Virus record (IMG/VR): IMGVR_UViG_3300026549_001031
DNA length: 64,000 nucleotides
Direction: 5' to 3' (one strand)
Origin: a virus
Taxonomy: Duplodnaviria > Heunggongvirae > Uroviricota > Caudoviricetes
Part shown: positions 1-64,000 of the stretch, in pieces
How positions within the stretch are numbered: position 1 is the stretch's first letter
Layout of the letters: each line of letters opens with the position of its first letter
Notes under the pieces: generated by a model
The model's database searches: none
What the model saw: only the letters and a program-made list of their open reading frames with translations
What the model was told of the DNA's origin: nothing
Program-made: the position numbers and the translations under genes

Positions 1-188
1 CATCAGCTTCAGATGGTGGAACTGCAAAGGTTAATATGATGCAGGCTATTGCAGATAGCAAAGGTTTAGCAAATGAACAGATCTTAATCATTGATGATTG
101 GTGGGTTGTCCTGGAGGCAGCAGCTAACAGAGGATTCCAGGCAGCTAGTCCAATGGAGTGCATTGCATATATTGAGGAACATGAATAA
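1..188 (+). CDS. 3' end of a gene begun before the window; possible HAD-like hydrolase C-terminus
   Basis: Frame 3 is open from the window start to TAA at 186-188: ...KVNMMQAIADSKGLANEQILIIDDWWVVLEAAANRGFQAASP...; LIIDD resembles HAD motif IV. Confidence 0.55.
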   Translation, partial: SASDGGTAKVNMMQAIADSKGLANEQILIIDDWWVVLEAAANRGFQAASPMECIAYIEEHE

Positions 189-563
189 AAGAGAGGGCAT
201 AAAAATGAGAAAGGATACACTTGTAAGAAATTCATATTGGCATGGTTATTACTGGTATAACAATACTGGTTATTTGTCGTGCAATTAAATATGAAAGTTT
301 AGCAAGTGAATTATCTTTGTGTACATATAATAAAGCACCTAAGGCATGGAATAATTGACTTAGGTGCTTTTAGTATGTATAAAAACATAGAATGGAAGTG
401 ATGCATATGGATAGTGACTATGACTATTGGTGGCAAAAGAGAGACATGAATAATAAAGAGTTTAGCAAGTACTTTGAGAAGTAACTGTAAAGTCCTTGGA
501 GATACTTTACTTAAAAATAGGGTATGCATTGTAAAATTTTTCAATAAAAATTATAAAAAGGTG

Positions 564-592
564 TTGACAAATTGGTTTAGATGGTGTAATAT
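564..592 (+). promoter_or_regulatory. sigma-A type promoter for tRNA cluster 1a
   Basis: TTGACA-17bp-TAATAT, 30 nt before tRNA-Tyr. Confidence 0.7.
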
Positions 593-621
593 GTATTTAG
601 AGTTAAGGGAAAGAAAATATT

Positions 622-703
622 GGTAGGTATGCAAATGGCTGAAGCAAGCGGTCTGTAAAACCGTGACGTAAGATACAGTGTGGGTTCAAATCCCACCCTA
701 CCA
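622..703 (+). tRNA. tRNA-Tyr(GTA)
   Basis: Anticodon arm GCGGT-CTGTAAA-ACCGT, long variable arm, T loop TTCAAAT, acceptor GGTAGG/CCTACC; no encoded CCA. Confidence 0.9.
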
Positions 704-718
704 ACTTTATAAAAATTT

Positions 719-807
719 GCGTCGGTGAGCAGAATTGGCATCGCAGCGGTATGTAAAATCATGGTTGGGGAGACCTGACATTTCTGGTTCAAGTTCAGAG
801 CGGCGCA
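719..807 (+). tRNA. degenerate tRNA-Tyr(GTA)-like gene
   Basis: Acceptor GCGTCG/CGGCGC, T arm TCTGG-TTCAAGT-TCAGA, long variable arm; anticodon arm GCGGT-ATGTAAA-ATCAT poorly paired. Confidence 0.6.
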
Positions 808-815
808 CTTAATAA

Positions 816-886
816 AGGTCTTTGGTGTAGTGGTAACATGTCGTTCTCCAAAAACGAAGTCATCAGTTCAACTCTGATAGGGCCTG
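816..886 (+). tRNA. tRNA-Trp(CCA)
   Basis: TCGTT-CTCCAAA-AACGA anticodon arm; T arm ATCAG-TTCAACT-CTGAT. Confidence 0.88.
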
Positions 887-928
887 TTCTAAATATTAGA
901 TTACAAATAAATTTAAGGAGTAGGACAT

Positions 929-1198
929 ATGAAACAGAATGTAATCATAGGAAAACATGTTTGTGAACCTTGGTTAATGTTTGCAAATGATAAAAATGAC
1001 TGGAAAGACAATGAGGAAAGGAATACACTCATCACAGAAGAAAGGTTTCTACCTAGGATTTTGGTAGAGTGTGGGGTAGTTAAGAGCATTAACGAAGTAA
1101 AGCGTAACAAGCCTGACTTTGTTAAGACATTGGATGGTGTAGACTTCATTGAGGTTAAGTGGGGTAAAAAGAGGGTGTTCATTCAGGTTGGAGAATAA
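929..1198 (+). CDS. small protein resembling the S4-like C-terminal domain of tyrosyl-tRNA synthetase
   Basis: AAGGAG RBS; LPRILVECGVVKSINEVKR...IEVKWGKKRVFI resembles the TyrRS S4 pattern LxxxLVxxGLxxSxxEARR...GKK. Confidence 0.5.
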   Translation: MKQNVIIGKHVCEPWLMFANDKNDWKDNEERNTLITEERFLPRILVECGVVKSINEVKRNKPDFVKTLDGVDFIEVKWGKKRVFIQVGE

Positions 1199-1241
1199 TC
1201 ATTAAGAGAATTACTAATTACAGTAATTCTCTTTTTTATTG

Positions 1242-1270
1242 TTGACAAGGCAGGTTTAGTTTGATATAAT
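1242..1270 (+). promoter_or_regulatory. sigma-A promoter
   Basis: TTGACA-17-TATAAT, just after hairpin terminator 1205-1238. Confidence 0.8.
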
Positions 1271-1304
1271 ATGTATATAAGTAAAGAAAGAGAGGAAACA
1301 TGGC

Positions 1305-1544
1305 ATGGTAAAAGCTTCAGAGATACATACTTTTGGAAAAGAAAGCATTGGACATGTGCAAGAATATGGAGAATCATTCATTGTTGTGAGAGACAGTGAC
1401 AAAGAGGTTCTTGCAATGTCACAAGGATGGTGTAACTTTAATGGGTTACCTGTATACACTAAGCAGTTGGATAATGGACTTAAGGTGTTAGAGGTAGATA
1501 CACCTAATGGAAAGGGCGAGATCATTTATTATTTCCATGAATAG
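1305..1544 (+). CDS. hypothetical protein
   Basis: 79 aa ORF with own promoter, GAGG RBS and terminator (1559-1596). Confidence 0.7.
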   Translation: MVKASEIHTFGKESIGHVQEYGESFIVVRDSDKEVLAMSQGWCNFNGLPVYTKQLDNGLKVLEVDTPNGKGEIIYYFHE

Positions 1545-1761
1545 CATAGAGTATGTGGTAGGCACTGACTAGTTTAGGCTAGTTGGTGCCTATTTTAATG
1601 CTCATATATGCTCAACTCTAAGCATTATGTGCAATTAGAATTATAAATTTTAATTAAAATAGTTTGGAGCTACCTAACTATTCATCTAACATTAGACAAG
1701 AGTTAGTCAAGATGGCGAAAAATGATGCAGACAGTAGTATTATAAAATAAGAGCAGTGGAA

Positions 1762-1790
1762 TTGACAAATAGTATGAAATGTGTTATAAT
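1762..1790 (+). promoter_or_regulatory. sigma-A promoter
   Basis: TTGACA-17-TATAAT. Confidence 0.8.
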
Positions 1791-1827
1791 AAAAGAGAAG
1801 TAAGAAAGAAAGGAGATCTTGGATAAA

Positions 1828-1950
1828 ATGAATCAGACACTTAGATTTTTTGATGAACATGATTTTATTATTGCCGAGGCGCATGATGAGCGTGTCGACT
1901 TATTTTCATGTAATCAAATAAAGAAATCTAAGCATAGTGGTTTATTTTAG
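1828..1950 (+). CDS. small hypothetical peptide (40 aa, MNQTLRFFDEHDF...)
   Basis: Downstream of consensus promoter and AAGGAG; below the ORF track cutoff. Confidence 0.4.
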   Translation: MNQTLRFFDEHDFIIAEAHDERVDLFSCNQIKKSKHSGLF

Positions 1951-2051
1951 GACAAGTTCTTTATAATTTAATGCACGTGGTAAAGCACCAGAGGCTTAGA
2001 AATAAGTTTCTGGTGTTTTTTATTTGCATTAAAAGTCAGGAGGAAAATGGT

Positions 2052-2198
2052 ATGGAACATGAAATTAAAAGTGATGAACATGACATTGAAAGTGATGATC
2101 ATGATGCGGATGATTTTGAACATCACTTTATAAGAAAATGGCACATTGATAACGTAAAAGTACATTCAAAAGGTATGCAAGCATGTAAGTTGGTTTAG
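2052..2198 (+). CDS. His/Asp/Glu-rich small peptide
   Basis: AGGAGG RBS 8 nt before ATG; MEHEIKSDEHDIESDDHDADDFEHHF... Confidence 0.5.
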   Translation: MEHEIKSDEHDIESDDHDADDFEHHFIRKWHIDNVKVHSKGMQACKLV

Positions 2199-2279
2199 CA
2201 TATAAGGTCCCTAGGTGGACTATAACCTTTTTTAGGTTAAGCATTGAAAAATTTATTTGAACTTTTTATATAAAAAGTG

Positions 2280-2308
2280 TTGACAAAGAATAAGAGGTAT
2301 GATATAGT
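2280..2308 (+). promoter_or_regulatory. sigma-A promoter
   Basis: TTGACA-17-TATAGT. Confidence 0.7.
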
Positions 2309-2355
2309 ATAGTTGTGGTTGAGAGATATATAAAATAAATAAGGAGGTCAGTGTT

Positions 2356-2547
2356 ATGGGATATTATGACGATGATGACTTTTACAGCTACAGTGATAGG
2401 ATGGCTCGTAGGAGAGAAAGAACTGCTCAGGAATTAAGAGCATCTGGACTTCGTGATAATGGATATGGCACTTGGGAAGATCCTGATAAACCATGGAGAA
2501 CATCTTGGCATATAAACCCTGATGGGAGTAAATTTGCTGACATGTAG
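2356..2547 (+). CDS. hypothetical protein
   Basis: AAGGAGG RBS, 63 aa. Confidence 0.7.
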   Translation: MGYYDDDDFYSYSDRMARRRERTAQELRASGLRDNGYGTWEDPDKPWRTSWHINPDGSKFADM

Positions 2548-2600
2548 GAAGTTAGGAGGTAGCCTTGAAATTGTTTGGCTACCTCCTGGATAAAAATTTA

Positions 2601-2673
2601 TGGGTTTTAGCTCAGCTGGGAGAGCACCTGCCTTGCAAGCAGGAGGTCAAGGGTTCAAGCCCCTTAAGCTCCA
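2601..2673 (+). tRNA. tRNA-Ala(TGC)
   Basis: CCTGC-CTTGCAA-GCAGG; G3:U70 present; first pair U1/C72 mismatched. Confidence 0.88.
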
Positions 2674-2686
2674 CTTAAAATAATTT

Positions 2687-2758
2687 GGTCTTATAGTATA
2701 AAGGTTAGTACATCTGACCGTCTATCAGAAAATGAGGGTTCGATTCCCTCTAAGATCG
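2687..2758 (+). tRNA. tRNA-Asp(GTC), atypical anticodon loop
   Basis: TCTGA-CCGTCTA-TCAGA; T arm GAGGG-TTCGATT-CCCTC. Confidence 0.8.
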
Positions 2759-2782
2759 CTATGGAACATATAATTTAGTTAT

Positions 2783-2855
2783 GGCGCAAGTAGCTTAAAG
2801 GTAGAGCAGTGGATTGTGGATCCACCATATGTGAGTTCAAATCTCACCCTGTGCC
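2783..2855 (+). tRNA. tRNA-His(GTG)
   Basis: GTGGA-TTGTGGA-TCCAC; encoded G-1 and C73. Confidence 0.85.
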
Positions 2856-2870
2856 CTTATACAAATACAT

Positions 2871-2942
2871 CGGTGATTACTCGAGCGGATCAGAGGCAGG
2901 CCTTTCAAGCCTGTTAGATGGGGTCAGCACCCATATCATCGA
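2871..2942 (+). tRNA. tRNA-Glu(TTC), atypical T loop
   Basis: CAGGC-CTTTCAA-GCCTG; acceptor CGGTGAT/ATCATCG; T arm ATGGG-GTCAGCA-CCCAT. Confidence 0.75.
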
Positions 2943-2988
2943 CTATGATAAACACTTGGGTTTAAGGGTTTGTCATTAAATTAAATAT

Positions 2989-3060
2989 GGGGCATTAGTC
3001 TAATGGCTACGATGAGTGATTCTCAGTCACTAGATGTAGGTTCGATTCCTACATGCCCTA
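2989..3060 (+). tRNA. tRNA-Glu(CTC)
   Basis: AGTGA-TTCTCAG-TCACT; T arm GTAGG-TTCGATT-CCTAC. Confidence 0.82.
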
Positions 3061-3125
3061 CTAGAAACATATGAAAGGAGAGTGGTTGTAATGTTTAGTG
3101 AATTTGACAACAGTGGATTTACTTA

Positions 3126-3197
3126 GGGTTGCTAGCTGAGATGGATTAGCGACAGACTGAAAATCTGTAGAGAGTGGTTCAATACCACTGCAGCCCA
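3126..3197 (+). tRNA. tRNA-Phe(GAA)
   Basis: ACAGA-CTGAAAA-TCTGT; acceptor GGGTTGC/GCAGCCC. Confidence 0.88.
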
Positions 3198-3210
3198 CTA
3201 AAATGAATAT

Positions 3211-3282
3211 TGATGCTTAGCTCAGTGGTAGAGTAGTCGTCTGATACGCGATTGGTCATTGGTTCAAATCCAATAGCATCAA
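3211..3282 (+). tRNA. tRNA-Ile(GAT)
   Basis: GTCGT-CTGATAC-GCGAT; acceptor TGATGCT/AGCATCA. Confidence 0.85.
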
Positions 3283-3285
3283 CTT

Positions 3286-3326
3286 AATAAACCATAGCAT
3301 TGTTAAAAATGTTGTGGTTTATTTTA
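3286..3326 (+). terminator. intrinsic terminator ending tRNA cluster 1b
   Basis: AATAAACCATAGCATT...AATGTTGTGGTTTATT followed by T-run. Confidence 0.7.
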
Positions 3327-3355
3327 TTGATTTCTTCAATAAAATGTGATATAAT
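3327..3355 (+). promoter_or_regulatory. conserved promoter class TTGAnnnTTCAAT..TGATATAAT
   Basis: Near-identical to copies at 13018, 25066, 33514, 57644 and (weaker) 17650. Confidence 0.7.
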
Positions 3356-3376
3356 AAATTACAGGAGGTATGGGAA

Positions 3377-3742
3377 ATGGGTGCATTAAGTCAGAAAGCG
3401 AATAACATTAAATATACACTGAATCATAGAAAAGCGTTTAGAGGACTTGAAAGAAGACTGCTAGGACATAACACTTTTCGTTCTCTATTCCATGATTTAG
3501 ATAAAGTATTCTTGTATATGATATTTGATCATGACAAAGTGCATAATATGCATGTCAAACACGCTCATCACCATGAGTTAAAAGCAAAGACACATGGAGA
3601 TTATGTTCAGATGGTCATTGATTGGGAATGTGCACGTTTCACTAAACCTGATAAACCATTAAATGCAAGACAGACACTTGATAAATACTATCCTCATTTG
3701 AAAGATAAGGTATTACCTGTAATTGAGGAACTTGGATTATAA
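3377..3742 (+). CDS. HD-like domain protein (DUF5662-like)
   Basis: HRK...HDLDK...HHH...MVIDWECA motifs. Confidence 0.6.
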   Translation: MGALSQKANNIKYTLNHRKAFRGLERRLLGHNTFRSLFHDLDKVFLYMIFDHDKVHNMHVKHAHHHELKAKTHGDYVQMVIDWECARFTKPDKPLNARQTLDKYYPHLKDKVLPVIEELGL

Positions 3743-3764
3743 AGTTTATAAGGAGGACAAAGAG

Positions 3765-4013
3765 ATGAGTTTTCAAAAGAGATATTTAGTCATTGCTGAA
3801 CCTTTGGATGATCCTTTCAGTTATGCAGTGAACATCTATGATACAAAGAATAAAAATGAGAAAATGACTACTGGACAATTTGAGTTTGATTTGAACATGC
3901 AGCATGTGGATCATGGGCGTAATTTTTTGAATGGTAGTCTTACTACTTATGGGGATGCAATCAAAGCAAAGAGAGTATTCAATTTATTTACTAGGTATTC
4001 AGTAGACTTTTAA
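3765..4013 (+). CDS. hypothetical protein
   Basis: AGGAGG RBS before ATG 3765. Confidence 0.65.
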   Translation: MSFQKRYLVIAEPLDDPFSYAVNIYDTKNKNEKMTTGQFEFDLNMQHVDHGRNFLNGSLTTYGDAIKAKRVFNLFTRYSVDF

Positions 4014-4329
4014 AAGAAGGCGTTTACAGAACAGTTCAGACAATTAAGTTTTGGTATTAGATGCATAATCAGTATGACATAGGGTGAAAATTAGATATGC
4101 AGTGGGGTCAAAATTAGTATCAACAAGAATGAAATTAGATTGTGTGAAATGATAAATGAAAGGTCAATTAAAAAGATAAGAGATGCTATTGATAAAAGAG
4201 GCAATCAGCATTGAAAAATTGAATGAAAATGAGAGAAAAATCAGTGATGCAATGGGCTAAAAAGTGGTATACAGTGAGTGATGGGCATTGGTTTTTCAAA
4301 ATTAAAATTTTTATAAGGGAGCGAGAGCA

Positions 4330-4629
4330 TTGGATGAATTGAACATCTGGTTAGATGATGTAAGGGAGGCACCTGATGAAAGTTTTGTTACTTGTCATTC
4401 AGTGAATGAGGCAAAGAGAGTAATTGAACAAGCAGAGGAACTTGGGGAGCAGGTAATTGGTTTAATTGATATGGATCATGACCTTGGAGATTATGCATAT
4501 GATGGCGGAGATGGTATCTGTTTAATGGATTGGTTAGTTGAGAGAGGAACATTATATAACATAGCTTTTCATACAGCAAACCCTGTTGGAAGATCTAATA
4601 TGCAGCGAATGAAAGATAGGTTTTGGTAA
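4330..4629 (+). CDS. cyclic-phosphate processing receiver domain protein
   Basis: IWLDDVR...DMDHDLGD...HTANPVGRSNM signature. Confidence 0.8.
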   Translation: MDELNIWLDDVREAPDESFVTCHSVNEAKRVIEQAEELGEQVIGLIDMDHDLGDYAYDGGDGICLMDWLVERGTLYNIAFHTANPVGRSNMQRMKDRFW

Positions 4630-4743
4630 TGGGCATTTAGATAAAGAGATTGACATGAATATGGACAAGATTGACTAGATGTGCAACCTTATAATAATAT
4701 AATATAAATTATATTATTTTTAGTAAGGAGTTGAAAAGGAGAG

Positions 4744-5529
4744 ATGGGTACATATGTAGTTGGAGATGTACATGGATGTTTAAGCCAGTGGCTTGCATTC
4801 AAAGAGAAGATCGAAAAAACGGACAGGGATGCAAGATTTATTTTGGTAGGAGACATTGTTGATAGAGGAAAAGAAACATTTGAGATGATTGAATGGGCAA
4901 TTGAAAACATATCAGACAATGGGAAATATCAAATGGTTATTGGTAATCACGAGCATGAAAAAATTGAGTGGTGGGACATTATAGTGTCTAGGTGCATAGA
5001 GGAGCATGCATTAGATGTAAATTCAGACAACTCAGAAGATTTAGATAACATATATGAAATAAGATATGACTTCCTAAAACATTACAGAAACAGATGTTTA
5101 GGGTTAAAGACAATAAAGAGGCACATAGACTTCTTCAAAACACTTAAATACTATAAGGATTTGGAGATAGGCAGTAAGAGGTTTATTGTAGTACATGCAG
5201 GTTTAACTGATTCTGTCATTAAGGAAGATGGATCACTCAAGGATGTAGGAGAGATGAGCAAGAAAGAATTAGAGTACATACTTTGGGATAGATCCTTGGA
5301 GCCCTTTACAGGTTTAAGTGGTACTATGGTAGTGCATGGACATACACCTACAGTTAGTCATTGTGCTTTTACAGAGAGCACTAGATTTACAGATAGGAAA
5401 TTAGGTAAGATTGCATATTATGGTAATAGATGCAATGTGGATTGTGGTTTAGTATTTAAAAGTAATCATGAGTTCGCTAATTTAGGGGCTTTAAGGTTAG
5501 AAGATGGCAAAGAGTTTTATTTATTTTAG
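4744..5529 (+). CDS. calcineurin-like metallophosphoesterase
   Basis: GDVHG, GDIVDRG, GNHE, VHAG, HGHTP motifs. Confidence 0.9.
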   Translation: MGTYVVGDVHGCLSQWLAFKEKIEKTDRDARFILVGDIVDRGKETFEMIEWAIENISDNGKYQMVIGNHEHEKIEWWDIIVSRCIEEHALDVNSDNSEDLDNIYEIRYDFLKHYRNRCLGLKTIKRHIDFFKTLKYYKDLEIGSKRFIVVHAGLTDSVIKEDGSLKDVGEMSKKELEYILWDRSLEPFTGLSGTMVVHGHTPTVSHCAFTESTRFTDRKLGKIAYYGNRCNVDCGLVFKSNHEFANLGALRLEDGKEFYLF

Positions 5530-5559
5530 ACATTAAGAATGTCAGAAAGGCGTGTAATT

Positions 5560-5970
5560 ATGAGACAGGCAATCAGATCATTTTGGGGAAATTATTTTAA
5601 TTTCTCTGGTAGGGCAACAAGGGCAGAATATTGGTACTATGTTCTGTTATATGCAATCGTTGGTTTTGTGATTGGAATACCAGCAAGTTCAAGATTTTGG
5701 CTTGTGAAAATTCCATTTGGCATCATAGGATTTATCTGGGTGGTGGTAAGCTTCATTGGATTTTTAGCCTTGACAATCAGGAGATTGCATGACTCAAATA
5801 AGTCAGGTTGGTGGCTTTTGTTATGTATTGTGTTATCAGGGTTTGTAATTGGTGAGATCATCTTCATTGTGCTTATGGTACTTCCTAGTAATGATGGAGG
5901 CAACAGGTTTGGACCTGGAAACAATTATGCAAATGGATCAGGCATGAACAATAATGGGTATACTTACTAA
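5560..5970 (+). CDS. DUF805 membrane protein
   Basis: NFSGRATRAEYW...RRLHDSNKSGWW...NRFGP. Confidence 0.9.
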   Translation: MRQAIRSFWGNYFNFSGRATRAEYWYYVLLYAIVGFVIGIPASSRFWLVKIPFGIIGFIWVVVSFIGFLALTIRRLHDSNKSGWWLLLCIVLSGFVIGEIIFIVLMVLPSNDGGNRFGPGNNYANGSGMNNNGYTY

Positions 5971-6038
5971 GTAAAATAGAATAGGCACCTGTCAAGAAAA
6001 AGATTGACAGGTGTCTAAAAATTATTTTGAAAAAGTTG

Positions 6039-6067
6039 TTGACAAAATAATTTCTTGGTATTATAAT
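6039..6067 (+). promoter_or_regulatory. sigma-A promoter of the NAD salvage operon
   Basis: TTGACA-17-TATAAT after terminator 5982-6020. Confidence 0.8.
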
Positions 6068-6092
6068 AATATGTATAAGGAGAGAGGAAATC

Positions 6093-6929
6093 ATGAGTAA
6101 GAGAAACAAAGATGGTTTAACTTTAGAGCAGTTCCTTGAGAGATACAAGCCCGGAGATTATGAGAGACCTAGTGTTACAGTAGATTCTGTAATACTTGGT
6201 GTAAAAGAGGACTACAGTACATTAAAAGTTCTGCTTATTCAAAGAGGGGATCACCCTTACATAGGAGATTGGGCACTACCTGGTGGGTTTATCAACATGG
6301 ATGAATCTGCTGAGGATGCAGCCAGTAGAGAACTCAAAGAAGAGACTGGACTTGAGGCAAATTACCTTGAACAGTTGTATACAATGAGTGAGCCTGGCAG
6401 AGATCCTCGAATGAGAGTAATTAGCATTGCATATATGGCTTTGACAAAGATTACAAGTGTTAAAGCAGGGGATGATGCAAGCAGAGCAGTATGGTGTGAC
6501 ATTAAACTTAATAAGGGCACTGAAAGTAATGAACTTGTCATTGAGAATCAGGACTGTGGCATTTGCATTAAGTATAATGTCAAGGGAAGTATTGAAGAGT
6601 ACATGAGAAATAAAAAGGCAAGTGAGGAAAAATTTGCAGTAAGGGCAGCTTCAGATATGAAACTTGCATTTGATCATGTGTTCATCATACTTATGGCACT
6701 TGAGAGGCTTAAGAATAAAGCTAAGTATACAAATGTAATGTTTAGTGTGGCAGAGAAGATGTTCACACTGCCTGATATTCAGGCATTGTACAGTTTAATG
6801 ATCAATGAAAAGGTTTATGATAAGTCATTCAGAGACAAGATTAAGCCTATGTTGGAGGATACAGGGTACAAGGCTAAATCAATTGTTGGCAATAAGGTAA
6901 GTAAGCTATACAGTTATAAAGAAATTTGA
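6093..6929 (+). CDS. nrtR: NrtR-like Nudix protein (ADP-ribose-binding Nudix plus wHTH)
   Basis: PSVTVD, WALPGGF...ASRELKEETGL Nudix box, RDPR, LAFDH, FTLPDIQALY C-terminus. Confidence 0.8.
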   Translation: MSKRNKDGLTLEQFLERYKPGDYERPSVTVDSVILGVKEDYSTLKVLLIQRGDHPYIGDWALPGGFINMDESAEDAASRELKEETGLEANYLEQLYTMSEPGRDPRMRVISIAYMALTKITSVKAGDDASRAVWCDIKLNKGTESNELVIENQDCGICIKYNVKGSIEEYMRNKKASEEKFAVRAASDMKLAFDHVFIILMALERLKNKAKYTNVMFSVAEKMFTLPDIQALYSLMINEKVYDKSFRDKIKPMLEDTGYKAKSIVGNKVSKLYSYKEI

Positions 6930-6947
6930 TCATAGGAGGATAAAAAG

Positions 6948-7535
6948 ATGTTAAAGAGTAGAATTTTAGTAGTCATTGATATGCAAAATGACTTCTTAAC
7001 TGGTCCATTAGGTTGCATGGAACCTGAAAGAGTTTGTAACAAGGTATTAAAGCGGCTGAACAGTGGAAAATACGATAAGGTCTTTGCTACAAGAGATACA
7101 CATTATCAGAATACATATGCATCTACGATGGAGGGCAAAAAGCTTCCTGTTTTACATTGTGTGCAGAGTACAGATGGTTGGTGCATTGAGAAAAGAATTC
7201 AGGAGGCGCTGGATAAGCTGGCAGCATCTGATGAGTTTAAGGTGAGTATCATCAACAAGGAAACATTTGGTAGTCTTGACCTTGCATATCAGATTAAGAA
7301 TTGGACTAATAGAGAGTGCTTAGATGAAGATGACCTGATCATTGATATTTGTGGAGTGTTTACAGATATCTGCGTGATTAGCAATGCAACTTTGATTAAG
7401 GCAGCTGTGCCTAATGCAACCATTAGAATTATTTCTAATGCATGTTCATGTGGCAGTGAGGAGGATCAGGAGAGAGCACTTAAGAGTATGGAGAAAATGC
7501 ACATGGACATATTGTATCCTGTGACAATGCAGTAG
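6948..7535 (+). CDS. pncA: nicotinamidase / isochorismatase family
   Basis: VIDMQNDF, DTH, HC, KETFGS, GVFTDICV; next to pncB. Confidence 0.85.
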   Translation: MLKSRILVVIDMQNDFLTGPLGCMEPERVCNKVLKRLNSGKYDKVFATRDTHYQNTYASTMEGKKLPVLHCVQSTDGWCIEKRIQEALDKLAASDEFKVSIINKETFGSLDLAYQIKNWTNRECLDEDDLIIDICGVFTDICVISNATLIKAAVPNATIRIISNACSCGSEEDQERALKSMEKMHMDILYPVTMQ

Positions 7536-7556
7536 TTATTAAGAGAGGACATAGAA

Positions 7557-8321
7557 ATGACAAAGCCTGACATGATAAAAGAACTTAAGGTTTATGGTGC
7601 TGATGATAAAAGCATCAAGATCATTTTAAGACGTGGAGAACCTACATATAAGTTTAACGTTGGGGACATGGTTAAGCATGGTGGGTTTGCAGAGACAGTA
7701 GTGAAGGACCAGTTATGTAATGGAATGGCTTACATTGTAGAATGTAAGACAGATAAGGGAGAAAGGGTAGAGCATCTGGTTCCTTGGACAGAAGTAAGAA
7801 AATTAGAGAGAAGCAGTGAAATTATCTCAACTAACAATGATGTTGATTTACTGTTTCACCCTAAGGACTTAACAGAACTTATTGGAACTTACTACTACAG
7901 TTTTGGTATTGATACTGATCCTGAATATCAGAGAGGTTACGTGTGGAACGAGGCAGATAGAGAAGAGCTGATGGACAGTGTGTTCAAGTCAATTGACATT
8001 GGTAAAATAGTGCTGGTAGACAAGGAACACGCAGGAGATACAGATGATTGGTATGAGATCCTGGATGGTAAGCAGCGGCTTTTAACACTTGTTGCATACT
8101 TTGAAGATAGATTCCCTTATAAAGGCTTGTACTACAGTGATCTTTGTAGGGAGGACAAGAGAAAGTTCGACAATACAAGTGTTTCAGTGGCAATTGTCAG
8201 AAACGCTAGTAAAGAATTGATATACAGATTGTTTATCATGCTCAACACGGCAGGAAAGTCAATGAGCAGCGAGGACATGGATAGAGCATTGAAACTTTAC
8301 AAAGAAAGCATTGAGAAATAG
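7557..8321 (+). CDS. DUF262 (ParB-like) domain protein
   Basis: PEYQRGYVW, ILDGKQRL, FIMLNTAG. Confidence 0.85.
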   Translation: MTKPDMIKELKVYGADDKSIKIILRRGEPTYKFNVGDMVKHGGFAETVVKDQLCNGMAYIVECKTDKGERVEHLVPWTEVRKLERSSEIISTNNDVDLLFHPKDLTELIGTYYYSFGIDTDPEYQRGYVWNEADREELMDSVFKSIDIGKIVLVDKEHAGDTDDWYEILDGKQRLLTLVAYFEDRFPYKGLYYSDLCREDKRKFDNTSVSVAIVRNASKELIYRLFIMLNTAGKSMSSEDMDRALKLYKESIEK

Positions 8322-8333
8322 GAGGATACAATT

Positions 8334-9551
8334 ATGAAATTAGCACAAATCATTAACAGTTTGTTAGAGACAGACATGTACAAATTCAGCATGGGGCAGG
8401 CAATTTATCATCAGTTTTCAGGATACAAGACAACCTGGACATTTAAGTGTCGTAACAAGGATGTGAAATTTACACCTGAAATGGTGCAGGAGATCAGAGA
8501 GCAGATCAAGGCATATTGTGGCTTAAGATTTACAGAGCCTGAACTTGAGTATCTGCATGGTATCAAGTGGCTTAAGGGATCGTATGTGGACTTCTTAAGA
8601 TTGTGGCAGCCTCGATTTGAGGACTTTACAATCACAGAGGATGGTCCTTGTGGTTTATCAATCGAAACATTTGGTACATGGTTGAATACCTCTATGTATG
8701 AGATTCCTACACTTGCAGTTGTAAATGAGGTATACTTCAGAATGTCAAAAGACTATGACAAGTTGATCAAGAGCTTTAAGGAAAAAATGGATGCCAAGTA
8801 TGAAATGCTGAAGAGCGGTCACTGGTACATTGGTACATTCAGTGAGTTTGGTCTGCGTCGTAGACTTTCAGCAGAGGCACAGGAGTATGCAATTGATAAG
8901 CTTTCTCATCTGAATGATACATTACATTGTTCATCAAAGTTCATTGGCACTTCAAATGTGTACCTTGCAAAGAAGTTTGGTTTAACACCTGTAGGAACGA
9001 TGGCACATGAGTGGATTATGTGTACTGGACAGGGAAATCATAAGCATAATCCTGCATATTCTAACTGGTATGCACTGGACGCTTGGGTTAAGGAGTATGG
9101 AGTATTAAATGGTATTGCATTAACAGATACAATCACCACTGATTGTTTCTTAAGAGACTTTCAGTTAACCTATGCAACACTGTTTAACGGAGTAAGACAT
9201 GACAGTGGAGACCCTGTAGAATGGGGAGAGAAAATGATTGAGCACTACAAGGCTCTTGGAATTGATCCTAAGACAAAGACACTTCTGTTCAGTGACAGCC
9301 TGAACTTTGAGAAGGCAGATAAACTTTACAGACGCTTCTGCAATGATACAAATGTAGCATTTGGAATTGGAACTTACATTTCAAATGACACCTGTGAAGA
9401 GCCTCTGAACATTGTGATGAAAGTTACACGTTGTAATGGAATGGACGTTGCAAAGATCTCTGATACAGTAGGTAAAGGCATGTGCAAGAATCAGGAATAC
9501 GTTGACTATCTGCAGAGATGCATCGACTGGAGAATGGACAACGATAAATAG
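8334..9551 (+). CDS. pncB: nicotinate phosphoribosyltransferase
   Basis: LETDMYKFSM, EFGLRRR, GTMAHE, RHDSGDP, FSDSL, FGIGT, AKISD. Confidence 0.95.
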   Translation: MKLAQIINSLLETDMYKFSMGQAIYHQFSGYKTTWTFKCRNKDVKFTPEMVQEIREQIKAYCGLRFTEPELEYLHGIKWLKGSYVDFLRLWQPRFEDFTITEDGPCGLSIETFGTWLNTSMYEIPTLAVVNEVYFRMSKDYDKLIKSFKEKMDAKYEMLKSGHWYIGTFSEFGLRRRLSAEAQEYAIDKLSHLNDTLHCSSKFIGTSNVYLAKKFGLTPVGTMAHEWIMCTGQGNHKHNPAYSNWYALDAWVKEYGVLNGIALTDTITTDCFLRDFQLTYATLFNGVRHDSGDPVEWGEKMIEHYKALGIDPKTKTLLFSDSLNFEKADKLYRRFCNDTNVAFGIGTYISNDTCEEPLNIVMKVTRCNGMDVAKISDTVGKGMCKNQEYVDYLQRCIDWRMDNDK

Positions 9552-9627
9552 AAAACAACAAAAGCAGTTGGAAGTAGAGCATACACCAGTTTCTAATAGG
9601 GCTGGTGTATGTTTAGTTGGGGGGACA

Positions 9628-10221
9628 ATGGAGATGGAGAACAAACTTACTAAACTTGAAAAAGTGCAAGGTGGAAAATTTCTTAACTTGTACAATTTAG
9701 AGTATACACGTGAAGATGGCAGTAAGAAAATCTATGAGACAGTAAGTAGAAAATCAGATCTTACACTTGATGATATGCAAGACAGTTCAATAGTTGCACA
9801 GGCAGTAGGAATGATAATGTTTAATCATGACATGAGTAAGATTATGCTTCAGCAGGAGTTCAGGATGGCAATGAACAAATGGGTGTATAACTTCCCAGGT
9901 GGTTTAATTGACAGCGGAGAAGATGCAGAGCAAGCAGCAACAAGAGAACTCTGGGAGGAGACAGGGTTGCATTTGGACAAGGTGATTGCACATTTACCTG
10001 TGACTTATACATCAGTTGGAATTAGTAATGAGACATCTGAGACAATTGTAGGTACAGCAAGTGGAGAGTTCAAGGCAAGTACATCAGTGGATGAGCAGAT
10101 CAAACCTGGTTGGTACAGTAAGGAAGATGTTAAGGCACTTCTTGAGAAGAAAGTACCAATGAGTATGAGAACAATGTCAGTGCTTTGGATGTGGGTCAGC
10201 ATGGACACATTGAAAGCATAA
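9628..10221 (+). CDS. Nudix hydrolase (ADP-ribose pyrophosphatase-like)
   Basis: QEFR, FPGGLIDSGEDAEQAATRELWEETGL. Confidence 0.85.
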   Translation: MEMENKLTKLEKVQGGKFLNLYNLEYTREDGSKKIYETVSRKSDLTLDDMQDSSIVAQAVGMIMFNHDMSKIMLQQEFRMAMNKWVYNFPGGLIDSGEDAEQAATRELWEETGLHLDKVIAHLPVTYTSVGISNETSETIVGTASGEFKASTSVDEQIKPGWYSKEDVKALLEKKVPMSMRTMSVLWMWVSMDTLKA

Positions 10222-10257
10222 CATAAAAAGAAAATAGGTTGAGTGGAGGTGGACATT

Positions 10258-10473
10258 ATGGGAATAAAGATGTTCATGGTAAAAGTTGTAACAGACAATG
10301 GGTATAACTGGGTGGCACATAAAGTCATTGTACGGGCAGACAATGAGGAACAGGCAGTAGCAAAGGCACATAAGAGTTTTGAGGGAAAACTTAAATTTGA
10401 TTGCTATGTACTTAAGGATAAAACAGAGTGCATAGAGATTGAATTTGATGAGCATGATTGTTACTATGTTTAA
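10258..10473 (+). CDS. hypothetical protein
   Basis: GGAGG RBS; terminator follows. Confidence 0.6.
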   Translation: MGIKMFMVKVVTDNGYNWVAHKVIVRADNEEQAVAKAHKSFEGKLKFDCYVLKDKTECIEIEFDEHDCYYV

Positions 10474-10563
10474 TATGATAGGGCATATATCATTTGATGT
10501 ATGTCCTATTTTTATGCTTTAATATAAAAAAGAAATAAATTTATTTTTATTTTGGAGGAAAGA

Positions 10564-11418
10564 ATGGAAACGTACACACGCTTTGATTTTGAGCGAGAAG
10601 TCTTTGGTATGGATGTTGTAGACTTACTAGAGATATTAGATTATAAAAAGAACATCATATTGCAAGGGGCACCTGGTGTAGGTAAGACATATACTGCAAA
10701 AAGATTAGCCTATGCAAAGCTTGGATACATTGATAAGGATAGAGTGGTGCAGGTACAATTTCATCAGAACTATACATACGATGACTTTGTCATTGGTTTA
10801 AGACCTACAGAGGATGGTGGTTTTAGGTTTGAGCATGGACCTTTTTACAATATCTGTAAAAAAGCAGAGTCAGACTTTGAACATAAACCTTACTTCATAG
10901 TAATTGATGAGATCAACAGAGCAAATATGAGTAAGGTACTTGGTGAGGGCTTTTCACTTATTGAGAAAGATCATAGAAATGAACCTATTCTACTTAAGTA
11001 TGGTAATGAGGAGTTCAGTGTTCCTGATAACTTATACATTATTGGGACAATGAATACAGCTGATAGAGGCTTGGTAATGCTTGATTATGCATTAAGACGA
11101 AGATTTGCATTCATTACAGTTGATCCTCAATACAAGTCAGAGGGATTTAGACAGATAATGTATCAGTCAAACAACATTAAGTTTAATAGGATAGCAAAGA
11201 AAATAATTGAGTTAAATAAAGAGATCAGTAATGATGATATGCTAGGACCTGGTTTTCAGATTGGTCACTCATATTTTTGTTTGGGTAGACCTGTAACAGA
11301 TGATGATTTGAATTGTATAATTACATTCGAGATAATGCCTCTACTTAATGAATATTGGTATGACTCACCAGATAAAGTGAGTAAGTGGGAAGATACCTTC
11401 AGGGCAATACTTGGATAG
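10564..11418 (+). CDS. mcrB: McrB-family AAA+ GTPase lacking an N-terminal DNA-binding domain
   Basis: GAPGVGKT, VQFHQNYTY, IDEINRAN, GTMNTADR, LRRRF, IGHSYF. Confidence 0.88.
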   Translation: METYTRFDFEREVFGMDVVDLLEILDYKKNIILQGAPGVGKTYTAKRLAYAKLGYIDKDRVVQVQFHQNYTYDDFVIGLRPTEDGGFRFEHGPFYNICKKAESDFEHKPYFIVIDEINRANMSKVLGEGFSLIEKDHRNEPILLKYGNEEFSVPDNLYIIGTMNTADRGLVMLDYALRRRFAFITVDPQYKSEGFRQIMYQSNNIKFNRIAKKIIELNKEISNDDMLGPGFQIGHSYFCLGRPVTDDDLNCIITFEIMPLLNEYWYDSPDKVSKWEDTFRAILG

Positions 11419-11435
11419 CATTGGGAGAGTTAAAA

Positions 11436-11840
11436 ATGACATATGAAATTAAGAAAGAAAAGAAATTGAAAATGAGTGGAATACATAGTGAGAATAAGAT
11501 ATGCATGTACTTATTGAGTTTATTTGCAATTGGAGTTATGCTTAGCCTGCTTGGAATAAACATTGACAAACAGTTAAAGACATTCAATGGAGTTGGAATA
11601 CTTGTAAGTGCAAGTTTAATAGTTATAGTAAATACAGTACACAAAGAGAGAAAAGCATTGGGATATAAAGAAAAATGCATTGAATATGGTGATACTGATG
11701 TATTAAATGCAATGTTACTTTTTGTGGGACTTATGTCAATACATAATAGAGTCACTTGTGAGATTATAGTGATATGTAATTTGGTGTTTGAACAGTTGTT
11801 AAGGAGATTGAACTTTGGCAGTAAGAAAACAGCAGAATAG
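11436..11840 (+). CDS. hypothetical membrane protein
   Basis: Several hydrophobic segments; sits between mcrB and mcrC. Confidence 0.6.
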   Translation: MTYEIKKEKKLKMSGIHSENKICMYLLSLFAIGVMLSLLGINIDKQLKTFNGVGILVSASLIVIVNTVHKERKALGYKEKCIEYGDTDVLNAMLLFVGLMSIHNRVTCEIIVICNLVFEQLLRRLNFGSKKTAE

Positions 11841-12912
11841 AGAAATTGAAAATGCATTTAATATGTTATGTTACTTATATGATGAGATAAAAGGTAGAAA
11901 ATTTAAGACATTTACGTTAGATGGAATAAACAATTTAGATAGTTTATATGCAGCGATTGTTTCAAGATGGTGTGCAGCATTAGCAAAGCAAGGGCTTTAT
12001 AAGGAATATGTAGTACAGGAAAATGAAGAATTAACATCACCGAAAGGTCAGATAAACATTCAGGAATCAATTACAAGACAGACAAGATCAAGAGGAACAT
12101 TGATTTGTAGTTATGATGAGTTAAGTGAAGATATTTATATAAATCATATATTAAAAGGCACGTTACAGTATTTATTATTTAACAGCAATGTAGATGAAAA
12201 AGTGAAAGTTGAAGTTAAAAAAGCATTACAGATGTTTAATGGTGTAGGATACGTTGATATTAACTTAATACATTGGAAAACAATTAAGTATAACAATAAT
12301 AATATGACTTACAAGCATTTGATTGAATTATGTAAAACAATGTTGGATGAACAGAAAGCATGTAAGAATGGAATATTAACAGATGATCAGAGAATGTACA
12401 TATTGTTTAAGAAACAGATTAGAAAATGGTTCAGAGAGACATATAGTGATGAAGATAATACAGTAGAAATAGTTGATGCACCTTATGAGAGAATGGAGGA
12501 TGAGCCTGAATTTGAATTAAAAACGAGCAAGTCACAGAGAATGATAGCAATAAGAAATGATAGATGTGCATTGTTAATATGTGTTAGGTTGCAAGATGAA
12601 AAATTACAGCAAGACAGTACATTAGGACGTAGACATGCAGAGGAATTAGTAAGACATTGTAGAGATTATAAAGATACATACAGAGTTAAGGTATTTGGCT
12701 GTATAGTTTATGTGAATATAGACAAGAGGAAATTGAATTTGCAGCCTATTACAGTGAATGCATTTAATGATTACATGATTGGTGAGACAACAGTTGATAT
12801 TTATGATCAGTGGAGGTTTGTAGAGAACAAGTTAAAAGATTGTTATAAATATTTCATTGAGCGTGAGAACAATAGAGCACACAAGGTAAATAATAAGAAA
12901 ATCAGGAAATAA
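11815..12912 (+). CDS. mcrC: McrC-like protein with degenerate nuclease motif
   Basis: NAFNMLCY, KGQINIQESI, CSYDELSEDIYINHILKGTL; no clear D...DAK in the C-terminal half. Confidence 0.7.
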   Translation: MAVRKQQNREIENAFNMLCYLYDEIKGRKFKTFTLDGINNLDSLYAAIVSRWCAALAKQGLYKEYVVQENEELTSPKGQINIQESITRQTRSRGTLICSYDELSEDIYINHILKGTLQYLLFNSNVDEKVKVEVKKALQMFNGVGYVDINLIHWKTIKYNNNNMTYKHLIELCKTMLDEQKACKNGILTDDQRMYILFKKQIRKWFRETYSDEDNTVEIVDAPYERMEDEPEFELKTSKSQRMIAIRNDRCALLICVRLQDEKLQQDSTLGRRHAEELVRHCRDYKDTYRVKVFGCIVYVNIDKRKLNLQPITVNAFNDYMIGETTVDIYDQWRFVENKLKDCYKYFIERENNRAHKVNNKKIRK

Positions 12913-13017
12913 AATGACAGATGCATACAAAAGATAAAGAAGTAATAAGAAAAGTTTTGATATAAGGACATGGTTTAATTGATATGTCCTTATATTTTTA
13001 CAGAGTTTAGCATAGGT

Positions 13018-13046
13018 TTGATATTTTCAATAAAATGTGATATAAT
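13018..13046 (+). promoter_or_regulatory. conserved promoter class
   Basis: TTGATATTTTCAATAAAATGTGATATAAT. Confidence 0.75.
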
Positions 13047-13067
13047 AAGTATAAAGGAGGACTTTAT

Positions 13068-14273
13068 ATGGAAAAGCAAGAAAGATGTAGATTGACATTG
13101 CAAGAAAAGCAACGGGCAATGGAAAAAACAGGTGGGCGTTGTGCTCATTGTGGTAAGAAAATCAGTATTCAGGAAATGACAGTGGAACACATTCATCCGA
13201 TCAGTAAGGGAGGGGATAACTCAGAATATAATATAACGGTGCTTTGTGAAGATTGCAATACTCGTAAGAGTAATTTTATGTACAGACCTTCAGATTATTA
13301 CAAGTACATAAAGCAGGAGTATATGCCTTTGTATTTGATAAGTTCACTTAAGTTTAGGAATGAGTACATTAAAGATGGAAGAAATGATCTTGATTTCTTG
13401 GTGTATGATGCAGTGTCTTATTCATACTTACCCTTTGAGAAATTTATGATGGTACGTAATACAGCAAAGCGTGACAAGAGGAAGGGAGCAGACCTAATTG
13501 AAAAAGTGAGTGTCAAGGTAAAATTGGAGTATGCATATCCTGGTGATGCAGAGAGAATTTTAGAGTACATTAACAAAATGTATGAGAAGCATGGTGTAGA
13601 CAGATTGATTTATGATAACGAGTATACAATACTCAATGCAATTAAGACAGGTAAGGTGTTAATGTTGACACGTGCTAATGAGACATTATGTGGTTTATTC
13701 ATACTTGACAATTTTGAGGGCGTACAGGTCGAGAATTGCCAGTTTAACAATATTATTGAGTCAACGACATTAAGACAAGAGTACATTATGACTTATTGTT
13801 TCTCATCTGTTGAGGATACTAGACTGTTTAATGATGTGATGGTAGACATTATAAACTTTTTGGTAAACACTAAGATTTTTCCTGTGATGTTTGGATATTT
13901 GTCAGAGTGTTATGCAGGAGAGTCACAATACATAGACATACCTTACAACTACAAGGGTTGTGATGGACAATTACAGTTCTTTACAATTAAGGGCATCAGG
14001 TCAGTATTGAGAGAGACAGTTGACAACTTAGTTAAGGTAGGGTTTATGACAGACGAAGATGCAAGTAACATTATTGAAAAACAGATATACTCAGAGATTG
14101 GAGAAAGTACACAGGAATATATTAGGTTACTCACTGAAAAATGTAAATTAAACACTAAAGAGATGGAGGCAATTGGAGTAGACGAGAATGGTGCAACTAT
14201 AGAGAAAGCAGATACTGAGAAGAAGGACATGGATACGGAAAAGACAGGCATAAGAAAGGCAGTAGAGGCATGA
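13068..14273 (+). CDS. HNH endonuclease domain protein
   Basis: CAHCG...TVEHIHPISKGGDNSEYNITVLCEDCNTRK. Confidence 0.85.
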   Translation: MEKQERCRLTLQEKQRAMEKTGGRCAHCGKKISIQEMTVEHIHPISKGGDNSEYNITVLCEDCNTRKSNFMYRPSDYYKYIKQEYMPLYLISSLKFRNEYIKDGRNDLDFLVYDAVSYSYLPFEKFMMVRNTAKRDKRKGADLIEKVSVKVKLEYAYPGDAERILEYINKMYEKHGVDRLIYDNEYTILNAIKTGKVLMLTRANETLCGLFILDNFEGVQVENCQFNNIIESTTLRQEYIMTYCFSSVEDTRLFNDVMVDIINFLVNTKIFPVMFGYLSECYAGESQYIDIPYNYKGCDGQLQFFTIKGIRSVLRETVDNLVKVGFMTDEDASNIIEKQIYSEIGESTQEYIRLLTEKCKLNTKEMEAIGVDENGATIEKADTEKKDMDTEKTGIRKAVEA

Positions 14274-14683
14274 GTATAAAATTCGAGCAACAGATAGAGG
14301 ATGATTTCAGACATATGTGTGACAGCATAGCATATTATCAGGGCGACGTAGAAGAGGTTACAATAGACCATGAGTGGACTAGGCACGACCTTGAGGAAGA
14401 TGTGTTAGAGATGGTGCACAAGGCGTTAAGCGGTGATAAGAAAACGGGTATACCTAGCTGGATAGAACAGAATCAGTATAGGGTAGTGAAAGATCCTGAT
14501 TTATTAAAGGATGAGTACTTGGCAAATTATATCATTGAGCAGTGGGATATGATTGAGGCATATAATAGAATATATGATAAGCACAGAAATGATAAGCCTA
14601 TGAAGTTTGGTATATGTTACTTTGATGATGAAATCGTTGATACAGCACAGAATATACTTAAGAAAAACTTGGTGAGCAATTGA
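14270..14683 (+). CDS. hypothetical protein
   Basis: ATGA overlap with upstream stop. Confidence 0.65.
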   Translation: MSIKFEQQIEDDFRHMCDSIAYYQGDVEEVTIDHEWTRHDLEEDVLEMVHKALSGDKKTGIPSWIEQNQYRVVKDPDLLKDEYLANYIIEQWDMIEAYNRIYDKHRNDKPMKFGICYFDDEIVDTAQNILKKNLVSN

Positions 14684-14768
14684 GATTTTAGTGATAGACT
14701 TGTTTAGATGCATAGAAGTAATAAAAAGGTAGTTTTTATTTATTAAAAATAAGAAAGAGGTTTAAGAT

Positions 14769-14884
14769 ATGTTAGGCATGATGATAAATTCAACATCAAA
14801 TGGAAATACAAGTTCGACTATAAAAAGTAATAGTACGGGCTTTATTTTGATGTTGAATACTTTATCGTTGTGATAGCTTAACAT
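14769..14884 (+). ncRNA. candidate long-hairpin non-coding RNA
   Basis: Nested stems ATGTTAGGC/GCTTAACAT, ATGATGATAAA/TTTATCGTTGT, TTCAACATCAAA/TTTGATGTTGAA, AAGTTCG/CGGGCTT, ACTAT/ATAGT; terminator follows. Confidence 0.55.
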
Positions 14885-14896
14885 TAGTGGTGTAAC

Positions 14897-14932
14897 AAAT
14901 GCCAGTGAGGTTAATCTTCACTGGCATTTTTT
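14897..14932 (+). terminator. intrinsic terminator
   Basis: AAATGCCAGTGAGG-loop-CTTCACTGGCATTTTTT. Confidence 0.8.
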
Positions 14933-15104
14933 ATTGTACTAATACATTTTAGATAAAAGAATAAGGCGGTGGTTTTATTTGATAGACAGTTCAGATACTG
15001 ATGGAACAGGTAAAAATCGTGCAACATTAAGGCTATTTAGATAGCCTGTTAAAGTGCGTCTAATTTCATTTCAATAAAAATTGAAAAATTTTTAGAGAAA
15101 ATGG

Positions 15105-15133
15105 TTGACAGAGTGGAATTTATATGGTAAGAT
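15105..15133 (+). promoter_or_regulatory. sigma-A promoter of tRNA cluster 2
   Basis: TTGACA-17-TAAGAT. Confidence 0.7.
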
Positions 15134-15177
15134 AGATATATGTTAAGGGAAAGGAAAACATATTAAGAAAGAAATAT

Positions 15178-15257
15178 CCCCGTCAAGTTTTCAATGGGAA
15201 AACACTGTTAGTAAGCGCGCTACAGAGATGTTAGGTTCGATCCCTAAGGCGTGGGGC
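15178..15257 (+). ncRNA. tRNA-like RNA with extended, bulged anticodon arm
   Basis: D arm GTTTT/AAAAC, T arm TTAGG-TTCGATC-CCTAA, acceptor CCCCGTC/GGCGTGGGG; anticodon arm CTGT(T)AGT-AAGCGC-GCT-ACAG has no 7-nt loop. Confidence 0.6.
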
Positions 15258-15295
15258 TAGTCAGTTTAGTTAATAGACTGGCATTAAAAGAATAA

Positions 15296-15368
15296 TCCTT
15301 CATAGCTCAGTAGGTAGAGCGCCTGACTGTTAATCAGGTTGTCGCAGGTTCGAGCCCTGCTGGAGGAG
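15296..15368 (+). tRNA. tRNA-Asn(GTT)
   Basis: CCTGA-CTGTTAA-TCAGG, canonical cloverleaf. Confidence 0.92.
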
Positions 15369-15568
15369 CTTTTAAACATTGATATTAAATCAATGGTGCA
15401 TGAGGTAGTTTCTGACTTGGCAAGAGAAAAGTGGAATGAATTAAGAGGTGACCAGCTTGTGAAAAATGTTAAGACATCACAAGTAGCAGATAGAATCGTT
15501 AGTGAGTTATCAGACAGAATAGTTCATGATTTGACGATTAAGGTTTATAGTAGTAATTAAGAAGATAT

Positions 15569-15641
15569 GGGTCATTAGCTCAGTTGGGAGAGCACGTGAC
15601 TTTTAATCACGGGGTCATGGGTTCAAATCCCATATGGCTCA
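15569..15641 (+). tRNA. tRNA-Lys(TTT)
   Basis: CGTGA-CTTTTAA-TCACG, canonical cloverleaf. Confidence 0.92.
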
Positions 15642-15682
15642 TTGATAGGCTTCACAACCATTAAAATTAAGATAAGGTGTAT

Positions 15683-15816
15683 GACTGCTGAGAGAGCATT
15701 TGTATTTTTAGGTATAGGCAGTCGAGAGGTTCAGTAGAGAAGAGTATCTTGCCTAACAATTGTGTTAGGAGATCGCAAGTAGTAACGCGCCGCCTGGACC
15801 GCAGAGAAAAATACAA
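15683..15816 (+). ncRNA. candidate structured RNA in tRNA spacer
   Basis: Helices GACTGC/GCAGTC, TTGTATTTTT/AAAAATACAA, GGTTCAG/CTGGACC, CCTAACA/TGTTAGG. Confidence 0.45.
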
Positions 15817-15824
15817 TTTAATAT

Positions 15825-15898
15825 GGACCATTAGCTCAGCTGGTTAGAGCAGTCGGCTCATAACCGATCGGTCCGGGGTTCGAGTCCCTGATGGTCCA
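15825..15898 (+). tRNA. tRNA with CAT anticodon (Ile2-type body)
   Basis: GTCGG-CTCATAA-CCGAT; GGACCAT...ATGGTCCA resembles Firmicute tRNA-Ile2. Confidence 0.88.
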
Positions 15899-15903
15899 CT
15901 ACA

Positions 15904-16022
15904 TTCTATGTGAGGTTATTGACGGTGGTCAATGCTAAAGTTCCTTAAAGGTTTCTGCTGTAACAGGTGGAGTAATATTAAACACGTGGTTTCGTGTGTT
16001 CAACCATGCGACTTACATAGAG
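15904..16022 (+). ncRNA. candidate multibranch structured RNA
   Basis: Closing stem TTCTATGTGAG/CTTACATAGAG enclosing three hairpins. Confidence 0.5.
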
Positions 16023-16063
16023 GGTAACAAGGGCATTAATACTAATGCCCTTAACAATGAAAA

Positions 16064-16147
16064 CGCTGCATGTCCGGGTGGTGAGGGAGCGGTCTTGAAA
16101 ACCGTTGGATGTAACAGTCTTGCAGGTTCAAATCCTGTGTGCAGCGC
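16064..16147 (+). tRNA. tRNA-Ser(TGA)
   Basis: GCGGT-CTTGAAA-ACCGT, long variable arm, acceptor CGCTGCA/TGCAGCG. Confidence 0.82.
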
Positions 16148-16177
16148 TAGCATGTTTAATCATGCAAAATAGAATAT

Positions 16178-16265
16178 GTAGTTGTACTCAAGAGGTTTAA
16201 GAGGATCCCCTGCTAAGGGATTAGGTCAGTAAAATGATGCATGGGTTCGAATCCCATCAACTACG
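16178..16265 (+). tRNA. tRNA-Ser(GCT)
   Basis: ATCCC-CTGCTAA-GGGAT, long variable arm, acceptor GTAGTTG/CAACTAC. Confidence 0.88.
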
Positions 16266-16267
16266 CT

Positions 16268-16346
16268 AGGTGCTTTTGGTTCTTACAGCAATTTTTCAGG
16301 CATAGACTTTTAATCTATAAACCATACAGAATCATGTTTAGCACTT
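16268..16346 (+). ncRNA. TACAGCAAT-motif RNA 'A' carrying a tRNA-Lys(UUU) anticodon stem-loop
   Basis: Stem TGGTTCT/AGAATCA, TACAGCAAT 16284-16292, ATAGA-CTTTTAA-TCTAT 16302-16318; no D or T arm. Confidence 0.7.
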
Positions 16347-16351
16347 AAAAT

Positions 16352-16423
16352 GTGGGTATAGTACATCGGCTAGTACGCTAGTCTTCCACACTAGATAAAC
16401 GGGTTCGATTCCCGTTACCCACT
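16352..16423 (+). tRNA. tRNA-Gly(TCC)
   Basis: CTAGT-CTTCCAC-ACTAG; acceptor GTGGGTA/TACCCAC, U73. Confidence 0.88.
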
Positions 16424-16425
16424 TA

Positions 16426-16540
16426 ATAAATAATGGAGTACATGGGGTTGCCTGGCAGGGCTGAACGGTTCAACTCCGTCTCGAAGTGTGGTACACATAA
16501 GATATAAAAGCAGTTCAAGTCTGCTCGCTTCATTGTTTAT
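16426..16540 (+). ncRNA. tRNA-like RNA with two T-arm-like hairpins
   Basis: ACGG-TTCAACT-CCGT and AGCAG-TTCAAGT-CTGCT inside a closing stem ATAAATAATGGAGT/GCTTCATTGTTTAT. Confidence 0.55.
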
Positions 16541-16546
16541 TTAATA

Positions 16547-16630
16547 TCTCTTCATAGCTCAAGGGTGGAGTACCCGTCAGTTGATTAGATTCAATCGGGT
16601 GGTTGCAGGTTCGAGTCCTGCTGAAGGGAA
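16547..16630 (+). ncRNA. tRNA-Asn-like body with ~10-nt insertion in the anticodon arm
   Basis: Acceptor (T)CTCTTCA/TGAAGGG(A), D arm GCTC/GAGT, T arm GCAGG-TTCGAGT-CCTGC; anticodon arm CCCG-TCA-GTTGA-TTAGAT-TCAAT-CGGG. Confidence 0.65.
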
Positions 16631-16669
16631 TTCAAGCATCATATCAGATGATGTTTGAAAATTAAATAT

Positions 16670-16743
16670 GCCGACATAGCTCTAATTGGTAGAGCGAGAG
16701 CCTTGTAATCTCTAGGTTGTCAGTTCGAGTCTGACTGTCGGCT
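16670..16743 (+). tRNA. tRNA-Thr(TGT)
   Basis: AGAGC-CTTGTAA-TCTCT (one mismatch); acceptor GCCGACA/TGTCGGC. Confidence 0.85.
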
Positions 16744-16790
16744 CTCTTATCTCAGATCGCTCAATGAGATAAGAATCCTTTGTATAACTT

Positions 16791-16836
16791 AAAAGGTGCC
16801 ATGCATTACAATTTATGTGGTGTGTGGCACTTTTTA
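16791..16836 (+). terminator. terminator ending tRNA cluster 2
   Basis: AAAAGGTGCCATGCA...TGTGTGGCACTTTTT. Confidence 0.7.
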
Positions 16837-16918
16837 TGTTGTTATACATAGAAAATGTACATCTAAAATATAATAAGAGTATTTTATTTTTTAATTTATG
16901 TTTGGAGGAAAAGAGCGA

Positions 16919-17305
16919 GTGTACATTGAGAAAAATTTGAATCCTAGTGGAAAAAAGACTTCAGACTGTGCTATTAGGGCGGTTGCAGCTGCTACTGATC
17001 AGTCATGGGATAAAGTTTATATGGACTTAGCTAACACAGGTTTTCAACTTAAGAAGGAAATGAGTGACGTTGATACAGTAGATAGGTACTTAACTAGTTT
17101 AGGGTTCATCACAGGTAAGATTAAGGTGGCTAAGGGGCAGCATAGACCGACAGTAGAGGGCTTTGCTAGAAATAATCCTGACAAGGTAGCAGTATTGAGA
17201 GTAGCAAACCATTTAACATGTTGTGCATATGGAAATTATGTAGACATATGGGATTGTGGAGACTGTTCTGTTTATAAATACTGGTACAAGGAGTTAAGGG
17301 GGTAA
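16919..17305 (+). CDS. conserved phage protein (NPxGK..DCxIRA motif; possibly papain-like)
   Basis: GGAGG RBS before GTG; Cys, His (NHL) and Asp (DIWD) in protease-like order. Confidence 0.6.
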   Translation: MYIEKNLNPSGKKTSDCAIRAVAAATDQSWDKVYMDLANTGFQLKKEMSDVDTVDRYLTSLGFITGKIKVAKGQHRPTVEGFARNNPDKVAVLRVANHLTCCAYGNYVDIWDCGDCSVYKYWYKELRG

Positions 17306-17310
17306 TATAC

Positions 17311-17496
17311 ATGATTAGTTCACCTTGTTATGGTTGCACTGAGCATAATGAATTTTGTCATAGCATTTGTGGAGAGTACTTGGACTATGTAAAAGAAAAC
17401 GAGAAAGTGAAAAAGGAGAGGGCAAAGGCTCTTCAGTTCACAGGCAGACACTTTTACAAGGCAACAAATGGATATTGGAGAGAGCATGCAAGATAA
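17311..17496 (+). CDS. small Cys-rich protein
   Basis: PCYGC...CHSIC. Confidence 0.6.
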   Translation: MISSPCYGCTEHNEFCHSICGEYLDYVKENEKVKKERAKALQFTGRHFYKATNGYWREHAR

Positions 17497-17714
17497 GAAG
17501 TGTACATATAAAAATAAAAGAAATAACAGTAGTGAAAAGAGAAAACACTATGATTTCAGTGTGTTTAACAACTATAAATGTGATGGACAGTTGAGTTTTG
17601 AGTTTAATCAGGGAGATGTAAAGATTGTTGAGGACAAATGAACATATGATTGACTTTTCACGTCATTTATGATATAATTAAATTTAAGAAAATAGATTTA
17701 GGAGGACAGTTAAA

Positions 17715-18524
17715 ATGGTAGATGCACGTAGAGTAGGATACAGACTTGCTGAAAGAATTGCCGCTAACTTAAATGCATTAAGCAGTCATGGAAAGGACGA
17801 CCTGCTTGGAAATGTAGTTGCAGTGCTTAAGAGAACAGATTATGGACTTGGTTCACCTGAAGAGGGCAACAGTGCATATTATGTGATCTTCAATGACAGT
17901 GCATTAGCATGCAACTCAATGCAGCGTTTTGGTGCTAAAAGATTTGACGATGACATTGTGTTTGTAAGTGTAAGTGAATTCGTCGATAAGGTAATGCATT
18001 GTGACTTCACATACTTGCAGCTGATGAACAGAAGTGAGATCATATATCAAACTGAGGCATATGATAATTTAGTTGATGAGGTCATTGGAGTTATGAATGG
18101 GGTTAAGTATGCTGAAGATCAGATACTGTTTAGCAGATTCATGATTTCAAAATTAGCAGGGCTTTGCTACGGGGTTAAGAGCAACCTTGATAAAGAGAGC
18201 AACCTTGATAAAAAAGGTGAACTTACAAACAATGTAAAATACATGGTGCAGTCAGCATTGTATAGTCTTGACAGAACATATGTAAACAGAAGGGTATCAC
18301 TGGCAATTGGAAAGGATACACTTATTGATAAGCAGTTTGGTTGTGGCGAGATCAAAACAAAGCAGGACTTAAAGCAGCTTTTAGAGGCAGTGCTTAAAGA
18401 TTATGAGGACGTTATTAAAACCTCGAATGAATACATTGGGAATGTGGAAAACATTAGAACACTGCATATTAAAGTGGCAAATACCCTTGTATTTTATTAT
18501 GAAGATGTCTTAAGAAAAAGTTAA
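17715..18524 (+). CDS. hypothetical protein, possibly an inactive Pol-beta nucleotidyltransferase paralog
   Basis: DYGLGSPEEGNSAYYVIF...FVDKVMHCDFTYLQLM loosely parallels 19508 but lacks DxD. Confidence 0.45.
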   Translation: MVDARRVGYRLAERIAANLNALSSHGKDDLLGNVVAVLKRTDYGLGSPEEGNSAYYVIFNDSALACNSMQRFGAKRFDDDIVFVSVSEFVDKVMHCDFTYLQLMNRSEIIYQTEAYDNLVDEVIGVMNGVKYAEDQILFSRFMISKLAGLCYGVKSNLDKESNLDKKGELTNNVKYMVQSALYSLDRTYVNRRVSLAIGKDTLIDKQFGCGEIKTKQDLKQLLEAVLKDYEDVIKTSNEYIGNVENIRTLHIKVANTLVFYYEDVLRKS

Positions 18525-18543
18525 AAACAGGGGTGGTAGAAAA

Positions 18544-19518
18544 GTGTTAACAGCTAACTTAAATAAAAGGTTCTGTAGGGATACAGGAACAAGCATTGCA
18601 GTGTTTATTGATCCTTATTTTTCAGAGAGAATCAAGTTGCTTGGACTTGAGGAAAAGTACATGGACTTTGAGAAAATGATCAATGAACAGTTTGGAGGAA
18701 TTGAACAACAGTACTTTGAGTATTGTGAACAGGTAGAAAAAGAGGTTCTAGCATTTCTAAAAGATAGTGAGTCACTAAAAAGTTTGCAGACTTGTGATAT
18801 GAGCAAGTATAAAAATACTTTTAGCATTCCTAGTGGAAATGTTTACAAGGGTGACAACATTGGTAAAAAGTACATAAGCATTGATATGGCTAAAGCAAAC
18901 TTCAGTGCATTAGTTCACTACGAGAAAGAAATTGGAATGGACAGTGCAGAAAAGAGTTTTGGACAGTTATGCGGATATGATTACAATAAGTTTATTGATC
19001 ACTTCACAGATAATAAGTTTGTTGCAGAGTCAAAATATGTGAGACAGTACATTTTTGGTCACTGCTGTTCAAAGAGAGTTGTCAACTATGAAAAATGGAT
19101 TATGGGTACAGTAATGGATAAGTTACCTGCCAGTGCAGTAAATAAGGTAGTTACATTGAATAATGATGAAATCATTATTGATGCAGGGGACTTAACATTA
19201 GAAGAGGTAAATGGTCTTAGAATATTAGTTGAACAGCTTTCAGAAGAAATTGTACCATTACATTTTGAATACTTTACACTGAAAGGTTTCTATGGCACAG
19301 AGCAGAAAGTGTTTATGAAGCAGTTCATTGATGAGAATGGACAGCAGAATGGGTACAAGTTAGCATGTAATAATTCAATTGATACAGTGTTCATTGAGAA
19401 GTATTTGCATGGAATTGAAATTACAGACAATGACTTGGTGTTCAACTGTCAGTATGGTTTAGCAAAATTGCTTAAAGTTCCAGAAGCATACACGAAAGGA
19501 ATCAAAAATGTTCAATGA
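18544..19518 (+). CDS. conserved phage protein with polymerase-palm-like motifs
   Basis: ISIDMAKANFSAL, SKYVRQYIFG, LNNDEIII. Confidence 0.55.
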   Translation: MLTANLNKRFCRDTGTSIAVFIDPYFSERIKLLGLEEKYMDFEKMINEQFGGIEQQYFEYCEQVEKEVLAFLKDSESLKSLQTCDMSKYKNTFSIPSGNVYKGDNIGKKYISIDMAKANFSALVHYEKEIGMDSAEKSFGQLCGYDYNKFIDHFTDNKFVAESKYVRQYIFGHCCSKRVVNYEKWIMGTVMDKLPASAVNKVVTLNNDEIIIDAGDLTLEEVNGLRILVEQLSEEIVPLHFEYFTLKGFYGTEQKVFMKQFIDENGQQNGYKLACNNSIDTVFIEKYLHGIEITDNDLVFNCQYGLAKLLKVPEAYTKGIKNVQ

Positions 19519-20569
19519 GAAATACAGAGAGTTGCTTGAGGGAAGTGAGTATGACTTCTTAAGAGAACACAATAGACTTGGTAAAAAATTAATGATGCTT
19601 GTGGTAAGTGGTAGTAAGGCACATGGAACTGATACACCTACTAGTGATACAGACATTAGGGGTGTGATGGGCAACAGTGTGAATGAACTTGTGAAAGTTG
19701 AAAAAGACTTTGGTACTTTCATTGAAAAAGACACTGATACTTGTATTCATACATTTGATAAAACCTGTGATCTTATGCTATCGTGTAACCCTTCAATCAT
19801 GGAAATGTTTGGATGCAGGGATGAAGAAATCATCTATTATGATAAGCATGGAAAAATGCTGATGGACAATTATGATAAGTTCTTAAGCATTAGGGCAGTG
19901 AGCAGCTTTGGTGGATTTGCTAATGCACAGTTTAACAGAATGAAGCACAGCTTAATTGCAAATGGGCAGAATCCTGATGCAGAGTTAGAAATGCTCAAGC
20001 ATAGTTTAGAAAATGCAATGACAGCGTTTAATGCAACTCATCAGGGAACAGCAATTGATGTACAGATCAGAATGGTAAGTGATCAGGAATTAAAGAGAAT
20101 TCATCCTGAAATTAAGACAACAAGCGAATATGACAAACATCACATTTTAGTTAATGGACACTTTAATGAAGCAGATGTCACTGATTTTAAGACAGTAATT
20201 AGTGAGTTACACAAGATTCAAAGTGAGTATGGCAAGTTGAATAAAGAGAATACAAAGAAAACAGATATTAAGCTTGCTAAACATATGATGGACCTGGTTT
20301 ATATTTACCTTGTTGGGGCAGATCTGAACAGTGGAAAAGGAATGATTACTTACAGAGAAAAAGAGCATGACATGCTGATGGATATTAGGAACATGAAGTA
20401 TTTAACACCAGATGGGTTGAAAGTAAAATCTGACTTCTATGATTTGCTGAATGACATTGAAAAAGAATATATGTATACAGCTAAAAATTGTGTATTACCT
20501 GAGAAACCTGACTATGAGGCAATCAGTGATATGAAAAGACAGGTTTATTTAGATATGCTAGCAGGATAG
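19508..20569 (+). CDS. Pol-beta superfamily nucleotidyltransferase (RlaP/Nuc-transf-like)
   Basis: VSGSKAHGTDTPTSDTDIRGV...CNPSIMEMF...LPEKPD. Confidence 0.85.
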   Translation: MFNEKYRELLEGSEYDFLREHNRLGKKLMMLVVSGSKAHGTDTPTSDTDIRGVMGNSVNELVKVEKDFGTFIEKDTDTCIHTFDKTCDLMLSCNPSIMEMFGCRDEEIIYYDKHGKMLMDNYDKFLSIRAVSSFGGFANAQFNRMKHSLIANGQNPDAELEMLKHSLENAMTAFNATHQGTAIDVQIRMVSDQELKRIHPEIKTTSEYDKHHILVNGHFNEADVTDFKTVISELHKIQSEYGKLNKENTKKTDIKLAKHMMDLVYIYLVGADLNSGKGMITYREKEHDMLMDIRNMKYLTPDGLKVKSDFYDLLNDIEKEYMYTAKNCVLPEKPDYEAISDMKRQVYLDMLAG

Positions 20570-21104
20570 AAAAAGAAATAAGCATAAAAGAATTGAGATA
20601 GCACTATATGTGACAAATGCATATGGTGCTATTTTTGTTACATATAAGATTAAAAGAGTGATGCATAGGTGATTTTTTAACAATGCATGTATAGATAGGC
20701 AGTATGAAAAATCAACTAAGCAGTAAGGTTAAATTCTACAATTTTGCAAAAAGTAAATATTAAATGATAAATGGAAAGATAATGAATTGTAACTTCAGTT
20801 CTCTGCTGAAAAATTACAGTAGTAGCAGTAAAACGTGAAATCAACATGGAATAAATGCTAGGACTGACAGTGCGAAAAATTTGGGTGAACAGTGGGTCAA
20901 AAATTGGGGTATGCATTGGTTCTAAAAATTTATGGGAAATAAAAGGGTCAAAATAGGGTTGGAAAGAGAACGAGAAAAGTGTGTTAATTGTGTATATAAT
21001 TTGAAAAATTGAGACAAAAGATTGGGCAATCAGTAAGAAAGTTTAGCATATACATGAGTAGGCACCTACTCATAGGAGGAAGTAGGTGCCTTGTAATTTG
21101 AGGT

Positions 21105-21147
21105 TTTTATCTTTTGTAAAAGATAGTTGGATTTATCTTTTGTAAAA
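21105..21147. repeat. 17-bp direct repeat
   Basis: TTTATCTTTTGTAAAAG twice, 9-nt spacer, downstream of the SASP gene. Confidence 0.7.
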
Positions 21148-21157
21148 GGGGCTTGTG

Positions 21158-21340
21158 TTAGATATTAGACTTAGCCTTGGAAATCATTTCCTTGATCATC
21201 TGTCCTCCTACTCGACCTGCATCTTTTGCAGTTAAGCTTGGGGAAGTTAAGTCAATACCTAACTCGTTTGCAACTTCATTCTTAAATTTATTGAGATTAG
21301 ATTTCATCTCCTGTGAAAATTCGTCTGTACGTCTTGTCAT
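21158..21340 (-). CDS. alpha/beta-type small acid-soluble spore protein (SASP)
   Basis: LNKFKNEVANELGI...LTAKDAGRVGGQMIKEMI; AAAGGAG RBS on the minus strand. Confidence 0.9.
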   Translation of the reverse strand: MTRRTDEFSQEMKSNLNKFKNEVANELGIDLTSPSLTAKDAGRVGGQMIKEMISKAKSNI

Positions 21341-21451
21341 GGTTAAATTACTCCTTTCTTAATAAAGATAAAAATTTTGATGTTGCAGTATTATTATATG
21401 TAGTATAAATAAAATTATTTTAGTAATTTTTGGCTAAATAGGAGGTAAGGC

Positions 21452-21790
21452 ATGGGCGAAAATAATGAGACATTAAGGAAAGAAGAAAAAGACATAGGGG
21501 AGTCAGAGGTTAAGCACGAGAAGAAGAAGTTGACGCCTGAAGAGGAAATGGAGATCGTCAGGAGAGTAAGGGTACAGACACGAAGTGAATATGCTGGCAT
21601 GGTGAGCAATAAGAGTTCATATAATGTGAGTAGCATTGCGATTATGTTCGTTGCAGTACTGGTATTATTTATGCTTGCTAAATATATTATGACTAGCACT
21701 AGAACAGGTGGAAGCAAAGTGGAGAATCAGCAAACTACAGAGCAAAGTTCAGATAGAACAGATTCAGGTAGGGTGGACAGTGATGATTAA
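21452..21790 (+). CDS. single-pass membrane protein
   Basis: AGGAGG RBS; IAIMFVAVLVLFMLA segment. Confidence 0.7.
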   Translation: MGENNETLRKEEKDIGESEVKHEKKKLTPEEEMEIVRRVRVQTRSEYAGMVSNKSSYNVSSIAIMFVAVLVLFMLAKYIMTSTRTGGSKVENQQTTEQSSDRTDSGRVDSDD

Positions 21791-21815
21791 AGGCAAGGCA
21801 GTGGAGGAAAGATAA

Positions 21816-22121
21816 ATGGCAGAGGTTTACTCAGGTATTGAGAGGTTTATGTTTGCAGATGCATATAGTTTATTTCTTAAATACAGAGATATGAAAGATA
21901 TAGACAGTGAATGGGAACAGCTAACACAGGATATAAGTCAACTCACTATGAAGTACAATCAACATAGGTTAATAATGTGTTTAACAATGGCAGTTGCAGA
22001 ACAACTTACTCATAAAATAGAAGATGCACCAATAAATGGTTTATCACATGAACAATGGGAAACAGTTTTGAAAGATAGTCATTATATGTCAAAATTTATG
22101 CCTATTCAAAGAAAATTTTAA
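21816..22121 (+). CDS. hypothetical protein
   Basis: GGAGG RBS. Confidence 0.7.
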   Translation: MAEVYSGIERFMFADAYSLFLKYRDMKDIDSEWEQLTQDISQLTMKYNQHRLIMCLTMAVAEQLTHKIEDAPINGLSHEQWETVLKDSHYMSKFMPIQRKF

Positions 22122-22129
22122 TTTATTTG

Positions 22130-22158
22130 TTGACAAAATATGGGAAGTAGTATATAAT
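22130..22158 (+). promoter_or_regulatory. sigma-A promoter of the DUF2828/ncRNA unit
   Basis: TTGACA-17-TATAAT; implies a ~210-nt leader. Confidence 0.85.
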
Positions 22159-22229
22159 AAATATTGTTGAGAGGTAAGGAAGTAAAGCAACAAGTTGTTT
22201 GAGGATTCTTACTTCGAAACATTGAAACT

Positions 22230-22287
22230 GGTGTACTTACAGCAATCTTTTATAAAACATTTCAGGGTAAAGTTTTTATAGTACACT
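22230..22287 (+). ncRNA. TACAGCAAT-motif RNA 'B'
   Basis: Stem GGTGTACT/AGTACACT; TACAGCAAT 22238-22246; inner hairpin TATAAAAC/GTTTTTATA. Confidence 0.7.
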
Positions 22288-22299
22288 GTAGTTAAGTTT

Positions 22300-22354
22300 G
22301 AGGTGCCTACAGCAATTTTTAAATCACATTAGGCATGTATGAAATGTGCACCTT
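22300..22354 (+). ncRNA. TACAGCAAT-motif RNA 'C'
   Basis: Stem GAGGTGC/GCACCTT; TACAGCAAT 22308-22316; ends 6 nt before the AGGAGG RBS. Confidence 0.7.
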
Positions 22355-22374
22355 GTAAACAGGAGGAAAACAAA

Positions 22375-23859
22375 ATGGGTTTAGGATCAGCAATCAGAGA
22401 AGAGGCGTCATGGGGAAAAACGACCAATGGTGCAGATGCAAGGGTAGCAACTGGCAGTGCTTTGCTTGATATGTTTGGACGTGCAGGAGCAATGCGTGGA
22501 GCAGATGAGATTGATAAGCAGATTATGATCTCACAGGCATTCAAGGAAAATGCAGACTTCGCAGTGAAGTTATTGTTCTACACGAGAGATGTTCGTGAGG
22601 GCTATGGTGAAAGAGATACCTTCCATACCATGTTAAGATGGCTTGCATTTGAATCAAAAGAGTCAGTGGAGAAAAATCTCTGGGCAATTCTGGAGTTTGG
22701 AAGAGCAAGTGACCTTTATGCACTTGTTGGAACACCTGCAGAGGATGCAATGTGGGAGTTTATGAGAAATCAGTTCGAACTCGACTACAAAAACATGCAG
22801 GCAGGTAAGAGTATTTCACTACTTGCAAAATGGATGGCTTCGCCTAATTCAAGAACAGCTAAGAAAAAGCAGCTTGGTAAACTGACAGCTAAGGCACTTG
22901 GCTACTCATACAAAAATATGAGAGAGCTTAAGCAGAAAATCAGTGCAATGCGTAAATACCTTGATCTGCCTGAAGTAAAAATGGCAGCAGGCAAGTGGGG
23001 CGAGATTGAGTACAGTACTTGCGCATCGAAAGCACTTCTGTATCACAAGAATGCATTTGCAAGACATGATATGCAGAGATGGCAGGAATACCTGGAGTCA
23101 GTTAACAAGGGCGAAGAGAAGATGAATACAGGCACTTTGACACCTTGTGACATTGTTGCAAAATACAATGACCTGTCTAATGTAGACAAGGCATTGGAGA
23201 CAATGTGGGATAACCTTGAGGATGTAAACGATGGCAATGTGCTTGTAATGGCAGATACATCAGGTTCAATGTTCCACAATCATTTTGGAGGATTAAGACC
23301 TATTTACGTGTCAGTTGCATTGGCAATTTACTTTGCTAAGCATAACAAGGGAGACCTCAAAAACTTGTTTATGACATTTGAGAGTAATCCTCACTTCATT
23401 GAAATTAAGGAGGCTTCACTGTTTGATACAATTCATGCAGTAAAAAAGGCAGAATGGGGCAATAGTACAAACCTTGTGAAAGCATTTGATAAATTGCTTG
23501 AGGTCTGTGTTAAAGGTGGTGTGTCACAGGAAGATATGCCTAAAGCAATCCTTGTTGTTTCTGATATGCAGATCAATTCAGCATCAAGTGCTTGTGATGG
23601 GGAGGGTCGTATCAGTTTCTTTGAAAGCATGTCTAAGAAATATGAGAAGGCAGGATACAAAATGCCACAGCTTGTATTTTGGAATGTAAATGCAAAGAGA
23701 GCAACATTCCATGCATCAAAAGATGATGCAGGAGCATCCCTTGTAAGTGGATTTTCAGTGAATGTGTTTAAGCAGGTCATCGAATGTATTGGTTCTACAC
23801 CATACGAGTTGATGATGAGCATTCTTGAATCCGAGAGATACAAGGACATTGTTGCATAA
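22375..23859 (+). CDS. DUF2828-family protein (TROVE/Ro60-like helical region plus vWA domain)
   Basis: TTNGA, LLFYTRDVREGYGER, SLLAKWM, vWA MIDAS DTSGSM, WGNSTNL, VVSDMQ, LVFWNV, LVSGFS. Confidence 0.85.
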   Translation: MGLGSAIREEASWGKTTNGADARVATGSALLDMFGRAGAMRGADEIDKQIMISQAFKENADFAVKLLFYTRDVREGYGERDTFHTMLRWLAFESKESVEKNLWAILEFGRASDLYALVGTPAEDAMWEFMRNQFELDYKNMQAGKSISLLAKWMASPNSRTAKKKQLGKLTAKALGYSYKNMRELKQKISAMRKYLDLPEVKMAAGKWGEIEYSTCASKALLYHKNAFARHDMQRWQEYLESVNKGEEKMNTGTLTPCDIVAKYNDLSNVDKALETMWDNLEDVNDGNVLVMADTSGSMFHNHFGGLRPIYVSVALAIYFAKHNKGDLKNLFMTFESNPHFIEIKEASLFDTIHAVKKAEWGNSTNLVKAFDKLLEVCVKGGVSQEDMPKAILVVSDMQINSASSACDGEGRISFFESMSKKYEKAGYKMPQLVFWNVNAKRATFHASKDDAGASLVSGFSVNVFKQVIECIGSTPYELMMSILESERYKDIVA

Positions 23860-23880
23860 GTAACAATAAGAAGATTGAAT

Positions 23881-23929
23881 ATGCATCAGTTGATAAAACT
23901 CAACTTCAGTGTTTTACCAACTGATGCAT
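23881..23929. repeat. inverted repeat / hairpin
   Basis: ATGCATCAGTTGATAAAAC...GTTTTACCAACTGATGCAT. Confidence 0.7.
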
Positions 23930-23944
23930 TGAAAATAAAAATAT

Positions 23945-24078
23945 GACGATGTAGCTCAGCTGGTAGAGCACCTGGAATATATTTTTGTGATTCATGTTGT
24001 TTATCTGTGAATCCTACAGCAATCATTTTTAAATGTTGGCAGCCAGGGGGGTCATAGGTTCGAATCCTATCATCGTCA
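23945..24078 (+). ncRNA. TACAGCAAT-motif RNA 'D': full tRNA body with a 67-nt insert replacing the anticodon loop (permuted Y-RNA/YrlA-like)
   Basis: Acceptor GACGATG/CATCGTC-A, D arm GCTC-AGCTGGTA-GAGC, stem CCTGG/CCAGG, T arm ATAGG-TTCGAAT-CCTAT; insert holds GATTCAT/GTGAATC plus CTACAGCAAT. Confidence 0.8.
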
Positions 24079-24162
24079 CTGACATGCATAGTAGTGCATG
24101 CATGTCATTGTCCTTAGTTTTTGTGCAGTGATTTTGTAGGATAAAGTCGTTGCAGTGATCCA

Positions 24163-24205
24163 GAAAAGAGCCCTCAGGTGGTGGTGTACCTGAGGGCTCT
24201 TTTCA
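24163..24205 (+). terminator. intrinsic terminator
   Basis: GAAAAGAGCCCTCAGGT...ACCTGAGGGCTCTTTTC. Confidence 0.85.
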
Positions 24206-24278
24206 TATGCATTGAATGGAGCATTGAAATATAATAAAAAGAATTTTTAATTTCTTTGTTTAGCAGGAGGATTGTGGA

Positions 24279-25049
24279 ATGTTTGCATGTGAATTATATT
24301 TAGACGATTGCTTTAAGAGAATGGAACAGCTAATTTCAGAGGGTAGACAAGTGGATGCTATTATCTGTGACGTACCTTATAATATAGGCATAGCTGATTG
24401 GGATACAAGCTTTGATGTAGAAAAGGCATTGAAATTGTGTTATCAGTTACTTAAAGAAAATGGTAACATCATTATATTTCAGGGTTGGAGTGAAGTATGC
24501 AAGACAATAGACATTATGAATAAATTGTTTACTCCTATGAACTGGATAATTTGGGACAGGGTCAAGGGGCGTGGAGCATCTAAAAATCTTGTTTCTACAA
24601 GAGAGGATATTTTGTGGTACTGCAAGGGAGAAAATGCAACATTTCATAAACAAATGTCTAACATAGTTAAGAAGACATCTGGCATGGGTGATAAGAATGG
24701 AATGGATACAAGAGCACTAACTAATGTTTGGTATGACATAGGATCATTGGTGCCTTGGTCACCTGAAAGTGAAGAGGGCAAGAATAGTAATGGAGATAGA
24801 CATCCTTCACAAAAACCTGTTGAACTTATGGAAAGGTGTATTAAGCTTTGGACAAGTCCTATGGATACAGTGTTAGATTTTACAATGGGCACTGGAACAA
24901 CAGGTGTGGCATGTAGAAACTTAAACAGAAACTTTATAGGTATTGAGAAAGACAATGAGTGGTTTAGTATTGCACAGAGAAGAATAAACAATACAGAGAG
25001 TGAAAACAGCAATGCAGAGGATGATGTTTATGATGGACTCGACTTTTAG
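24279..25049 (+). CDS. site-specific DNA methyltransferase (N4/N6, beta class)
   Basis: ICDVPY (motif IV) before HPSQKP and DFTMGTGTTG (motif I). Confidence 0.9.
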   Translation: MFACELYLDDCFKRMEQLISEGRQVDAIICDVPYNIGIADWDTSFDVEKALKLCYQLLKENGNIIIFQGWSEVCKTIDIMNKLFTPMNWIIWDRVKGRGASKNLVSTREDILWYCKGENATFHKQMSNIVKKTSGMGDKNGMDTRALTNVWYDIGSLVPWSPESEEGKNSNGDRHPSQKPVELMERCIKLWTSPMDTVLDFTMGTGTTGVACRNLNRNFIGIEKDNEWFSIAQRRINNTESENSNAEDDVYDGLDF

Positions 25050-25065
25050 AGACTGATACATAGAC

Positions 25066-25094
25066 TTGATATTTTCAATAAAATGTGATATAAT
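25066..25094 (+). promoter_or_regulatory. conserved promoter class
   Basis: Identical to 13018-13046. Confidence 0.75.
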
Positions 25095-25113
25095 ATAAGA
25101 AAAGGAGTTATAC

Positions 25114-26538
25114 ATGAGTGAGGAATTAAAATTTACAGTAAAACAAATTAAAAGCATACCTGGAGAAGTTGTAGCATTGTCATCAATGTTTTATACAGAG
25201 GGTTTTGAAATATATGCAGTGGGTGGTTGTGTAAGAGACTTATACTTAAATAGAACACCACATGATTGGGATTTATGTACAAGTGCAAAACCTGAACAGA
25301 CAATGGAAGTGTTGAAGAAATTTGGAGTATCGTTTACTACAGTAGGTATTGAGTTTGGTACAGTGGAGGCTCAGTGGAATGGCAGTGAGTTTGAAATCAC
25401 AACTTTCAGAAAAGATGGTGATTACAGTGACAGCAGACATCCTGATGTAGTGGAATACAGTACAAATGTATACGACGACTTACAGAGAAGAGACTTCACC
25501 ATTAACTCAATTGCTTATGACTGTGTAAGAAATAAGTTTATAACATTGGATGGTGCAGTGAGTGACCTTAATAATAGGGTATTGCGTTGTGTAGGAGATC
25601 CTGACAAGAGGTTTAAAGAGGATCCTTTAAGAATTTTACGTGCACTCAGGTTTAAGACAGTGCTTGGATTAAGTATTAAGAGTGAGACATCTGATAAAAT
25701 GCATGAACTTAAAGATTTGTTAACTACAGTATCAAAGGAAAGAGTGACAGATGAGTTTAGAAAGATGCTTAGTACAAGAGCATCAATTAAGGAAGGTTTC
25801 ATGGAATATCATGATGTGATCTTTACTTTAATTCATGAACTACAGCAATGTTTTGAATTTGATCAGAGAAACAAGTATCATACACATGATGTTTATGAGC
25901 ATATGCTTTATGTAGCAGACTACTGCAATACTTATATTGATATGCAGTGGTGTGATAAAGAAAAGACCTTTGTAATCAGACTTGCTGGTTTATTGCATGA
26001 CATTGGTAAACCCGATTGCTTCACTATGGATGAAAATGGGCAGGGTCATTTTTATAAACATCCTGTGAGATCAGCAGAGATATGTAAGGTGATGCTTAAA
26101 AAGAATTTCAGACTTACACTGGAAGAATACAATGAAGTCATGGGATTAGTAGAATACCATGACATGGACTTAGGGGATACACCTAAGGCAGTTAAGAGGG
26201 CAATGAATAAGTTTGGGGTCGACTTTATGAAAATGTGGTGTGTCATTAAGCAGGCAGATAAGAATGATCATGTAAATGTGAATGGCATTATGCCTAATGC
26301 AGATATAATTAGAAATGAGATTGATAGCATAGTTGAGGATGGGCAGTGTTTTTCTCTTAAGGACCTTGCTATTTCAGGTGATACAGTTATGAGTTTATTA
26401 GGTATTAGACCTGGTAAGACAGTGGGATTGATATTACAAACATTATTGTCAGAAGTAATAGATGATAAGATTGAGAATGATCCTGAAGTGTTAAAGGGCA
26501 GGGCATTGGAGTTATTTGGAGAGGACATTTCAAAATGA
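25114..26538 (+). CDS. cca: CCA-adding tRNA nucleotidyltransferase with HD domain
   Basis: VGGCVRD, HDWDL, EITTFR, DLQRRDFTIN, EDPLRILRALRF, LLHDIGKP. Confidence 0.92.
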   Translation: MSEELKFTVKQIKSIPGEVVALSSMFYTEGFEIYAVGGCVRDLYLNRTPHDWDLCTSAKPEQTMEVLKKFGVSFTTVGIEFGTVEAQWNGSEFEITTFRKDGDYSDSRHPDVVEYSTNVYDDLQRRDFTINSIAYDCVRNKFITLDGAVSDLNNRVLRCVGDPDKRFKEDPLRILRALRFKTVLGLSIKSETSDKMHELKDLLTTVSKERVTDEFRKMLSTRASIKEGFMEYHDVIFTLIHELQQCFEFDQRNKYHTHDVYEHMLYVADYCNTYIDMQWCDKEKTFVIRLAGLLHDIGKPDCFTMDENGQGHFYKHPVRSAEICKVMLKKNFRLTLEEYNEVMGLVEYHDMDLGDTPKAVKRAMNKFGVDFMKMWCVIKQADKNDHVNVNGIMPNADIIRNEIDSIVEDGQCFSLKDLAISGDTVMSLLGIRPGKTVGLILQTLLSEVIDDKIENDPEVLKGRALELFGEDISK

Positions 26539-27701
26539 GTTTAGGAATACTTGAGGAAGATCAGACACTAACTTATTATAGTGTATTTCATATGAGAGTA
26601 AGTGATATACATGACAATGTAGGCTACTTACTTGCTGGGGATTCACTAAATATAAGGCTTGAGGGCATTGAGAATATAAGAGATACACTTAATAAAGAAA
26701 GGTTTATCTTATGTGCATATGAGGAGACTGATGGAAATATCAGGTATGCATCTGGAGATGTAAAAACAGCAGTAGTGTTTGGATATCTGATAGACATTGG
26801 TGTTAAGTGTGAGAACATATTGGTAAGTTACACTACATTTTCAGGTAAACCTGCTGGTATAGTATTCGATATTGATGGCAGACCACGATTGGGTCATGGA
26901 GAGGTCAAGTTTAATGACATTGTAACAGATATGATGCTTAGACAGACATTAACAACATATTCATTAAAAAAGATGGGCGTTCTTAATAATTTTCAAAATA
27001 AACAGAAAATGATGGATATAATAGATTTATGTACTGAAGAAGTTTATAGTCTTAACAAAGACATAGTAATGCATGAGTTAATTAGATTAAGGCATAACAT
27101 TGAGACAAGTAAGACACCATCATATAAAGTTGAGGCTATTGATAAATCAATAAGACTTTTGAGAAATTCAACCTACACAAGGGAAGGCTTATCACTACTG
27201 CATAACAACATTTGTATGTTGCTAACACGTATGAAATCAGGTAGAGCAGAGGATGCAGGGTTAGCAGACATACTCGAAAAGATTCATAGGGCAACACTAA
27301 TGAGTCTTGGTACATTTGTAGTGTGGAGAGTGTCTAAGAAACGAGATGAAGAAAGATTGAATATGTCAGCTAATTTGAGTGCAATTACAGGGTTTAGAGG
27401 TAATAAAGCAACCTATAAAAAGGCATTTGACATATCAAAATTGTATGAAGTCAACGGGTTTAATGAGATAATCATTCATGGCAAGTTTATTTGTAATGAG
27501 TTAAATCATAGAACATTGCTGGAATTACAGCGGACATTACTAGATAATGAGTTGCACCTAATATCTGTAGTAAGAGACACACCAATGTATGGTGATACCG
27601 ATTATATGATTATATTTACACAGAATAAGGATGCAATCAGCATAATTAACAAAACATTTGCAGGGATATATGAAATTTCAGACATAAGGAGTAACTTATG
27701 A
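26535..27701 (+). CDS. hypothetical protein (paralog family 1/3)
   Basis: Long ORF; weak similarity to the next two. Confidence 0.7.
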   Translation: MSLGILEEDQTLTYYSVFHMRVSDIHDNVGYLLAGDSLNIRLEGIENIRDTLNKERFILCAYEETDGNIRYASGDVKTAVVFGYLIDIGVKCENILVSYTTFSGKPAGIVFDIDGRPRLGHGEVKFNDIVTDMMLRQTLTTYSLKKMGVLNNFQNKQKMMDIIDLCTEEVYSLNKDIVMHELIRLRHNIETSKTPSYKVEAIDKSIRLLRNSTYTREGLSLLHNNICMLLTRMKSGRAEDAGLADILEKIHRATLMSLGTFVVWRVSKKRDEERLNMSANLSAITGFRGNKATYKKAFDISKLYEVNGFNEIIIHGKFICNELNHRTLLELQRTLLDNELHLISVVRDTPMYGDTDYMIIFTQNKDAISIINKTFAGIYEISDIRSNL

Positions 27702-28807
27702 TACTTGATGAAAAGGATTTGAGTACCACAATTATAAGTAAACCTGGGTTAAGCGTAGCTAGCATAAGCTTTCAAAGGGATAACTTTGAAATTGATGGAT
27801 ATGACATGTATTCTAAAAAGAGGGTAGACATTGATGGTTTAGTTGATATCATACAGAATGGAACATGTGTACTTGTTAGGGTGGATGCAATACTTTCTAA
27901 TTTTGATATGTTTAACTTCTGGTTAAAGATAACTGACCTGTTATTAAAAAAGGGTGTGGCAGCAGAGAAAATCATGATCTGTAGTGCTTTGCATATTTTA
28001 AATAAGAATACTCCTGAAAGAATATACAGTGACATGTTAATTGATAGGCTAATACTTACTGATTATTTTGAAACAGATAGTATTGAGATTAGACTATACA
28101 CATTAGGAGTATTAACATATATAAAATGGTGTGGGGCATGGTCATTAGATTATGCACATGTTATGAATTTGGAGTTACTCAAACACTATGTGTTTGCTAA
28201 TTCAGATTGCTTGTTACATCAGGTAAATACATTATATGATGATGCAGTTGAACATAGTAAACAAAATGGATTTTTTGATACTGAAGTAAACACATTTAGA
28301 ATGTTGAAGTCAGTATTCAAGTGTGGGGGTTGTACAGAGGATATAATCAATTTCAACTCTAATATCATATCAGCATTAAAGGTATTGGCATTGAATATTA
28401 ATTCATCAGTAGAGAGTACAGTAGATGATTACACTAGTGATGTAGCATACACAATGTTTAGATTGCTATGTAACATTGATTCAATAGAAAGAGCAATTCC
28501 TACAATGAAAATGTTTCCTAGCATGTTGAGCACTGGTAAGAAAGTGTTAATGCCTATATTAAATTTTAATACACGATTTATGTATTCAGATATACCTTAT
28601 TGTAAAAAGGTAGTTGCAGTAAGGAATATGGACATATTTAAGAACTATAACGCTGGAGAATATAATTTTGATCATCTTGTAAAAGAGTTATATGCAATGT
28701 ATAATAAGGGGTGCTATGTGAAAGAATTGTCTTGGACATCTTCAAGTTTCATAACATTGGATAAAGAGTGTAACATAGACAGATCAATTAGTCTGGCATT
28801 TGTGTGA
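27698..28807 (+). CDS. hypothetical protein (paralog family 2/3)
   Basis: Long ORF, ATGA overlap with upstream stop. Confidence 0.7.
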   Translation: MILDEKDLSTTIISKPGLSVASISFQRDNFEIDGYDMYSKKRVDIDGLVDIIQNGTCVLVRVDAILSNFDMFNFWLKITDLLLKKGVAAEKIMICSALHILNKNTPERIYSDMLIDRLILTDYFETDSIEIRLYTLGVLTYIKWCGAWSLDYAHVMNLELLKHYVFANSDCLLHQVNTLYDDAVEHSKQNGFFDTEVNTFRMLKSVFKCGGCTEDIINFNSNIISALKVLALNINSSVESTVDDYTSDVAYTMFRLLCNIDSIERAIPTMKMFPSMLSTGKKVLMPILNFNTRFMYSDIPYCKKVVAVRNMDIFKNYNAGEYNFDHLVKELYAMYNKGCYVKELSWTSSSFITLDKECNIDRSISLAFV

Positions 28808-28826
28808 GATATAGTGCTTAGGAAGT

Positions 28827-29948
28827 TTGGTAATAAGAAGTATGAGTAAGGATAATATGCATTTACATGTAGACAATTTAATTATTAGGAGAGGCAATAC
28901 AAGATTAACAAATCATATATTTACAATTAATTACACTAATAGAACTTATGGTGTCAATATAAATGGGGATGATGCAGTGTATATTACACCTGATATAGAA
29001 GAATGTACATTGAATGACTTGATATATACATGCAAGAGAGTAAGAAGTTACAAAAAATGCATGATATTGAGCAGTGTTTACATGGAGGCACAACCTGATG
29101 ATTATGACTTGTTTGTGCTGCTAGCATATGAATTAATAAAGAGTGGCATTGATATAGATGACGTAGTCATGTTTGACTCATATCATTTAAGAAACTTCAA
29201 GACATCAGATGGTATTGTCAAAGACAGTGTAGATCAATATGAACTCTTAGAAGCAAAGTTCTATACACTTATTGTGTTTAGTACAGCTAGGTTATGGGGA
29301 GGTAACGTTAAGGAAAAAGCAATTAGAACACTAGTTGAAATTGCTAATCATTATATTTACTCTAATGCAGACGTAATAATGAGTGAGATAGACAGGGAAA
29401 GAAAACTGAATCTACCATTGTTCATGGAGAAAACAAAAAAGGATAATGAGGGATTAGCAGAGATAATAAAAGGAGAGGCATTGATAGATGATCCTGATAT
29501 GTTAAATTTAGCAGCTACAATTCTAAAACAAGCATGTGGGTCTAACAAAAGTAAAAGAGAAAAGATTGGAGATAAATACATCACTAATGCATATATACAG
29601 ATATTAAATGCTTATAGAGCATTATTAGACACAAGTGTCATGAGAATACTATGTGACTTTACAAATGATAAACTCTACAATATCATTACAGATAGTACAT
29701 TCAATGCAATGTTTATGGGTATTAGAGGTTGCATATGTTTATTGGATAGAGATGCAATAAACAGAAATGAGATATACAGTAGATTATATAGGTTGTACAG
29801 TAGGCATGTTTATGTTGGACAGTTAGAATTAGGGGTAGCTTATGTAGTAACAAATGATGATACAGTAGATATTGTGATGGAGGCACTCAGAGAGTTTGGG
29901 ATAGGCAATGTGAGTGAGGAAAAATATAAAATGCCATTATTATTTTAA
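28827..29948 (+). CDS. hypothetical protein (paralog family 3/3)
   Basis: Long ORF; start uncertain. Confidence 0.7.
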   Translation: MVIRSMSKDNMHLHVDNLIIRRGNTRLTNHIFTINYTNRTYGVNINGDDAVYITPDIEECTLNDLIYTCKRVRSYKKCMILSSVYMEAQPDDYDLFVLLAYELIKSGIDIDDVVMFDSYHLRNFKTSDGIVKDSVDQYELLEAKFYTLIVFSTARLWGGNVKEKAIRTLVEIANHYIYSNADVIMSEIDRERKLNLPLFMEKTKKDNEGLAEIIKGEALIDDPDMLNLAATILKQACGSNKSKREKIGDKYITNAYIQILNAYRALLDTSVMRILCDFTNDKLYNIITDSTFNAMFMGIRGCICLLDRDAINRNEIYSRLYRLYSRHVYVGQLELGVAYVVTNDDTVDIVMEALREFGIGNVSEEKYKMPLLF

Positions 29949-29968
29949 AGTAGGACAGGAGGACAATT

Positions 29969-31660
29969 ATGTTAGAGATTAAAGGAAAGAATAATACTTG
30001 TAAGGTTTTTACTGATGTCATTGATAGTGCAACAGTTGGGCAGTTGACTAGTTTAATGAATACAGAGGCAGTTAAGGGTAGTACAGTAAGAATTATGAGT
30101 GACTGTCATGCTGGAGCAGGTTCTGTCATTGGAACAACTATGACATTACATGATAAGGTAATACCTAACCTGGTTGGGGTGGACATTGGTTGTTTTACAG
30201 GAGATACAAAGGTGTTTACAGCTAGTGGCTCATGGGCAAAGATTAAAGACCTTGTGGATAAGGGAGTATTCACAGTAGATTCCTATGATACAGAGACTAG
30301 AAGTTTTGTGACAAGTAAAGCAGTAGCAAAGAAAACAAGAGAAAATGCACAGCTTGTTAAGGTAGTGTATCATACAGTATCAAGTATCAATGAGAAGCAG
30401 TTTGAAGTTTACTGTACACCTGATCATAAGTTCTTGACCAGGGGGAATAATGGTGATGAGCATTGGGTTGAGGCAAGTCACTTAAGCTTGGGTATTGAGT
30501 TGGTATCAGAAGATTACAGAGTCATTGTTGATGATGTATGTAGTACAGATAGAGTAGAGGATGTGTACTGTTTAACAGTAGAGGATACACATAGTTTTCT
30601 TATTGAGGGCAGTGTAGTAGTTCACAATTGCGGAATGTTAGCAATTAAATTAAAGGAAAAGCGTATTGATTTTACTAAATTGGACAGTGTTATTAGAAAA
30701 TATGTACCTAGTGGAAAAGAGAGCAACAGTGAGTCTAAAGAGGACAGAACAAGTTTAGATGTTAGGGCATTAAGGTGTTTTGGTAAGACAGGGGCAGCAA
30801 TTAGAGAGGAACTTGCATATAGAAGTGTAGGTACACTGGGAGGTGGGAATCACTTCATTGAGATAGACAAGGATGCTCAGGGTTGTTTATGGTTGGTCAT
30901 TCATACTGGAAGCAGACAGCTTGGAATTGGAGTTTGCAAATATTATCAGGATTTAGCTTACATTAAGTTAAAAGATAAGTTCAATGGTGGCTCAAAGAAA
31001 GACAAGATGAATGAGATAATTGGCAGACTGAAGTCAGAGGGTAGACAGCAGGAGATTAGCAAGGAACTTGATAAGTTTAATAAAACATATAATGAAAAAC
31101 ATCCTCCTATTTCTCATGAGCTAGCATATGTAGAAGGCAGTGATTTTGATGATTACATTCATGATATGAAAATGGTGCAGGATCATGCATGTTGCAACAG
31201 GGCTGAAATTGCTAGAATCATACTTAAGAAAGCAAAGTTGCATGAGGTTGACAGGTTCGAGACAATCCATAACTATATTGATACAGAGAATATGATATTA
31301 AGAAAAGGAGCGATTAGTGCACAAGCAGGTGAAAGAGTGCTAATACCATTAAATATGAGAGATGGATCATTGATTTGTTTAGGTAAGGGCAATCCTGATT
31401 GGAACTACAGCGCACCTCATGGAGCAGGTCGTTTAATGAGCAGGGCACAGGCTAAAGAGAAAATTGCAGTGAAGGATTTTCAGAAAAGCATGGATGGAAT
31501 TTTCACTACTTGTGTAGGTAGAGGTACAATTGATGAAAGTCCGATGGCATATAAGCCAATGGAGAGTATCATTGAAAATATTGGAGATACAGTAGAAATT
31601 GTAGAGAGGATTTTACCTGTATACAATTTCAAGGCTGGCAGTGAGGATGAGGAGGAATAA
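29969..31660 (+). CDS. rtcB: RtcB RNA ligase containing a mini-intein
   Basis: SDCHAG, VGVDIG|C, GTLGGGNHFIE, HTGSR, HNY, RKGA, SAPHGAGR, DESPMAYK. Confidence 0.95.
   Translation: MLEIKGKNNTCKVFTDVIDSATVGQLTSLMNTEAVKGSTVRIMSDCHAGAGSVIGTTMTLHDKVIPNLVGVDIGCFTGDTKVFTASGSWAKIKDLVDKGVFTVDSYDTETRSFVTSKAVAKKTRENAQLVKVVYHTVSSINEKQFEVYCTPDHKFLTRGNNGDEHWVEASHLSLGIELVSEDYRVIVDDVCSTDRVEDVYCLTVEDTHSFLIEGSVVVHNCGMLAIKLKEKRIDFTKLDSVIRKYVPSGKESNSESKEDRTSLDVRALRCFGKTGAAIREELAYRSVGTLGGGNHFIEIDKDAQGCLWLVIHTGSRQLGIGVCKYYQDLAYIKLKDKFNGGSKKDKMNEIIGRLKSEGRQQEISKELDKFNKTYNEKHPPISHELAYVEGSDFDDYIHDMKMVQDHACCNRAEIARIILKKAKLHEVDRFETIHNYIDTENMILRKGAISAQAGERVLIPLNMRDGSLICLGKGNPDWNYSAPHGAGRLMSRAQAKEKIAVKDFQKSMDGIFTTCVGRGTIDESPMAYKPMESIIENIGDTVEIVERILPVYNFKAGSEDEEE
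30191..30628 (+). mobile_element. mini-intein (146 aa, no homing endonuclease)
   Basis: CFTGDT start, TPDHKF block B, VYCLTV block F, VVVHN|C end. Confidence 0.92.
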
Positions 31661-31661
31661 C

Positions 31662-31982
31662 ATGTCTAATTGGTGTAAAAACATGACAAAACCCAAGGCT
31701 GAGCAGCTCAGCCTTGGCAGACAATTTTGCAATTGGGCATATGATAATTGTTGGAAAATCATAGAGATTGTAGTGTGGACAGCTGTAAGTATTGGACTAT
31801 TGGTTTATGGAACATACTCGTCAACAGAAGCAAGAGATCAGTTAGTAAAATTTATGTGCTTGCTTGGGTTTATAACAGCACAGCCTATAGAAAGAGATGG
31901 GAATGGATATTATAAGTATAACAAAAATTATGCTAGATACATACCTTATATATTAGCTATTCTTACAATAAAGTGTTTGTAG
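31662..31982 (+). CDS. small membrane protein
   Basis: GAGGAGG RBS; hydrophobic segments. Confidence 0.6.
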   Translation: MSNWCKNMTKPKAEQLSLGRQFCNWAYDNCWKIIEIVVWTAVSIGLLVYGTYSSTEARDQLVKFMCLLGFITAQPIERDGNGYYKYNKNYARYIPYILAILTIKCL

Positions 31983-32004
31983 AAGTACAGAAAGGAAGTA
32001 ACAA

Positions 32005-33426
32005 ATGACAGGGACAGTAATTGGAATTACATCTGAAACAAAAGGAATAAGCAGTGAGCAATTTGATGAGTTAAAGAGGTTTAGTGGTAAAAATGCAGGG
32101 ATATGTTACATGAACACTAGTTATTTTGACAGTGCAGTGACAGATCCTGATAAGGCAGATAAGAGGTTTAGAGGTACAATTAAGAGTGGACATCACAGCA
32201 TTTCTGATCATGCTAAAGTAGAGGTTTTATTTGAGGGAATCAGTAAAATGCTGGCTATGGCACTTAATAGTTTACAGTACTATGCAACTTCTGAAAAGAG
32301 TGGGCGTTATAGTAAGATGACTGGAGACACAGATAAAGAAAGAGAGTTATATAACAAGTGGTTTGGTATTTTTGAAAAAAGGGCATTGGAAATTGAACCT
32401 TACATAAATGATGCTGAACTTACAAGGAAGATAGTTAAGAAACTTGGTGCAAAAGGAGCAGGCGTAAGAGTTTGTGATGGACAACTTCAGATTAAAGACA
32501 TTGATAGCAGGTCTGAAAGTGAATTAGCAATGATTAAGGAACTGCTTAACACAGCTAAAAAGAGTGAGACAGTTACGAGTAAAAAGATTGCACAGGAAAA
32601 TGCAAGAATGGTCCTAAGTATATTCAGTCACAGCACTACAATGGGGTACAGCACAAGTTTAAGGCAGTGGAATTACATATATGATTGGTGTGAAAAGATC
32701 ATTGGCTTTTATGATAGACTTCAGAAAGCAAATTGTGAGGTTGGAAATTTCTTTGATATGCTTGTAGCTGATATCAAGTGGCTTAGGGATTTTATTGGAG
32801 AGACATTATATGTTGAAAATCTGAGGGACACTAAAGACGGATGCATTGACTTTTTAGGTTTATACTCTGGGTACAAGAATGGAAATGCAATGCATCCTGC
32901 TAGATACTTTACAGATAAAGATGAGATACTTGATTATAATTACAGTACAGCATATGACTGTTCATTGGTTATACTTGGTCAGCTCGAGAGACATAGGACA
33001 ATAAAGTATCAGATCATTTCAGATGTTGAGGATGACCTTAATAATAACAGATTCTACATACCTAAAATGATCAGAGGTACAGAGTATGAAAAAGAGTGGC
33101 TTTCAGATTTAGAGAGTGTAAAAGATGTGGTACCTCAGGCAACAAAAGTTCGCGTGTTGGAAACAGGGTTACTGCCTCACTTTGCAGCTAAAGCACAGGA
33201 GAGATTGTGTGGTAGGGCACAGCTGGAGGCTATGGAGTGCACTAAAGAATTAGCAGAGAAATTCATAGATAAGTGCGAACATGGTGAAATGAGTGAGATG
33301 GGCAAGCAATATGTTTATGAGTTCATGGGGTATAATGCACAATGTCTTACTAAATGTGAGATGCAGGGAAAATGTTTAGAGGGATGCAGGTATGGTGCAG
33401 AGGATGCATTGCATAGAAGCTTATAA
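32005..33426 (+). CDS. thyX: ThyX-like flavin-dependent thymidylate synthase (tandem-domain type)
   Basis: SGHHSISDH, SEKSGRY, AQENARMVL, QLERHRT, ERLCGRAQLE. Confidence 0.75.
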   Translation: MTGTVIGITSETKGISSEQFDELKRFSGKNAGICYMNTSYFDSAVTDPDKADKRFRGTIKSGHHSISDHAKVEVLFEGISKMLAMALNSLQYYATSEKSGRYSKMTGDTDKERELYNKWFGIFEKRALEIEPYINDAELTRKIVKKLGAKGAGVRVCDGQLQIKDIDSRSESELAMIKELLNTAKKSETVTSKKIAQENARMVLSIFSHSTTMGYSTSLRQWNYIYDWCEKIIGFYDRLQKANCEVGNFFDMLVADIKWLRDFIGETLYVENLRDTKDGCIDFLGLYSGYKNGNAMHPARYFTDKDEILDYNYSTAYDCSLVILGQLERHRTIKYQIISDVEDDLNNNRFYIPKMIRGTEYEKEWLSDLESVKDVVPQATKVRVLETGLLPHFAAKAQERLCGRAQLEAMECTKELAEKFIDKCEHGEMSEMGKQYVYEFMGYNAQCLTKCEMQGKCLEGCRYGAEDALHRSL

Positions 33427-33513
33427 CAGTGGTAATAAATAAGACATGAAGTAAAAAGCAATACATATAAGAAATCAGCTATAGACATAGGGTTAAATAA
33501 ACTTGGTTTATAG

Positions 33514-33542
33514 TTGATTTTTTCAATTTTATCTGATATAAT
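33514..33542 (+). promoter_or_regulatory. conserved promoter class
   Basis: TTGATTTTTTCAATTTTATCTGATATAAT. Confidence 0.7.
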
Positions 33543-33591
33543 AAATATATGAGTTGAGAAACAATAATACTTAAGATTGAGAGGAAAAGAC

Positions 33592-34068
33592 ATGGAAAAA
33601 GTAGAAACTACAGTTGTAAATGAAAAAGAGCCAAAGGTTGTCGAGGATCAGACAGGGGCTAAAGAGATGGTTACAGTCTATTTTGGTAGAAACAGACGTG
33701 ATGTTTGGAAAGCATCTCTTGATAGATCAAAGGTATGCAAGATGGCTGACTTTGATTCCGTAGAGGTAGAAAAAGATCAGCTTCATAACAACAAGATGTA
33801 CATGGTTACAGTTTATAGCGGCTGTGATTACAGTGATTGTGGCATTGTTAATGTCAGTGGGCATACATCACTGTATGCATCTGTAAACAAGGCTAAACAT
33901 AGTGATATGTGGAAAGAGGCAATGGCAGAGTACAAGAAGGCTCCTAAGAATTTTCATAAGACAGATATCTCAATTGCATCTGATGATGAGGGTAAGCCAT
34001 TTACTTTTGGAGATGCAATGCAGGGTATGTTTTCAATGAAGATCATTGGTGTTAGAGTATCAGAGTAA
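33592..34068 (+). CDS. hypothetical protein
   Basis: GAGG RBS. Confidence 0.7.
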
Positions 34069-34079
34069 GGAGGCTGAAC

Positions 34080-35525
34080 ATGAATAAGTATTGTTTAATC
34101 TGTCAGAAAGATATTACAGACAAGGAGATCAAGAAGCCTGGTGACATTGTAATGGTGTCATCAATGGGATTGGGGAATGCACCAGCAAATTTGGTAATGC
34201 CTTGTCATACTAAATGTTTAAGTGAAATGACTGACATTGATTTCAATGAAGAGTACAGAAATTATATGAAAGCAGTCGTGTCAGGAAAGGCTGGTCATCA
34301 GGATCCTGTAGGCTACGAGCATATCACATGCGAAGTAGAGGTCAAGAGTGAGCGTGGAGAGAACTTTGGTACAGTGAGATTACCTGTAGTAGACGTTTCA
34401 GGTTTATTGGAGATGCAAGAGGTAGAGGAGACTGCAGCATCAGAAAATACAGATGATACAGAGGGAAAAATCAACTGGGCAGAAAAAATTCATCTGCTCA
34501 AGCCTATTGAAATGAAGAGAGAACTTGACAAATATGTGATCGGGCAGGATGATGCTAAAAAGGTAATCTGTACAGCAGTTTACAATCATCTGTTACCATT
34601 AGTAAAAACAGGCAGTCATATGGATATTCAGAAGAGTAATGTTTTACTGATTGGACCTAGTGGTTGTGGCAAGACAGAAATTGCTAGGACAATGGCAAAA
34701 ATTTTGGATGTACCTTTCTGTATTTGTGACGCAACTTCAGTAACAGAAGCAGGTTACGTTGGTGATGATGTTGAGAACATGTTGTTAAGACTGTATCATG
34801 CAGCTGATTGTGATCTCAAACTTGCTGAACATGGTATTGTTTACATCGACGAGATTGATAAAATCGCTCGTAAGGGAGAGAATCCATCACTTACAAGAGA
34901 TGTGTCAGGTGAGGGAGTACAGCAGGCATTGTTGAAAATGTTGGAAGGATCTAAAGTTGATGTACCTTTGACAGGTGGAAGAAAGCACCCTCAGTCAGGA
35001 AATAGAGTGACCATTGATACAACTAACATCTTGTTTATTTGTGGTGGTGCATTTGAAACAATCACTGGTGATAACAAAAAGACACAGACAATTGGCTTTG
35101 GAGACACTCAGGAAGAGGAGACAAATCTGTTTAAGGATGATGTTGCATTAGTAAAGGAACTTACTAAAGCAGGTATGTTAAAAGAGATCATTGGTAGATT
35201 ACCTCTGCGTGTAAAAATGGAGGGAATGACATTGGATATTCTCAAGAGAATCCTTGTGGAGCCAGTGAACAGCCTTATCAAGCAGAAACAAAAGACAATG
35301 GGGTTATATGATGTAGACCTTGAGTTTGAGGATTGTGCCATTGAACTTATTGCTAAAAAGGCATTAGATACTGGTTTAGGTGCACGAGCACTGGAGTCAG
35401 TCATTCAGAGATTCATGGAGGACATTTTGTTTAATGCTCCTTCAGAGGAAAATCTTGTGGGCATTACAGTTACAGTTGAGAACAATGAACTTAAGGCAGT
35501 TGAGCATATGAAAAAAGCAGCTTAA
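34080..35525 (+). CDS. clpX: ATP-dependent Clp protease ATP-binding subunit ClpX
   Basis: [55 protein letters not shown] loop. Confidence 0.95.
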
Positions 35526-35552
35526 GGCATATAAAAATAGGAGGTACATAGG

Positions 35553-35726
35553 ATGTCTCATATGGGATCTGGAAATAACTTAATGCAACCTTCAGGTCAG
35601 TGCTTTGGTTGCAAATATTGGGTGCAGGCTCATAGAGATATGTTCATGGGTGTTTCAGGGCACTGCACTTTAAGTTATTGTAAGAAAAACAGTATACATA
35701 ATAGAAAGAGGGGTAAGCATAAATGA
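35553..35726 (+). CDS. small Cys-rich protein (57 aa)
   Basis: GGAGG RBS; QCFGCKYW...GHCTLSYC; stop overlaps next ATG; below the ORF track cutoff. Confidence 0.5.
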   Translation: MSHMGSGNNLMQPSGQCFGCKYWVQAHRDMFMGVSGHCTLSYCKKNSIHNRKRGKHK

Positions 35727-36082
35727 GAGTAAGAGTTACAGACGAATTAGTAGTAGAAGTTAAAAGGACACACATTGGTGTTGTGTCAGTGCTTGGTGCA
35801 GAGGTAGTTGATCTTCTGGCAAAGAAGTTGGGCTTAACAGATGTGTCAGAACAGCGTGATCTGTTTAATAAGGGTAACATCTTAACATTCAGGTCCTTGG
35901 ATGATGAGATTGCAGAGGTTGTAATTGTTGATGCATCAAAAGATGAGTTAATCAGACTTATCGAAACAATTACAGAGCAGGATTACCTTGATTGCAGACA
36001 GTTAACAGAGCAGCATAAGTGTGCAGTGATCACTGAAAAAGAGTTAAGTAAGGCACTTGCAATTAATGCAAGCATTAAATAA
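35723..36082 (+). CDS. hypothetical protein
   Basis: ORF between clpX and clpP. Confidence 0.65.
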
Positions 36083-36110
36083 AAGGAAAGTAAAAAGGGA
36101 GGAAATTAAA

Positions 36111-36689
36111 ATGGCATTAATTCCATATGTAGTGGAGCAGACTTCGCAGGGGGAGAGATCATACGATATTTACAGTAGACTTCTCAAGGACAGAATCATT
36201 TTTCTTACAGGAGAGGTTACAGACGACCTTGCAAACAGCGTTTGTGCACAGCTGTTAATGTTAGATGCTCAGGATGATACAAAAGACATTAAGTTATACA
36301 TCAACTCACCTGGTGGAAGTGTAACAGCAGGTATGGCAATCTATGATACAATGCATTTGGTTAAGGCAGACGTAAGTACAGTTTGTCTAGGACTTGCAGC
36401 GAGTATGGGAGCATTTCTTCTTGCAGGCGGTGCAAAGGGTAAGAGATATGCATTACCCAATTCAGAGATCATGATTCACCAGCCCTCAGGTGGAGCAAAA
36501 GGACAGGCAACAGAAATTGAGATTGTTGCTGAAAACATCTTAAAGACAAAGAAAAAATTGAATGAGATGATTGCAGAGAACACAGGTAAGCCATATGAGC
36601 AGGTTTGTAAGGATACCGAGCGTGACAACTACATGGATGCACATGAGGCTAAAGAGTATGGACTTGTTGATTATGTGCTGTACAACTAA
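36111..36689 (+). CDS. clpP: Clp protease proteolytic subunit ClpP
   Basis: [37 protein letters not shown]. Confidence 0.97.
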
Positions 36690-36798
36690 AAAGAAACCAC
36701 AGGCAGGGCAGTGTTTATTCACTGCCCTTTTATTTTACAGTAAAATTATATTATTAAAATAATTTATTTTTAATTTTAAGAAAGGAATACGTGGACAA

Positions 36799-37161
36799 AT
36801 GATTAAGAACATTTTATTAGCAGATGATGCAGCTTTTATGAGGATGATGCTTAAGAACATCCTTGAGAAAGCAGGTTACACAGTGGTAGGCGAGGCAACT
36901 AATGGCAGAGAGGCGATTGAGAAATATAAGGAGTTACATCCTGACCTTGTGGTTTTAGACATTACAATGCCTGAGGTTGATGGCATTCAGGGATTGAAAG
37001 GAATCATGGATTATGATAATAATGCATTAGCAATAATGTGCAGTGCAATGGGTCAACAGAGCATTGTTATTGAGGCAATACAGTCTGGTGCAAAAGATTT
37101 CATTGTAAAACCTTTTCAGGCAGATAGAATTTTGGAGTGCTTGAACAAACTCAATGTGTAG
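36799..37161 (+). CDS. cheY: CheY-type single-domain response regulator
   Basis: ADDAAFMRMMLK, LDITMP, CSAMGQQ, GAKDFIVKPF, typical of Firmicute CheY. Confidence 0.9.
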   Translation: MIKNILLADDAAFMRMMLKNILEKAGYTVVGEATNGREAIEKYKELHPDLVVLDITMPEVDGIQGLKGIMDYDNNALAIMCSAMGQQSIVIEAIQSGAKDFIVKPFQADRILECLNKLNV

Positions 37162-37261
37162 TTGTAAGGTAATGGGGTGTAGCATAGGGGGTTAAAAAGA
37201 TAGCAGAGAGATACAAAATTTCTAGCATATATTAAAATTGAAGTATGGAGGAAATAAAAGA

Positions 37262-37438
37262 ATGAACATTGAGGAATTATCAGTAAACATTAGTACAAAT
37301 AAGGTTAAGGCAGACTGGGGTATTGGAGTCATTAAGAAAACATTTAGTGATATGGAGAATTTAGGGGCTAGACAGGCTGAAATGATTACAGAAGCATCAG
37401 TAAATGGAATTGGACAGAACATTGATATCATGGTTTAA
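37262..37438 (+). CDS. YjfB-like putative motility protein
   Basis: IGVIKKTFSD...GIGQNIDIMV C-terminus. Confidence 0.6.
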   Translation: MNIEELSVNISTNKVKADWGIGVIKKTFSDMENLGARQAEMITEASVNGIGQNIDIMV

Positions 37439-37500
37439 TTGAAATAGATAAATAAATTGGATAAGTAGGACAGTTAAAATAGCTGATTGGAGCATCTGAT

Positions 37501-37836
37501 ATGGAATACAACAAGTTGGTAAGAGATAAAATACCAGAGATAATAATGGATGAACATGGGGAAAATAGTATTGACATAAAGGAATTAAAAGATAAGCGTG
37601 ACATATTGGTTTATTCACTTAACAAGTTAATCGAAGAGGCATATGAATTAAAGGATGCAGTAATGAACGATGCATCTGATAGTTTAGAAGAACTTGCAGA
37701 TGTGATATGTGCACTTAAGAAAGTACAGAAAGAACTTGGATATACAGATGAAAATGTTGGGGCAGCATGTAAAATTAAGACAGCTAACAAGGGTGGATTT
37801 GAGAATAACTTTGTATTAAAAGAAGTTAGGACATAG
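37501..37836 (+). CDS. MazG-like nucleotide pyrophosphohydrolase
   Basis: YNKLVRDKIPEII, KLIEEAYE, EELADV, KGGF. Confidence 0.85.
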   Translation: MEYNKLVRDKIPEIIMDEHGENSIDIKELKDKRDILVYSLNKLIEEAYELKDAVMNDASDSLEELADVICALKKVQKELGYTDENVGAACKIKTANKGGFENNFVLKEVRT

Positions 37837-37853
37837 GGGAGAGAAAAACAGGC

Positions 37854-38450
37854 ATGAGATTATATAATGTAAACTTTGATACAAATGATAAGACAGTGAT
37901 GTTAAGACCTAGGATACCTGAATCAGCTGGTGAGGGAGAAAATAAGACAATAGCAAGAATATGTTTAGCAGACTCAATTGAGCATTGTATGCAAGCAATA
38001 GCAGTAGGAAATAGGGATATACGCGTAGGAGCAGAATTTGTTGTGCATATGGTTGATACATCAAGTTTGCAGGTAGGCAGTCTAATTACACCTGAAAGGC
38101 TTGTGCAAAGAGGTTTAGTACCTGACGCTTTAGAGAATAATGAGTATTGGTACTTGTCACCTGTATTATCTAACAGGGGTGTGTTCAGGATAGAAAACTT
38201 TGATGCAGAGATATGTTTAGCTTGGACTTGTATAGAAATTGAAGATTGCAGGAGAATTGTAAGTAAATACTTACCTGATTTTCATGTTAACAGATATAGA
38301 AATTCACGTAACTTATATGAGGCAGCAATGGCAGTTTGTAATGAAAAACACCTATGGGATATAGAGGATGCAATATGGGATGAATTAGCAGAATTACCTT
38401 GGGCACAGAAAAGAGAGCTAAAGCATGTAGTAGCAAAGAAGTTACTCTAG
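37854..38450 (+). CDS. hypothetical phage protein
   Basis: PRIP...GENKTIARICLADSI...DA..NEYW. Confidence 0.7.
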   Translation: MRLYNVNFDTNDKTVMLRPRIPESAGEGENKTIARICLADSIEHCMQAIAVGNRDIRVGAEFVVHMVDTSSLQVGSLITPERLVQRGLVPDALENNEYWYLSPVLSNRGVFRIENFDAEICLAWTCIEIEDCRRIVSKYLPDFHVNRYRNSRNLYEAAMAVCNEKHLWDIEDAIWDELAELPWAQKRELKHVVAKKLL

Positions 38451-38466
38451 TGAGGAGGAAGCAAGC

Positions 38467-39201
38467 ATGAAAAATAGAAGAATTAACAGAGGCAAGTATG
38501 ATGAATTACTTAGAAAATTGGAAATAATCCATGATGGTAATAAAGTTATAGCAGTTAAAAAGAATAAGAGATTATCACAAGACATGATAGACATATATGT
38601 AGTATTAGAGACAGTAATGATAGAACAGGTATTGTCAGATGGAGGCATTTCACAAGAAGATGCAGAATATCTAAAACAAACATTGAATGATAGAAGGGTC
38701 ATGCACAGTATGTTGGCAGATGGTTGGAAGAGTGAGTACACAGAATATTATAACAGGGCACTTGGTGCCTATTTTGGACATGATACAGGATGGAATAGGC
38801 AAAACAGTCTAACAATGTTTAGTAACACTAAGCCTGTGTCTTCAAGTCTTACATCAAGTCATTCTTCTTTAGAAACAGGGAAGTACTCAGCTGCAAACAA
38901 TGAGTTGCATCTGGGCTTAGGATCTTGCTTCTTTACTACAGATAATAAAGAACAAACAACAGAGGATAGTAGTGAGTTCACACAGGAGGAAATTCATGAG
39001 TACTTAGACGCAGAAGCAAAAGCCATTGAGTGTTTATGTAAAGGCATTGAAATTCCTGAGGATTTAAGAGAATTTCTATTAAAAACCATTGATAGAAGAG
39101 ATAGACTTAGAGACTTGATGATGTCAGGTCAAATTAAATTAGATACAAAGGATGAAGAGGTAGACACAGAGAAATTGTTTGATGACATATTTAATGCATA
39201 G
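38467..39201 (+). CDS. hypothetical protein with two copies of a ~50-aa repeat domain
   Basis: Domain shared with 39237 and 40213. Confidence 0.7.
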   Translation: MKNRRINRGKYDELLRKLEIIHDGNKVIAVKKNKRLSQDMIDIYVVLETVMIEQVLSDGGISQEDAEYLKQTLNDRRVMHSMLADGWKSEYTEYYNRALGAYFGHDTGWNRQNSLTMFSNTKPVSSSLTSSHSSLETGKYSAANNELHLGLGSCFFTTDNKEQTTEDSSEFTQEEIHEYLDAEAKAIECLCKGIEIPEDLREFLLKTIDRRDRLRDLMMSGQIKLDTKDEEVDTEKLFDDIFNA

Positions 39202-39236
39202 GTTTATTAGTGAGAATATAAAGGAGGAACAATACT

Positions 39237-39674
39237 ATGAGAAAGACAGCATGGGGATTTGGTAATGAGTCATTCAAATCTACAATAGTAAAGAGACCAG
39301 ATAAGGAAGAGCAGGAAAGATTATATCAGCGTGATAAAGAAAGATGGACACTTGAGGATTTAGGAGTGCTACCTAAGATTTTTGATTATATGTATGGAGG
39401 GAGTGATACAGTAATGGAAAACAACGACACTTCAAATATTTATAACTTAGCACCTAATGATGTGCACAAATATGTGTTAGCAGAAATAAAAGCACTTGAG
39501 TACACAGCTAGGCATGAAGAAATACCTGCTGATGTAGTAAATTACTTAAAAAGTACATTATCAGAAAGAGAACAAATGCATAATCAAATAGATGCAGGTA
39601 CACTTAAGTTAACAGAGGAGGACAATAGAGCATTTGATGAAGCTATGGAGAAATATAAGAAACGCTATAAATAA
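39237..39674 (+). CDS. hypothetical protein with the ~50-aa repeat domain
   Basis: YVLAEIKA...IPADVVNYLKSTLSER. Confidence 0.7.
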   Translation: MRKTAWGFGNESFKSTIVKRPDKEEQERLYQRDKERWTLEDLGVLPKIFDYMYGGSDTVMENNDTSNIYNLAPNDVHKYVLAEIKALEYTARHEEIPADVVNYLKSTLSEREQMHNQIDAGTLKLTEEDNRAFDEAMEKYKKRYK

Positions 39675-40209
39675 GAGGAAGGACATACCATATTTTTATA
39701 ACAATACAGTCGCAAATAGGGCAATAAATAAGGCAGCAAATAAAATACCTCTTGGAACTGGGTATGAAAGCATGGTATTATTAGATAATAGCACACTAGA
39801 GATATATGGACCTTGTTCAAATGGAAAGTCAGATGTAGTTACATTTTCAGATGAGATGAAGTCATTAATAACAAAAAAGAATACTGGTAAGTATTATACT
39901 GTTATACATAATCACCCTAAAGGTGGGGCATTTTCATTGCAAGATATCATAGTATTCATAAGTTATAAAGCACTAAGTTTGAGTATTGTAATAGAGGAAG
40001 ATTACAGGCATGGAGAAATCAGATACTATGCATTATTAAAAAGAGATGTGAATCCAGATTTTGTTGATAATTTCATAGAAAAAGTATTAGATGTATGTAG
40101 GACTGATAGTAAAATGAGACACAAATCTTACAGATTTTTGCTTGAGGAGTTCAATGTTACATTTGAAGAGTTGGGGTTAGCTGCACAAGAGTTTATAAGG
40201 GAGGTATAG
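39634..40209 (+). CDS. JAB/MPN-like metalloenzyme domain protein
   Basis: Upstream Glu (YESMV) and HNHPKGGAFSLQD (HxHP...SxxD); start uncertain. Confidence 0.65.
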   Translation: MMKLWRNIRNAINKRKDIPYFYNNTVANRAINKAANKIPLGTGYESMVLLDNSTLEIYGPCSNGKSDVVTFSDEMKSLITKKNTGKYYTVIHNHPKGGAFSLQDIIVFISYKALSLSIVIEEDYRHGEIRYYALLKRDVNPDFVDNFIEKVLDVCRTDSKMRHKSYRFLLEEFNVTFEELGLAAQEFIREV

Positions 40210-40212
40210 AGT

Positions 40213-40686
40213 ATGAGTATTACAAAATTAAACACAATCATGGATGAAATGAAGAGACTTGGTATAGGAGGATGTAATGCATATGAATCAGGCTCAGGAG
40301 TTAAGACACATAGACCTGATGATGATACAATAGCAAAATATGTTGATGCAGAGGCTACTGCTTGTATCTACATTGAGAGAGGAGAGGCAATACCTACTAA
40401 AACAGAGCAATACTTATTGGAAACATTGTCAGACAGAGCAGATTGGCATAGAGGCATGATTAGTGGATTTGCAGACCCTGTTAAGAAAAGCAAAGACAGT
40501 GAGTTTTGTTTGTATGGCATTTTTGATGAGGATAAGGGCAGATTGGTATCTAACCTTACAAATCCTAGACATAAGTATTGGGATAATAAGAAGAGTGCAG
40601 ATAGTACATTATCGAGAGCACTAATGAGGGATAAAGACAGAAAATTAAAAGTGGTAACCATTAGGTGCAAAATAGAGGATGAATAA
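40213..40686 (+). CDS. hypothetical protein with the ~50-aa repeat domain
   Basis: YVDAEATA...IPTKTEQYLLETLSDR. Confidence 0.7.
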   Translation: MSITKLNTIMDEMKRLGIGGCNAYESGSGVKTHRPDDDTIAKYVDAEATACIYIERGEAIPTKTEQYLLETLSDRADWHRGMISGFADPVKKSKDSEFCLYGIFDEDKGRLVSNLTNPRHKYWDNKKSADSTLSRALMRDKDRKLKVVTIRCKIEDE

Positions 40687-40690
40687 ATTA

Positions 40691-40719
40691 TTGACAGAAT
40701 AAAATTTTTCTGTTATAAT
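40691..40719 (+). promoter_or_regulatory. sigma-A promoter
   Basis: TTGACA-17-TATAAT. Confidence 0.8.
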
Positions 40720-40749
40720 GTAATTAAAAAGGAAGGAAAGTCAAAATCA

Positions 40750-41382
40750 ATGGGAACTGATGCAGTAGTTGTTTTAGGTGGTTCATTTAATCCTTGTACA
40801 CTAGCTCATAGGGTTATATTAGAGAGGGCTATGGATGCAGTTGGTGCAGACTTAGGGATTATAGTTCCATCATCTGATAATTATGTTAAGCATAAAATGA
40901 GTAAGAAAGACACTTGCAATATGGTTTATACTCAGGATGAAAGATATACAATGCTTGAATTATTGATTTCAGACAGTAGTAAAAATATAGTGATAGACAC
41001 TATAGAGTATGGGGATGATGGTAAGGGTCATACATACAGAACATTAAGTGCATTGGATAAAAAGTATAAAGCATCTAAAATGTATTTCATACTTGGTACA
41101 GATAATCTTGCATGGATGTGTAAGTGGAGAGACAGTGAGAAATTGTTTAGTACCTTTTACTTTGTAGTAACTGCACGTAATGGAGAACAGCCTTTGCAGG
41201 TGGTTGAAGAGAATGAGACCTTAAGCAAATATAAAGATCATTTTGTGTTTGTGGAGCAGCCTGTTGAAATTGATGGAATCAGTTCAACCTTGGTAAGAGA
41301 AAGAGTTGAGAGTCATCAGGGAGACATAGATGAACTCTTAGGAGATAAAGTCACAGAGTATATTAAAGGCTTGAACAGATAA
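40750..41382 (+). CDS. nadD: nicotinate/nicotinamide-nucleotide adenylyltransferase
   Basis: GGSFNPCTLAH, TYRTL, FILGTDNL..W, ISSTLVR. Confidence 0.88.
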   Translation: MGTDAVVVLGGSFNPCTLAHRVILERAMDAVGADLGIIVPSSDNYVKHKMSKKDTCNMVYTQDERYTMLELLISDSSKNIVIDTIEYGDDGKGHTYRTLSALDKKYKASKMYFILGTDNLAWMCKWRDSEKLFSTFYFVVTARNGEQPLQVVEENETLSKYKDHFVFVEQPVEIDGISSTLVRERVESHQGDIDELLGDKVTEYIKGLNR

Positions 41383-41402
41383 AGTTTAGGAGGACAGCTA
41401 AA

Positions 41403-42719
41403 ATGAGTTATGTATCTTGGAGATTATTTGATGAAGTCATTATTGTAGTAAATTCTTTTGGTCAGGGATATGTTGTAGACCCTGCTAATAAAAAGCAGCT
41501 TGAGACAGCAATGAGATGGGCAGAGAAAAGTTCAGACAAGGCACCTGAAGTAATCAGGACAGCAAATAAAGACTTTGAGTTGTCATTGTATGATTGCGCA
41601 GGACACAGCAGTTGTGGTGGAAAGCTTTCCTTTTGGAATTGTAAGATTGAAAAAGATGGGAAGTCTTACATTATTGGAATAAATACAGACTCACTGTTAA
41701 GTTTAATGAAGCATAGTACATTTGTGAATGGCAAGTGTCAGAGTAAGTTGTTCTTTGCTAAACAGGCAGGTAACACTTGTTTAATTCATGCTGGCATGAA
41801 GGAATATGATGAGGCAGTGAAGAGCATAAAGCTTAAGAAAGACCTAAGCACTAAGAAAACAAAGAACTGGCAGGTAGGAAAAAACTATGTCACTGCAACT
41901 TGTAATGACCTCTATCTTGGAGAGGTTTATGTACCTATATTTACAAGAGAATCATCTACAAGTTACTACAATTCTGATATATTTGATAGCTTACCTGAAG
42001 AAGTTAAAGACTATTTGTTTGAGTGTAAGGATCACAGGTTAAAACAGTATAGCAACAGATATGCACACATACTTAAGATTTCTGTAGATAAGACATATAA
42101 AAGAAAGATTAAGGCAATGAGTTATGATATACCTGACTTTGTAAAAGCTACAGGTGTTGAGAATGAGAAAGAATTAACATGGGATAAATTGTTTAGAGTA
42201 CTTAAGAAAAGCATGAAAGACATTCGCAAGGATTTTGTTAAATTCAAAAAAGAAGAAGAGAGCAAGTGTTTCAACTGGGATTTTGTTACTGAAGCATGCT
42301 ATCATAACAATGTGTTTGTTGATTACTGCATGGCAAAAGATGATGACTCACAGAAAATGCCTGCTAGACAACAGGGACAGATTGACCTTGGCGTAGGTGA
42401 TAATTACAATGAGCAGGTACAGGAATTGTTAGACCTTTCAAAAGAAGTGTACTTACAGTTAATTACAAAAGATGGTATAGATTGTGGTGCAACATTGAGA
42501 AACATTAGTAACTTAGTGAGAAGCACTAATGGAGAAATTACAGACCTTGACATTGAGATTGTGAAAGCAGTGTTTGAGAACATCGACAAGCAGGTTAAGG
42601 ACTTACTCAAAACTAAGAATCAGAAGTCTCTGTTCATAATTGAACATGATGATGAGGAAGAGTACATTTATGATACAGAAGAGGCACGTGACCATCTGAT
42701 TGAGTTACTAAGAAAATAA
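41403..42719 (+). CDS. hypothetical phage protein
   Basis: Long ORF with AGGAGG RBS. Confidence 0.75.
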   Translation: MSYVSWRLFDEVIIVVNSFGQGYVVDPANKKQLETAMRWAEKSSDKAPEVIRTANKDFELSLYDCAGHSSCGGKLSFWNCKIEKDGKSYIIGINTDSLLSLMKHSTFVNGKCQSKLFFAKQAGNTCLIHAGMKEYDEAVKSIKLKKDLSTKKTKNWQVGKNYVTATCNDLYLGEVYVPIFTRESSTSYYNSDIFDSLPEEVKDYLFECKDHRLKQYSNRYAHILKISVDKTYKRKIKAMSYDIPDFVKATGVENEKELTWDKLFRVLKKSMKDIRKDFVKFKKEEESKCFNWDFVTEACYHNNVFVDYCMAKDDDSQKMPARQQGQIDLGVGDNYNEQVQELLDLSKEVYLQLITKDGIDCGATLRNISNLVRSTNGEITDLDIEIVKAVFENIDKQVKDLLKTKNQKSLFIIEHDDEEEYIYDTEEARDHLIELLRK

Positions 42720-42802
42720 AAGCAACAAGGCAGGTATAAAAACACTAGGCATTAAGACTAGTGTTTTTGTACATAGAAAGAAGGGTATCCTTAAGTAGAA
42801 GT

Positions 42803-44344
42803 ATGAAGCATAAAGTAGTAATTGATGCATTTACTGGTGATGAGTTAAAACAGTATATAAATAACCTTGGCATAGCAAAATTAAAAGAAAGAGATTTTGT
42901 GCAGGGCATTATTGAGTATTGTAGTCATCCAGTGAACAGAGTATTGTCAATATCAGGTTTAAGAGGTACAGGTAAAATAACTGGATTGCTTCAGGCGATT
43001 GATAGAATGAACATGTACGATAATTGTGTGTTCATTACAATAAATGAATTAGCAAGCATGGATTGTTTGGATCTTAGACAATTGATTATGGACAATTACA
43101 AAGATAAGAAATACATTTTTATTGATGAAATTACAAGAGTAAAAGACATTATCAATAATTCTGGTTTCTTAGCTGATAGCTTATGTGCCATGGGTAAAAG
43201 AGTAGTGATCAGTGGTACAGACTCACTTGGACTTGTTAAGTCAGAATCAGCAGGGTTGTACCATAGAGTGATCAGTAAAAATGTGACACACATTTCATAT
43301 GCTGAGGCAAAGAGAACAATGGGTCAGACATTGAATGAGTATATGCAACTTGGTGGACTCTACAGGGAGGATATGATAAAAGACATAGATGGACTTAGAA
43401 TGTACATTGAGACGGCAGTAATAGACAATATCTATAATACAATGACAAAGAATAAAGGAACTACTGGACTTCTAGGTTTAGAGAGTATACAAGATAAATC
43501 TAAGCTAAGAACATTGGTTTTCAGAATAGTCTATGCTATTATATATATTAACATTCAAAAGAGTAAGAATACAAGTGTTAAATACATGATAGACTTATTT
43601 GATGTAAAGAGTTCATCAGTATACACAGATAAGGCATTGAATAGTTTAGTTTGTTCACAGATGCTTGTGGATGAAAAAGTAACTGCAACACAAAAAGAGA
43701 TGCAAGCAGTATTAAGTGCTATGGAGGATATGGGTTTATTAGTAAAGGCAGCTAATCTGTTTAATAAGACAGAGGTTAATTATTATATAACAAATCCTTC
43801 TATAGTAAATCAGTTACTTGGTTCAATAGTTACAATACTAGAGAAAACAAACATTGGAAAGGCACCTGGTGCAACTGTAAAAGGTAAAAGAGGCGTGTTA
43901 TTTGAAAGCATAATCGTTGCTCATACAAAGATGGTGGCTGATAAATATGATAATGCACTATATTATTACCATGACACTAATAACAGAGAAGTGGACTTAA
44001 TAATTGAAAGACAGACAATGGATGAGTTCGATGATGTTTATTTATACTACGAGATAAAAATGACAAGAGACCCTAACATAGCAGTTGTTAAGTCTAAATG
44101 GATAAATGATAGTGCAGTGAATAAATTTGCAGAGGCACAGGGAACTGTTGTAGGAAAAGGAATTATTTATGGTGGAGACACTCAAGTGTTTAGTGGCTTT
44201 ACAGATAAGAATATGTTGCCTCCTAAAGGGATGTCATTACAGGATATAGAGAGACAAAACAGTGGGATTGAACTAATTGCAGCTGAAGATTACCTGTTAC
44301 ATACAGAGGATAAGTTACAGTCATTGGAAAGATATGAGGTTTAA
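42803..44344 (+). CDS. AAA_14/DUF4143-type ATPase with C-terminal nuclease-like domain
   Basis: GLRGTGKIT, FIDEIT, SGTDS, GVLFES, REVDLII...YEIK. Confidence 0.8.
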   Translation: MKHKVVIDAFTGDELKQYINNLGIAKLKERDFVQGIIEYCSHPVNRVLSISGLRGTGKITGLLQAIDRMNMYDNCVFITINELASMDCLDLRQLIMDNYKDKKYIFIDEITRVKDIINNSGFLADSLCAMGKRVVISGTDSLGLVKSESAGLYHRVISKNVTHISYAEAKRTMGQTLNEYMQLGGLYREDMIKDIDGLRMYIETAVIDNIYNTMTKNKGTTGLLGLESIQDKSKLRTLVFRIVYAIIYINIQKSKNTSVKYMIDLFDVKSSSVYTDKALNSLVCSQMLVDEKVTATQKEMQAVLSAMEDMGLLVKAANLFNKTEVNYYITNPSIVNQLLGSIVTILEKTNIGKAPGATVKGKRGVLFESIIVAHTKMVADKYDNALYYYHDTNNREVDLIIERQTMDEFDDVYLYYEIKMTRDPNIAVVKSKWINDSAVNKFAEAQGTVVGKGIIYGGDTQVFSGFTDKNMLPPKGMSLQDIERQNSGIELIAAEDYLLHTEDKLQSLERYEV

Positions 44345-44345
44345 T

Positions 44346-44603
44346 ATGGTAGACAGAGAAAAGTTAGCACAGCAATCAAAATTAAGATTTAGACTTTACG
44401 ATTATTATGGAATACCTTATGGTGGTTTTGATACAGATGGAGATGCTGGAGAAGGGCTTTTCTTATCAGAGAAACAGCAGGATAGGGAAAGAGCAATGAC
44501 ACTAATACTAGGTATGCAAGACATACCTAATGAATTAGCAGACAGACTATTAAAATATAAAGAGCAGGATCAGAAAGAGAGGCAAAAGAAGTTTAGCATA
44601 TAA
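44346..44603 (+). CDS. hypothetical protein
   Basis: GAGGT RBS; weak match to the repeat domain (QDIPNELADRLL). Confidence 0.55.
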   Translation: MVDREKLAQQSKLRFRLYDYYGIPYGGFDTDGDAGEGLFLSEKQQDRERAMTLILGMQDIPNELADRLLKYKEQDQKERQKKFSI

Positions 44604-44644
44604 ATATAAAAAAGAAAAAAAATTAAAATTAGGAGGGAAATTGA

Positions 44645-46897
44645 GTGGTACAGGCACGGGCATTAGAAGCAATAAAGAACAGTGATAAAATTGTAGGTTA
44701 CAAGTTGCAGGATGATGAAGGACATGTAATGGATGTTAATTGTTCTGCAATTATTGGAGCATTAAAGAATAATCAAATCAGCATTTCTAATTTAAGAGTG
44801 ACAAGTGATGATAAATTAGAAATGATTGTGAATAATGAGTCAAGCACCTCAAAAGAGACAGGTGATCCTGTCAAAACTGAAAATGAACTTAAAAATGAGA
44901 AAAGTTCTAAAGAAATTCATAAGACAGGCAATGCTGATTTGGATAGGATGCATGAGCTTGTTGATGTGCTGAACAAGGCTAGATTCGCTTATGAGCAGCA
45001 GGATGAAGAAATTATGAGTAATTTTGAATATGATAGACTCTATGATGAATTAAAAGCACTTGAGGAAAAGACAGGTACAGTGTTAGGTAATAGTCCGACA
45101 GCTAATGTAGGTTATGAGGTTGTAAGTGAGTTACCTAAGAAAAAGCACGAGACACCTATGCTGTCATTGGATAAGACAAAAGAGCGTGAAGCATTATTAG
45201 CCTTTCTTAAGGGTAAAGAGGGAGTGCTTTCATGGAAATTGGATGGTTTAACAGTTGTACTCACTTACAATCATGGGGTTCTACAGGAGGCAGTTACAAG
45301 AGGCAATGGCGAAATTGGGGAGATTGTGACAGCTAATGCACGAACTTTTGAGAACTTACCTAAGAAAATTGCTTATGATGGCTTACTTGTAATGAGGGGT
45401 GAGGCAACAATAAGTTATAAGGACTTTGAGGAAATCAATAACTCATTACCTTTTGGAGAAGATCCTTATAAGAATCCGAGAAACCTTTGTAGTGGTAGTG
45501 TTAGACAGCTGGATAGTAGTATAACTGCACAGCGTCATGTTAAATGGACATGTTTCAACATTGAACAGTGTGAAAGAGAGATCCCTAATCAGGTGGATCA
45601 GCAGTTGGCACTTGTTAAGTTCCTTGGATTTGATGTAGTTGGACATGTGGTAGTAAATCCAAGTAATTTACTTGCAAACATTGATAAATTTGATGAGGCT
45701 ATCAAAAATGGAGAAATGACAATTCCGAGTGATGGTTTAGTTTTAACATATAGAGATAGGGCATATGGAAATAGTTTAGGACGAACAACTAAATTTCCGA
45801 GACACAGTTTGGCTTTTAAGTGGCAGGACGAGGAAGAGGAAACAACATTACAGGATATTGAGTGGTCAGTAGGAAAAAGTGGTGTGATTACACCTGTTGC
45901 AATATTCAAACCTGTAGATATTGAGGGAAGTACAGTAAGCAGAGCAAGCTTACATAATGTAAGTATTTTCCTTGACATGGAACTTGGTTTTGGGGACACA
46001 TTAAAAGTTTACAAGGCTAACATGATTATACCTCAGATCAGTGAGAATTTAACAAGAAGCAGTACTTGTTATATACCGGAGACATGTCCTTGTTGTGGAT
46101 ACCCTACAGAAGTACATGAGGATCCTAAGAGTGGGGTTTATACACTATGGTGTATGAATGATGAGTGTGAAGCAAAGGGCAATAGGGTTTTGAAACACTT
46201 CGTTAGCAGAGATGCAATGAATATTGATGGTATCAGTGGTGCAAAACTTGAGGCATTAAGTAATGCAGGAATAATTAGTGACTTTGCTTCAGTGTTTAAG
46301 ATTGCAGAGCATAGAGATGAAATCATTAACATGGAAGGGTTTGGAGTTAAGTCATATGAGAATATGGTTAATGCAGTAGACAAAGCAAGACATGTCAAGG
46401 TTGCTAATTTAATTTATGCATTGGGAATTCCTAATATTGGCTTGGCAACAGCAAAACTGATCTGTAAGCATTTTAACAATGACATTGAGAAAATAGCAAG
46501 TGCATCATATGAGGAATTACTTGACATTGATCAGATTGGTGCAGTCATTGCTGATAGTTTTACTAGCTACTTCGATGATGAGGAGAAATTTGATGAATTT
46601 GTTGAACTGCTTAAGCAGTTAAGGATTGTGCAGGAGAAAGTAAGTACAGATATGTCAATGAGTGGAGTTACAATCTGTGTTACTGGAGATGTTTACATTT
46701 TCCCTAATAGAAGGGCTATCAAGGATTTAGTTGAGAGTCTTGGTGGTAAGTTAACAGGCAGTGTGTCAAGGAGTACGAGTTACTTGGTAACAAATGATAC
46801 AACATCGGGAAGTAGAAAAAACAAGGCAGCTCAGGAGTATGGCATACCTATTTTAACAGAGCAGCAGTTCATTGATAAGTTCAACTTAACAGTTTAG
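44645..46897 (+). CDS. ligA: NAD-dependent DNA ligase with an extra N-terminal module
   Basis: SWKLDG, TRGNG, NPRN, DGLV, AFKW, RASLHN, CPCC zinc finger, C-terminal BRCT. Confidence 0.95.
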   Translation: MVQARALEAIKNSDKIVGYKLQDDEGHVMDVNCSAIIGALKNNQISISNLRVTSDDKLEMIVNNESSTSKETGDPVKTENELKNEKSSKEIHKTGNADLDRMHELVDVLNKARFAYEQQDEEIMSNFEYDRLYDELKALEEKTGTVLGNSPTANVGYEVVSELPKKKHETPMLSLDKTKEREALLAFLKGKEGVLSWKLDGLTVVLTYNHGVLQEAVTRGNGEIGEIVTANARTFENLPKKIAYDGLLVMRGEATISYKDFEEINNSLPFGEDPYKNPRNLCSGSVRQLDSSITAQRHVKWTCFNIEQCEREIPNQVDQQLALVKFLGFDVVGHVVVNPSNLLANIDKFDEAIKNGEMTIPSDGLVLTYRDRAYGNSLGRTTKFPRHSLAFKWQDEEEETTLQDIEWSVGKSGVITPVAIFKPVDIEGSTVSRASLHNVSIFLDMELGFGDTLKVYKANMIIPQISENLTRSSTCYIPETCPCCGYPTEVHEDPKSGVYTLWCMNDECEAKGNRVLKHFVSRDAMNIDGISGAKLEALSNAGIISDFASVFKIAEHRDEIINMEGFGVKSYENMVNAVDKARHVKVANLIYALGIPNIGLATAKLICKHFNNDIEKIASASYEELLDIDQIGAVIADSFTSYFDDEEKFDEFVELLKQLRIVQEKVSTDMSMSGVTICVTGDVYIFPNRRAIKDLVESLGGKLTGSVSRSTSYLVTNDTTSGSRKNKAAQEYGIPILTEQQFIDKFNLTV

Positions 46898-46978
46898 ACA
46901 GAGGGTAACATTGAGAGCCACATTAGTCTCAATTGTAATTGTAAATTAAATTTTTAATTAAAAAATGGAGGTACTATT

Positions 46979-47590
46979 ATGGTTGAGGCTAAATGCATTA
47001 TGAAAATTAAGGATAAGCAGGGAAACATTCAGGGATACAGACTAGTGGATGCAAATGGCATGGAGAATGATATAAATTCATTGGACTTAAAGAAAGCAAT
47101 TGCAAATGGACAAATACATGTTAGTAATTTGAAACTTACATCAAATAATAGGTTGATAGACACAGGAGATGGAGTAAACAAGGCAAAAAAGACAGAGGAT
47201 GAATTCTTCAATGCAATAGCTAAAATAGAGAAAAACTTTGCTAGGCAGGTTGGAGGAAAGTCTGGTGAGTGTGTTGAGAGAAACACAAGTCACGGAGTAA
47301 GTTATAAAGACATTATTACTAATGTTTATGGGTCATATGGAGTGCTTGTATACATTATATTTCCTGATGGTGAACCAAGTGCTAATGCAGAGTTTGCATT
47401 GGCACGTAATAATGGTTTTGCAGATGCAGAGTTTGCATTGGCACGTAATAATGGTTTTGCAGATGCAGAGTTTACATCAGTGATAGAATTACATGCACCA
47501 TTATATAGTGATAGTAACATTAAGAATATGCAGAGTTTATGTAATCAGTTTACTCAAAGCATCAAGAAGTGGATACAGGAAAAGAAATAA
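46979..47590 (+). CDS. hypothetical protein sharing the LigA N-terminal module
   Basis: GYRLVD...AIANGQIHVSNLKLTSNNRL. Confidence 0.75.
   Translation: MVEAKCIMKIKDKQGNIQGYRLVDANGMENDINSLDLKKAIANGQIHVSNLKLTSNNRLIDTGDGVNKAKKTEDEFFNAIAKIEKNFARQVGGKSGECVERNTSHGVSYKDIITNVYGSYGVLVYIIFPDGEPSANAEFALARNNGFADAEFALARNNGFADAEFTSVIELHAPLYSDSNIKNMQSLCNQFTQSIKKWIQEKK
47385..47473 (+). repeat. in-frame 39-bp tandem duplication
   Basis: ATGCAGAGTTTGCATTGGCACGTAATAATGGTTTTGCAG x2 plus partial (AEFALARNNGFAD). Confidence 0.9.
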
Positions 47591-47641
47591 GGCTGTGATA
47601 AGATAGAATGATACAGTGAAAATAATAGAAAGGACAGTATA

Positions 47642-48130
47642 ATGGTATTAGTTAGAAGTAAATTTCAACAAGTATGCACAGAAAATGGTATAGGTGATGA
47701 TAAAGTATTTTTGAATAACATAGGTAATTTAGTAGGTAAAGTAGATGGGGCAGATATACTGTATGAAAGACTTAGGGAATTAAATACTGAAATGATAAAT
47801 ATACCTAGGGGGATAAGTAAAGAGAGTTTAATATATAGCATAGGTATGTATTATGATACATGTGAAATATATCCTTTGGATATAGTATATGAGGCATTGT
47901 TAATTGATAGTAAAAACAGTGATAATTCAGATAAAAACAGGATGCTTGATGAAATATACAATATATATTGTAATAAATACGAGTATTTTATAGAGTGTCT
48001 TTCCCGTTTTGAAATTATGCCACATAATAATAGTAATTTAGAAAGAAAGCACACAGATGCTTTGAATACAAACATACAAGTACCTAATTTAATACAGCAG
48101 GAGAAGAGATATGCATTATTTGATGAATAA
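47642..48130 (+). CDS. hypothetical protein
   Basis: ORF overlapping the start of the HipA-like gene. Confidence 0.6.
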   Translation: MVLVRSKFQQVCTENGIGDDKVFLNNIGNLVGKVDGADILYERLRELNTEMINIPRGISKESLIYSIGMYYDTCEIYPLDIVYEALLIDSKNSDNSDKNRMLDEIYNIYCNKYEYFIECLSRFEIMPHNNSNLERKHTDALNTNIQVPNLIQQEKRYALFDE

Positions 48131-49181
48131 AGACATACCATGCTTGGAAATAGAAACAGGTAGGTACATACGATATGAAAGATGCCCTATTTCACTGATG
48201 CTAGATCCTAGGAGTGTGGGAATTAAATACAGCAAGGTTTATAAGTGGATACAGCAAAGAGCAGTTCCGCTAAGTAGAAAAAATGCAGATGCAATATATA
48301 TGGCAATGCAGTTACCTAGGGATAATTCAGAAACAGAGTTGATGTACTTAACCCATTCATTATCAATCAACGATAATTTCTGGATTGCAGACGAAAAGGA
48401 GATTTCAAACATCAGTTATTATAATATATCCTTGTTTCGTAATAGTTTTGCAGAAGCCATGTATCTTGTAGCTTTGAAGGGCAATAAGTTTACAATTTCA
48501 GATAGTAGGCTATCACCCGAATTCACAGGGCAAGGCAGTTATCCAAAGTGTTTTATCAGGGGGACAGATGGTATATACATCGTTAAAAATCAATCAATAC
48601 AGGAAACAATGAATGAGATCCTAGCTTGTTATATTGCTGAACTTCTGGGAATTAAGACAGCACATTATGATTACATCAAGTTTAGTGGATTAGACTGTAC
48701 TAAATCTAAGATTTTAACAAACGAGCAATTAAATTGGGAGTCAGCATTTAGTGTGTCAGAGGCATTAGCATTAAGAGGGCAAACACCTCAGGAATACATG
48801 ATGAAACATTACACTGTAGACTTTTGCAATATGATTATATTTGATGCATTGGTATTAAATGCAGATAGGCATATGAAAAATTGGTCATTTGAAATAGATG
48901 CTGAAAGCAATGTAATAAGAGGTTTGAGTCCTAGCTATGATTACAATAAAGCATTTGAAGCTGATAGTAAGACAACAAGCACATTGATATTTGACAACAA
49001 TAGAAGGTTGAACATACTGGAGGCAGGTAGATACACTTATAACAATTATGGCTGTTCAATTGACCTTTGTGGTTTATATGATACTGTTGATGGACTTAAT
49101 GTAAAAATGGATAAGCAAGCTTTTAAGAATAGAATTGCATATATTCTTGGGAGGAAAGACTCTCAAATAGATTGTTATTGA
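48111..49181 (+). CDS. HipA-like protein kinase
   Basis: SLSINDNFW, TGQGSYPK, FDALVLNADRHMKNW, LSPSYD. Confidence 0.8.
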   Translation: MHYLMNKDIPCLEIETGRYIRYERCPISLMLDPRSVGIKYSKVYKWIQQRAVPLSRKNADAIYMAMQLPRDNSETELMYLTHSLSINDNFWIADEKEISNISYYNISLFRNSFAEAMYLVALKGNKFTISDSRLSPEFTGQGSYPKCFIRGTDGIYIVKNQSIQETMNEILACYIAELLGIKTAHYDYIKFSGLDCTKSKILTNEQLNWESAFSVSEALALRGQTPQEYMMKHYTVDFCNMIIFDALVLNADRHMKNWSFEIDAESNVIRGLSPSYDYNKAFEADSKTTSTLIFDNNRRLNILEAGRYTYNNYGCSIDLCGLYDTVDGLNVKMDKQAFKNRIAYILGRKDSQIDCY

Positions 49182-49241
49182 ATTTTCAAACTACTTATAT
49201 TACAATTATAAGTAGTTTTTAATTTTTATAATAATTAAGAA

Positions 49242-49919
49242 GTGAGGAAATCTGGGATGGCGCAGATGAGTGGTCAACAAACAGTAGTGACATTAGATCA
49301 GGCATTAGATTATTGGTTTAATCAGCTTGTAGTGGATGTAAAGCAATATATAGTAAGTAAGGTGCAAAGATATGGTTTGCAATATGCAACAAATCCTCTT
49401 GTGCATACCAGTTCAGCTTATCTTGGACATGGTAAAGATTATACTATCTGGTATAGATTTAGCGGTAACAGTAAATTATATTACTTTACCATTGTACGAA
49501 TGAGTGTAGCATTAAGACAATATAGTAAGAGCTGCTGGGATGAGAGTGGTCGTAGCTGGATAAATAGAGTATACAATGATAGAATGGATTATGCTAAGGC
49601 TAAATGGTATGACTTACCATTACAGGAATACATTGAATACTTGAAACAAACATATGCAGCAGCATATAGACAAAACAAGGCACAGCCTGAATTATATGTT
49701 GAAATCACATTAGGTCCTGTGACAACACATGAATTGGGTTTAGATCCTTCTTGGAAGAGAAATGCACCACATAATAGTTTATTAAAAGACAATAAGGTTG
49801 ATAAATATGACTTATTAAGTGTAGGGAATACAGATTATTTTACACTACTTAAACAGACAGAACAAGGGTGTATGCAGGAAATAATGGAAGCAAACATAGA
49901 TCCATTTCCATTACCATAA
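49242..49919 (+). CDS. hypothetical protein
   Basis: Long ORF; start uncertain. Confidence 0.65.
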   Translation: MRKSGMAQMSGQQTVVTLDQALDYWFNQLVVDVKQYIVSKVQRYGLQYATNPLVHTSSAYLGHGKDYTIWYRFSGNSKLYYFTIVRMSVALRQYSKSCWDESGRSWINRVYNDRMDYAKAKWYDLPLQEYIEYLKQTYAAAYRQNKAQPELYVEITLGPVTTHELGLDPSWKRNAPHNSLLKDNKVDKYDLLSVGNTDYFTLLKQTEQGCMQEIMEANIDPFPLP

Positions 49920-49942
49920 TTTTGAAATGAGGTGATACATAA

Positions 49943-50134
49943 ATGAATTACAGTTATGCATTAGAGAAGAGAGATATTTCAAGGATAAATAAATTAAATG
50001 CACTAACAAATGCAAACACTTTTTATGACGATGTAAGAAAGATCACTAGAAATGTAAAATCAGACCATGCTATTAAGAGATGGCAGTGTTTAGCAGATGC
50101 AAGGTTCAATGAATTAACACACGGAATAAGATAG
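49943..50134 (+). CDS. hypothetical protein
   Basis: GAGGTG RBS. Confidence 0.6.
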   Translation: MNYSYALEKRDISRINKLNALTNANTFYDDVRKITRNVKSDHAIKRWQCLADARFNELTHGIR

Positions 50135-50165
50135 GAGATACAGTGGAAATTGGGAGGTAAGAGTC

Positions 50166-50886
50166 ATGATTAGTACAAAATGTACAATGAAGTTTAGAGA
50201 TAAAACAGGTAAAATTATGGGATACAGACTTGTAGATTTGAAAGGTCAAAAACAAAATATTAAGCCTGAAATTCTAAAAGCAGCAATTAAAAAATGGTCA
50301 GATATCTGTAGTAAATTTAACACTTACAAGTGATAATAGATTGGTTGACACATCAGATAAGCAGTATCAACGAAAGAAAATAGGCAGTACATCTGCAGAT
50401 GAAATGCATGTGAAAAATAGAACAAGACTAATGGCTAAGGATAATGCACATAGGATGCGGATGGCTAATGCAATAGTTTGTATGAACATGGAATGTGCAG
50501 ATTATACAGAAAGTTTAACAGATATGATATGTGCAATAGCAGGTATTTGTACTGACTATCCTGATTGCAATAATAGAACACTCATTAGATACCAGACGAA
50601 AGCATTCTTAAAGTTGATGGATACAGATAAAGATTATGTTAAGAACTTCCTTTATAGTAGATTGACTCATAATTTTGCTGGTTTTAGGAGAGGAATTGAT
50701 CAGTATTTAGCTACCAAAGATTTAAGGGGTGCAGAGATGATAATTGGAAGTCTCAGGTTGATTAAAGAGTACCTTGAGGGAGACTTTGGAGAATCAGAGT
50801 ATGATAGGGAGTCATTAACAGCTAAGATCAGTAACTTCTTGATTGAAAATGAGAACAGAGTGAAACTTGAAAGAGCATTGGGATAA
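50166..50886 (+). pseudogene. frameshifted gene carrying the LigA-type N-terminal module
   Basis: GGAGG RBS, ATG 50166; removing one A from A6 at 50289-50294 gives AIKNGQISVVNLTLTSDNRLVDT and joins ORF 50341-50886. Confidence 0.8.
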
Positions 50887-50911
50887 GATAGACAAGTAAA
50901 GAGGGATTAAC

Positions 50912-51349
50912 ATGTTTTATTATTTAATTACTTTTATAGTAGGAACTGGGCAACAGGCAAGAGTGTTGAGGTCAGATGAAAAATTAGAGACAGGCGCTAT
51001 AAAACAGTATTATACTAAATACAGTAAAATGAATGGGCTTAGAATAAAGTCAATAGTGCCTATTGAAAATGAGAAAAACATTACAAATTTGAGTATAGAC
51101 AACTATCTTAAATTTGGAGATCTATATGCACAGCGTGCATTAGAGTATTCAGAGCACTATGGAATAGTTACATACAAGGTAGTAAATAATAAAATGACAT
51201 ATAATCAAAATTATAACAATAGTGAGTGTATAGGAGGAGTTTGGAAAAGAAATCCTTGTACATACAGGAGAACGGTTAATCTTGATACATTTGAAGTAAA
51301 AACAGAGAAATTACAGAGATTGCAGAAAAATGGTTGGGATAACGTATAA
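50912..51349 (+). CDS. hypothetical protein
   Basis: ORF track. Confidence 0.65.
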   Translation: MFYYLITFIVGTGQQARVLRSDEKLETGAIKQYYTKYSKMNGLRIKSIVPIENEKNITNLSIDNYLKFGDLYAQRALEYSEHYGIVTYKVVNNKMTYNQNYNNSECIGGVWKRNPCTYRRTVNLDTFEVKTEKLQRLQKNGWDNV

Positions 51350-51370
51350 ATTAGTGGGAGGTAATACAGA

Positions 51371-51709
51371 ATGAGTGAAATTCAGGAAAGAAAAAATAAG
51401 GCAATACCTACAATTAGTGTGCCTAGCATAAGAGAATATGAGATCAACAGTAGTGATGAACAGTTGGTTTCATTGAGGGACAAAGGTTTAATTGTGAAAT
51501 CACAGTACAATAAACAGGGAATACCTGGTAGTTATCCTGACTGCTATGCAAGAGAAACAGTGGCAGACATGTTGGTTAAGGCACAGCATAGTTTAGAGTG
51601 GTGGCATTATGACTATGGTGATAAGTTTTGGGCTTACTTCACAAAAAATGAGGCAATATATGACGGAGTAATAGACGTGGACTTTCCTAATAGGTTTCCA
51701 TTAAGATAA
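51371..51709 (+). pseudogene. internally deleted D-Ala-D-Ala peptidase (M15/VanX-like)
   Basis: CYARETVADMLVKAQHSL joined directly to EWWHYDYGD; central D.RP and H..G.A.D segment absent. Confidence 0.7.
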
Positions 51710-51722
51710 AGGAGGTAGCAGT

Positions 51723-52667
51723 ATGGGAAATAAATGGCATGTATGTAGTTTAGACAGCATGAGTTTTGAGGGTATCTTTGATACAAAAGAAAAGGCAATG
51801 CAACAAATAGAACTTTACAAGAAAAGTAAAGTTAATAACTTGATTCTGTTTAAAGAGGCAGGTAGAGTTTCAGTAATTGCAGCAAATCTTAAAAGAGTAA
51901 CATTTGATAGTGATAGTGATTTTAAAGAATACATAAAGAATCTTGAAAGATACTATGGATCCTTACAGATACGTAATATAAATCCTTCAGTGACAATGCC
52001 TGTTGGAGAGGTAATCAATGAGGTTTGGACTAGAGATGGAGATAAAGTAGCAAGTATCATAAAGAATGAGGTTACTTGCTTAAAAGACTTGTCTTTGACA
52101 TTATCAAAATATATAAAACCTGAGTTGATTAGGACAGACTTGATAAAAGTGTATAGATTGCATGAGATTACAGTGCCATTAGCATTAGGCTTAAGCAATA
52201 TAAAAATAGATACAGTTTCAGGTGTTTGGCATTTTGAAATTGTACACAGCAATGGGGAAGTAATATTATACAGTAAAGATGTGGTTAATACTCAAGATAG
52301 TTGGGCATATACAGATGTGGATGCCTTGTTAAAGAAGGTGAACTACACTATAGAGTATTATAGTAGAAAATTTCCTTATGAGAGTCATTTAAAACTTGAT
52401 AAGATTGCAGGTTGGATTAGTGGACTTACAGGTACAAAATATGACTTTGCAGGAGAGGACAATGGTAGTTTAGCACTGGACTTCAATGTTGGAATCAGTT
52501 ACCTTAAAAATAAAGAGGGTAAGGGTTTATATTTTGCATTGAATACTAACAGTGGTAAAGAGATAGCTACAGTAGATTTGAATGAATGCAATGGGGATGT
52601 AAACACATTTGTTACAAGGGTTGCACAGATAATAAATAATAGAGATGTAAAGTTAATAAAAAGATAA
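51723..52667 (+). CDS. hypothetical protein
   Basis: AAGGAGG RBS. Confidence 0.7.
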   Translation: MGNKWHVCSLDSMSFEGIFDTKEKAMQQIELYKKSKVNNLILFKEAGRVSVIAANLKRVTFDSDSDFKEYIKNLERYYGSLQIRNINPSVTMPVGEVINEVWTRDGDKVASIIKNEVTCLKDLSLTLSKYIKPELIRTDLIKVYRLHEITVPLALGLSNIKIDTVSGVWHFEIVHSNGEVILYSKDVVNTQDSWAYTDVDALLKKVNYTIEYYSRKFPYESHLKLDKIAGWISGLTGTKYDFAGEDNGSLALDFNVGISYLKNKEGKGLYFALNTNSGKEIATVDLNECNGDVNTFVTRVAQIINNRDVKLIKR

Positions 52668-52682
52668 GGAGGACAGTAAAAA

Positions 52683-52907
52683 ATGGTAAAGACATTGTAT
52701 AAAATTAACGTATTCAATCAGATTGGTCTTGTGGGCTATCTGAAAGAATTGAGCATGCAGAGACAGGAAATACTTTATACATTAAAACAGGGAGAGGCTA
52801 GATCATTTGATAATAAAGATGAGGCAGAGAAAATAGCTAAGAGGCTTAGAAAAATGTGTGGAGCTGCAATGACAGTTGAGGTTAATAGCTATAAAGTAAC
52901 AATGTAA
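52683..52907 (+). CDS. hypothetical protein
   Basis: AGGAGG RBS. Confidence 0.65.
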   Translation: MVKTLYKINVFNQIGLVGYLKELSMQRQEILYTLKQGEARSFDNKDEAEKIAKRLRKMCGAAMTVEVNSYKVTM

Positions 52908-52921
52908 CAGGAGGAAATCAA

Positions 52922-53782
52922 ATGAAAGCATTTAGGTTTGAGTTTACTGATAGAAATGGGAAAGATAATGCATTGGTAACAGGCATTGCTAATTTTAGTG
53001 GCTTTGAAAATGTGATGTTAAGAGCAGGGGTTTATAAATACGAGCAGTTAACACAGAATTTCAAAGAGTTAAAATACATGAAATTTGGAGATAAACAGTG
53101 TTTCAGAGGAGCAAATGACAATGAGACAGTAGATGTGGTGTGCTTTGATTCTGATAAGGCTAACACATTTGATGAAATTGAGTACATATTAGATTCATTG
53201 AAAAAGCAGATAGCAGGGCTTACATACAATGTAAAAGAAAAGAATAATCATTATGGAAGAATGACAGGTGCAATACAGATCAACAAAGTGCATTGCACTT
53301 ATTCAGCAGACTTATGTTTGAATAAATTGACAATTACAGTAAAAAGTAAGAACACTAAGGGAGAAACCGTTTGTAAACCTGTATCAGTTCATATATTGGG
53401 TAAAGACAGTGTATTTTTAAATAGGGCAGCAGAGGAAATGAAAAACAAGCTTAATTCAACAAAGAGAGCACATACAGATTTTGTTGATATAGTCAATAAA
53501 ATAGTGACACTTATAAACAGCAATCAGCCTGGAGAAGTAAGTGTGTACAAGGATAATAATTGGAGTGTTGACTTCAAGATTGATCAGACAGGCAATAAAT
53601 GTATGATATGTACAAAAGAAGATGCTAGACGAACAGGAACGGATAGAGTTAAGCAAACCTTTATTCATTGTATACCTGGTACAGAGTCAGGGTTTGTCAC
53701 TGACTTTCAATTGAAGTCATCAGTTGAAAAGAGAGTAAGAACAGTAATTAAAGGACTGAACATTGTAGGTTGTACTGTATAA
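52922..53782 (+). CDS. hypothetical protein
   Basis: AGGAGG RBS. Confidence 0.7.
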   Translation: MKAFRFEFTDRNGKDNALVTGIANFSGFENVMLRAGVYKYEQLTQNFKELKYMKFGDKQCFRGANDNETVDVVCFDSDKANTFDEIEYILDSLKKQIAGLTYNVKEKNNHYGRMTGAIQINKVHCTYSADLCLNKLTITVKSKNTKGETVCKPVSVHILGKDSVFLNRAAEEMKNKLNSTKRAHTDFVDIVNKIVTLINSNQPGEVSVYKDNNWSVDFKIDQTGNKCMICTKEDARRTGTDRVKQTFIHCIPGTESGFVTDFQLKSSVEKRVRTVIKGLNIVGCTV

Positions 53783-53935
53783 CATATGAAAAATAGGAAT
53801 TAACAGAGATATGTAGTGAAGAGCAGTCAGGGTTTAACTTCACTACATATTTTTGTGCATTGATATAAAATAATAAAAATTATTTTTATTTTATAGTAAT
53901 TGTTTAGGACATTATAAACTAAGGAGATAGCTTAA

Positions 53936-56596
53936 ATGAGTAGTGATATGAACAGTATAACTGATAAGATAATCAGTGAAACTCAGCGAAGTGAGAAGGC
54001 TGAAAGAGAGAAGAGCATAGGAAAGAAGTCAAGTAGACAGACTAAAAAAGAGAATAAGGCAAAGAATAAAAAGAGTTCTACAAATATGGTAAGTGGAAGT
54101 CAAAGCAAAGAAAAGATTAAACAGGATAAAAAGGCAATTAAACAGCAGAAAAAAGCTGAAAAGAAAGAGAAGAAAAAAGAGAAGAAAAAGATCAAGTCAT
54201 TTATTGGTAGAGTACTCAATGACAGACAGAATAGACCATTGGGATTGACAATCTTAGCATTATTCTTTGCAGTACCTCTTGATGTATTAAGAATTATTAA
54301 AAACCTGATACTTGGGTTAGTGGTCATTTGTTTAATTTGTGGAGCAACTATTTGTGGTATCGCATATACAAAGGTCAAGCCTATTTATGATGACTACAAT
54401 AAATTCGCAACAGAAGCAGTAGATAATTGTACAGTCAACACATTTAAGATGGAAGAGGCAACTCACATTTATGATAACAAGGGTAATTTGTTGGTAAGGT
54501 TGCATGGAGATCAAGATAGTGCATATCTTGTTTATGAGGATATACCTGTTGATGTAATAAATGCGTTTATTGCTGTAGAGGACAGGTCATTTTGGGATAA
54601 TGGAGGTATTGATGTTAAAGGACTTATAAGAGTTGGAGTTAATGCAATTAAGTCAAGTGGTGATGAAGTTCATGGAGCATCAACAATAACACAGCAGCTT
54701 TCAAGAAATATTTTCTTGTCACATGAAGTTTCATTAGAGCGTAAAGCAAAAGAGATGCTTATTTCTTTGAAATTGACAAAGAAGTTTACTAAAGAGCAGA
54801 TAATGGAATTTTATGTCAATGATATTTGTTTTGCTAATGCATTTTATGGTATTGAGTCAGCAGCAAATGGTTACTTTGATAAATCAGTTAAGGACTTGTC
54901 ACTTTCACAGATTACTTATTTATGTGCAATACCTAACAGTCCTGAATATTATAACCCATATAAATATCCTGAGAGGGCATTGGAAAGAAGAGATAAGATC
55001 CTTAAGGATATGAGGGGGTTAGGATATATTACAGAGAATGAATACAAAGAAGCAGTTGCAGAAAAGATAGAGATTAAGAAACCTAAATATACATTTCATA
55101 ATTACTTATCAACATATGCTATTGATTGTGCTACAAAGTATATGATGAAAAAAGACGGTTTCAAGTTTAAGTACTCTTGGAAAAATGATAAGGAGTACAA
55201 GAAATATAAAGAGAAGTACAGTGTGGCATATGACAGTGCTAAACAAGAGTTAGCAACAGGTGGTTATGATGTTTATACAACGTTAGACCAAACAGTACAG
55301 AAGAAAATGCAAAAGGTACTTGATAAGGGATTGTCATTTGATAAGAGTAAAGACGTTGCAACTAAGGTTTATAAGTTGCAGGGAGCAGTTACAGTAGTTG
55401 ATAACAGTTCAGGAAAAGTAATTGCAGTTGTTGGAGGTAGAAGTCAGAAGAATGATAGTAAGACTTATAGTTTGAATAGGGCTTATCAGAGTTATAGACA
55501 GCCTGGAAGTACAATAAAGCCTTTAGCAGTTTATACACCAGCATTGATGAATGGATATACGCCTGATACAATAGTTTATAACATTGATGTTTCAGCAGCT
55601 AAACGTAAGGGTGCTAATGTTCAAGCAATGAGAGGTCAGGCAATGACATTAAGAAATGCACTTGAGTGGAGTAAAAATGGTGTTGCTTGGCAGGTGTTTG
55701 ATAAGTTAAAGCCTAAGAAAGCTTTGAAGTACATGACAAAGATGCAGTTCAGCAATATATGTCCTAGTGACTATTATGATAGTGCAGCACTTGGTGGTTT
55801 AACATATGGAGTAACAACTACAGAAATGGCAGGTGCATATAGTACTTTAGTGAATCATGGAGAATACAGAGAAACAACATGTGTAGATAAGATACTTGAT
55901 AGAAATAAGAATAACATTTATTCTGATGCCGATACAAAGCAAGTTTACAGTGCTAAAGCAGCTGATACAATGGTTGATATGATGACTGGCGTATTAACAA
56001 AGGGAACAGCTTCAAAGTTGAATTGGTACAGTAAAACAAAACAGGTGGCTGCTTGTAAAACTGGAACAACAAATAGAAGTAAAGATGGTTGGTTATGTGG
56101 ATTCACTAATTATTATACAGTTGCAGTTTGGGTTGGATATGACCAGCCTAAAGAACTTAGTAACTTATATGGTGCAACATATCCTGGTCAGATATGGCGT
56201 GATTGTCAGTTGGCTTTGAACAAGAATAAAAAAGTCAAGACAAAGTTTGCAAGGTATAAATCAGGGGATGAGGATGATTTAGACAGCTTTGATTTTTCAG
56301 AGACAGATACACTTCCAAGTGAGGCATATAAGAAATACTTACCTGGGCGTAGTGATACAGAGGTTTTGTCACCTGGTTATACAGTTGAGGACTATAGAAA
56401 AGACAGAGTGCTTGGTGAGAGCGTGGATGCAGTGATTGATTATATGAATCAGTTACCAAAGGATAGTCCAACATATGATAGTGATTTGGTTACACTTTAT
56501 AATCAAGGTAAACAGGTAGTTGATAAAATTTACAGTGTAAAATATACAAGTGAGATGCTTGGTAAATTAAATTCAGCATATTATAGTTTGCAGTAG
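53936..56596 (+). CDS. class A penicillin-binding protein (transglycosylase plus transpeptidase)
   Basis: EDRSF, GASTITQQL, RKAKE; STIK (SxxK), SKN (SxN), KTGT; TM anchor. Confidence 0.95.
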   Translation: MSSDMNSITDKIISETQRSEKAEREKSIGKKSSRQTKKENKAKNKKSSTNMVSGSQSKEKIKQDKKAIKQQKKAEKKEKKKEKKKIKSFIGRVLNDRQNRPLGLTILALFFAVPLDVLRIIKNLILGLVVICLICGATICGIAYTKVKPIYDDYNKFATEAVDNCTVNTFKMEEATHIYDNKGNLLVRLHGDQDSAYLVYEDIPVDVINAFIAVEDRSFWDNGGIDVKGLIRVGVNAIKSSGDEVHGASTITQQLSRNIFLSHEVSLERKAKEMLISLKLTKKFTKEQIMEFYVNDICFANAFYGIESAANGYFDKSVKDLSLSQITYLCAIPNSPEYYNPYKYPERALERRDKILKDMRGLGYITENEYKEAVAEKIEIKKPKYTFHNYLSTYAIDCATKYMMKKDGFKFKYSWKNDKEYKKYKEKYSVAYDSAKQELATGGYDVYTTLDQTVQKKMQKVLDKGLSFDKSKDVATKVYKLQGAVTVVDNSSGKVIAVVGGRSQKNDSKTYSLNRAYQSYRQPGSTIKPLAVYTPALMNGYTPDTIVYNIDVSAAKRKGANVQAMRGQAMTLRNALEWSKNGVAWQVFDKLKPKKALKYMTKMQFSNICPSDYYDSAALGGLTYGVTTTEMAGAYSTLVNHGEYRETTCVDKILDRNKNNIYSDADTKQVYSAKAADTMVDMMTGVLTKGTASKLNWYSKTKQVAACKTGTTNRSKDGWLCGFTNYYTVAVWVGYDQPKELSNLYGATYPGQIWRDCQLALNKNKKVKTKFARYKSGDEDDLDSFDFSETDTLPSEAYKKYLPGRSDTEVLSPGYTVEDYRKDRVLGESVDAVIDYMNQLPKDSPTYDSDLVTLYNQGKQVVDKIYSVKYTSEMLGKLNSAYYSLQ

Positions 56597-56636
56597 AGAC
56601 ATAAAGTGAAAGAGTGAAGCAAAGAGGGTTCATAAG

Positions 56637-57539
56637 ATGAGCAAGATGAGTAGAAATGATCTCCCTGAAGATTACAGGGAGATCTGGGATAGATTGTTGA
56701 TGCCTGTTGATACTAACATATCATTTGATGATGTAATCTTAAGTCAGGAAAACACAGATAAGTATAAGGCATTTATAAAGGAGCAGCAGTACAGAGATAA
56801 GTTATATGAATACGGTTTGGAACCTATGAATAGACTTCTGTTGTATGGAGCGTCTGGTACAGGTAAAACGTTTAGTCTTAAAGCTTTAAGTAATTTACTT
56901 GGTTATACAATGTTGTACGTTGATATTAGTAAGTCACTTACAGATGGAAATGTGGCGTCTAACATTTCAGATATTTTCAAGCTTGGTAATTATATTGGAA
57001 ACTGCATTATATTCTTTGATGAGTGTGATGCAATAGCTTGGAACAGGGATGGGGCTAACACTGATGGTGGAGTGGTTAGACGTGCAACAAACTCTGTATT
57101 TCAGAATTTGGATCAGATGAATCATTCAAATGTGTTTGCAGCAGCTACTAACTTGTTACATAAACTTGATCCTGCTTTTGAAAGACGTTTCAATTTGAAA
57201 ATGATGTTTACACGTCCTGATTTGGACATGGATGAGTGCATTAAACATTTCATGTATCCCAAGTTTATTTTGAATGATGACGTTAGGGAAGATGCAAGAG
57301 AGCTTATTAAAAAGAGGGCGCGACAAAATACAAAATTAAGTTACTATGAAATTGAAGAGATTGTCAAGAGAGGAATGAAAAGAGCAGTGTTAAATGATAC
57401 TGTAGAGGTTAAAACTTCTGATATATACAGGGATTTAGCAGTTAGCATAAATTACAAAATGAAGTTTGACACAGCTTCAGATCCTGAATACATCTTTCAT
57501 AATGATAATACATATGATCCTACGGCAAGGAAAGCATAG
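56637..57539 (+). CDS. AAA+ ATPase
   Basis: GASGTGKT, FFDECD, AATN, LDPAFERRF. Confidence 0.9.
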   Translation: MSKMSRNDLPEDYREIWDRLLMPVDTNISFDDVILSQENTDKYKAFIKEQQYRDKLYEYGLEPMNRLLLYGASGTGKTFSLKALSNLLGYTMLYVDISKSLTDGNVASNISDIFKLGNYIGNCIIFFDECDAIAWNRDGANTDGGVVRRATNSVFQNLDQMNHSNVFAAATNLLHKLDPAFERRFNLKMMFTRPDLDMDECIKHFMYPKFILNDDVREDARELIKKRARQNTKLSYYEIEEIVKRGMKRAVLNDTVEVKTSDIYRDLAVSINYKMKFDTASDPEYIFHNDNTYDPTARKA

Positions 57540-57643
57540 GGTACAAGAGGTTGGACAGTGAGTGCAAGATTGGCATAGTAGTAAAGAGCATGGCATTATT
57601 GGTTAAGGAGCTTAACATAAAATATAAAAATAATAACATGAAG

Positions 57644-57672
57644 TTGAAATTTTCAATTTTATCTGATATAAT
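57644..57672 (+). promoter_or_regulatory. conserved promoter class
   Basis: TTGAAATTTTCAATTTTATCTGATATAAT. Confidence 0.7.
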
Positions 57673-57716
57673 AAAGATAGTTAAAGAAATGAAATAAAGA
57701 TTGAGAGGTACAAAAA

Positions 57717-58382
57717 ATGGGAAATGAAGTAAACTTAACCAATGAAGAAATGAGCGCTATGTTAGTAAGTCAGATGCTTATGAAAAGCCAGTCAGGTGCA
57801 TCAGAAGAGACATCTGCAGAGCAGGAGAGACAAGCAGAGATCGATGATATGATGGCAGCTCTTGATGGTTTAACTATTGAGGACCTGGCAGAAAAGAAGA
57901 AAACTAAAAAGGGTGGCAGACGTAAGAAAAAAGCAGAGACACCTAAGGCAAGCATATATATTCCTGAGATGCCTGAATTTGCATCTTTAAACAGAGATGT
58001 AAAAATGAATGTTACGTTTAAACAGTATGACATCCCTTACAAGGAACAGCTGTGGGGCATTGATTCAAGAATGGTGACTTATATGTTAGAGGTTGTGAAA
58101 ATGCCTAAGGTGGCAAAAGACATTTCTGATATTATGAATCACAATTCAGCATATGAAAGAGCATTAGCCGCGGAAGGAGCTGTTCGGTATATCAAGGTTG
58201 TTACATATGAAGTTGTTCCTTACAGAGCAAGAGAGCTTGCATTTGTAAGAGTTGCATCTAATCCTCAGGGTAAGTTAACAACTAAGACATATGTAAACAA
58301 GAATGTGCTCAAGGAAAACAATGTAGACGTTGATCTGTTTGAAAAGAGACTTAAGAAAGCGGTCAAACAGTTACAGAACTAA
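57717..58382 (+). CDS. hypothetical protein
   Basis: GAGGT RBS; own promoter and terminator. Confidence 0.75.
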   Translation: MGNEVNLTNEEMSAMLVSQMLMKSQSGASEETSAEQERQAEIDDMMAALDGLTIEDLAEKKKTKKGGRRKKKAETPKASIYIPEMPEFASLNRDVKMNVTFKQYDIPYKEQLWGIDSRMVTYMLEVVKMPKVAKDISDIMNHNSAYERALAAEGAVRYIKVVTYEVVPYRARELAFVRVASNPQGKLTTKTYVNKNVLKENNVDVDLFEKRLKKAVKQLQN

Positions 58383-58467
58383 ACAATAGGACAGTTTTAA
58401 GAATAAAGGCGCTGGGTGTGTTTACAACAGCGCCTTTATGTGTATTTAATCTAGGAGATTTTTAGGA

Positions 58468-59037
58468 ATGGACACTGGTGAAAAGAAAAGCAAACATGGA
58501 GGAATGAGGGTAGTTACACTTGTAATTATAGTTGTATCCCTGGTATTGTTTGTTCAAGCTTTTAAGAATGGGCTGGGGCTTAGCTCTTCACAGAAGGGCA
58601 TTAGGGAGTATAATAGCATAGATGGTTTATTAAGTGACAATGATTGGATAGGATATATACCTGACATTGTAAAGAATGACACTAATTTGAAAATTAAAGT
58701 GACCATGGGTCAGTTTGTAGAGATAGATGGTGATAACATTGTATTTAAGGCAGGACCATATGTAACAAAGAAGTCAGACATACTTGCACTATATGAAAAC
58801 AGTGAGTTTGATAAAGGTGCAAAGGTTAAAAATAAGGATTACATTGATTCAATTAGATTAAGAACAGGGTATAAAAAATTGGAGCATTGTAGTATTATTA
58901 ACTGGTACAATAATAATTATCAGTTTGGGCTTATAGTAAGTGGAAGTAAGACACCTAGTGAAATGATTAGGTTGCTTGGTTTAGAGAAAAGTGACTTAGA
59001 GTTAAAAAGTACTAAACCTGTAAAAGAAAAGAAATAG
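58468..59037 (+). CDS. membrane-anchored hypothetical protein
   Basis: N-terminal TM segment VVTLVIIVVSLVLFV. Confidence 0.7.
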   Translation: MDTGEKKSKHGGMRVVTLVIIVVSLVLFVQAFKNGLGLSSSQKGIREYNSIDGLLSDNDWIGYIPDIVKNDTNLKIKVTMGQFVEIDGDNIVFKAGPYVTKKSDILALYENSEFDKGAKVKNKDYIDSIRLRTGYKKLEHCSIINWYNNNYQFGLIVSGSKTPSEMIRLLGLEKSDLELKSTKPVKEKK

Positions 59038-59069
59038 GACAGTTAAAATAAGAGAGGACAGTTAAAAGT

Positions 59070-60218
59070 ATGGTAAGTGCATTAGCAGATAATATGGACA
59101 TGTTACATATGTTATATGACAGTGTCGAAGTTATGCAAGGCGGATATATAAGAGTTAAGGAACAAAATACAGTAAAGATACTTGATGAAAATTGTGAAGT
59201 GTTGCTTTCTTGTGATGAGGGAGACCTCTTGGATTTTAGAGGGGGATATGCACTGGTAAGAAAAGGTAATACAGTAGAGTTAAAATGGGGTGATGCATCG
59301 AAGATACTGGATATCGAGCACTGGGATACAGTTAGGAATTTAAGAATTTTGGATAAAAACATATTATTCGAGTGTAGAATACACTGGAGAGATTGGATTT
59401 ACATTACAGATAGACAAGGCAACATCGTGCGTAGATTAAAAGGGGTACACTTGCAACAAGAAGTAGTGCATGATGGTTTAGGATCTAGGGTATATGATGA
59501 TTTTGATTATCATGTAAGAGTATGTGAGGGTACAAGGAATAGCAAGATTTATTTTGATACTTACCAAGCTACTGAATGTAATAACATGATAGGCGAAATA
59601 GATGTGCATACAGGAAAAGTAATATGCTATGGTAGGTTTAAGGGTTCAGGTTTTGAGACAATCGCAACAAGAATTTTAACCGAGAATGAAGATAGGTACA
59701 TGTTTAATTATAATACCCATACAAGCGCTCATTGTATGTATGCATTGGCAAAAGGAGATGAAGTCATTAGTAAAGAGTATATGGACATTGCACAACCTTT
59801 GGGGTTAAAAGGTACACCTTATTTAATGACATATACAAATACACCGATCTTTGGGTTAAGACAGGGTATCATTGATCATAATGGTAATGAGCTTATTGAG
59901 GCTAAATATGACAGTATAAAATATATTGGGGATCAGTGTTTTTTATTGGAGTATACAGATCCTGGTAAAGGGATGAGCATTAGGCTTGAGTATCCTAAGT
60001 ACAAAATGATATTTAGTTTAGTATCTGGGGCACTTACACCTTGGGTACATGATATTCAGGAATTAAGGACGGACATATATTTAGTGACAATGATAGATGG
60101 AGAGTACAAGGTGTTTAGTTTAAGAGATAAGAAGTTAATTGACTATACATATGAGGAATTAAGTAAGAATCTAAATACAAATGAGCTCAACTTTATATTA
60201 AAGCTGGCAAGGCATTAA
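59070..60218 (+). CDS. WG-repeat-like protein
   Basis: QGIIDHNGNELIEAKYDSI. Confidence 0.55.
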   Translation: MVSALADNMDMLHMLYDSVEVMQGGYIRVKEQNTVKILDENCEVLLSCDEGDLLDFRGGYALVRKGNTVELKWGDASKILDIEHWDTVRNLRILDKNILFECRIHWRDWIYITDRQGNIVRRLKGVHLQQEVVHDGLGSRVYDDFDYHVRVCEGTRNSKIYFDTYQATECNNMIGEIDVHTGKVICYGRFKGSGFETIATRILTENEDRYMFNYNTHTSAHCMYALAKGDEVISKEYMDIAQPLGLKGTPYLMTYTNTPIFGLRQGIIDHNGNELIEAKYDSIKYIGDQCFLLEYTDPGKGMSIRLEYPKYKMIFSLVSGALTPWVHDIQELRTDIYLVTMIDGEYKVFSLRDKKLIDYTYEELSKNLNTNELNFILKLARH

Positions 60219-60411
60219 ACTTTTGAATTTTCACATTTTTCAGACTTGTGTTGCAGAAAACTGACATAATGAAATAATAGAAACAGCATTTATAGTAAAG
60301 TGTGATTAGCATTACAAAAAATAGATGGACATGTCTATTGACATTGGTTGCAATATATTACATATTTATTTTATTTTTAGTTTTTATTATTTTATTTTAG
60401 GAGAGATTATT

Positions 60412-60861
60412 ATGATTACATTGAAAGAACAGTTTGAGCAGATGATTTATGAGAGAGCAAGTGAAATGAATGGATGTGACACTGAGGAGGAACTTAATAT
60501 GGAGATTTCTAAACTTATAACTAAAGATAAATTAAGTAATGCAGTGATTGTTGATAGTAGAACAGTAAGAGGATACATTGTTGCCGATAGGAATAGACAA
60601 AGACATTTGCATAAAAGTAAGAAGTCATTGGAGAGTGTGGGATCTAGCACTGAACAAGCTTGGGTATACAGAGATGAATCAGAGAATGATTGGATTTTTA
60701 AGAAATATGAGAGTATAAAGGATGCAGTTAGAGCAGCATTGACAGAAATAAATTCAACAGTGATATGTAATGGTAATGTCATTGATTTTGACAGAATTGA
60801 TGATTACAGAGCATATTATATTGATCACAACACAAGAGAAAGAAAAGAGTTTATCATATAG
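60412..60861 (+). CDS. hypothetical protein
   Basis: AGGAG RBS. Confidence 0.65.
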   Translation: MITLKEQFEQMIYERASEMNGCDTEEELNMEISKLITKDKLSNAVIVDSRTVRGYIVADRNRQRHLHKSKKSLESVGSSTEQAWVYRDESENDWIFKKYESIKDAVRAALTEINSTVICNGNVIDFDRIDDYRAYYIDHNTRERKEFII

Positions 60862-60870
60862 AAAAAGAGG

Positions 60871-61269
60871 TTGAACATGGCAAAATTAAGTGATACAGGT
60901 ATAAAAATACAGAATGAAAAGGTGTACAGTTCTTATTATGGAAAAGCATGTAAAATATACCCTGACTATAGATTAGTTGCAGTATCAATGAATATGCCTG
61001 ACAATTTCAAAGGAGAGGTACTTAGATGTCTTGCACCTAGCAAGAATCTTGTTTATGGATACAAGTATTATACTATGTCCGAACAGAAATACACAGAGGC
61101 CTACAGAAGAGAAATACTTGATAAACTTGATGTAAGAGAAATATACAATAAATTAAAGGGTAAAATCATATTATGTTATTGTGGACCTGGTCAATTTTGT
61201 CATAGGCATTTGATAATGAACTGGTTAACAGAGCAGCTGGGTGAGCAATACATTGGTGGAGAGATTTAG
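60871..61269 (+). CDS. DUF488-like protein
   Basis: LAPS, Y..EIL, ILCYC...FCHRHLI. Confidence 0.7.
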   Translation: MNMAKLSDTGIKIQNEKVYSSYYGKACKIYPDYRLVAVSMNMPDNFKGEVLRCLAPSKNLVYGYKYYTMSEQKYTEAYRREILDKLDVREIYNKLKGKIILCYCGPGQFCHRHLIMNWLTEQLGEQYIGGEI

Positions 61270-61280
61270 AGGCAGTAGAG

Positions 61281-61919
61281 ATGAAATTTAGACAACATTT
61301 TCAAATAGGACAGGCAATATATGAAAAGCTTAACACTGAACAGGAGCATAAGATAAACAAGATAGCTTATCTATTTGGAAATGTTGCTCCTGATTTCAAC
61401 TGTGTGTATCCTGCACATAGGGTCACAACTACAAAGAGAGCATACAAGAGGCACTTAAGAAGAATAGAAAGAACAAAGAGTAAAATTGTAAGATCATTTA
61501 CACTAGGAATGATTACACATTATACTTGTGACTACTTCTGTTATGCACATAACAACGAATCACTTGGTGCAAGGCATAAAAAGTATGAGACAGGGTTATT
61601 TAGACACTTTACAAGTGAAGAAAAAGACTTTGATATACAGAAAGAAGTGTTTGACATTTGGAAAACGGTAGATGACCAGAATTGTAAATATGAGACATTA
61701 TTTGAAAAAGTAGAGGCTTTGAATAAGGAATACAGGTCAAAGCATAATGTAAATAGAGACACTGGTTGGGAGTATAGACATGATCAAATGGTTGTGGACA
61801 CAGAGTATTCTATGTTTGTTGCATTTAAGGTAGTAAGTAAGCTACTTTGCAGTGATAGCATAGTATTAAAAAATTTGAATTTTTCCAAGGGTGTATACAT
61901 TGGAGAAAAATTAGTCTGA
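61281..61919 (+). CDS. zinc-dependent phospholipase C family protein
   Basis: H, GNVAPD, HYTCDYFCYAH, HKKYE. Confidence 0.8.
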   Translation: MKFRQHFQIGQAIYEKLNTEQEHKINKIAYLFGNVAPDFNCVYPAHRVTTTKRAYKRHLRRIERTKSKIVRSFTLGMITHYTCDYFCYAHNNESLGARHKKYETGLFRHFTSEEKDFDIQKEVFDIWKTVDDQNCKYETLFEKVEALNKEYRSKHNVNRDTGWEYRHDQMVVDTEYSMFVAFKVVSKLLCSDSIVLKNLNFSKGVYIGEKLV

Positions 61920-62160
61920 CAGTTCAGATGGCATTTGGTAAAATCACAGACATTTTTAGTAATAAAAATTAGGTGTGATAAAATTAAGGTAAAGAAAGAG
62001 GTTTTTAAGTGTCTGCTGAATGGAGTAAACAGGCATTAGTAAATAAAGGATATACTTGTGAATTTGGAAATAAGCACTGTAAATGGTATATGCAGTTGGA
62101 AAGATTGAGTATACTCTGGTGTTTATAATATAAAATATGAAAATTGGAGGTTACAGTAAA

Positions 62161-62520
62161 ATGAGAGTACTAACACTTGAGTCTATCATTAGACTTGTAC
62201 AGGACAGAGTAGGGGCATCAGTGAAGGTAGTTCGTGGAGAGGCACCTGGTACAGATTATAAGTTCATTGCAATTGTTGATGAGGCTTATACAGGAAAAGT
62301 GTCAGCTCATGTGGACGAAGAAGGAGACATTGAGTATGATGATAATTGTGCAGATGATGAGGTTTATTGCATCTTAGATGAAGATGATCTTCAGGAGATT
62401 GACTCTGATGCACCTTATATTCTTGTAGATGAAAATGAGTTTGATGATACAGCTTCATTCGAGATTGATGGCAGCTTTGTAGAATATGAGGACTATGAAG
62501 AGTACATTACAGAGCAGTAA
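62161..62520 (+). CDS. highly acidic hypothetical protein
   Basis: D/E-rich C-terminal two thirds; GGAGG RBS. Confidence 0.7.
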   Translation: MRVLTLESIIRLVQDRVGASVKVVRGEAPGTDYKFIAIVDEAYTGKVSAHVDEEGDIEYDDNCADDEVYCILDEDDLQEIDSDAPYILVDENEFDDTASFEIDGSFVEYEDYEEYITEQ

Positions 62521-62562
62521 TGTTTGTGTTTGGACAGATTAAAATATAGGAGGATAATTAAA

Positions 62563-62982
62563 ATGGAACAGAAATTAAGAGCATTGATTAAAGAGGCTAT
62601 GCTTGAGAAAAACAAGAACAAGCAGGTAACTTACAAAAATATCCTTGAGACAGCACAAAAGACAGCTAAAAAGCAGGGTGCAAATGTAAAAGTTACAGAT
62701 GAAATGATTGTTAATGCAGCTAAAAGTGAGATTAAGCAGTTAAATGACTTGATTGTTTTTTGCAAGAATGATGCTGAAAGACTTGCAGTTGCAAAACAGA
62801 ACATTGAATACTGTGAGGCAATACTTCCTAAGATGGTAAGTGAGCAGGAGATTATTGATTATCTTACAGCTGAAAATGTAGAAAAGAACATGGGAAAATG
62901 TATGAAGGCACTGAAAAGTAAATTTGGTGCAAATCTTGATGGTAGAATGGCATCAGGAGTTGTAAAGAAATACATTGGATAA
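62563..62982 (+). CDS. GatB/YqeY domain protein
   Basis: IKEAML.K, LPKMVSEQEI, NMGKCMKALK...LDGRMASGVVK. Confidence 0.85.
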   Translation: MEQKLRALIKEAMLEKNKNKQVTYKNILETAQKTAKKQGANVKVTDEMIVNAAKSEIKQLNDLIVFCKNDAERLAVAKQNIEYCEAILPKMVSEQEIIDYLTAENVEKNMGKCMKALKSKFGANLDGRMASGVVKKYIG

Positions 62983-63106
62983 AAGTAAGACAAGTAATGA
63001 TAGTTTGGAGAGAATCACTAAGAAACAAAGAGGTTAGACATACCTTAGTGATTCTCTCTTCTGTTGTATGTAGGGAGGACATTTTAAAACGTTAACAGTA
63101 AAGAAT

Positions 63107-63319
63107 ATGGATCCAGGATACATATTAGCAGAATTGTTTGGCAGAAAGTTTGTGGTTCAATTACCTATAGGAGTATTAAGAATACATGAGCTAAAAGAGG
63201 TAAGTGATGAGGGTTTTATAACTGCTATCTGTGAGATGAAAACAGGTGGACAGTATATAAGATATATTGACTTAACAGGAATAGTAAATACAATTAGAAT
63301 GGAAGCAGGCATATGTTAA
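63107..63319 (+). CDS. hypothetical protein
   Basis: ORF track. Confidence 0.5.
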   Translation: MDPGYILAELFGRKFVVQLPIGVLRIHELKEVSDEGFITAICEMKTGGQYIRYIDLTGIVNTIRMEAGIC

Positions 63320-64000
63320 AAGTACTGGACAGTAAAAATAAAATAATGAGACTTGTAGGGATTGATAAGAATGAGTTGGACTTGGATAAGACATTTGATT
63401 GCGGACAGGCATTCAGATGGCACAAGGAGGACTCAGGGGAGTGGGTAGGATTCATTGGAGACGGACTTGTGGTTTTAGGGCAAGGACAGTTTAAGGATAC
63501 AGGAGAGCATGGGTTAATTACAAACCTTACATCAGATAAAGAATTAGAACAGTTGGAAAATTATCTGGACTTGAGGATGAATTACTGTGACACAGTAGAT
63601 AAATTGGAGTTGGACAAGGTAGATGAGTTTGCATACAGTTGTTATATGAGAGGCAAGGGCATTCATATTTTAAGACAAGACCTTTTTGAAGTGATAGTCA
63701 CATTTCTAATGTCACAGTGTAATACAATGAGAAACATTAGAAACATAGTCAATACATTAAGTAAGAATTATGGAAAATATTCAGAAACAGAGTTTATGGG
63801 AAAGAGATACAGTGGGTACTCATTCCCTAGCTTAGAGAGGTTAAAGGATTGCACAGTAGAAGACTTTGAAACATGTAAAATGGGATTCAGAGCAGGGTAT
63901 TTATATAACTTCATACAGAAATGTTTGGAGGACAGTGAGTGGATAGATAAACTCAAGAGTGAAAATTATGAGACAGCAAAATTGGACTTGTTAGAAATTT
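63313..64000 (+). CDS. 8-oxoguanine DNA glycosylase (OGG1-type), runs off the window
   Basis: LDKTFDCGQAFRW, GIHILRQDLFE, FLMSQCNTMRNI, YSFPSL, KMGFRAGY; no stop before 64000. Confidence 0.88.
   Translation, partial: MLKVLDSKNKIMRLVGIDKNELDLDKTFDCGQAFRWHKEDSGEWVGFIGDGLVVLGQGQFKDTGEHGLITNLTSDKELEQLENYLDLRMNYCDTVDKLELDKVDEFAYSCYMRGKGIHILRQDLFEVIVTFLMSQCNTMRNIRNIVNTLSKNYGKYSETEFMGKRYSGYSFPSLERLKDCTVEDFETCKMGFRAGYLYNFIQKCLEDSEWIDKLKSENYETAKLDLLEI

Follow-up and report, generated by a model that had tools for sequence, protein, structure and literature searches.

Cleavage of tRNAs is a common bacterial defence, and the known phage answers to it are resistant tRNAs or repair enzymes. Why would a phage also encode the anticodon arm of a tRNA with none of the rest of the molecule around it? 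The question is raised by a stretch of 64,000 nucleotides (the window) from a large phage carrying two tRNA clusters, an NAD ligase and PHROG matches. The original prediction had placed at 16268-16346 an isolated tRNA-Lys(UUU) anticodon stem-loop, a possible decoy for anticodon nucleases such as PrrC or AriB.

Between tRNA-Ser(GCU) (16178-16266) on one side and tRNA-Gly(UCC) (16352-16423) on the other, sequence and folding delimit a plus-strand RNA at 16277-16334, hereafter the handle RNA, composed of a 6-bp handle helix, UACAGCAA and a 5-bp hairpin. The 5′ strand of the handle helix (16277-16282) pairs with its 3′ strand (16329-16334), with pair probabilities of 0.76-0.99; the 3′ strand is identified by folding and covariation. 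A TTA spacer and the motif CAGCAA (16283-16291), a putative site for a Ro60-like protein, precede the tRNA-Lys(UUU)-type anticodon stem-loop (16302-16318, anticodon UUU at 16309-16311). This hairpin is as it was first described: the stem (16302-16306/16314-16318) is a perfect Watson-Crick helix of 5 bp (pair probabilities 0.88-0.97), and the loop (16307-16313) reads CTTTTAA, the same as that of tRNA-Lys(UUU). The span originally assigned to the element needs trimming, because the conserved RNA occupies about 16276-16335 of it and the outer stem included in the span is lineage-specific. This 8-bp spacer stem (16267-16274 with 16340-16347, plus strand), predicted by folding to enclose the RNA, was seen only in this phage lineage, where A16340G in relatives keeps a G-U pair; it resembles other spacer hairpins of the cluster and probably belongs to the precursor rather than to the mature RNA.

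What the handle RNA has of a tRNA is the 5-bp anticodon stem and a 7-nt loop with Y32, U33 and R37. As predicted, it contains no acceptor stem, D arm or T arm, which rules out a tRNA gene; ARAGORN, applied to the window, gave no match to it, nor did Rfam on 16268-16346 at the gathering threshold or at E up to 5. The 11-mer GACTTTTAATC has two copies on the plus strand of the window, one in the handle RNA and one in the phage's own tRNA-Lys(UUU) (15568-15642, plus strand), which has the same loop on a different stem. Perfect 5-bp hairpins with an anticodon-type loop number 13 on this strand: 11 in tRNA genes, one in an ORF, and the handle RNA. A BLASTN search of the element against deposited phages returned chance fragments only. 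In three relatives, whose DUF2828 proteins (see below) are 89-93% identical, the handle RNA sits at the same place almost unchanged; the whole tRNA cluster is 96-98% identical in these phages, so RNA conservation there is weak evidence. The folding energy of the handle RNA alone is unremarkable (z -1.76) and not significant, and the evidence for it is therefore comparative.

To sample the family, we used a pattern in which only the motif, the loop and the pair closing the loop were fixed; it returned 119 viral loci. A stem of at least 4 bp surrounded the loop in 19 of 19 loci with a handle helix, against 9 of 95 without one (p 3e-15). Among 22 aligned members, all 12 pairs showed two-sided changes and 97.7% of cells paired, compared with 34-46% in slid controls; the rows of this alignment were chosen for both helices, so that the 19/19 versus 9/95 comparison is the non-circular test. 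Covariation was found in 7/7 handle columns of the 22 aligned homologues. ACAGCAA is invariant in alignment A2, an invariance that is not independent since the motif belonged to the search pattern.

A second census avoided the bias towards Lys by using handle-only patterns and yielded 188 de-duplicated handle RNAs, 142 of them without a T arm; the other 46 carry a tRNA-like domain with T arm/D arm. Anticodon-type hairpins occur in 44 of the 142 T-arm-free RNAs against 7.6 +/- 2.6 in shuffles (maximum 17), so that chance would account for about 8 of the 44, in a census that was de-duplicated by shared words rather than by a tree and that favours A+T-rich gut phages. The remaining two thirds of the T-arm-free RNAs have no anticodon hairpin. 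The cargos obey tRNA loop rules that the census filter did not impose: G37 follows G36 in 13/15 cargos versus 1/45 otherwise (p 3e-10). A remnant resembling G24-S25-A26 precedes the stem in 17/44, compared with a background of 3.5%. The loop is kept in homologues while the stem changes with compensation, which is the conservation whose absence would have refuted the original prediction. The Lys cargos have 11 different stems in 11 RNAs; stem G+C is 23% in cargos and 59% in real tRNAs, and 2/12 cargos retain G30-C40 compared with 44/59 tRNAs. It follows that the reader of the hairpin requires the loop to sit on a paired stem but no particular stem sequence. The anticodon-displaying handle RNA is real and under selection, not a product of chance. 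In three further loci (L041, L048 and L049, of which L048 comes from a giant-virus bin), handle-motif RNAs carry a Lys hairpin followed by a T arm.

Which anticodons are displayed is far from random. The 44 cargos comprise Lys UUU (12, of which 11 have the canonical loop), Asn GUU (8), Pro UGG (4), Ser GCU (3), and two each of Ser UGA, Phe, Gly, Pro GGG and Thr GGU, so that homologues do present other anticodon loops beside the two dominant ones. Among 1300 tRNA genes at the same loci, by comparison, Lys(UUU) and Asn(GUU) make up 4% each, against 12/44 and 8/44 of the cargos (p 1e-7 and 3e-4, respectively). Asp (GUC) and Glu anticodons are absent from the census of 44, although GAT, GAG and GAA are among the top codons of this phage; codon usage is thus not supported here as the cause of the Lys/Asn skew, given that Asp and Glu codons are as frequent and are not displayed. 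Smaller, protein-anchored sets gave similar anticodon lists (Tyr, Ser, Lys and Asn). At two of 19 loci (L159 and L172), the real tRNA-Lys has U32 and the handle RNA has C32, as would be expected if a sensitive bait accompanied a resistant tRNA.

The presumed protein partner is encoded at 22375-23859 (plus strand) by a DUF2828/DUF7788 gene, whose product is predicted to form a Ro60-like ring (helical domain plus vWA). Its AlphaFold model (pLDDT 92.5) retrieved only Ro60/TROVE structures at Foldseek ranks 1-13 (E 4e-9 to 1e-4), with TM values of 0.45-0.62 and 10-14% identity to solved Ro60s; a PDB sequence search gave no match, and the Ro60 link comes from the fold search. DUF2828 was present in the fetched stretch of 37/61 Lys-hairpin loci compared with 3/215 handle-free loci. 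It lay elsewhere in 18/26 further records, including 6/6 that were at least 90% complete, and the eight negatives were 4-53% complete. Of the deposited phage records, 695 contain a homologue, among them those of Felix O1-like, Listeria, Campylobacter and mycobacteriophage L genomes; in mycobacteriophages the protein is named 'Ro-like RNA binding protein'. Handle RNAs lie beside DUF2828 in wV8, Tsamsa, AG20, LeBron, F361 (which displays an Ile hairpin), iF6, S-CoN_Ph3 and LAh_8, and the class extends to proteobacterial phages. The cultured Aeromonas phage LAh_8 (L590; MK838114.1) has seven handle RNAs at 1455-2950, among them Lys(UUU) and Met(CAU) hairpins; the set lies upstream of DUF2828 and extends across its annotated start. 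Co-occurrence and the predicted fold together support the DUF2828 ring as the probable partner of the handle RNA, in line with the proposed tie to a DUF2828 particle. A literature search on DUF2828, phage tRNA-mimic decoys and Ro60 with anticodon stem-loops, which left most subscription papers outside its reach, found nothing relevant.

Three further copies of CAGCAA in the window, at 22239, 22309 and 24016, fall around this gene. Two sibling handle RNAs, at 22230-22287 and 22300-22354 (plus strand; 29.2 and 27.0 bits to model R1), lie directly upstream of DUF2828 and have no anticodon cargo. RNA D (23945-24078, plus strand) also has a T arm/D arm domain: it is an otherwise normal tRNA body in which a circularly permuted handle, 3′ strand first, replaces the anticodon loop. 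Its earlier description as a body without an anticodon holds for the loop, but RNA D keeps its own anticodon stem. The further idea that the handle RNA complements RNA D found no support: predicted pairing in trans (-1.0 kcal/mol) equals that obtained with shuffled sequences (-1.05 +/- 1.8), hairpin-only RNAs and body-only RNAs are found together no more often than chance predicts (10/33 vs 16/59 loci), and the handle that both RNAs carry is the only link between them.

The phage sequence is present in bovine gut runs from 11 studies, and in a relative the DUF2828 gene is located on a gut contig of 465 kb (L480). A small acid-soluble spore protein (SASP) gene at 21158-21340 (minus strand), assigned by orthology, is also carried by relatives, which indicates that the host is probably a spore-forming Firmicute. 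The handle RNA is part of a plus-strand tRNA operon (15105-16836) bounded by a promoter-like site (15105-15133) and a terminator-like site (16790-16836), both defined by consensus matches only. For context, the phage encodes an RlaP-family RNA repair nucleotidyltransferase (19508-20569, plus strand), a CCA-type enzyme nearby, and an RtcB RNA ligase (29969-31660, plus strand), a possible repair partner interrupted by an intein that is also found in relatives. In two metatranscriptomes, contig depth was 289 and 108 for the DUF2828 unit and 18.8 and 8.9 for the contig of the handle RNA; RNA D lies within the unit of highest depth. Depth was uneven with holes in both metatranscriptomes and flat in the DNA run, which suggests transcription; such contigs reveal neither strand, ends nor small-RNA level. 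In one run of raw reads (X21), the phage was absent apart from tRNA look-alikes.

The same tRNA cluster holds other unusual plus-strand RNAs. The first RNA after the promoter (15177-15258) is tRNA-like, with acceptor, D and T arms and a 13-nt loop in the anticodon arm, and received no ARAGORN or Rfam call. A multi-hairpin structure closed by a 10-bp A/T-rich stem lies between tRNA-Lys and tRNA-Met (15699-15817), and another, with a long closing stem and inner hairpins, at 15906-16022; both are without an Rfam match, and the contig of the latter is the deepest in the tRNA cluster in RNA run X1 (116.8). Between tRNA-Gly and the next tRNA-like gene, 16426-16540 contains two T-loop-like hairpins within a long terminal stem. 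That gene (16547-16630) is called tRNA-Ser(UGA) by ARAGORN and is uncalled in the three close relatives; its body resembles tRNA-Asn and its anticodon arm is enlarged.

The handle RNA system is not confined to phages. In one clostridial class, DUF2828 was found in 13 of 399 sampled genomes, nearly all of them with handle arrays, and Lys hairpins occur among the bacterial handle RNAs as well; these genomes are metagenome-assembled, and some of the other bacterial matches are probably misbinned phage contigs. The clostridial genes often follow the order WYL/WCX regulators, handle RNAs, DUF2828, SPFH and RtcB, among housekeeping genes. The loci L455, L472, L458, L446 and L560-L570 each have a WYL/WCX pair, two to seven handle RNAs, DUF2828, in some cases SPFH, and RtcB. 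The arrays of the bacterial operons also hold several cargos, shared by different genomes, that belong to neither the anticodon hairpins nor the tRNA bodies. A general partnership with RtcB was rejected for phages, where the ligase was found in 2 of 34 viral records tested and in 1 of 25 Lys-hairpin carrier phages searched. Strong matches to RNA ligases of other families occur in about 15 of 28 carriers compared with one of five controls, a control set too small for a firm comparison.

What, then, is the displayed loop for? We see an even chance that the handle RNA is a Y-RNA-like adaptor presenting an anticodon bait to tRNA nucleases that read the loop. On this account, it would be transcribed together with the tRNA cluster and released by processing as an RNA of about 60 nt. 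Its terminal helix and UACAGCAA may form the handle bound by the Ro60-like DUF2828 ring, as co-occurrence and fold suggest, and by analogy with Y RNAs the handle would display the bare tRNA-Lys(UUU) anticodon stem-loop as an effector domain. Since the RNA has no acceptor end and can neither be charged nor decode, its loop must have a protein as reader, most likely a host tRNA-targeting toxin that recognises the anticodon loop as such, for example a PrrC/RloC- or colicin-like anticodon nuclease. The ring-stabilised RNA could compete with or trap the toxin, sparing the real tRNA-Lys, and if nicked, its halves would be held by two helices and might be re-sealed by an RNA ligase. A broader proposal, which we hold more tentatively and would put somewhat short of even, is that of a widespread, hitherto undescribed modular RNA class in which one Ro60-like ring loads interchangeable mimics of tRNA parts; bare anticodon hairpins would then counter host defence as renewable decoys or traps for anticodon nucleases, and the displayed anticodons would be a list of host tRNA toxins.

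The Lys/Asn skew fits known toxin targets better than codon use. tRNA-Lys(UUU) is the target of PrrC (PMC10264068), and AriB targets Lys, Thr and Asn tRNAs (PMC12409363). PrrC-type enzymes fit as loop readers because a modified anticodon hairpin in isolation is a substrate for them; base modifications are among the features that PrrC recognises, and another of its substrate cues, a Lys(UUU) anticodon in a paired stem-loop, is present in the handle RNA (PMC1950546). AriB, which had been put forward as a nuclease for the decoy, fits poorly. This enzyme cuts at U36AAUC|A41, loses activity with U39A and needs U16 of the D loop, and grafting its site onto the T5 tRNA did not restore cleavage (PMC12409363). 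The handle RNA has neither a D loop nor the distal contacts nor this site: it has U41, and UCA at 39-41 occurs in none of 11 unbiased Lys cargos, four of which have no U39. A decoy specific to AriB is consequently rejected. In LAh_8, the Lys stem keeps an AriB-type UCA at 39-41.

Several observations count against the bait. A bare hairpin may not carry mnm5s2U34 or t6A37, as several of the modification enzymes for these bases need a whole tRNA. A decoy must be abundant, yet the handle RNA contig is far shallower than the DUF2828 unit, in libraries of a kind that loses small RNAs. The phage's own tRNA-Lys shares the canonical loop, so there is no contrast here between a sensitive decoy and a resistant tRNA. 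The two thirds of T-arm-free handle RNAs that have no anticodon hairpin imply that the family does more than this, and RtcB is rare among carrier phages.

Unlikely, though the strongest of the alternatives, is that the loop recruits LysRS or anticodon-modifying enzymes (MnmA/MnmEG, TsaBDE) to the ring, or titrates them. A comparable case is the Y RNA that tethers Rsr to PNPase; for Y RNAs of bacteria and phages, tethering is the role that has been demonstrated (PMC4201824, PMC12135203). It also agrees with the t6A signature U36-A37-A38, which ends 26/44 cargos compared with 31% of real tRNAs (p 1e-4). Lys and Asn synthetases have a common anticodon-binding fold, but Asp(GUC), of the same synthetase subclass, is not in the census. 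Modification enzymes mostly require the full L shape, and there is no evident reason for a lytic phage to sequester enzymes that it needs.

We consider it improbable that the RNA serves an RNA-repair module as its damage sensor or permanent substrate. In that case the nucleases that attack tRNA would cut the loop as well, and the nicked RNA on the ring would signal to WYL regulators or recruit a ligase rather than soak up nuclease. This would suit the clostridial RNAs, placed between WYL/WCX genes and DUF2828-(SPFH)-RtcB among housekeeping genes, as well as the RtcB, RlaP and CCA-type enzymes of this phage, and a Salmonella operon is induced by damaged tRNA ends (PMC7790460). The rarity of RtcB in viral records (2/34) argues against it, and the WYL genes described here are those of bacterial loci.

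Very improbable, and largely refuted, is a vestige: a handle RNA would have acquired part of a tRNA-Lys gene, which would now be neutral or retained only as any stable hairpin might be. The 17-mer at 16302-16318 recurs unchanged as the anticodon arm of real phage tRNA-Lys genes (L089, L026), which suggests capture from a tRNA gene, and the G24-S25-A26 remnants and the many siblings without such cargo point the same way. Yet all five stem pairs have been exchanged by compensated changes, with a drift to A+T, around a loop that remains canonical. If neutral, the loop should have eroded at the same pace as the linkers, and the G36-G37 rule and the anticodon skew require a reader.

No more credible is a translation effector, a hairpin that enters the ribosome or pairs with AAA codons or with T-box specifier loops of the Firmicute host and modulates translation or amino-acid regulons. 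The canonical 7-nt loop with U33 and purine 37 would allow it, and T-boxes are common in Firmicutes, to which the host probably belongs by its SASP gene. Stem features typical of translating tRNAs are lost, however; T-boxes also need an elbow and an NCCA end, the decoding site would probably not accommodate an RNA bound to the ring, and the class is found in proteobacterial phages too. The least plausible reading, a spacer that acts only in cis in the processing of the tRNA operon and has no independent role, draws on the RNA abutting tRNA-Ser inside the outer stem in a cluster whose other spacers are also hairpins, and fails on homologues in arrays beside DUF2828 with no tRNA nearby (L446, L455, L456, L468, L590).

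If the anticodon bait is true, a non-coding bait consisting of the anticodon arm only would be a third phage answer to tRNA cleavage and an RNA that inhibits tRNA toxins. The Ro60-like DUF2828 gene would thereby acquire a function, and the question of what bacterial Ro/Y-RNA particles do would become testable by a three-base swap.

How does the handle RNA compare with known systems? Our literature search, with most subscription papers outside its range, found no paper on the family. Y RNAs bind Ro60 via a terminal helix, and their second domain engages another protein (PMC4201824; PMC12135203). Those known from bacteria and phages (YrlA/YrlB, Yrn1; Rfam RF02553; Yrl1/Yrl2 with the phiLo Ro60, PMC12135203) have in common with the handle RNA a terminal helix, a short conserved 5′ motif, a tRNA-mimicking second domain, a gene beside a Ro60-fold protein and presence in phages. 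The broad Y RNA features are thus present here: a terminal helix joining the two ends, accompanied by a conserved motif, and a protein of predicted Ro60 fold encoded alongside. The bacterial WYL-DUF2828-RtcB operons resemble the rsr-yrlBA-rtcBA tRNA-damage operon (PMC4201824, PMC7790460) in carrying RtcB, and a role as competitive inhibitor has been suggested for YrlA (PMC7790460). YrlA differs in its motif GNCGAA (GNCGAAN0-1G, PMC4201824) near the 5′ end, where the handle RNA has UACAGCAA, and in mimicking the D, T and acceptor arms rather than the anticodon arm; membership of YrlA (RF02553) fails on the motif, the T/D-arm domain and the Rfam score. Ro60/Rsr systems also differ in their protein, here DUF2828/DUF7788, in the several cargos per genome found here, and in RtcR as opposed to WYL-type regulators.

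Dictyostelid Class I RNAs (RF01414; PMC7919456) have the same 42-65 nt size, a short stem joining the ends, a variable interior, and an unpaired conserved motif ending in CAA beside the 5′ strand. The sibling, taken as 22231-22288, gives a weak full-length RF01414 match (23.5 bits, below the gathering score of 41.5). Class I RNAs, however, are reported only from Dictyostelia, with a DUSE promoter and no anticodon cargo described, whereas the handle RNA comes from a bovine-gut phage and has no RF01414 match; despite the matching stem-plus-motif design, membership fails on Rfam score and genome.

Phage tRNAs that counter anticodon nucleases (T5 tRNA-Lys against PARIS, PMC12409363; PMC10264068) and the repair of PrrC cuts by T4 Pnk/Rnl1 belong to the same conflict, with the same favourite target, tRNA-Lys(UUU). 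T5-type tRNAs are complete, chargeable and mutated to resist, and T4 Pnk/Rnl1 are repair proteins, whereas the handle RNA cannot be charged and retains the canonical loop, which is what one would expect of a bait. Although it belongs neither to YrlA nor to the Class I RNAs nor to the tRNAs, the handle RNA would by analogy be of the Ro60/Y-RNA kind and work like a Y RNA.

What the first reader, a model, noticed from the sequence alone, without database searches (positions are those of the whole stretch)
16547..16630. tRNA-Asn-like gene with a ~10-nt insertion just 3' of the GTT
Seen: the body closely resembles tRNA-Asn at 15296. Deleting GATTAGATTC gives CCCGT-CAGTTAA-TCGGG, a 7-nt GTT loop, though with A33 and a T/T mismatch. 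The insert pairs with the GTT, as in pre-tRNA introns near position 37/38. Inference: either a micro-intron that RtcB could seal after cleavage, or an anticodon-masked mimic.
Basis: partly seen in the sequence, partly recalled or inferred. Interest (0 to 1): 0.6.

Follow-up and report, generated by a model that had tools for sequence, protein, structure and literature searches.

The report
Anticodon-less tRNA look-alike in phage
A cattle-gut phage carries a gene that folds like an asparagine tRNA but has a closed hairpin where the anticodon loop should be, so it is more likely a non-decoding tRNA mimic or a decaying copy than a tRNA with a tiny intron.

Summary
Window 16548-16629 (+) is a tRNA-shaped gene (Rfam tRNA 43.2 bits, cut-off 29). 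Acceptor, D and T arms are intact, but 19 nt sit where the 7-nt anticodon loop belongs. The window's tRNA-Asn is its closest paralogue (58 identities, one 10-nt gap after GTT). The loop folds into a 3-nt bulge, a 5-bp helix and a 6-nt loop, so no anticodon is displayed.

The micro-intron reading is weak:
- There is no bulge-helix-bulge motif.
- No splicing endonuclease was recognised in the window.
- The GTT product would keep A33 and a U-U mismatch.
- No joint was seen; contigs from one RNA library show the unspliced form only.

The body looks constrained: three pair-preserving double changes against tRNA-Asn, and a compensatory T-stem change in a strain variant. No homologue was found beyond about 2% divergence. 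The inner helix is no more stable than shuffled loops.

Best reading (0.4): a processed, non-decoding tRNA mimic in a phage rich in RNA-repair genes (Ro60-like, RtcB, RlaP, CCA enzyme). A decaying pseudogene is the main rival.

In passing: a second interrupted tRNA gene (23945-24079) belongs to a widespread, covarying family linked to Ro60-like genes. That deserves its own follow-up.

The parts
16548..16554 (+). acceptor stem, 5' strand (pairs with 16622-16628; 7 of 7 pairs, one G-U)
   Evidence: Rfam alignment, fold, ARAGORN drawing
16557..16571 (+). D arm: 4-bp stem (one G-U) and a 7-nt loop with the GG pair; preceded by T8 and A9
16572..16576 (+). position 26 plus the 5' strand of the outer anticodon stem (CCCG); pairs with 16596-16599(16600)
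16577..16579 (+). 3-nt bulge (TCA) on the 5' side of the arm
   Evidence: minimum-energy fold
16580..16595 (+). inner helix GTTGA/TCAAT closed by the 6-nt loop TTAGAT. The GTT lies in the 5' strand. The helix sequence is one that ordinary tRNA-Lys and tRNA-Asn genes use as an anticodon stem.
   Evidence: alignment with tRNA-Asn; sequence
16578..16589 (+). ARAGORN's alternative 12-nt 'intron'; removing it would leave a canonical-looking loop with anticodon TCA
16596..16604 (+). 3' strand of the outer anticodon stem (CGGG) and the 5-nt variable loop; T48 with A15 keeps the 15-48 tertiary pair
16605..16621 (+). T arm: 5-bp stem and loop TTCGAGT. Pair 16606-16620 is C-G here and T-A in variant X16.
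16622..16629 (+). acceptor stem 3' strand and discriminator A; no CCA is encoded
15105..15133 (+). promoter-like site upstream of the tRNA cluster (10 of 12 consensus matches, with TG)
   Evidence: a consensus match only
16790..16836 (+). terminator-like hairpin after the last tRNA of the cluster
   Evidence: 7 terminator-like sites found against 1.4 expected

Best explanation
The gene encodes a non-decoding, tRNA-shaped RNA derived from a tRNA-Asn-type gene.

Inferred steps:
- It is co-transcribed with the eight ordinary tRNAs of the cluster at 15296-16744.
- It is cut out like a tRNA by RNase P and RNase Z, which read the acceptor/T-arm and elbow.
- It is given CCA by a CCA-adding enzyme; the phage encodes one.

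Shown by the sequence: its anticodon arm is a closed helix of about 10 bp with a 3-nt bulge and a 6-nt loop. It therefore offers no 7-nt anticodon loop.

From established knowledge: without that loop it cannot read a codon. It also lacks the Asn identity elements (anticodon and G73, as recalled for E. coli AsnRS).

Most likely role (inferred): a tRNA mimic in the phage's conflict over tRNA damage. It would act as a decoy or ligand for proteins that bind the tRNA body, such as a host tRNA-targeting nuclease or the phage's own Ro60-like, RtcB, RlaP and CCA repair set.
For: - The tRNA body is intact and scores above the Rfam cut-off (43.2 against 29).
- No anticodon loop is displayed. Two ARAGORN modes give different anticodons.
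- Against its closest paralogue, tRNA-Asn, three pairs differ on both sides yet stay paired: 1-72 T-A to C-G, 29-41 T-A to C-G, and tertiary 15-48 G-C to A-T. Three more differ on one side and stay paired. This is read.
- Strain variant X16 carries 16606 C>T together with 16620 G>A, the two partners of one T-stem pair. These are two of its three changes within the gene span (the third, 16630, lies just 3' of the discriminator). It has nine changes over 526 nt.
- The gene sits inside a unit bounded by a promoter-like and a terminator-like site.
- The window encodes a Ro60-fold protein. Its AlphaFold model has pLDDT 87.5, and the 13 best PDB matches are all Ro60/TROVE, with E from 2.6e-9 to 7e-5. 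It also encodes RlaP, a CCA-adding enzyme and an intein-bearing RtcB.
- Other tRNA-shaped RNAs with altered anticodon arms occur in this window and in related phage contigs.
Against: - No homologue was found beyond strain variants about 1-2% apart, so the arm's conservation is untested.
- The inner helix is no more stable than shuffled loops: 1082 of 5000 fold at least as well.
- The insert is a tandem pentamer, which looks like a replication slip.
- The gene lacks the hairpin and ACAGCAAT motif that marks the RNAs linked to Ro60-like genes.
- It lies 5.7 kb from the Ro60-like gene.
- Variant X15 has 16548 C>A, which would break pair 1-72. That contig has depth 4.5, so it may be an error.
- The only RNA-library evidence is an uninterrupted contig, which could come from DNA.
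Confidence: 0.4

Rival explanations
1. It is a decaying pseudogene: a redundant duplicate of the phage tRNA-Asn that lost its anticodon loop to a slipped 10-nt insertion and now has no function.
For: - A canonical tRNA-Asn(GTT) already exists at 15296.
- The insert is two tandem pentamers.
- It has A33, a T/T at 31-39, G in place of A21, and A73 instead of the G73 of the Asn gene.
- The inner helix is not beyond chance.
- The gene is a singleton in every collection searched.
Against: - All four stems of the body are fully paired.
- Three double changes against tRNA-Asn preserve pairing.
- One compensatory T-stem change separates strains.
- The tertiary pair 15-48 covaries.
- These changes may predate the insertion, so they do not exclude recent death.
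Confidence: 0.28
2. It is a cis-acting processing signal. Only its RNase P and RNase Z recognition surface matters, to release the neighbouring structured RNA (16424-16546) and tRNA-Thr from the polycistronic transcript. The anticodon arm is then free to drift.
For: - The body is constrained but the anticodon arm is aberrant.
- It directly abuts a strongly folded non-tRNA RNA at 16424-16546, with z -3.23 and 0 of 200 shuffles as stable.
- The cluster looks like one transcription unit.
Against: Nothing tests it directly. Ordinary tRNAs in the cluster could serve the same purpose. No processing sites could be read, because only contigs were available.
Confidence: 0.15
3. It is a pre-tRNA with a micro-intron. 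A nuclease cuts the arm twice and RtcB joins the halves, giving tRNA-Asn(GUU) or a UGA-reading tRNA(UCA) (ARAGORN's version, 12 nt removed).
For: - RtcB, RlaP and a CCA-adding enzyme are encoded in the window.
- Two of the 8 possible 12-nt deletions leave a loop with U33 and a purine at 37, both with anticodon TCA.
- In the Ro60-linked family, removing one insert 5' of the loop restores a perfect anticodon arm in 23 of 30 representatives, against 2.3 expected from shuffles.
- Lak megaphages are reported to carry tRNAs with 'enigmatic introns' (PMC6784885, passages read).
Against: - There is no bulge-helix-bulge motif.
- No splicing endonuclease was recognised among the ORFs scanned.
- None of the 8 possible 10-nt deletions gives a canonical loop.
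- The window shows no sign of TGA read as sense: TGA ends 9 of 64 long ORFs, and reading it as sense adds no more open frame than reading TAG or TAA so.
- The insert lacks the family's conserved hairpin.
- No joint was seen in the four runs laid.
Confidence: 0.09

Closest known systems
YrlA-type bacterial and phage Y RNAs, the tRNA-like partners of Ro60 (Rfam RF02553; Chen et al. 2014, PMC4201824, abstract and passages read)
   Same: It is a non-decoding RNA with tRNA-like D and T arms, encoded in a genome that also encodes a Ro60-fold protein. The helix standing where the anticodon stem would be is lengthened and bulged.
   Different: - YrlA has its 5' and 3' ends in that helix and a closed 'acceptor'. 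This RNA has an open acceptor and a closed arm.
- The YrlA model does not match the gene. The only hit, 25.9 bits against a cut-off of 69, spans two adjacent genes.
- The gene is 5.7 kb from the Ro60-like gene.
- A YrlA-like RNA (39.8 bits, below the cut-off) lies 125 nt after the Ro-like gene of mycobacteriophage Silverleaf.
Archaeal and eukaryal pre-tRNA introns with a bulge-helix-bulge motif, joined by RtcB (review PMC4090602, search listing only)
   Same: Extra nucleotides lie next to the anticodon, and an RtcB ligase gene is nearby.
   Different: There is no second bulge. The helix has 5 bp, not 4. No endonuclease was recognised. The spliced Asn loop would be non-canonical.
'Enigmatic' tRNA introns of Lak megaphages (Devoto et al. 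2019, PMC6784885, passages read)
   Same: Both are phage tRNA genes from gut habitats that are longer than expected because of an insert in the anticodon region, with no known mechanism.
   Different: This window is about 40% G+C and reads in the standard code. Lak genomes are about 26% G+C and use an alternative code, per that paper. Sequences were not compared, and the supplementary tables were not read.
Family of tRNA genes with a 40-62-nt insert, linked to Ro60-like genes
   Same: Same phage, same idea: a complete tRNA frame with the anticodon arm interrupted.
   Different: The family insert carries a covarying hairpin (TCA-TGTTNG-TGR) and an ACAGCAAT motif, and leaves a 7-nt loop intact. 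The target has neither.

Membership tests
Canonical decoding tRNA | Cloverleaf body with a 7-bp acceptor stem, D and T arms and the conserved tertiary nucleotides | tested here: met
   RF00005 at 43.2 bits against a cut-off of 29. 7 of 7 acceptor pairs, 4 of 4 D-stem pairs and 5 of 5 T-stem pairs. T8, A14, GG in the D loop and T loop TTCGAGT are present.
Canonical decoding tRNA | 5-bp anticodon stem closed by a 7-nt loop with U33 | tested here: not met
   19 nt between CCCG and CGGG fold into a bulge, a 5-bp helix and a 6-nt loop. ARAGORN gives Ser(tga) or SeC(tca) depending on the mode.
Pre-tRNA with a bulge-helix-bulge intron | Two 3-nt bulges on opposite strands, 4 bp apart | tested here: not met
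   The fold has a single 3-nt bulge, a 5-bp helix and then a hairpin loop.
Pre-tRNA with a bulge-helix-bulge intron | A splicing endonuclease is available | tested here: inconclusive
   No such family was found among the window ORFs scanned. Several ORFs have no match at all (for example 26535-29948 and 17715-19518). The rest of the phage genome and the host are not held.
Pre-tRNA with a bulge-helix-bulge intron | A 3'-phosphate RNA ligase (RtcB) is available | tested here: met
   PF01139 RtcB, E 5.5e-57, at 29969-31660, with intein signatures.
Pre-tRNA with a bulge-helix-bulge intron | A joined product exists | tested here: inconclusive
   No joint at the insert in 2 RNA-library and 2 DNA runs. 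RNA run X3 has an uninterrupted contig over 16070-16800. Contigs drop rare and very short RNAs.
Group I intron in a bacterial tRNA gene | A self-splicing intron of some 200 nt or more in the anticodon loop | tested here: not met
   The insert is 10-12 nt. No intron family matched in Rfam at E up to 10.
YrlA Y RNA | Match to RF02553, with the termini in the Ro-binding stem | tested here: not met
   25.9 bits against 69, and the match runs from this gene's T arm into the next tRNA.
   Neither motif occurs in 16548-16630. The window's member is 23945-24079.
tRNA pseudogene | Loss of pairing and of conserved positions in the body | tested here: not met
   All body stems are paired, with pair-preserving changes against tRNA-Asn and between strains. 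Only the anticodon arm, A21 (here G) and position 33 deviate.

The most novel reading that the evidence does not exclude
The arm is a programmed cut-and-reseal site. A nuclease, from the host as an attack or from the phage, opens the bulged hairpin at two places. The phage RtcB then joins the halves. This would produce a working tRNA only during infection: either tRNA-Asn, or a UGA-reading tRNA from the 12-nt version that leaves a canonical loop. That would be a protein-spliced micro-intron in a bacterial virus, a kind of tRNA intron not known in bacteria or their phages.
Probability: 0.08. Interest if true: 0.85.

Novelty: new variant of a known kind. Interest (0 to 1): 0.4.

Why it matters
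Phage tRNA clusters are usually read as codon-supply or as spare parts against host anticodon nucleases. A tRNA frame kept intact while its anticodon is closed off would be a molecule selected for its tRNA shape, not for decoding.

Here it sits in a phage that also carries a Ro60-fold protein, RtcB, RlaP and a CCA-adding enzyme. If it proves to be a decoy or a repair-complex ligand, it adds a simple, testable member to the small set of bacterial and phage tRNA mimics.

On present evidence it is a singleton, and it may be a dead gene.

The larger prize lies beside it. The family of interrupted tRNA genes linked to Ro60-like genes looks like the RNA partner of a widespread phage Ro60 homologue.

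Tried and rejected
**Searches for homologues of the target**
- blastn of 16300-16800 against the phage collection hit only the neighbouring Thr and Gly tRNAs.
- blastn of the gene alone at E up to 10 gave 1698 records. These were mostly T-arm matches. Only two covered 80% or more: a tRNA-Lys and a tRNA-Asn at 69-72% identity.
- Two exact or gapped patterns in viral contigs gave 0 hits.
- The D-arm 19-mer in metagenome contigs gave 3 hits, none a tRNA.
- Neighbour proteins 16898-17305 and 17715-18524 found no relatives in viral contigs.
- The Ro60-like protein found one viral locus at 38% identity with no tRNA.
- A pattern built on the inner helix, run in viral and genome contigs, returned only ordinary tRNAs with 7-nt loops. 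There were 269 matches in 241 loci: Lys 133, Asn 52, Arg 26, Thr 25, Leu 15, Met 8, others 4, uncalled 6.

**Other checks that led nowhere**
- No whole genome is held for the window.
- Tsamsa-like Bacillus phages have a tRNA cluster directly upstream of their Ro-like gene. Their two 83-nt 'tRNA-OTHER' genes are ordinary class II Tyr and Leu.
- The 82-86-nt tRNA hits in five family contigs are mostly class II Ser, Tyr and Leu. One of them is the anticodon-less element noted in passing.
- TGA recoding is not supported in the window.
- A first-drawn outer helix (P1) for the family insert was not supported.

**Sequencing runs**
- RNA run X17 has no contig over most of the target; its contig stops at 16553. 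I draw nothing from that gap.
- Habitat: 20 of the 24 runs listed hold the stretch, from 12 studies. Most carry a bovine gut metagenome label; a few do not, one low-share row being marine. Two may be the source of the window.

Full report
**What is there**

Window 16548-16629 (+) matches the Rfam tRNA model at 43.2 bits (cut-off 29, E 3.5e-7). The full model is aligned except in the anticodon arm, where a 4-bp stem (CCCG/CGGG) encloses 19 nt (same hit in the whole-window scan).

ARAGORN's default mode calls it tRNA-Ser(tga). With introns allowed it calls tRNA-SeC(tca) with a 12-nt intron at 16578-16589. The disagreement shows that no unambiguous anticodon exists.

The minimum-energy fold is a cloverleaf (-27.8 kcal/mol, z -2.18, 5 of 200 shuffles as good). 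Its anticodon arm reads:
- outer stem 16572-16576 with 16596-16600
- a 3-nt bulge at 16577-16579
- an inner 5-bp helix, 16580-16584 with 16591-16595
- a 6-nt loop at 16585-16590

**Relation to tRNA-Asn**

Of the 16 ordinary tRNAs in the window, tRNA-Asn (15296-15369) is the most similar. It shares 58 identities, against 53 for Lys, Ser(tga) and Thr. The 5' part matches at 23 of 29 and the 3' part at 28 of 35. There is one 10-nt gap directly after GTT.

Weak matches in the phage collection are to tRNA-Asn and tRNA-Lys genes.

The statement that the insert pairs with the GTT is inexact. In the fold the GTT pairs with the AAT just 3' of the insert.

The insert is two tandem pentamers that differ at one base. 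That looks like replication slippage; this is my inference.

The inner helix sequence is one that ordinary tRNA-Lys and tRNA-Asn genes use as an anticodon stem. A pattern built on it found 269 matches in 241 fetched loci, all with 7-nt loops and none like the target.

**Is the body under constraint?**

Compared with tRNA-Asn, pairs 1-72 and 29-41 and the tertiary pair 15-48 differ on both sides and remain pairs. Pairs 2-71, 5-68 and 10-25 differ on one side and remain pairs (read).

The stretch occurs in 20 of the 24 public runs listed, from 12 studies, mostly labelled bovine gut. I laid two RNA-library runs and two DNA runs.
- DNA variant X16 differs at 9 places in 16275-16800. Three fall in the gene span: 16606 C>T and 16620 G>A, which are the two partners of one T-stem pair, and 16630 A>C.
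- Variant X15 has 16548 C>A, which would break pair 1-72. That contig has depth 4.5.
- Neither variant changes the arm. At this divergence about half a change would be expected there, so that says nothing.

The inner helix is not more stable than chance: 1082 of 5000 shuffles of the 19 nt fold as well.

**Splicing**

- There is no bulge-helix-bulge motif.
- None of the 8 possible 10-nt deletions gives U33 with a purine at 37. Two of the 8 possible 12-nt deletions do, both with anticodon TCA.
- The window shows no sign of TGA read as sense.
- No splicing endonuclease was recognised among the ORFs scanned, though several have no match at all.
- RNA-library run X3 has a contig identical to the window over 16070-16800. 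No run shows a joint at the insert. Contigs cannot exclude a short or rare joined RNA, and the RNA-library contig could come from DNA.

**Context**

The window looks like part of a large phage. No genome is held for it and it has no close relative among cultured phages.

The target lies in a cluster of nine tRNA-type genes, between a promoter-like site (15105-15133) and a terminator-like hairpin (16790-16836).

Downstream lie several RNA-repair genes:
- RlaP (19508-20569)
- a DUF2828/DUF7788 protein (22339-23859)
- a CCA-adding enzyme (25114-26538)
- an intein-bearing RtcB (29969-31660)

The DUF2828 protein is annotated 'Ro-like' in some of the 695 phage records that hold a homologue. Its AlphaFold model was built from a 36-sequence alignment and has pLDDT 87.5 and pTM 0.87. 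Its 13 best PDB matches are all Ro60/TROVE structures, aligned over nearly their full length, with E from 2.6e-9 to 7e-5. They include the Thermus phage Ro60.

In mycobacteriophage Silverleaf a YrlA-like RNA (39.8 bits, below the cut-off of 69, E 1e-6) lies 125 nt after the homologous gene. This agrees with Chen et al. 2014 (PMC4201824, passages read).

**A second, much clearer case in the window**

Window 23945-24078, 86 nt after the Ro60-like gene, is a tRNA frame (51.9 bits) with 67 nt in place of the loop.

Human-faecal phage scaffolds whose Ro-like protein is 42-45% identical carry four such genes next to that gene. The inserts share a hairpin (TCA-TGTTNG-TGR), a fixed 5-nt spacer and GCAA.

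A Ro-like homologue lies within 3 kb in 73 of the 81 loci of 3 kb or more.

The hairpin covaries:
- 96.3% of cells are paired.
- 25 cells have changes on both sides, against 7.7 +/- 2.1 in shuffles (0 of 500 reach it).
- Slid controls give 27-47% paired.

In 23 of 30 representatives, removing one contiguous insert restores a perfect 5-bp stem with a 7-nt loop, against 2.3 expected from shuffles. In 14 of the 23 the loop has T33 and a purine at 37. I did not remove four sequences that may not belong to the family. The insert site varies from 26/27 to 31/32 and always lies 5' of the loop.

The target lacks this motif, so it is not a member.

Earlier AI notes from this scan describe similar things in other genomes. 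I treat them as leads only.

**Verdict**

The target is a real, tRNA-Asn-derived, anticodon-less tRNA frame.
- I favour a processed non-decoding mimic (0.4).
- A dead duplicate follows (0.28).
- A pure processing signal is third (0.15).
- A micro-intron is least likely (0.09).

The deciding data are the size of the RNA in infected cells and the state of the arm in relatives 5-20% diverged. I could obtain neither.

Noticed in passing
window 23945-24079 (+); relatives L006:1570-1691, L007:1195-1316, 1370-1489, 1494-1621, and L008-L114: A second interrupted tRNA gene lies 86 nt after the Ro60-like gene. It has a perfect tRNA frame with a 60-67-nt insert 5' of an intact-looking loop. It belongs to a family found in at least 107 viral contigs, often as 2-3 tandem copies. 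A Ro-like gene lies within 3 kb in 73 of 81 loci. The family has a covarying hairpin and an ACAGCAAT motif. Rfam matches these genes only as tRNA. It is either a tRNA-embedded Y-RNA-like module or a new kind of tRNA intron.
   Followed up: partly
window 16267-16351 (+): The spacer between tRNA-Ser(GCT) and tRNA-Gly carries the same two motifs in swapped order (ACAGCAAT at 16285, TCATGTT at 16332). They flank a 5-bp hairpin with a loop that looks like a Lys(TTT) anticodon loop, and the whole is closed by a terminal helix. This looks like a circularly permuted mini-version of the family module without a tRNA body.
   Followed up: partly
window 22229-22356 (+): Two more copies of the YTACAGCAAT motif (22239 and 22309), each beside a helix, lie in the leader of the Ro60-like gene. 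The second helix spans its start codon. This may be autoregulation by the protein binding a mimic of its RNA site. It is untested.
   Followed up: no
window 16424-16546 (+): A strongly folded non-tRNA RNA lies directly upstream of the target (z -3.23, 0 of 200 shuffles as stable). It has a long helix formed by its two ends, two T-arm-like hairpins and an unpaired CGAA. Variant X16 changes 16446 G>A and 16451 C>T, which fits pairing. It may be a Y-RNA-like RNA.
   Followed up: partly
window 15172-15270 (+): A perfect T-arm-like hairpin (about 15236-15252) with a possible acceptor stem around it, but no tRNA call by Rfam or ARAGORN. The fold is not better than shuffles (z -0.87).
   Followed up: partly
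L042:753-841 and L119 (G005:C1:13667-13752): In contigs that carry the family, another tRNA frame has its anticodon arm replaced by a closed helix of 11-13 bp with a tetraloop. The two copies differ by three one-sided, pair-preserving changes. It is analogous to the target but not homologous.
   Followed up: partly
L006:3445-3513: A tRNA-like gene of 69 nt with a shortened anticodon stem lies 58 nt after the Ro-like gene of a human-faecal phage scaffold. Close copies occur in other loci.
   Followed up: no
window 29969-31660 (+): The RtcB gene is interrupted by an intein (Pfam Intein_splicing; NCBIfam N- and C-terminal intein regions).
   Followed up: no
window 16065-16147 (+): The tRNA-Ser(TGA) gene scores only 32.5 bits on the tRNA model and 41.4 bits on the tRNA-Sec model (cut-off 47). 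It is an unusual class II tRNA.
   Followed up: no
window 4744-14273 and 34080-56596: The phage-like window also carries NAD-salvage genes (NAPRTase, two Nudix, isochorismatase), McrBC-like and GmrSD-like genes, ClpX-like and ClpP genes, an NAD-dependent DNA ligase, a HipA-like kinase and a class A penicillin-binding protein.
   Followed up: no
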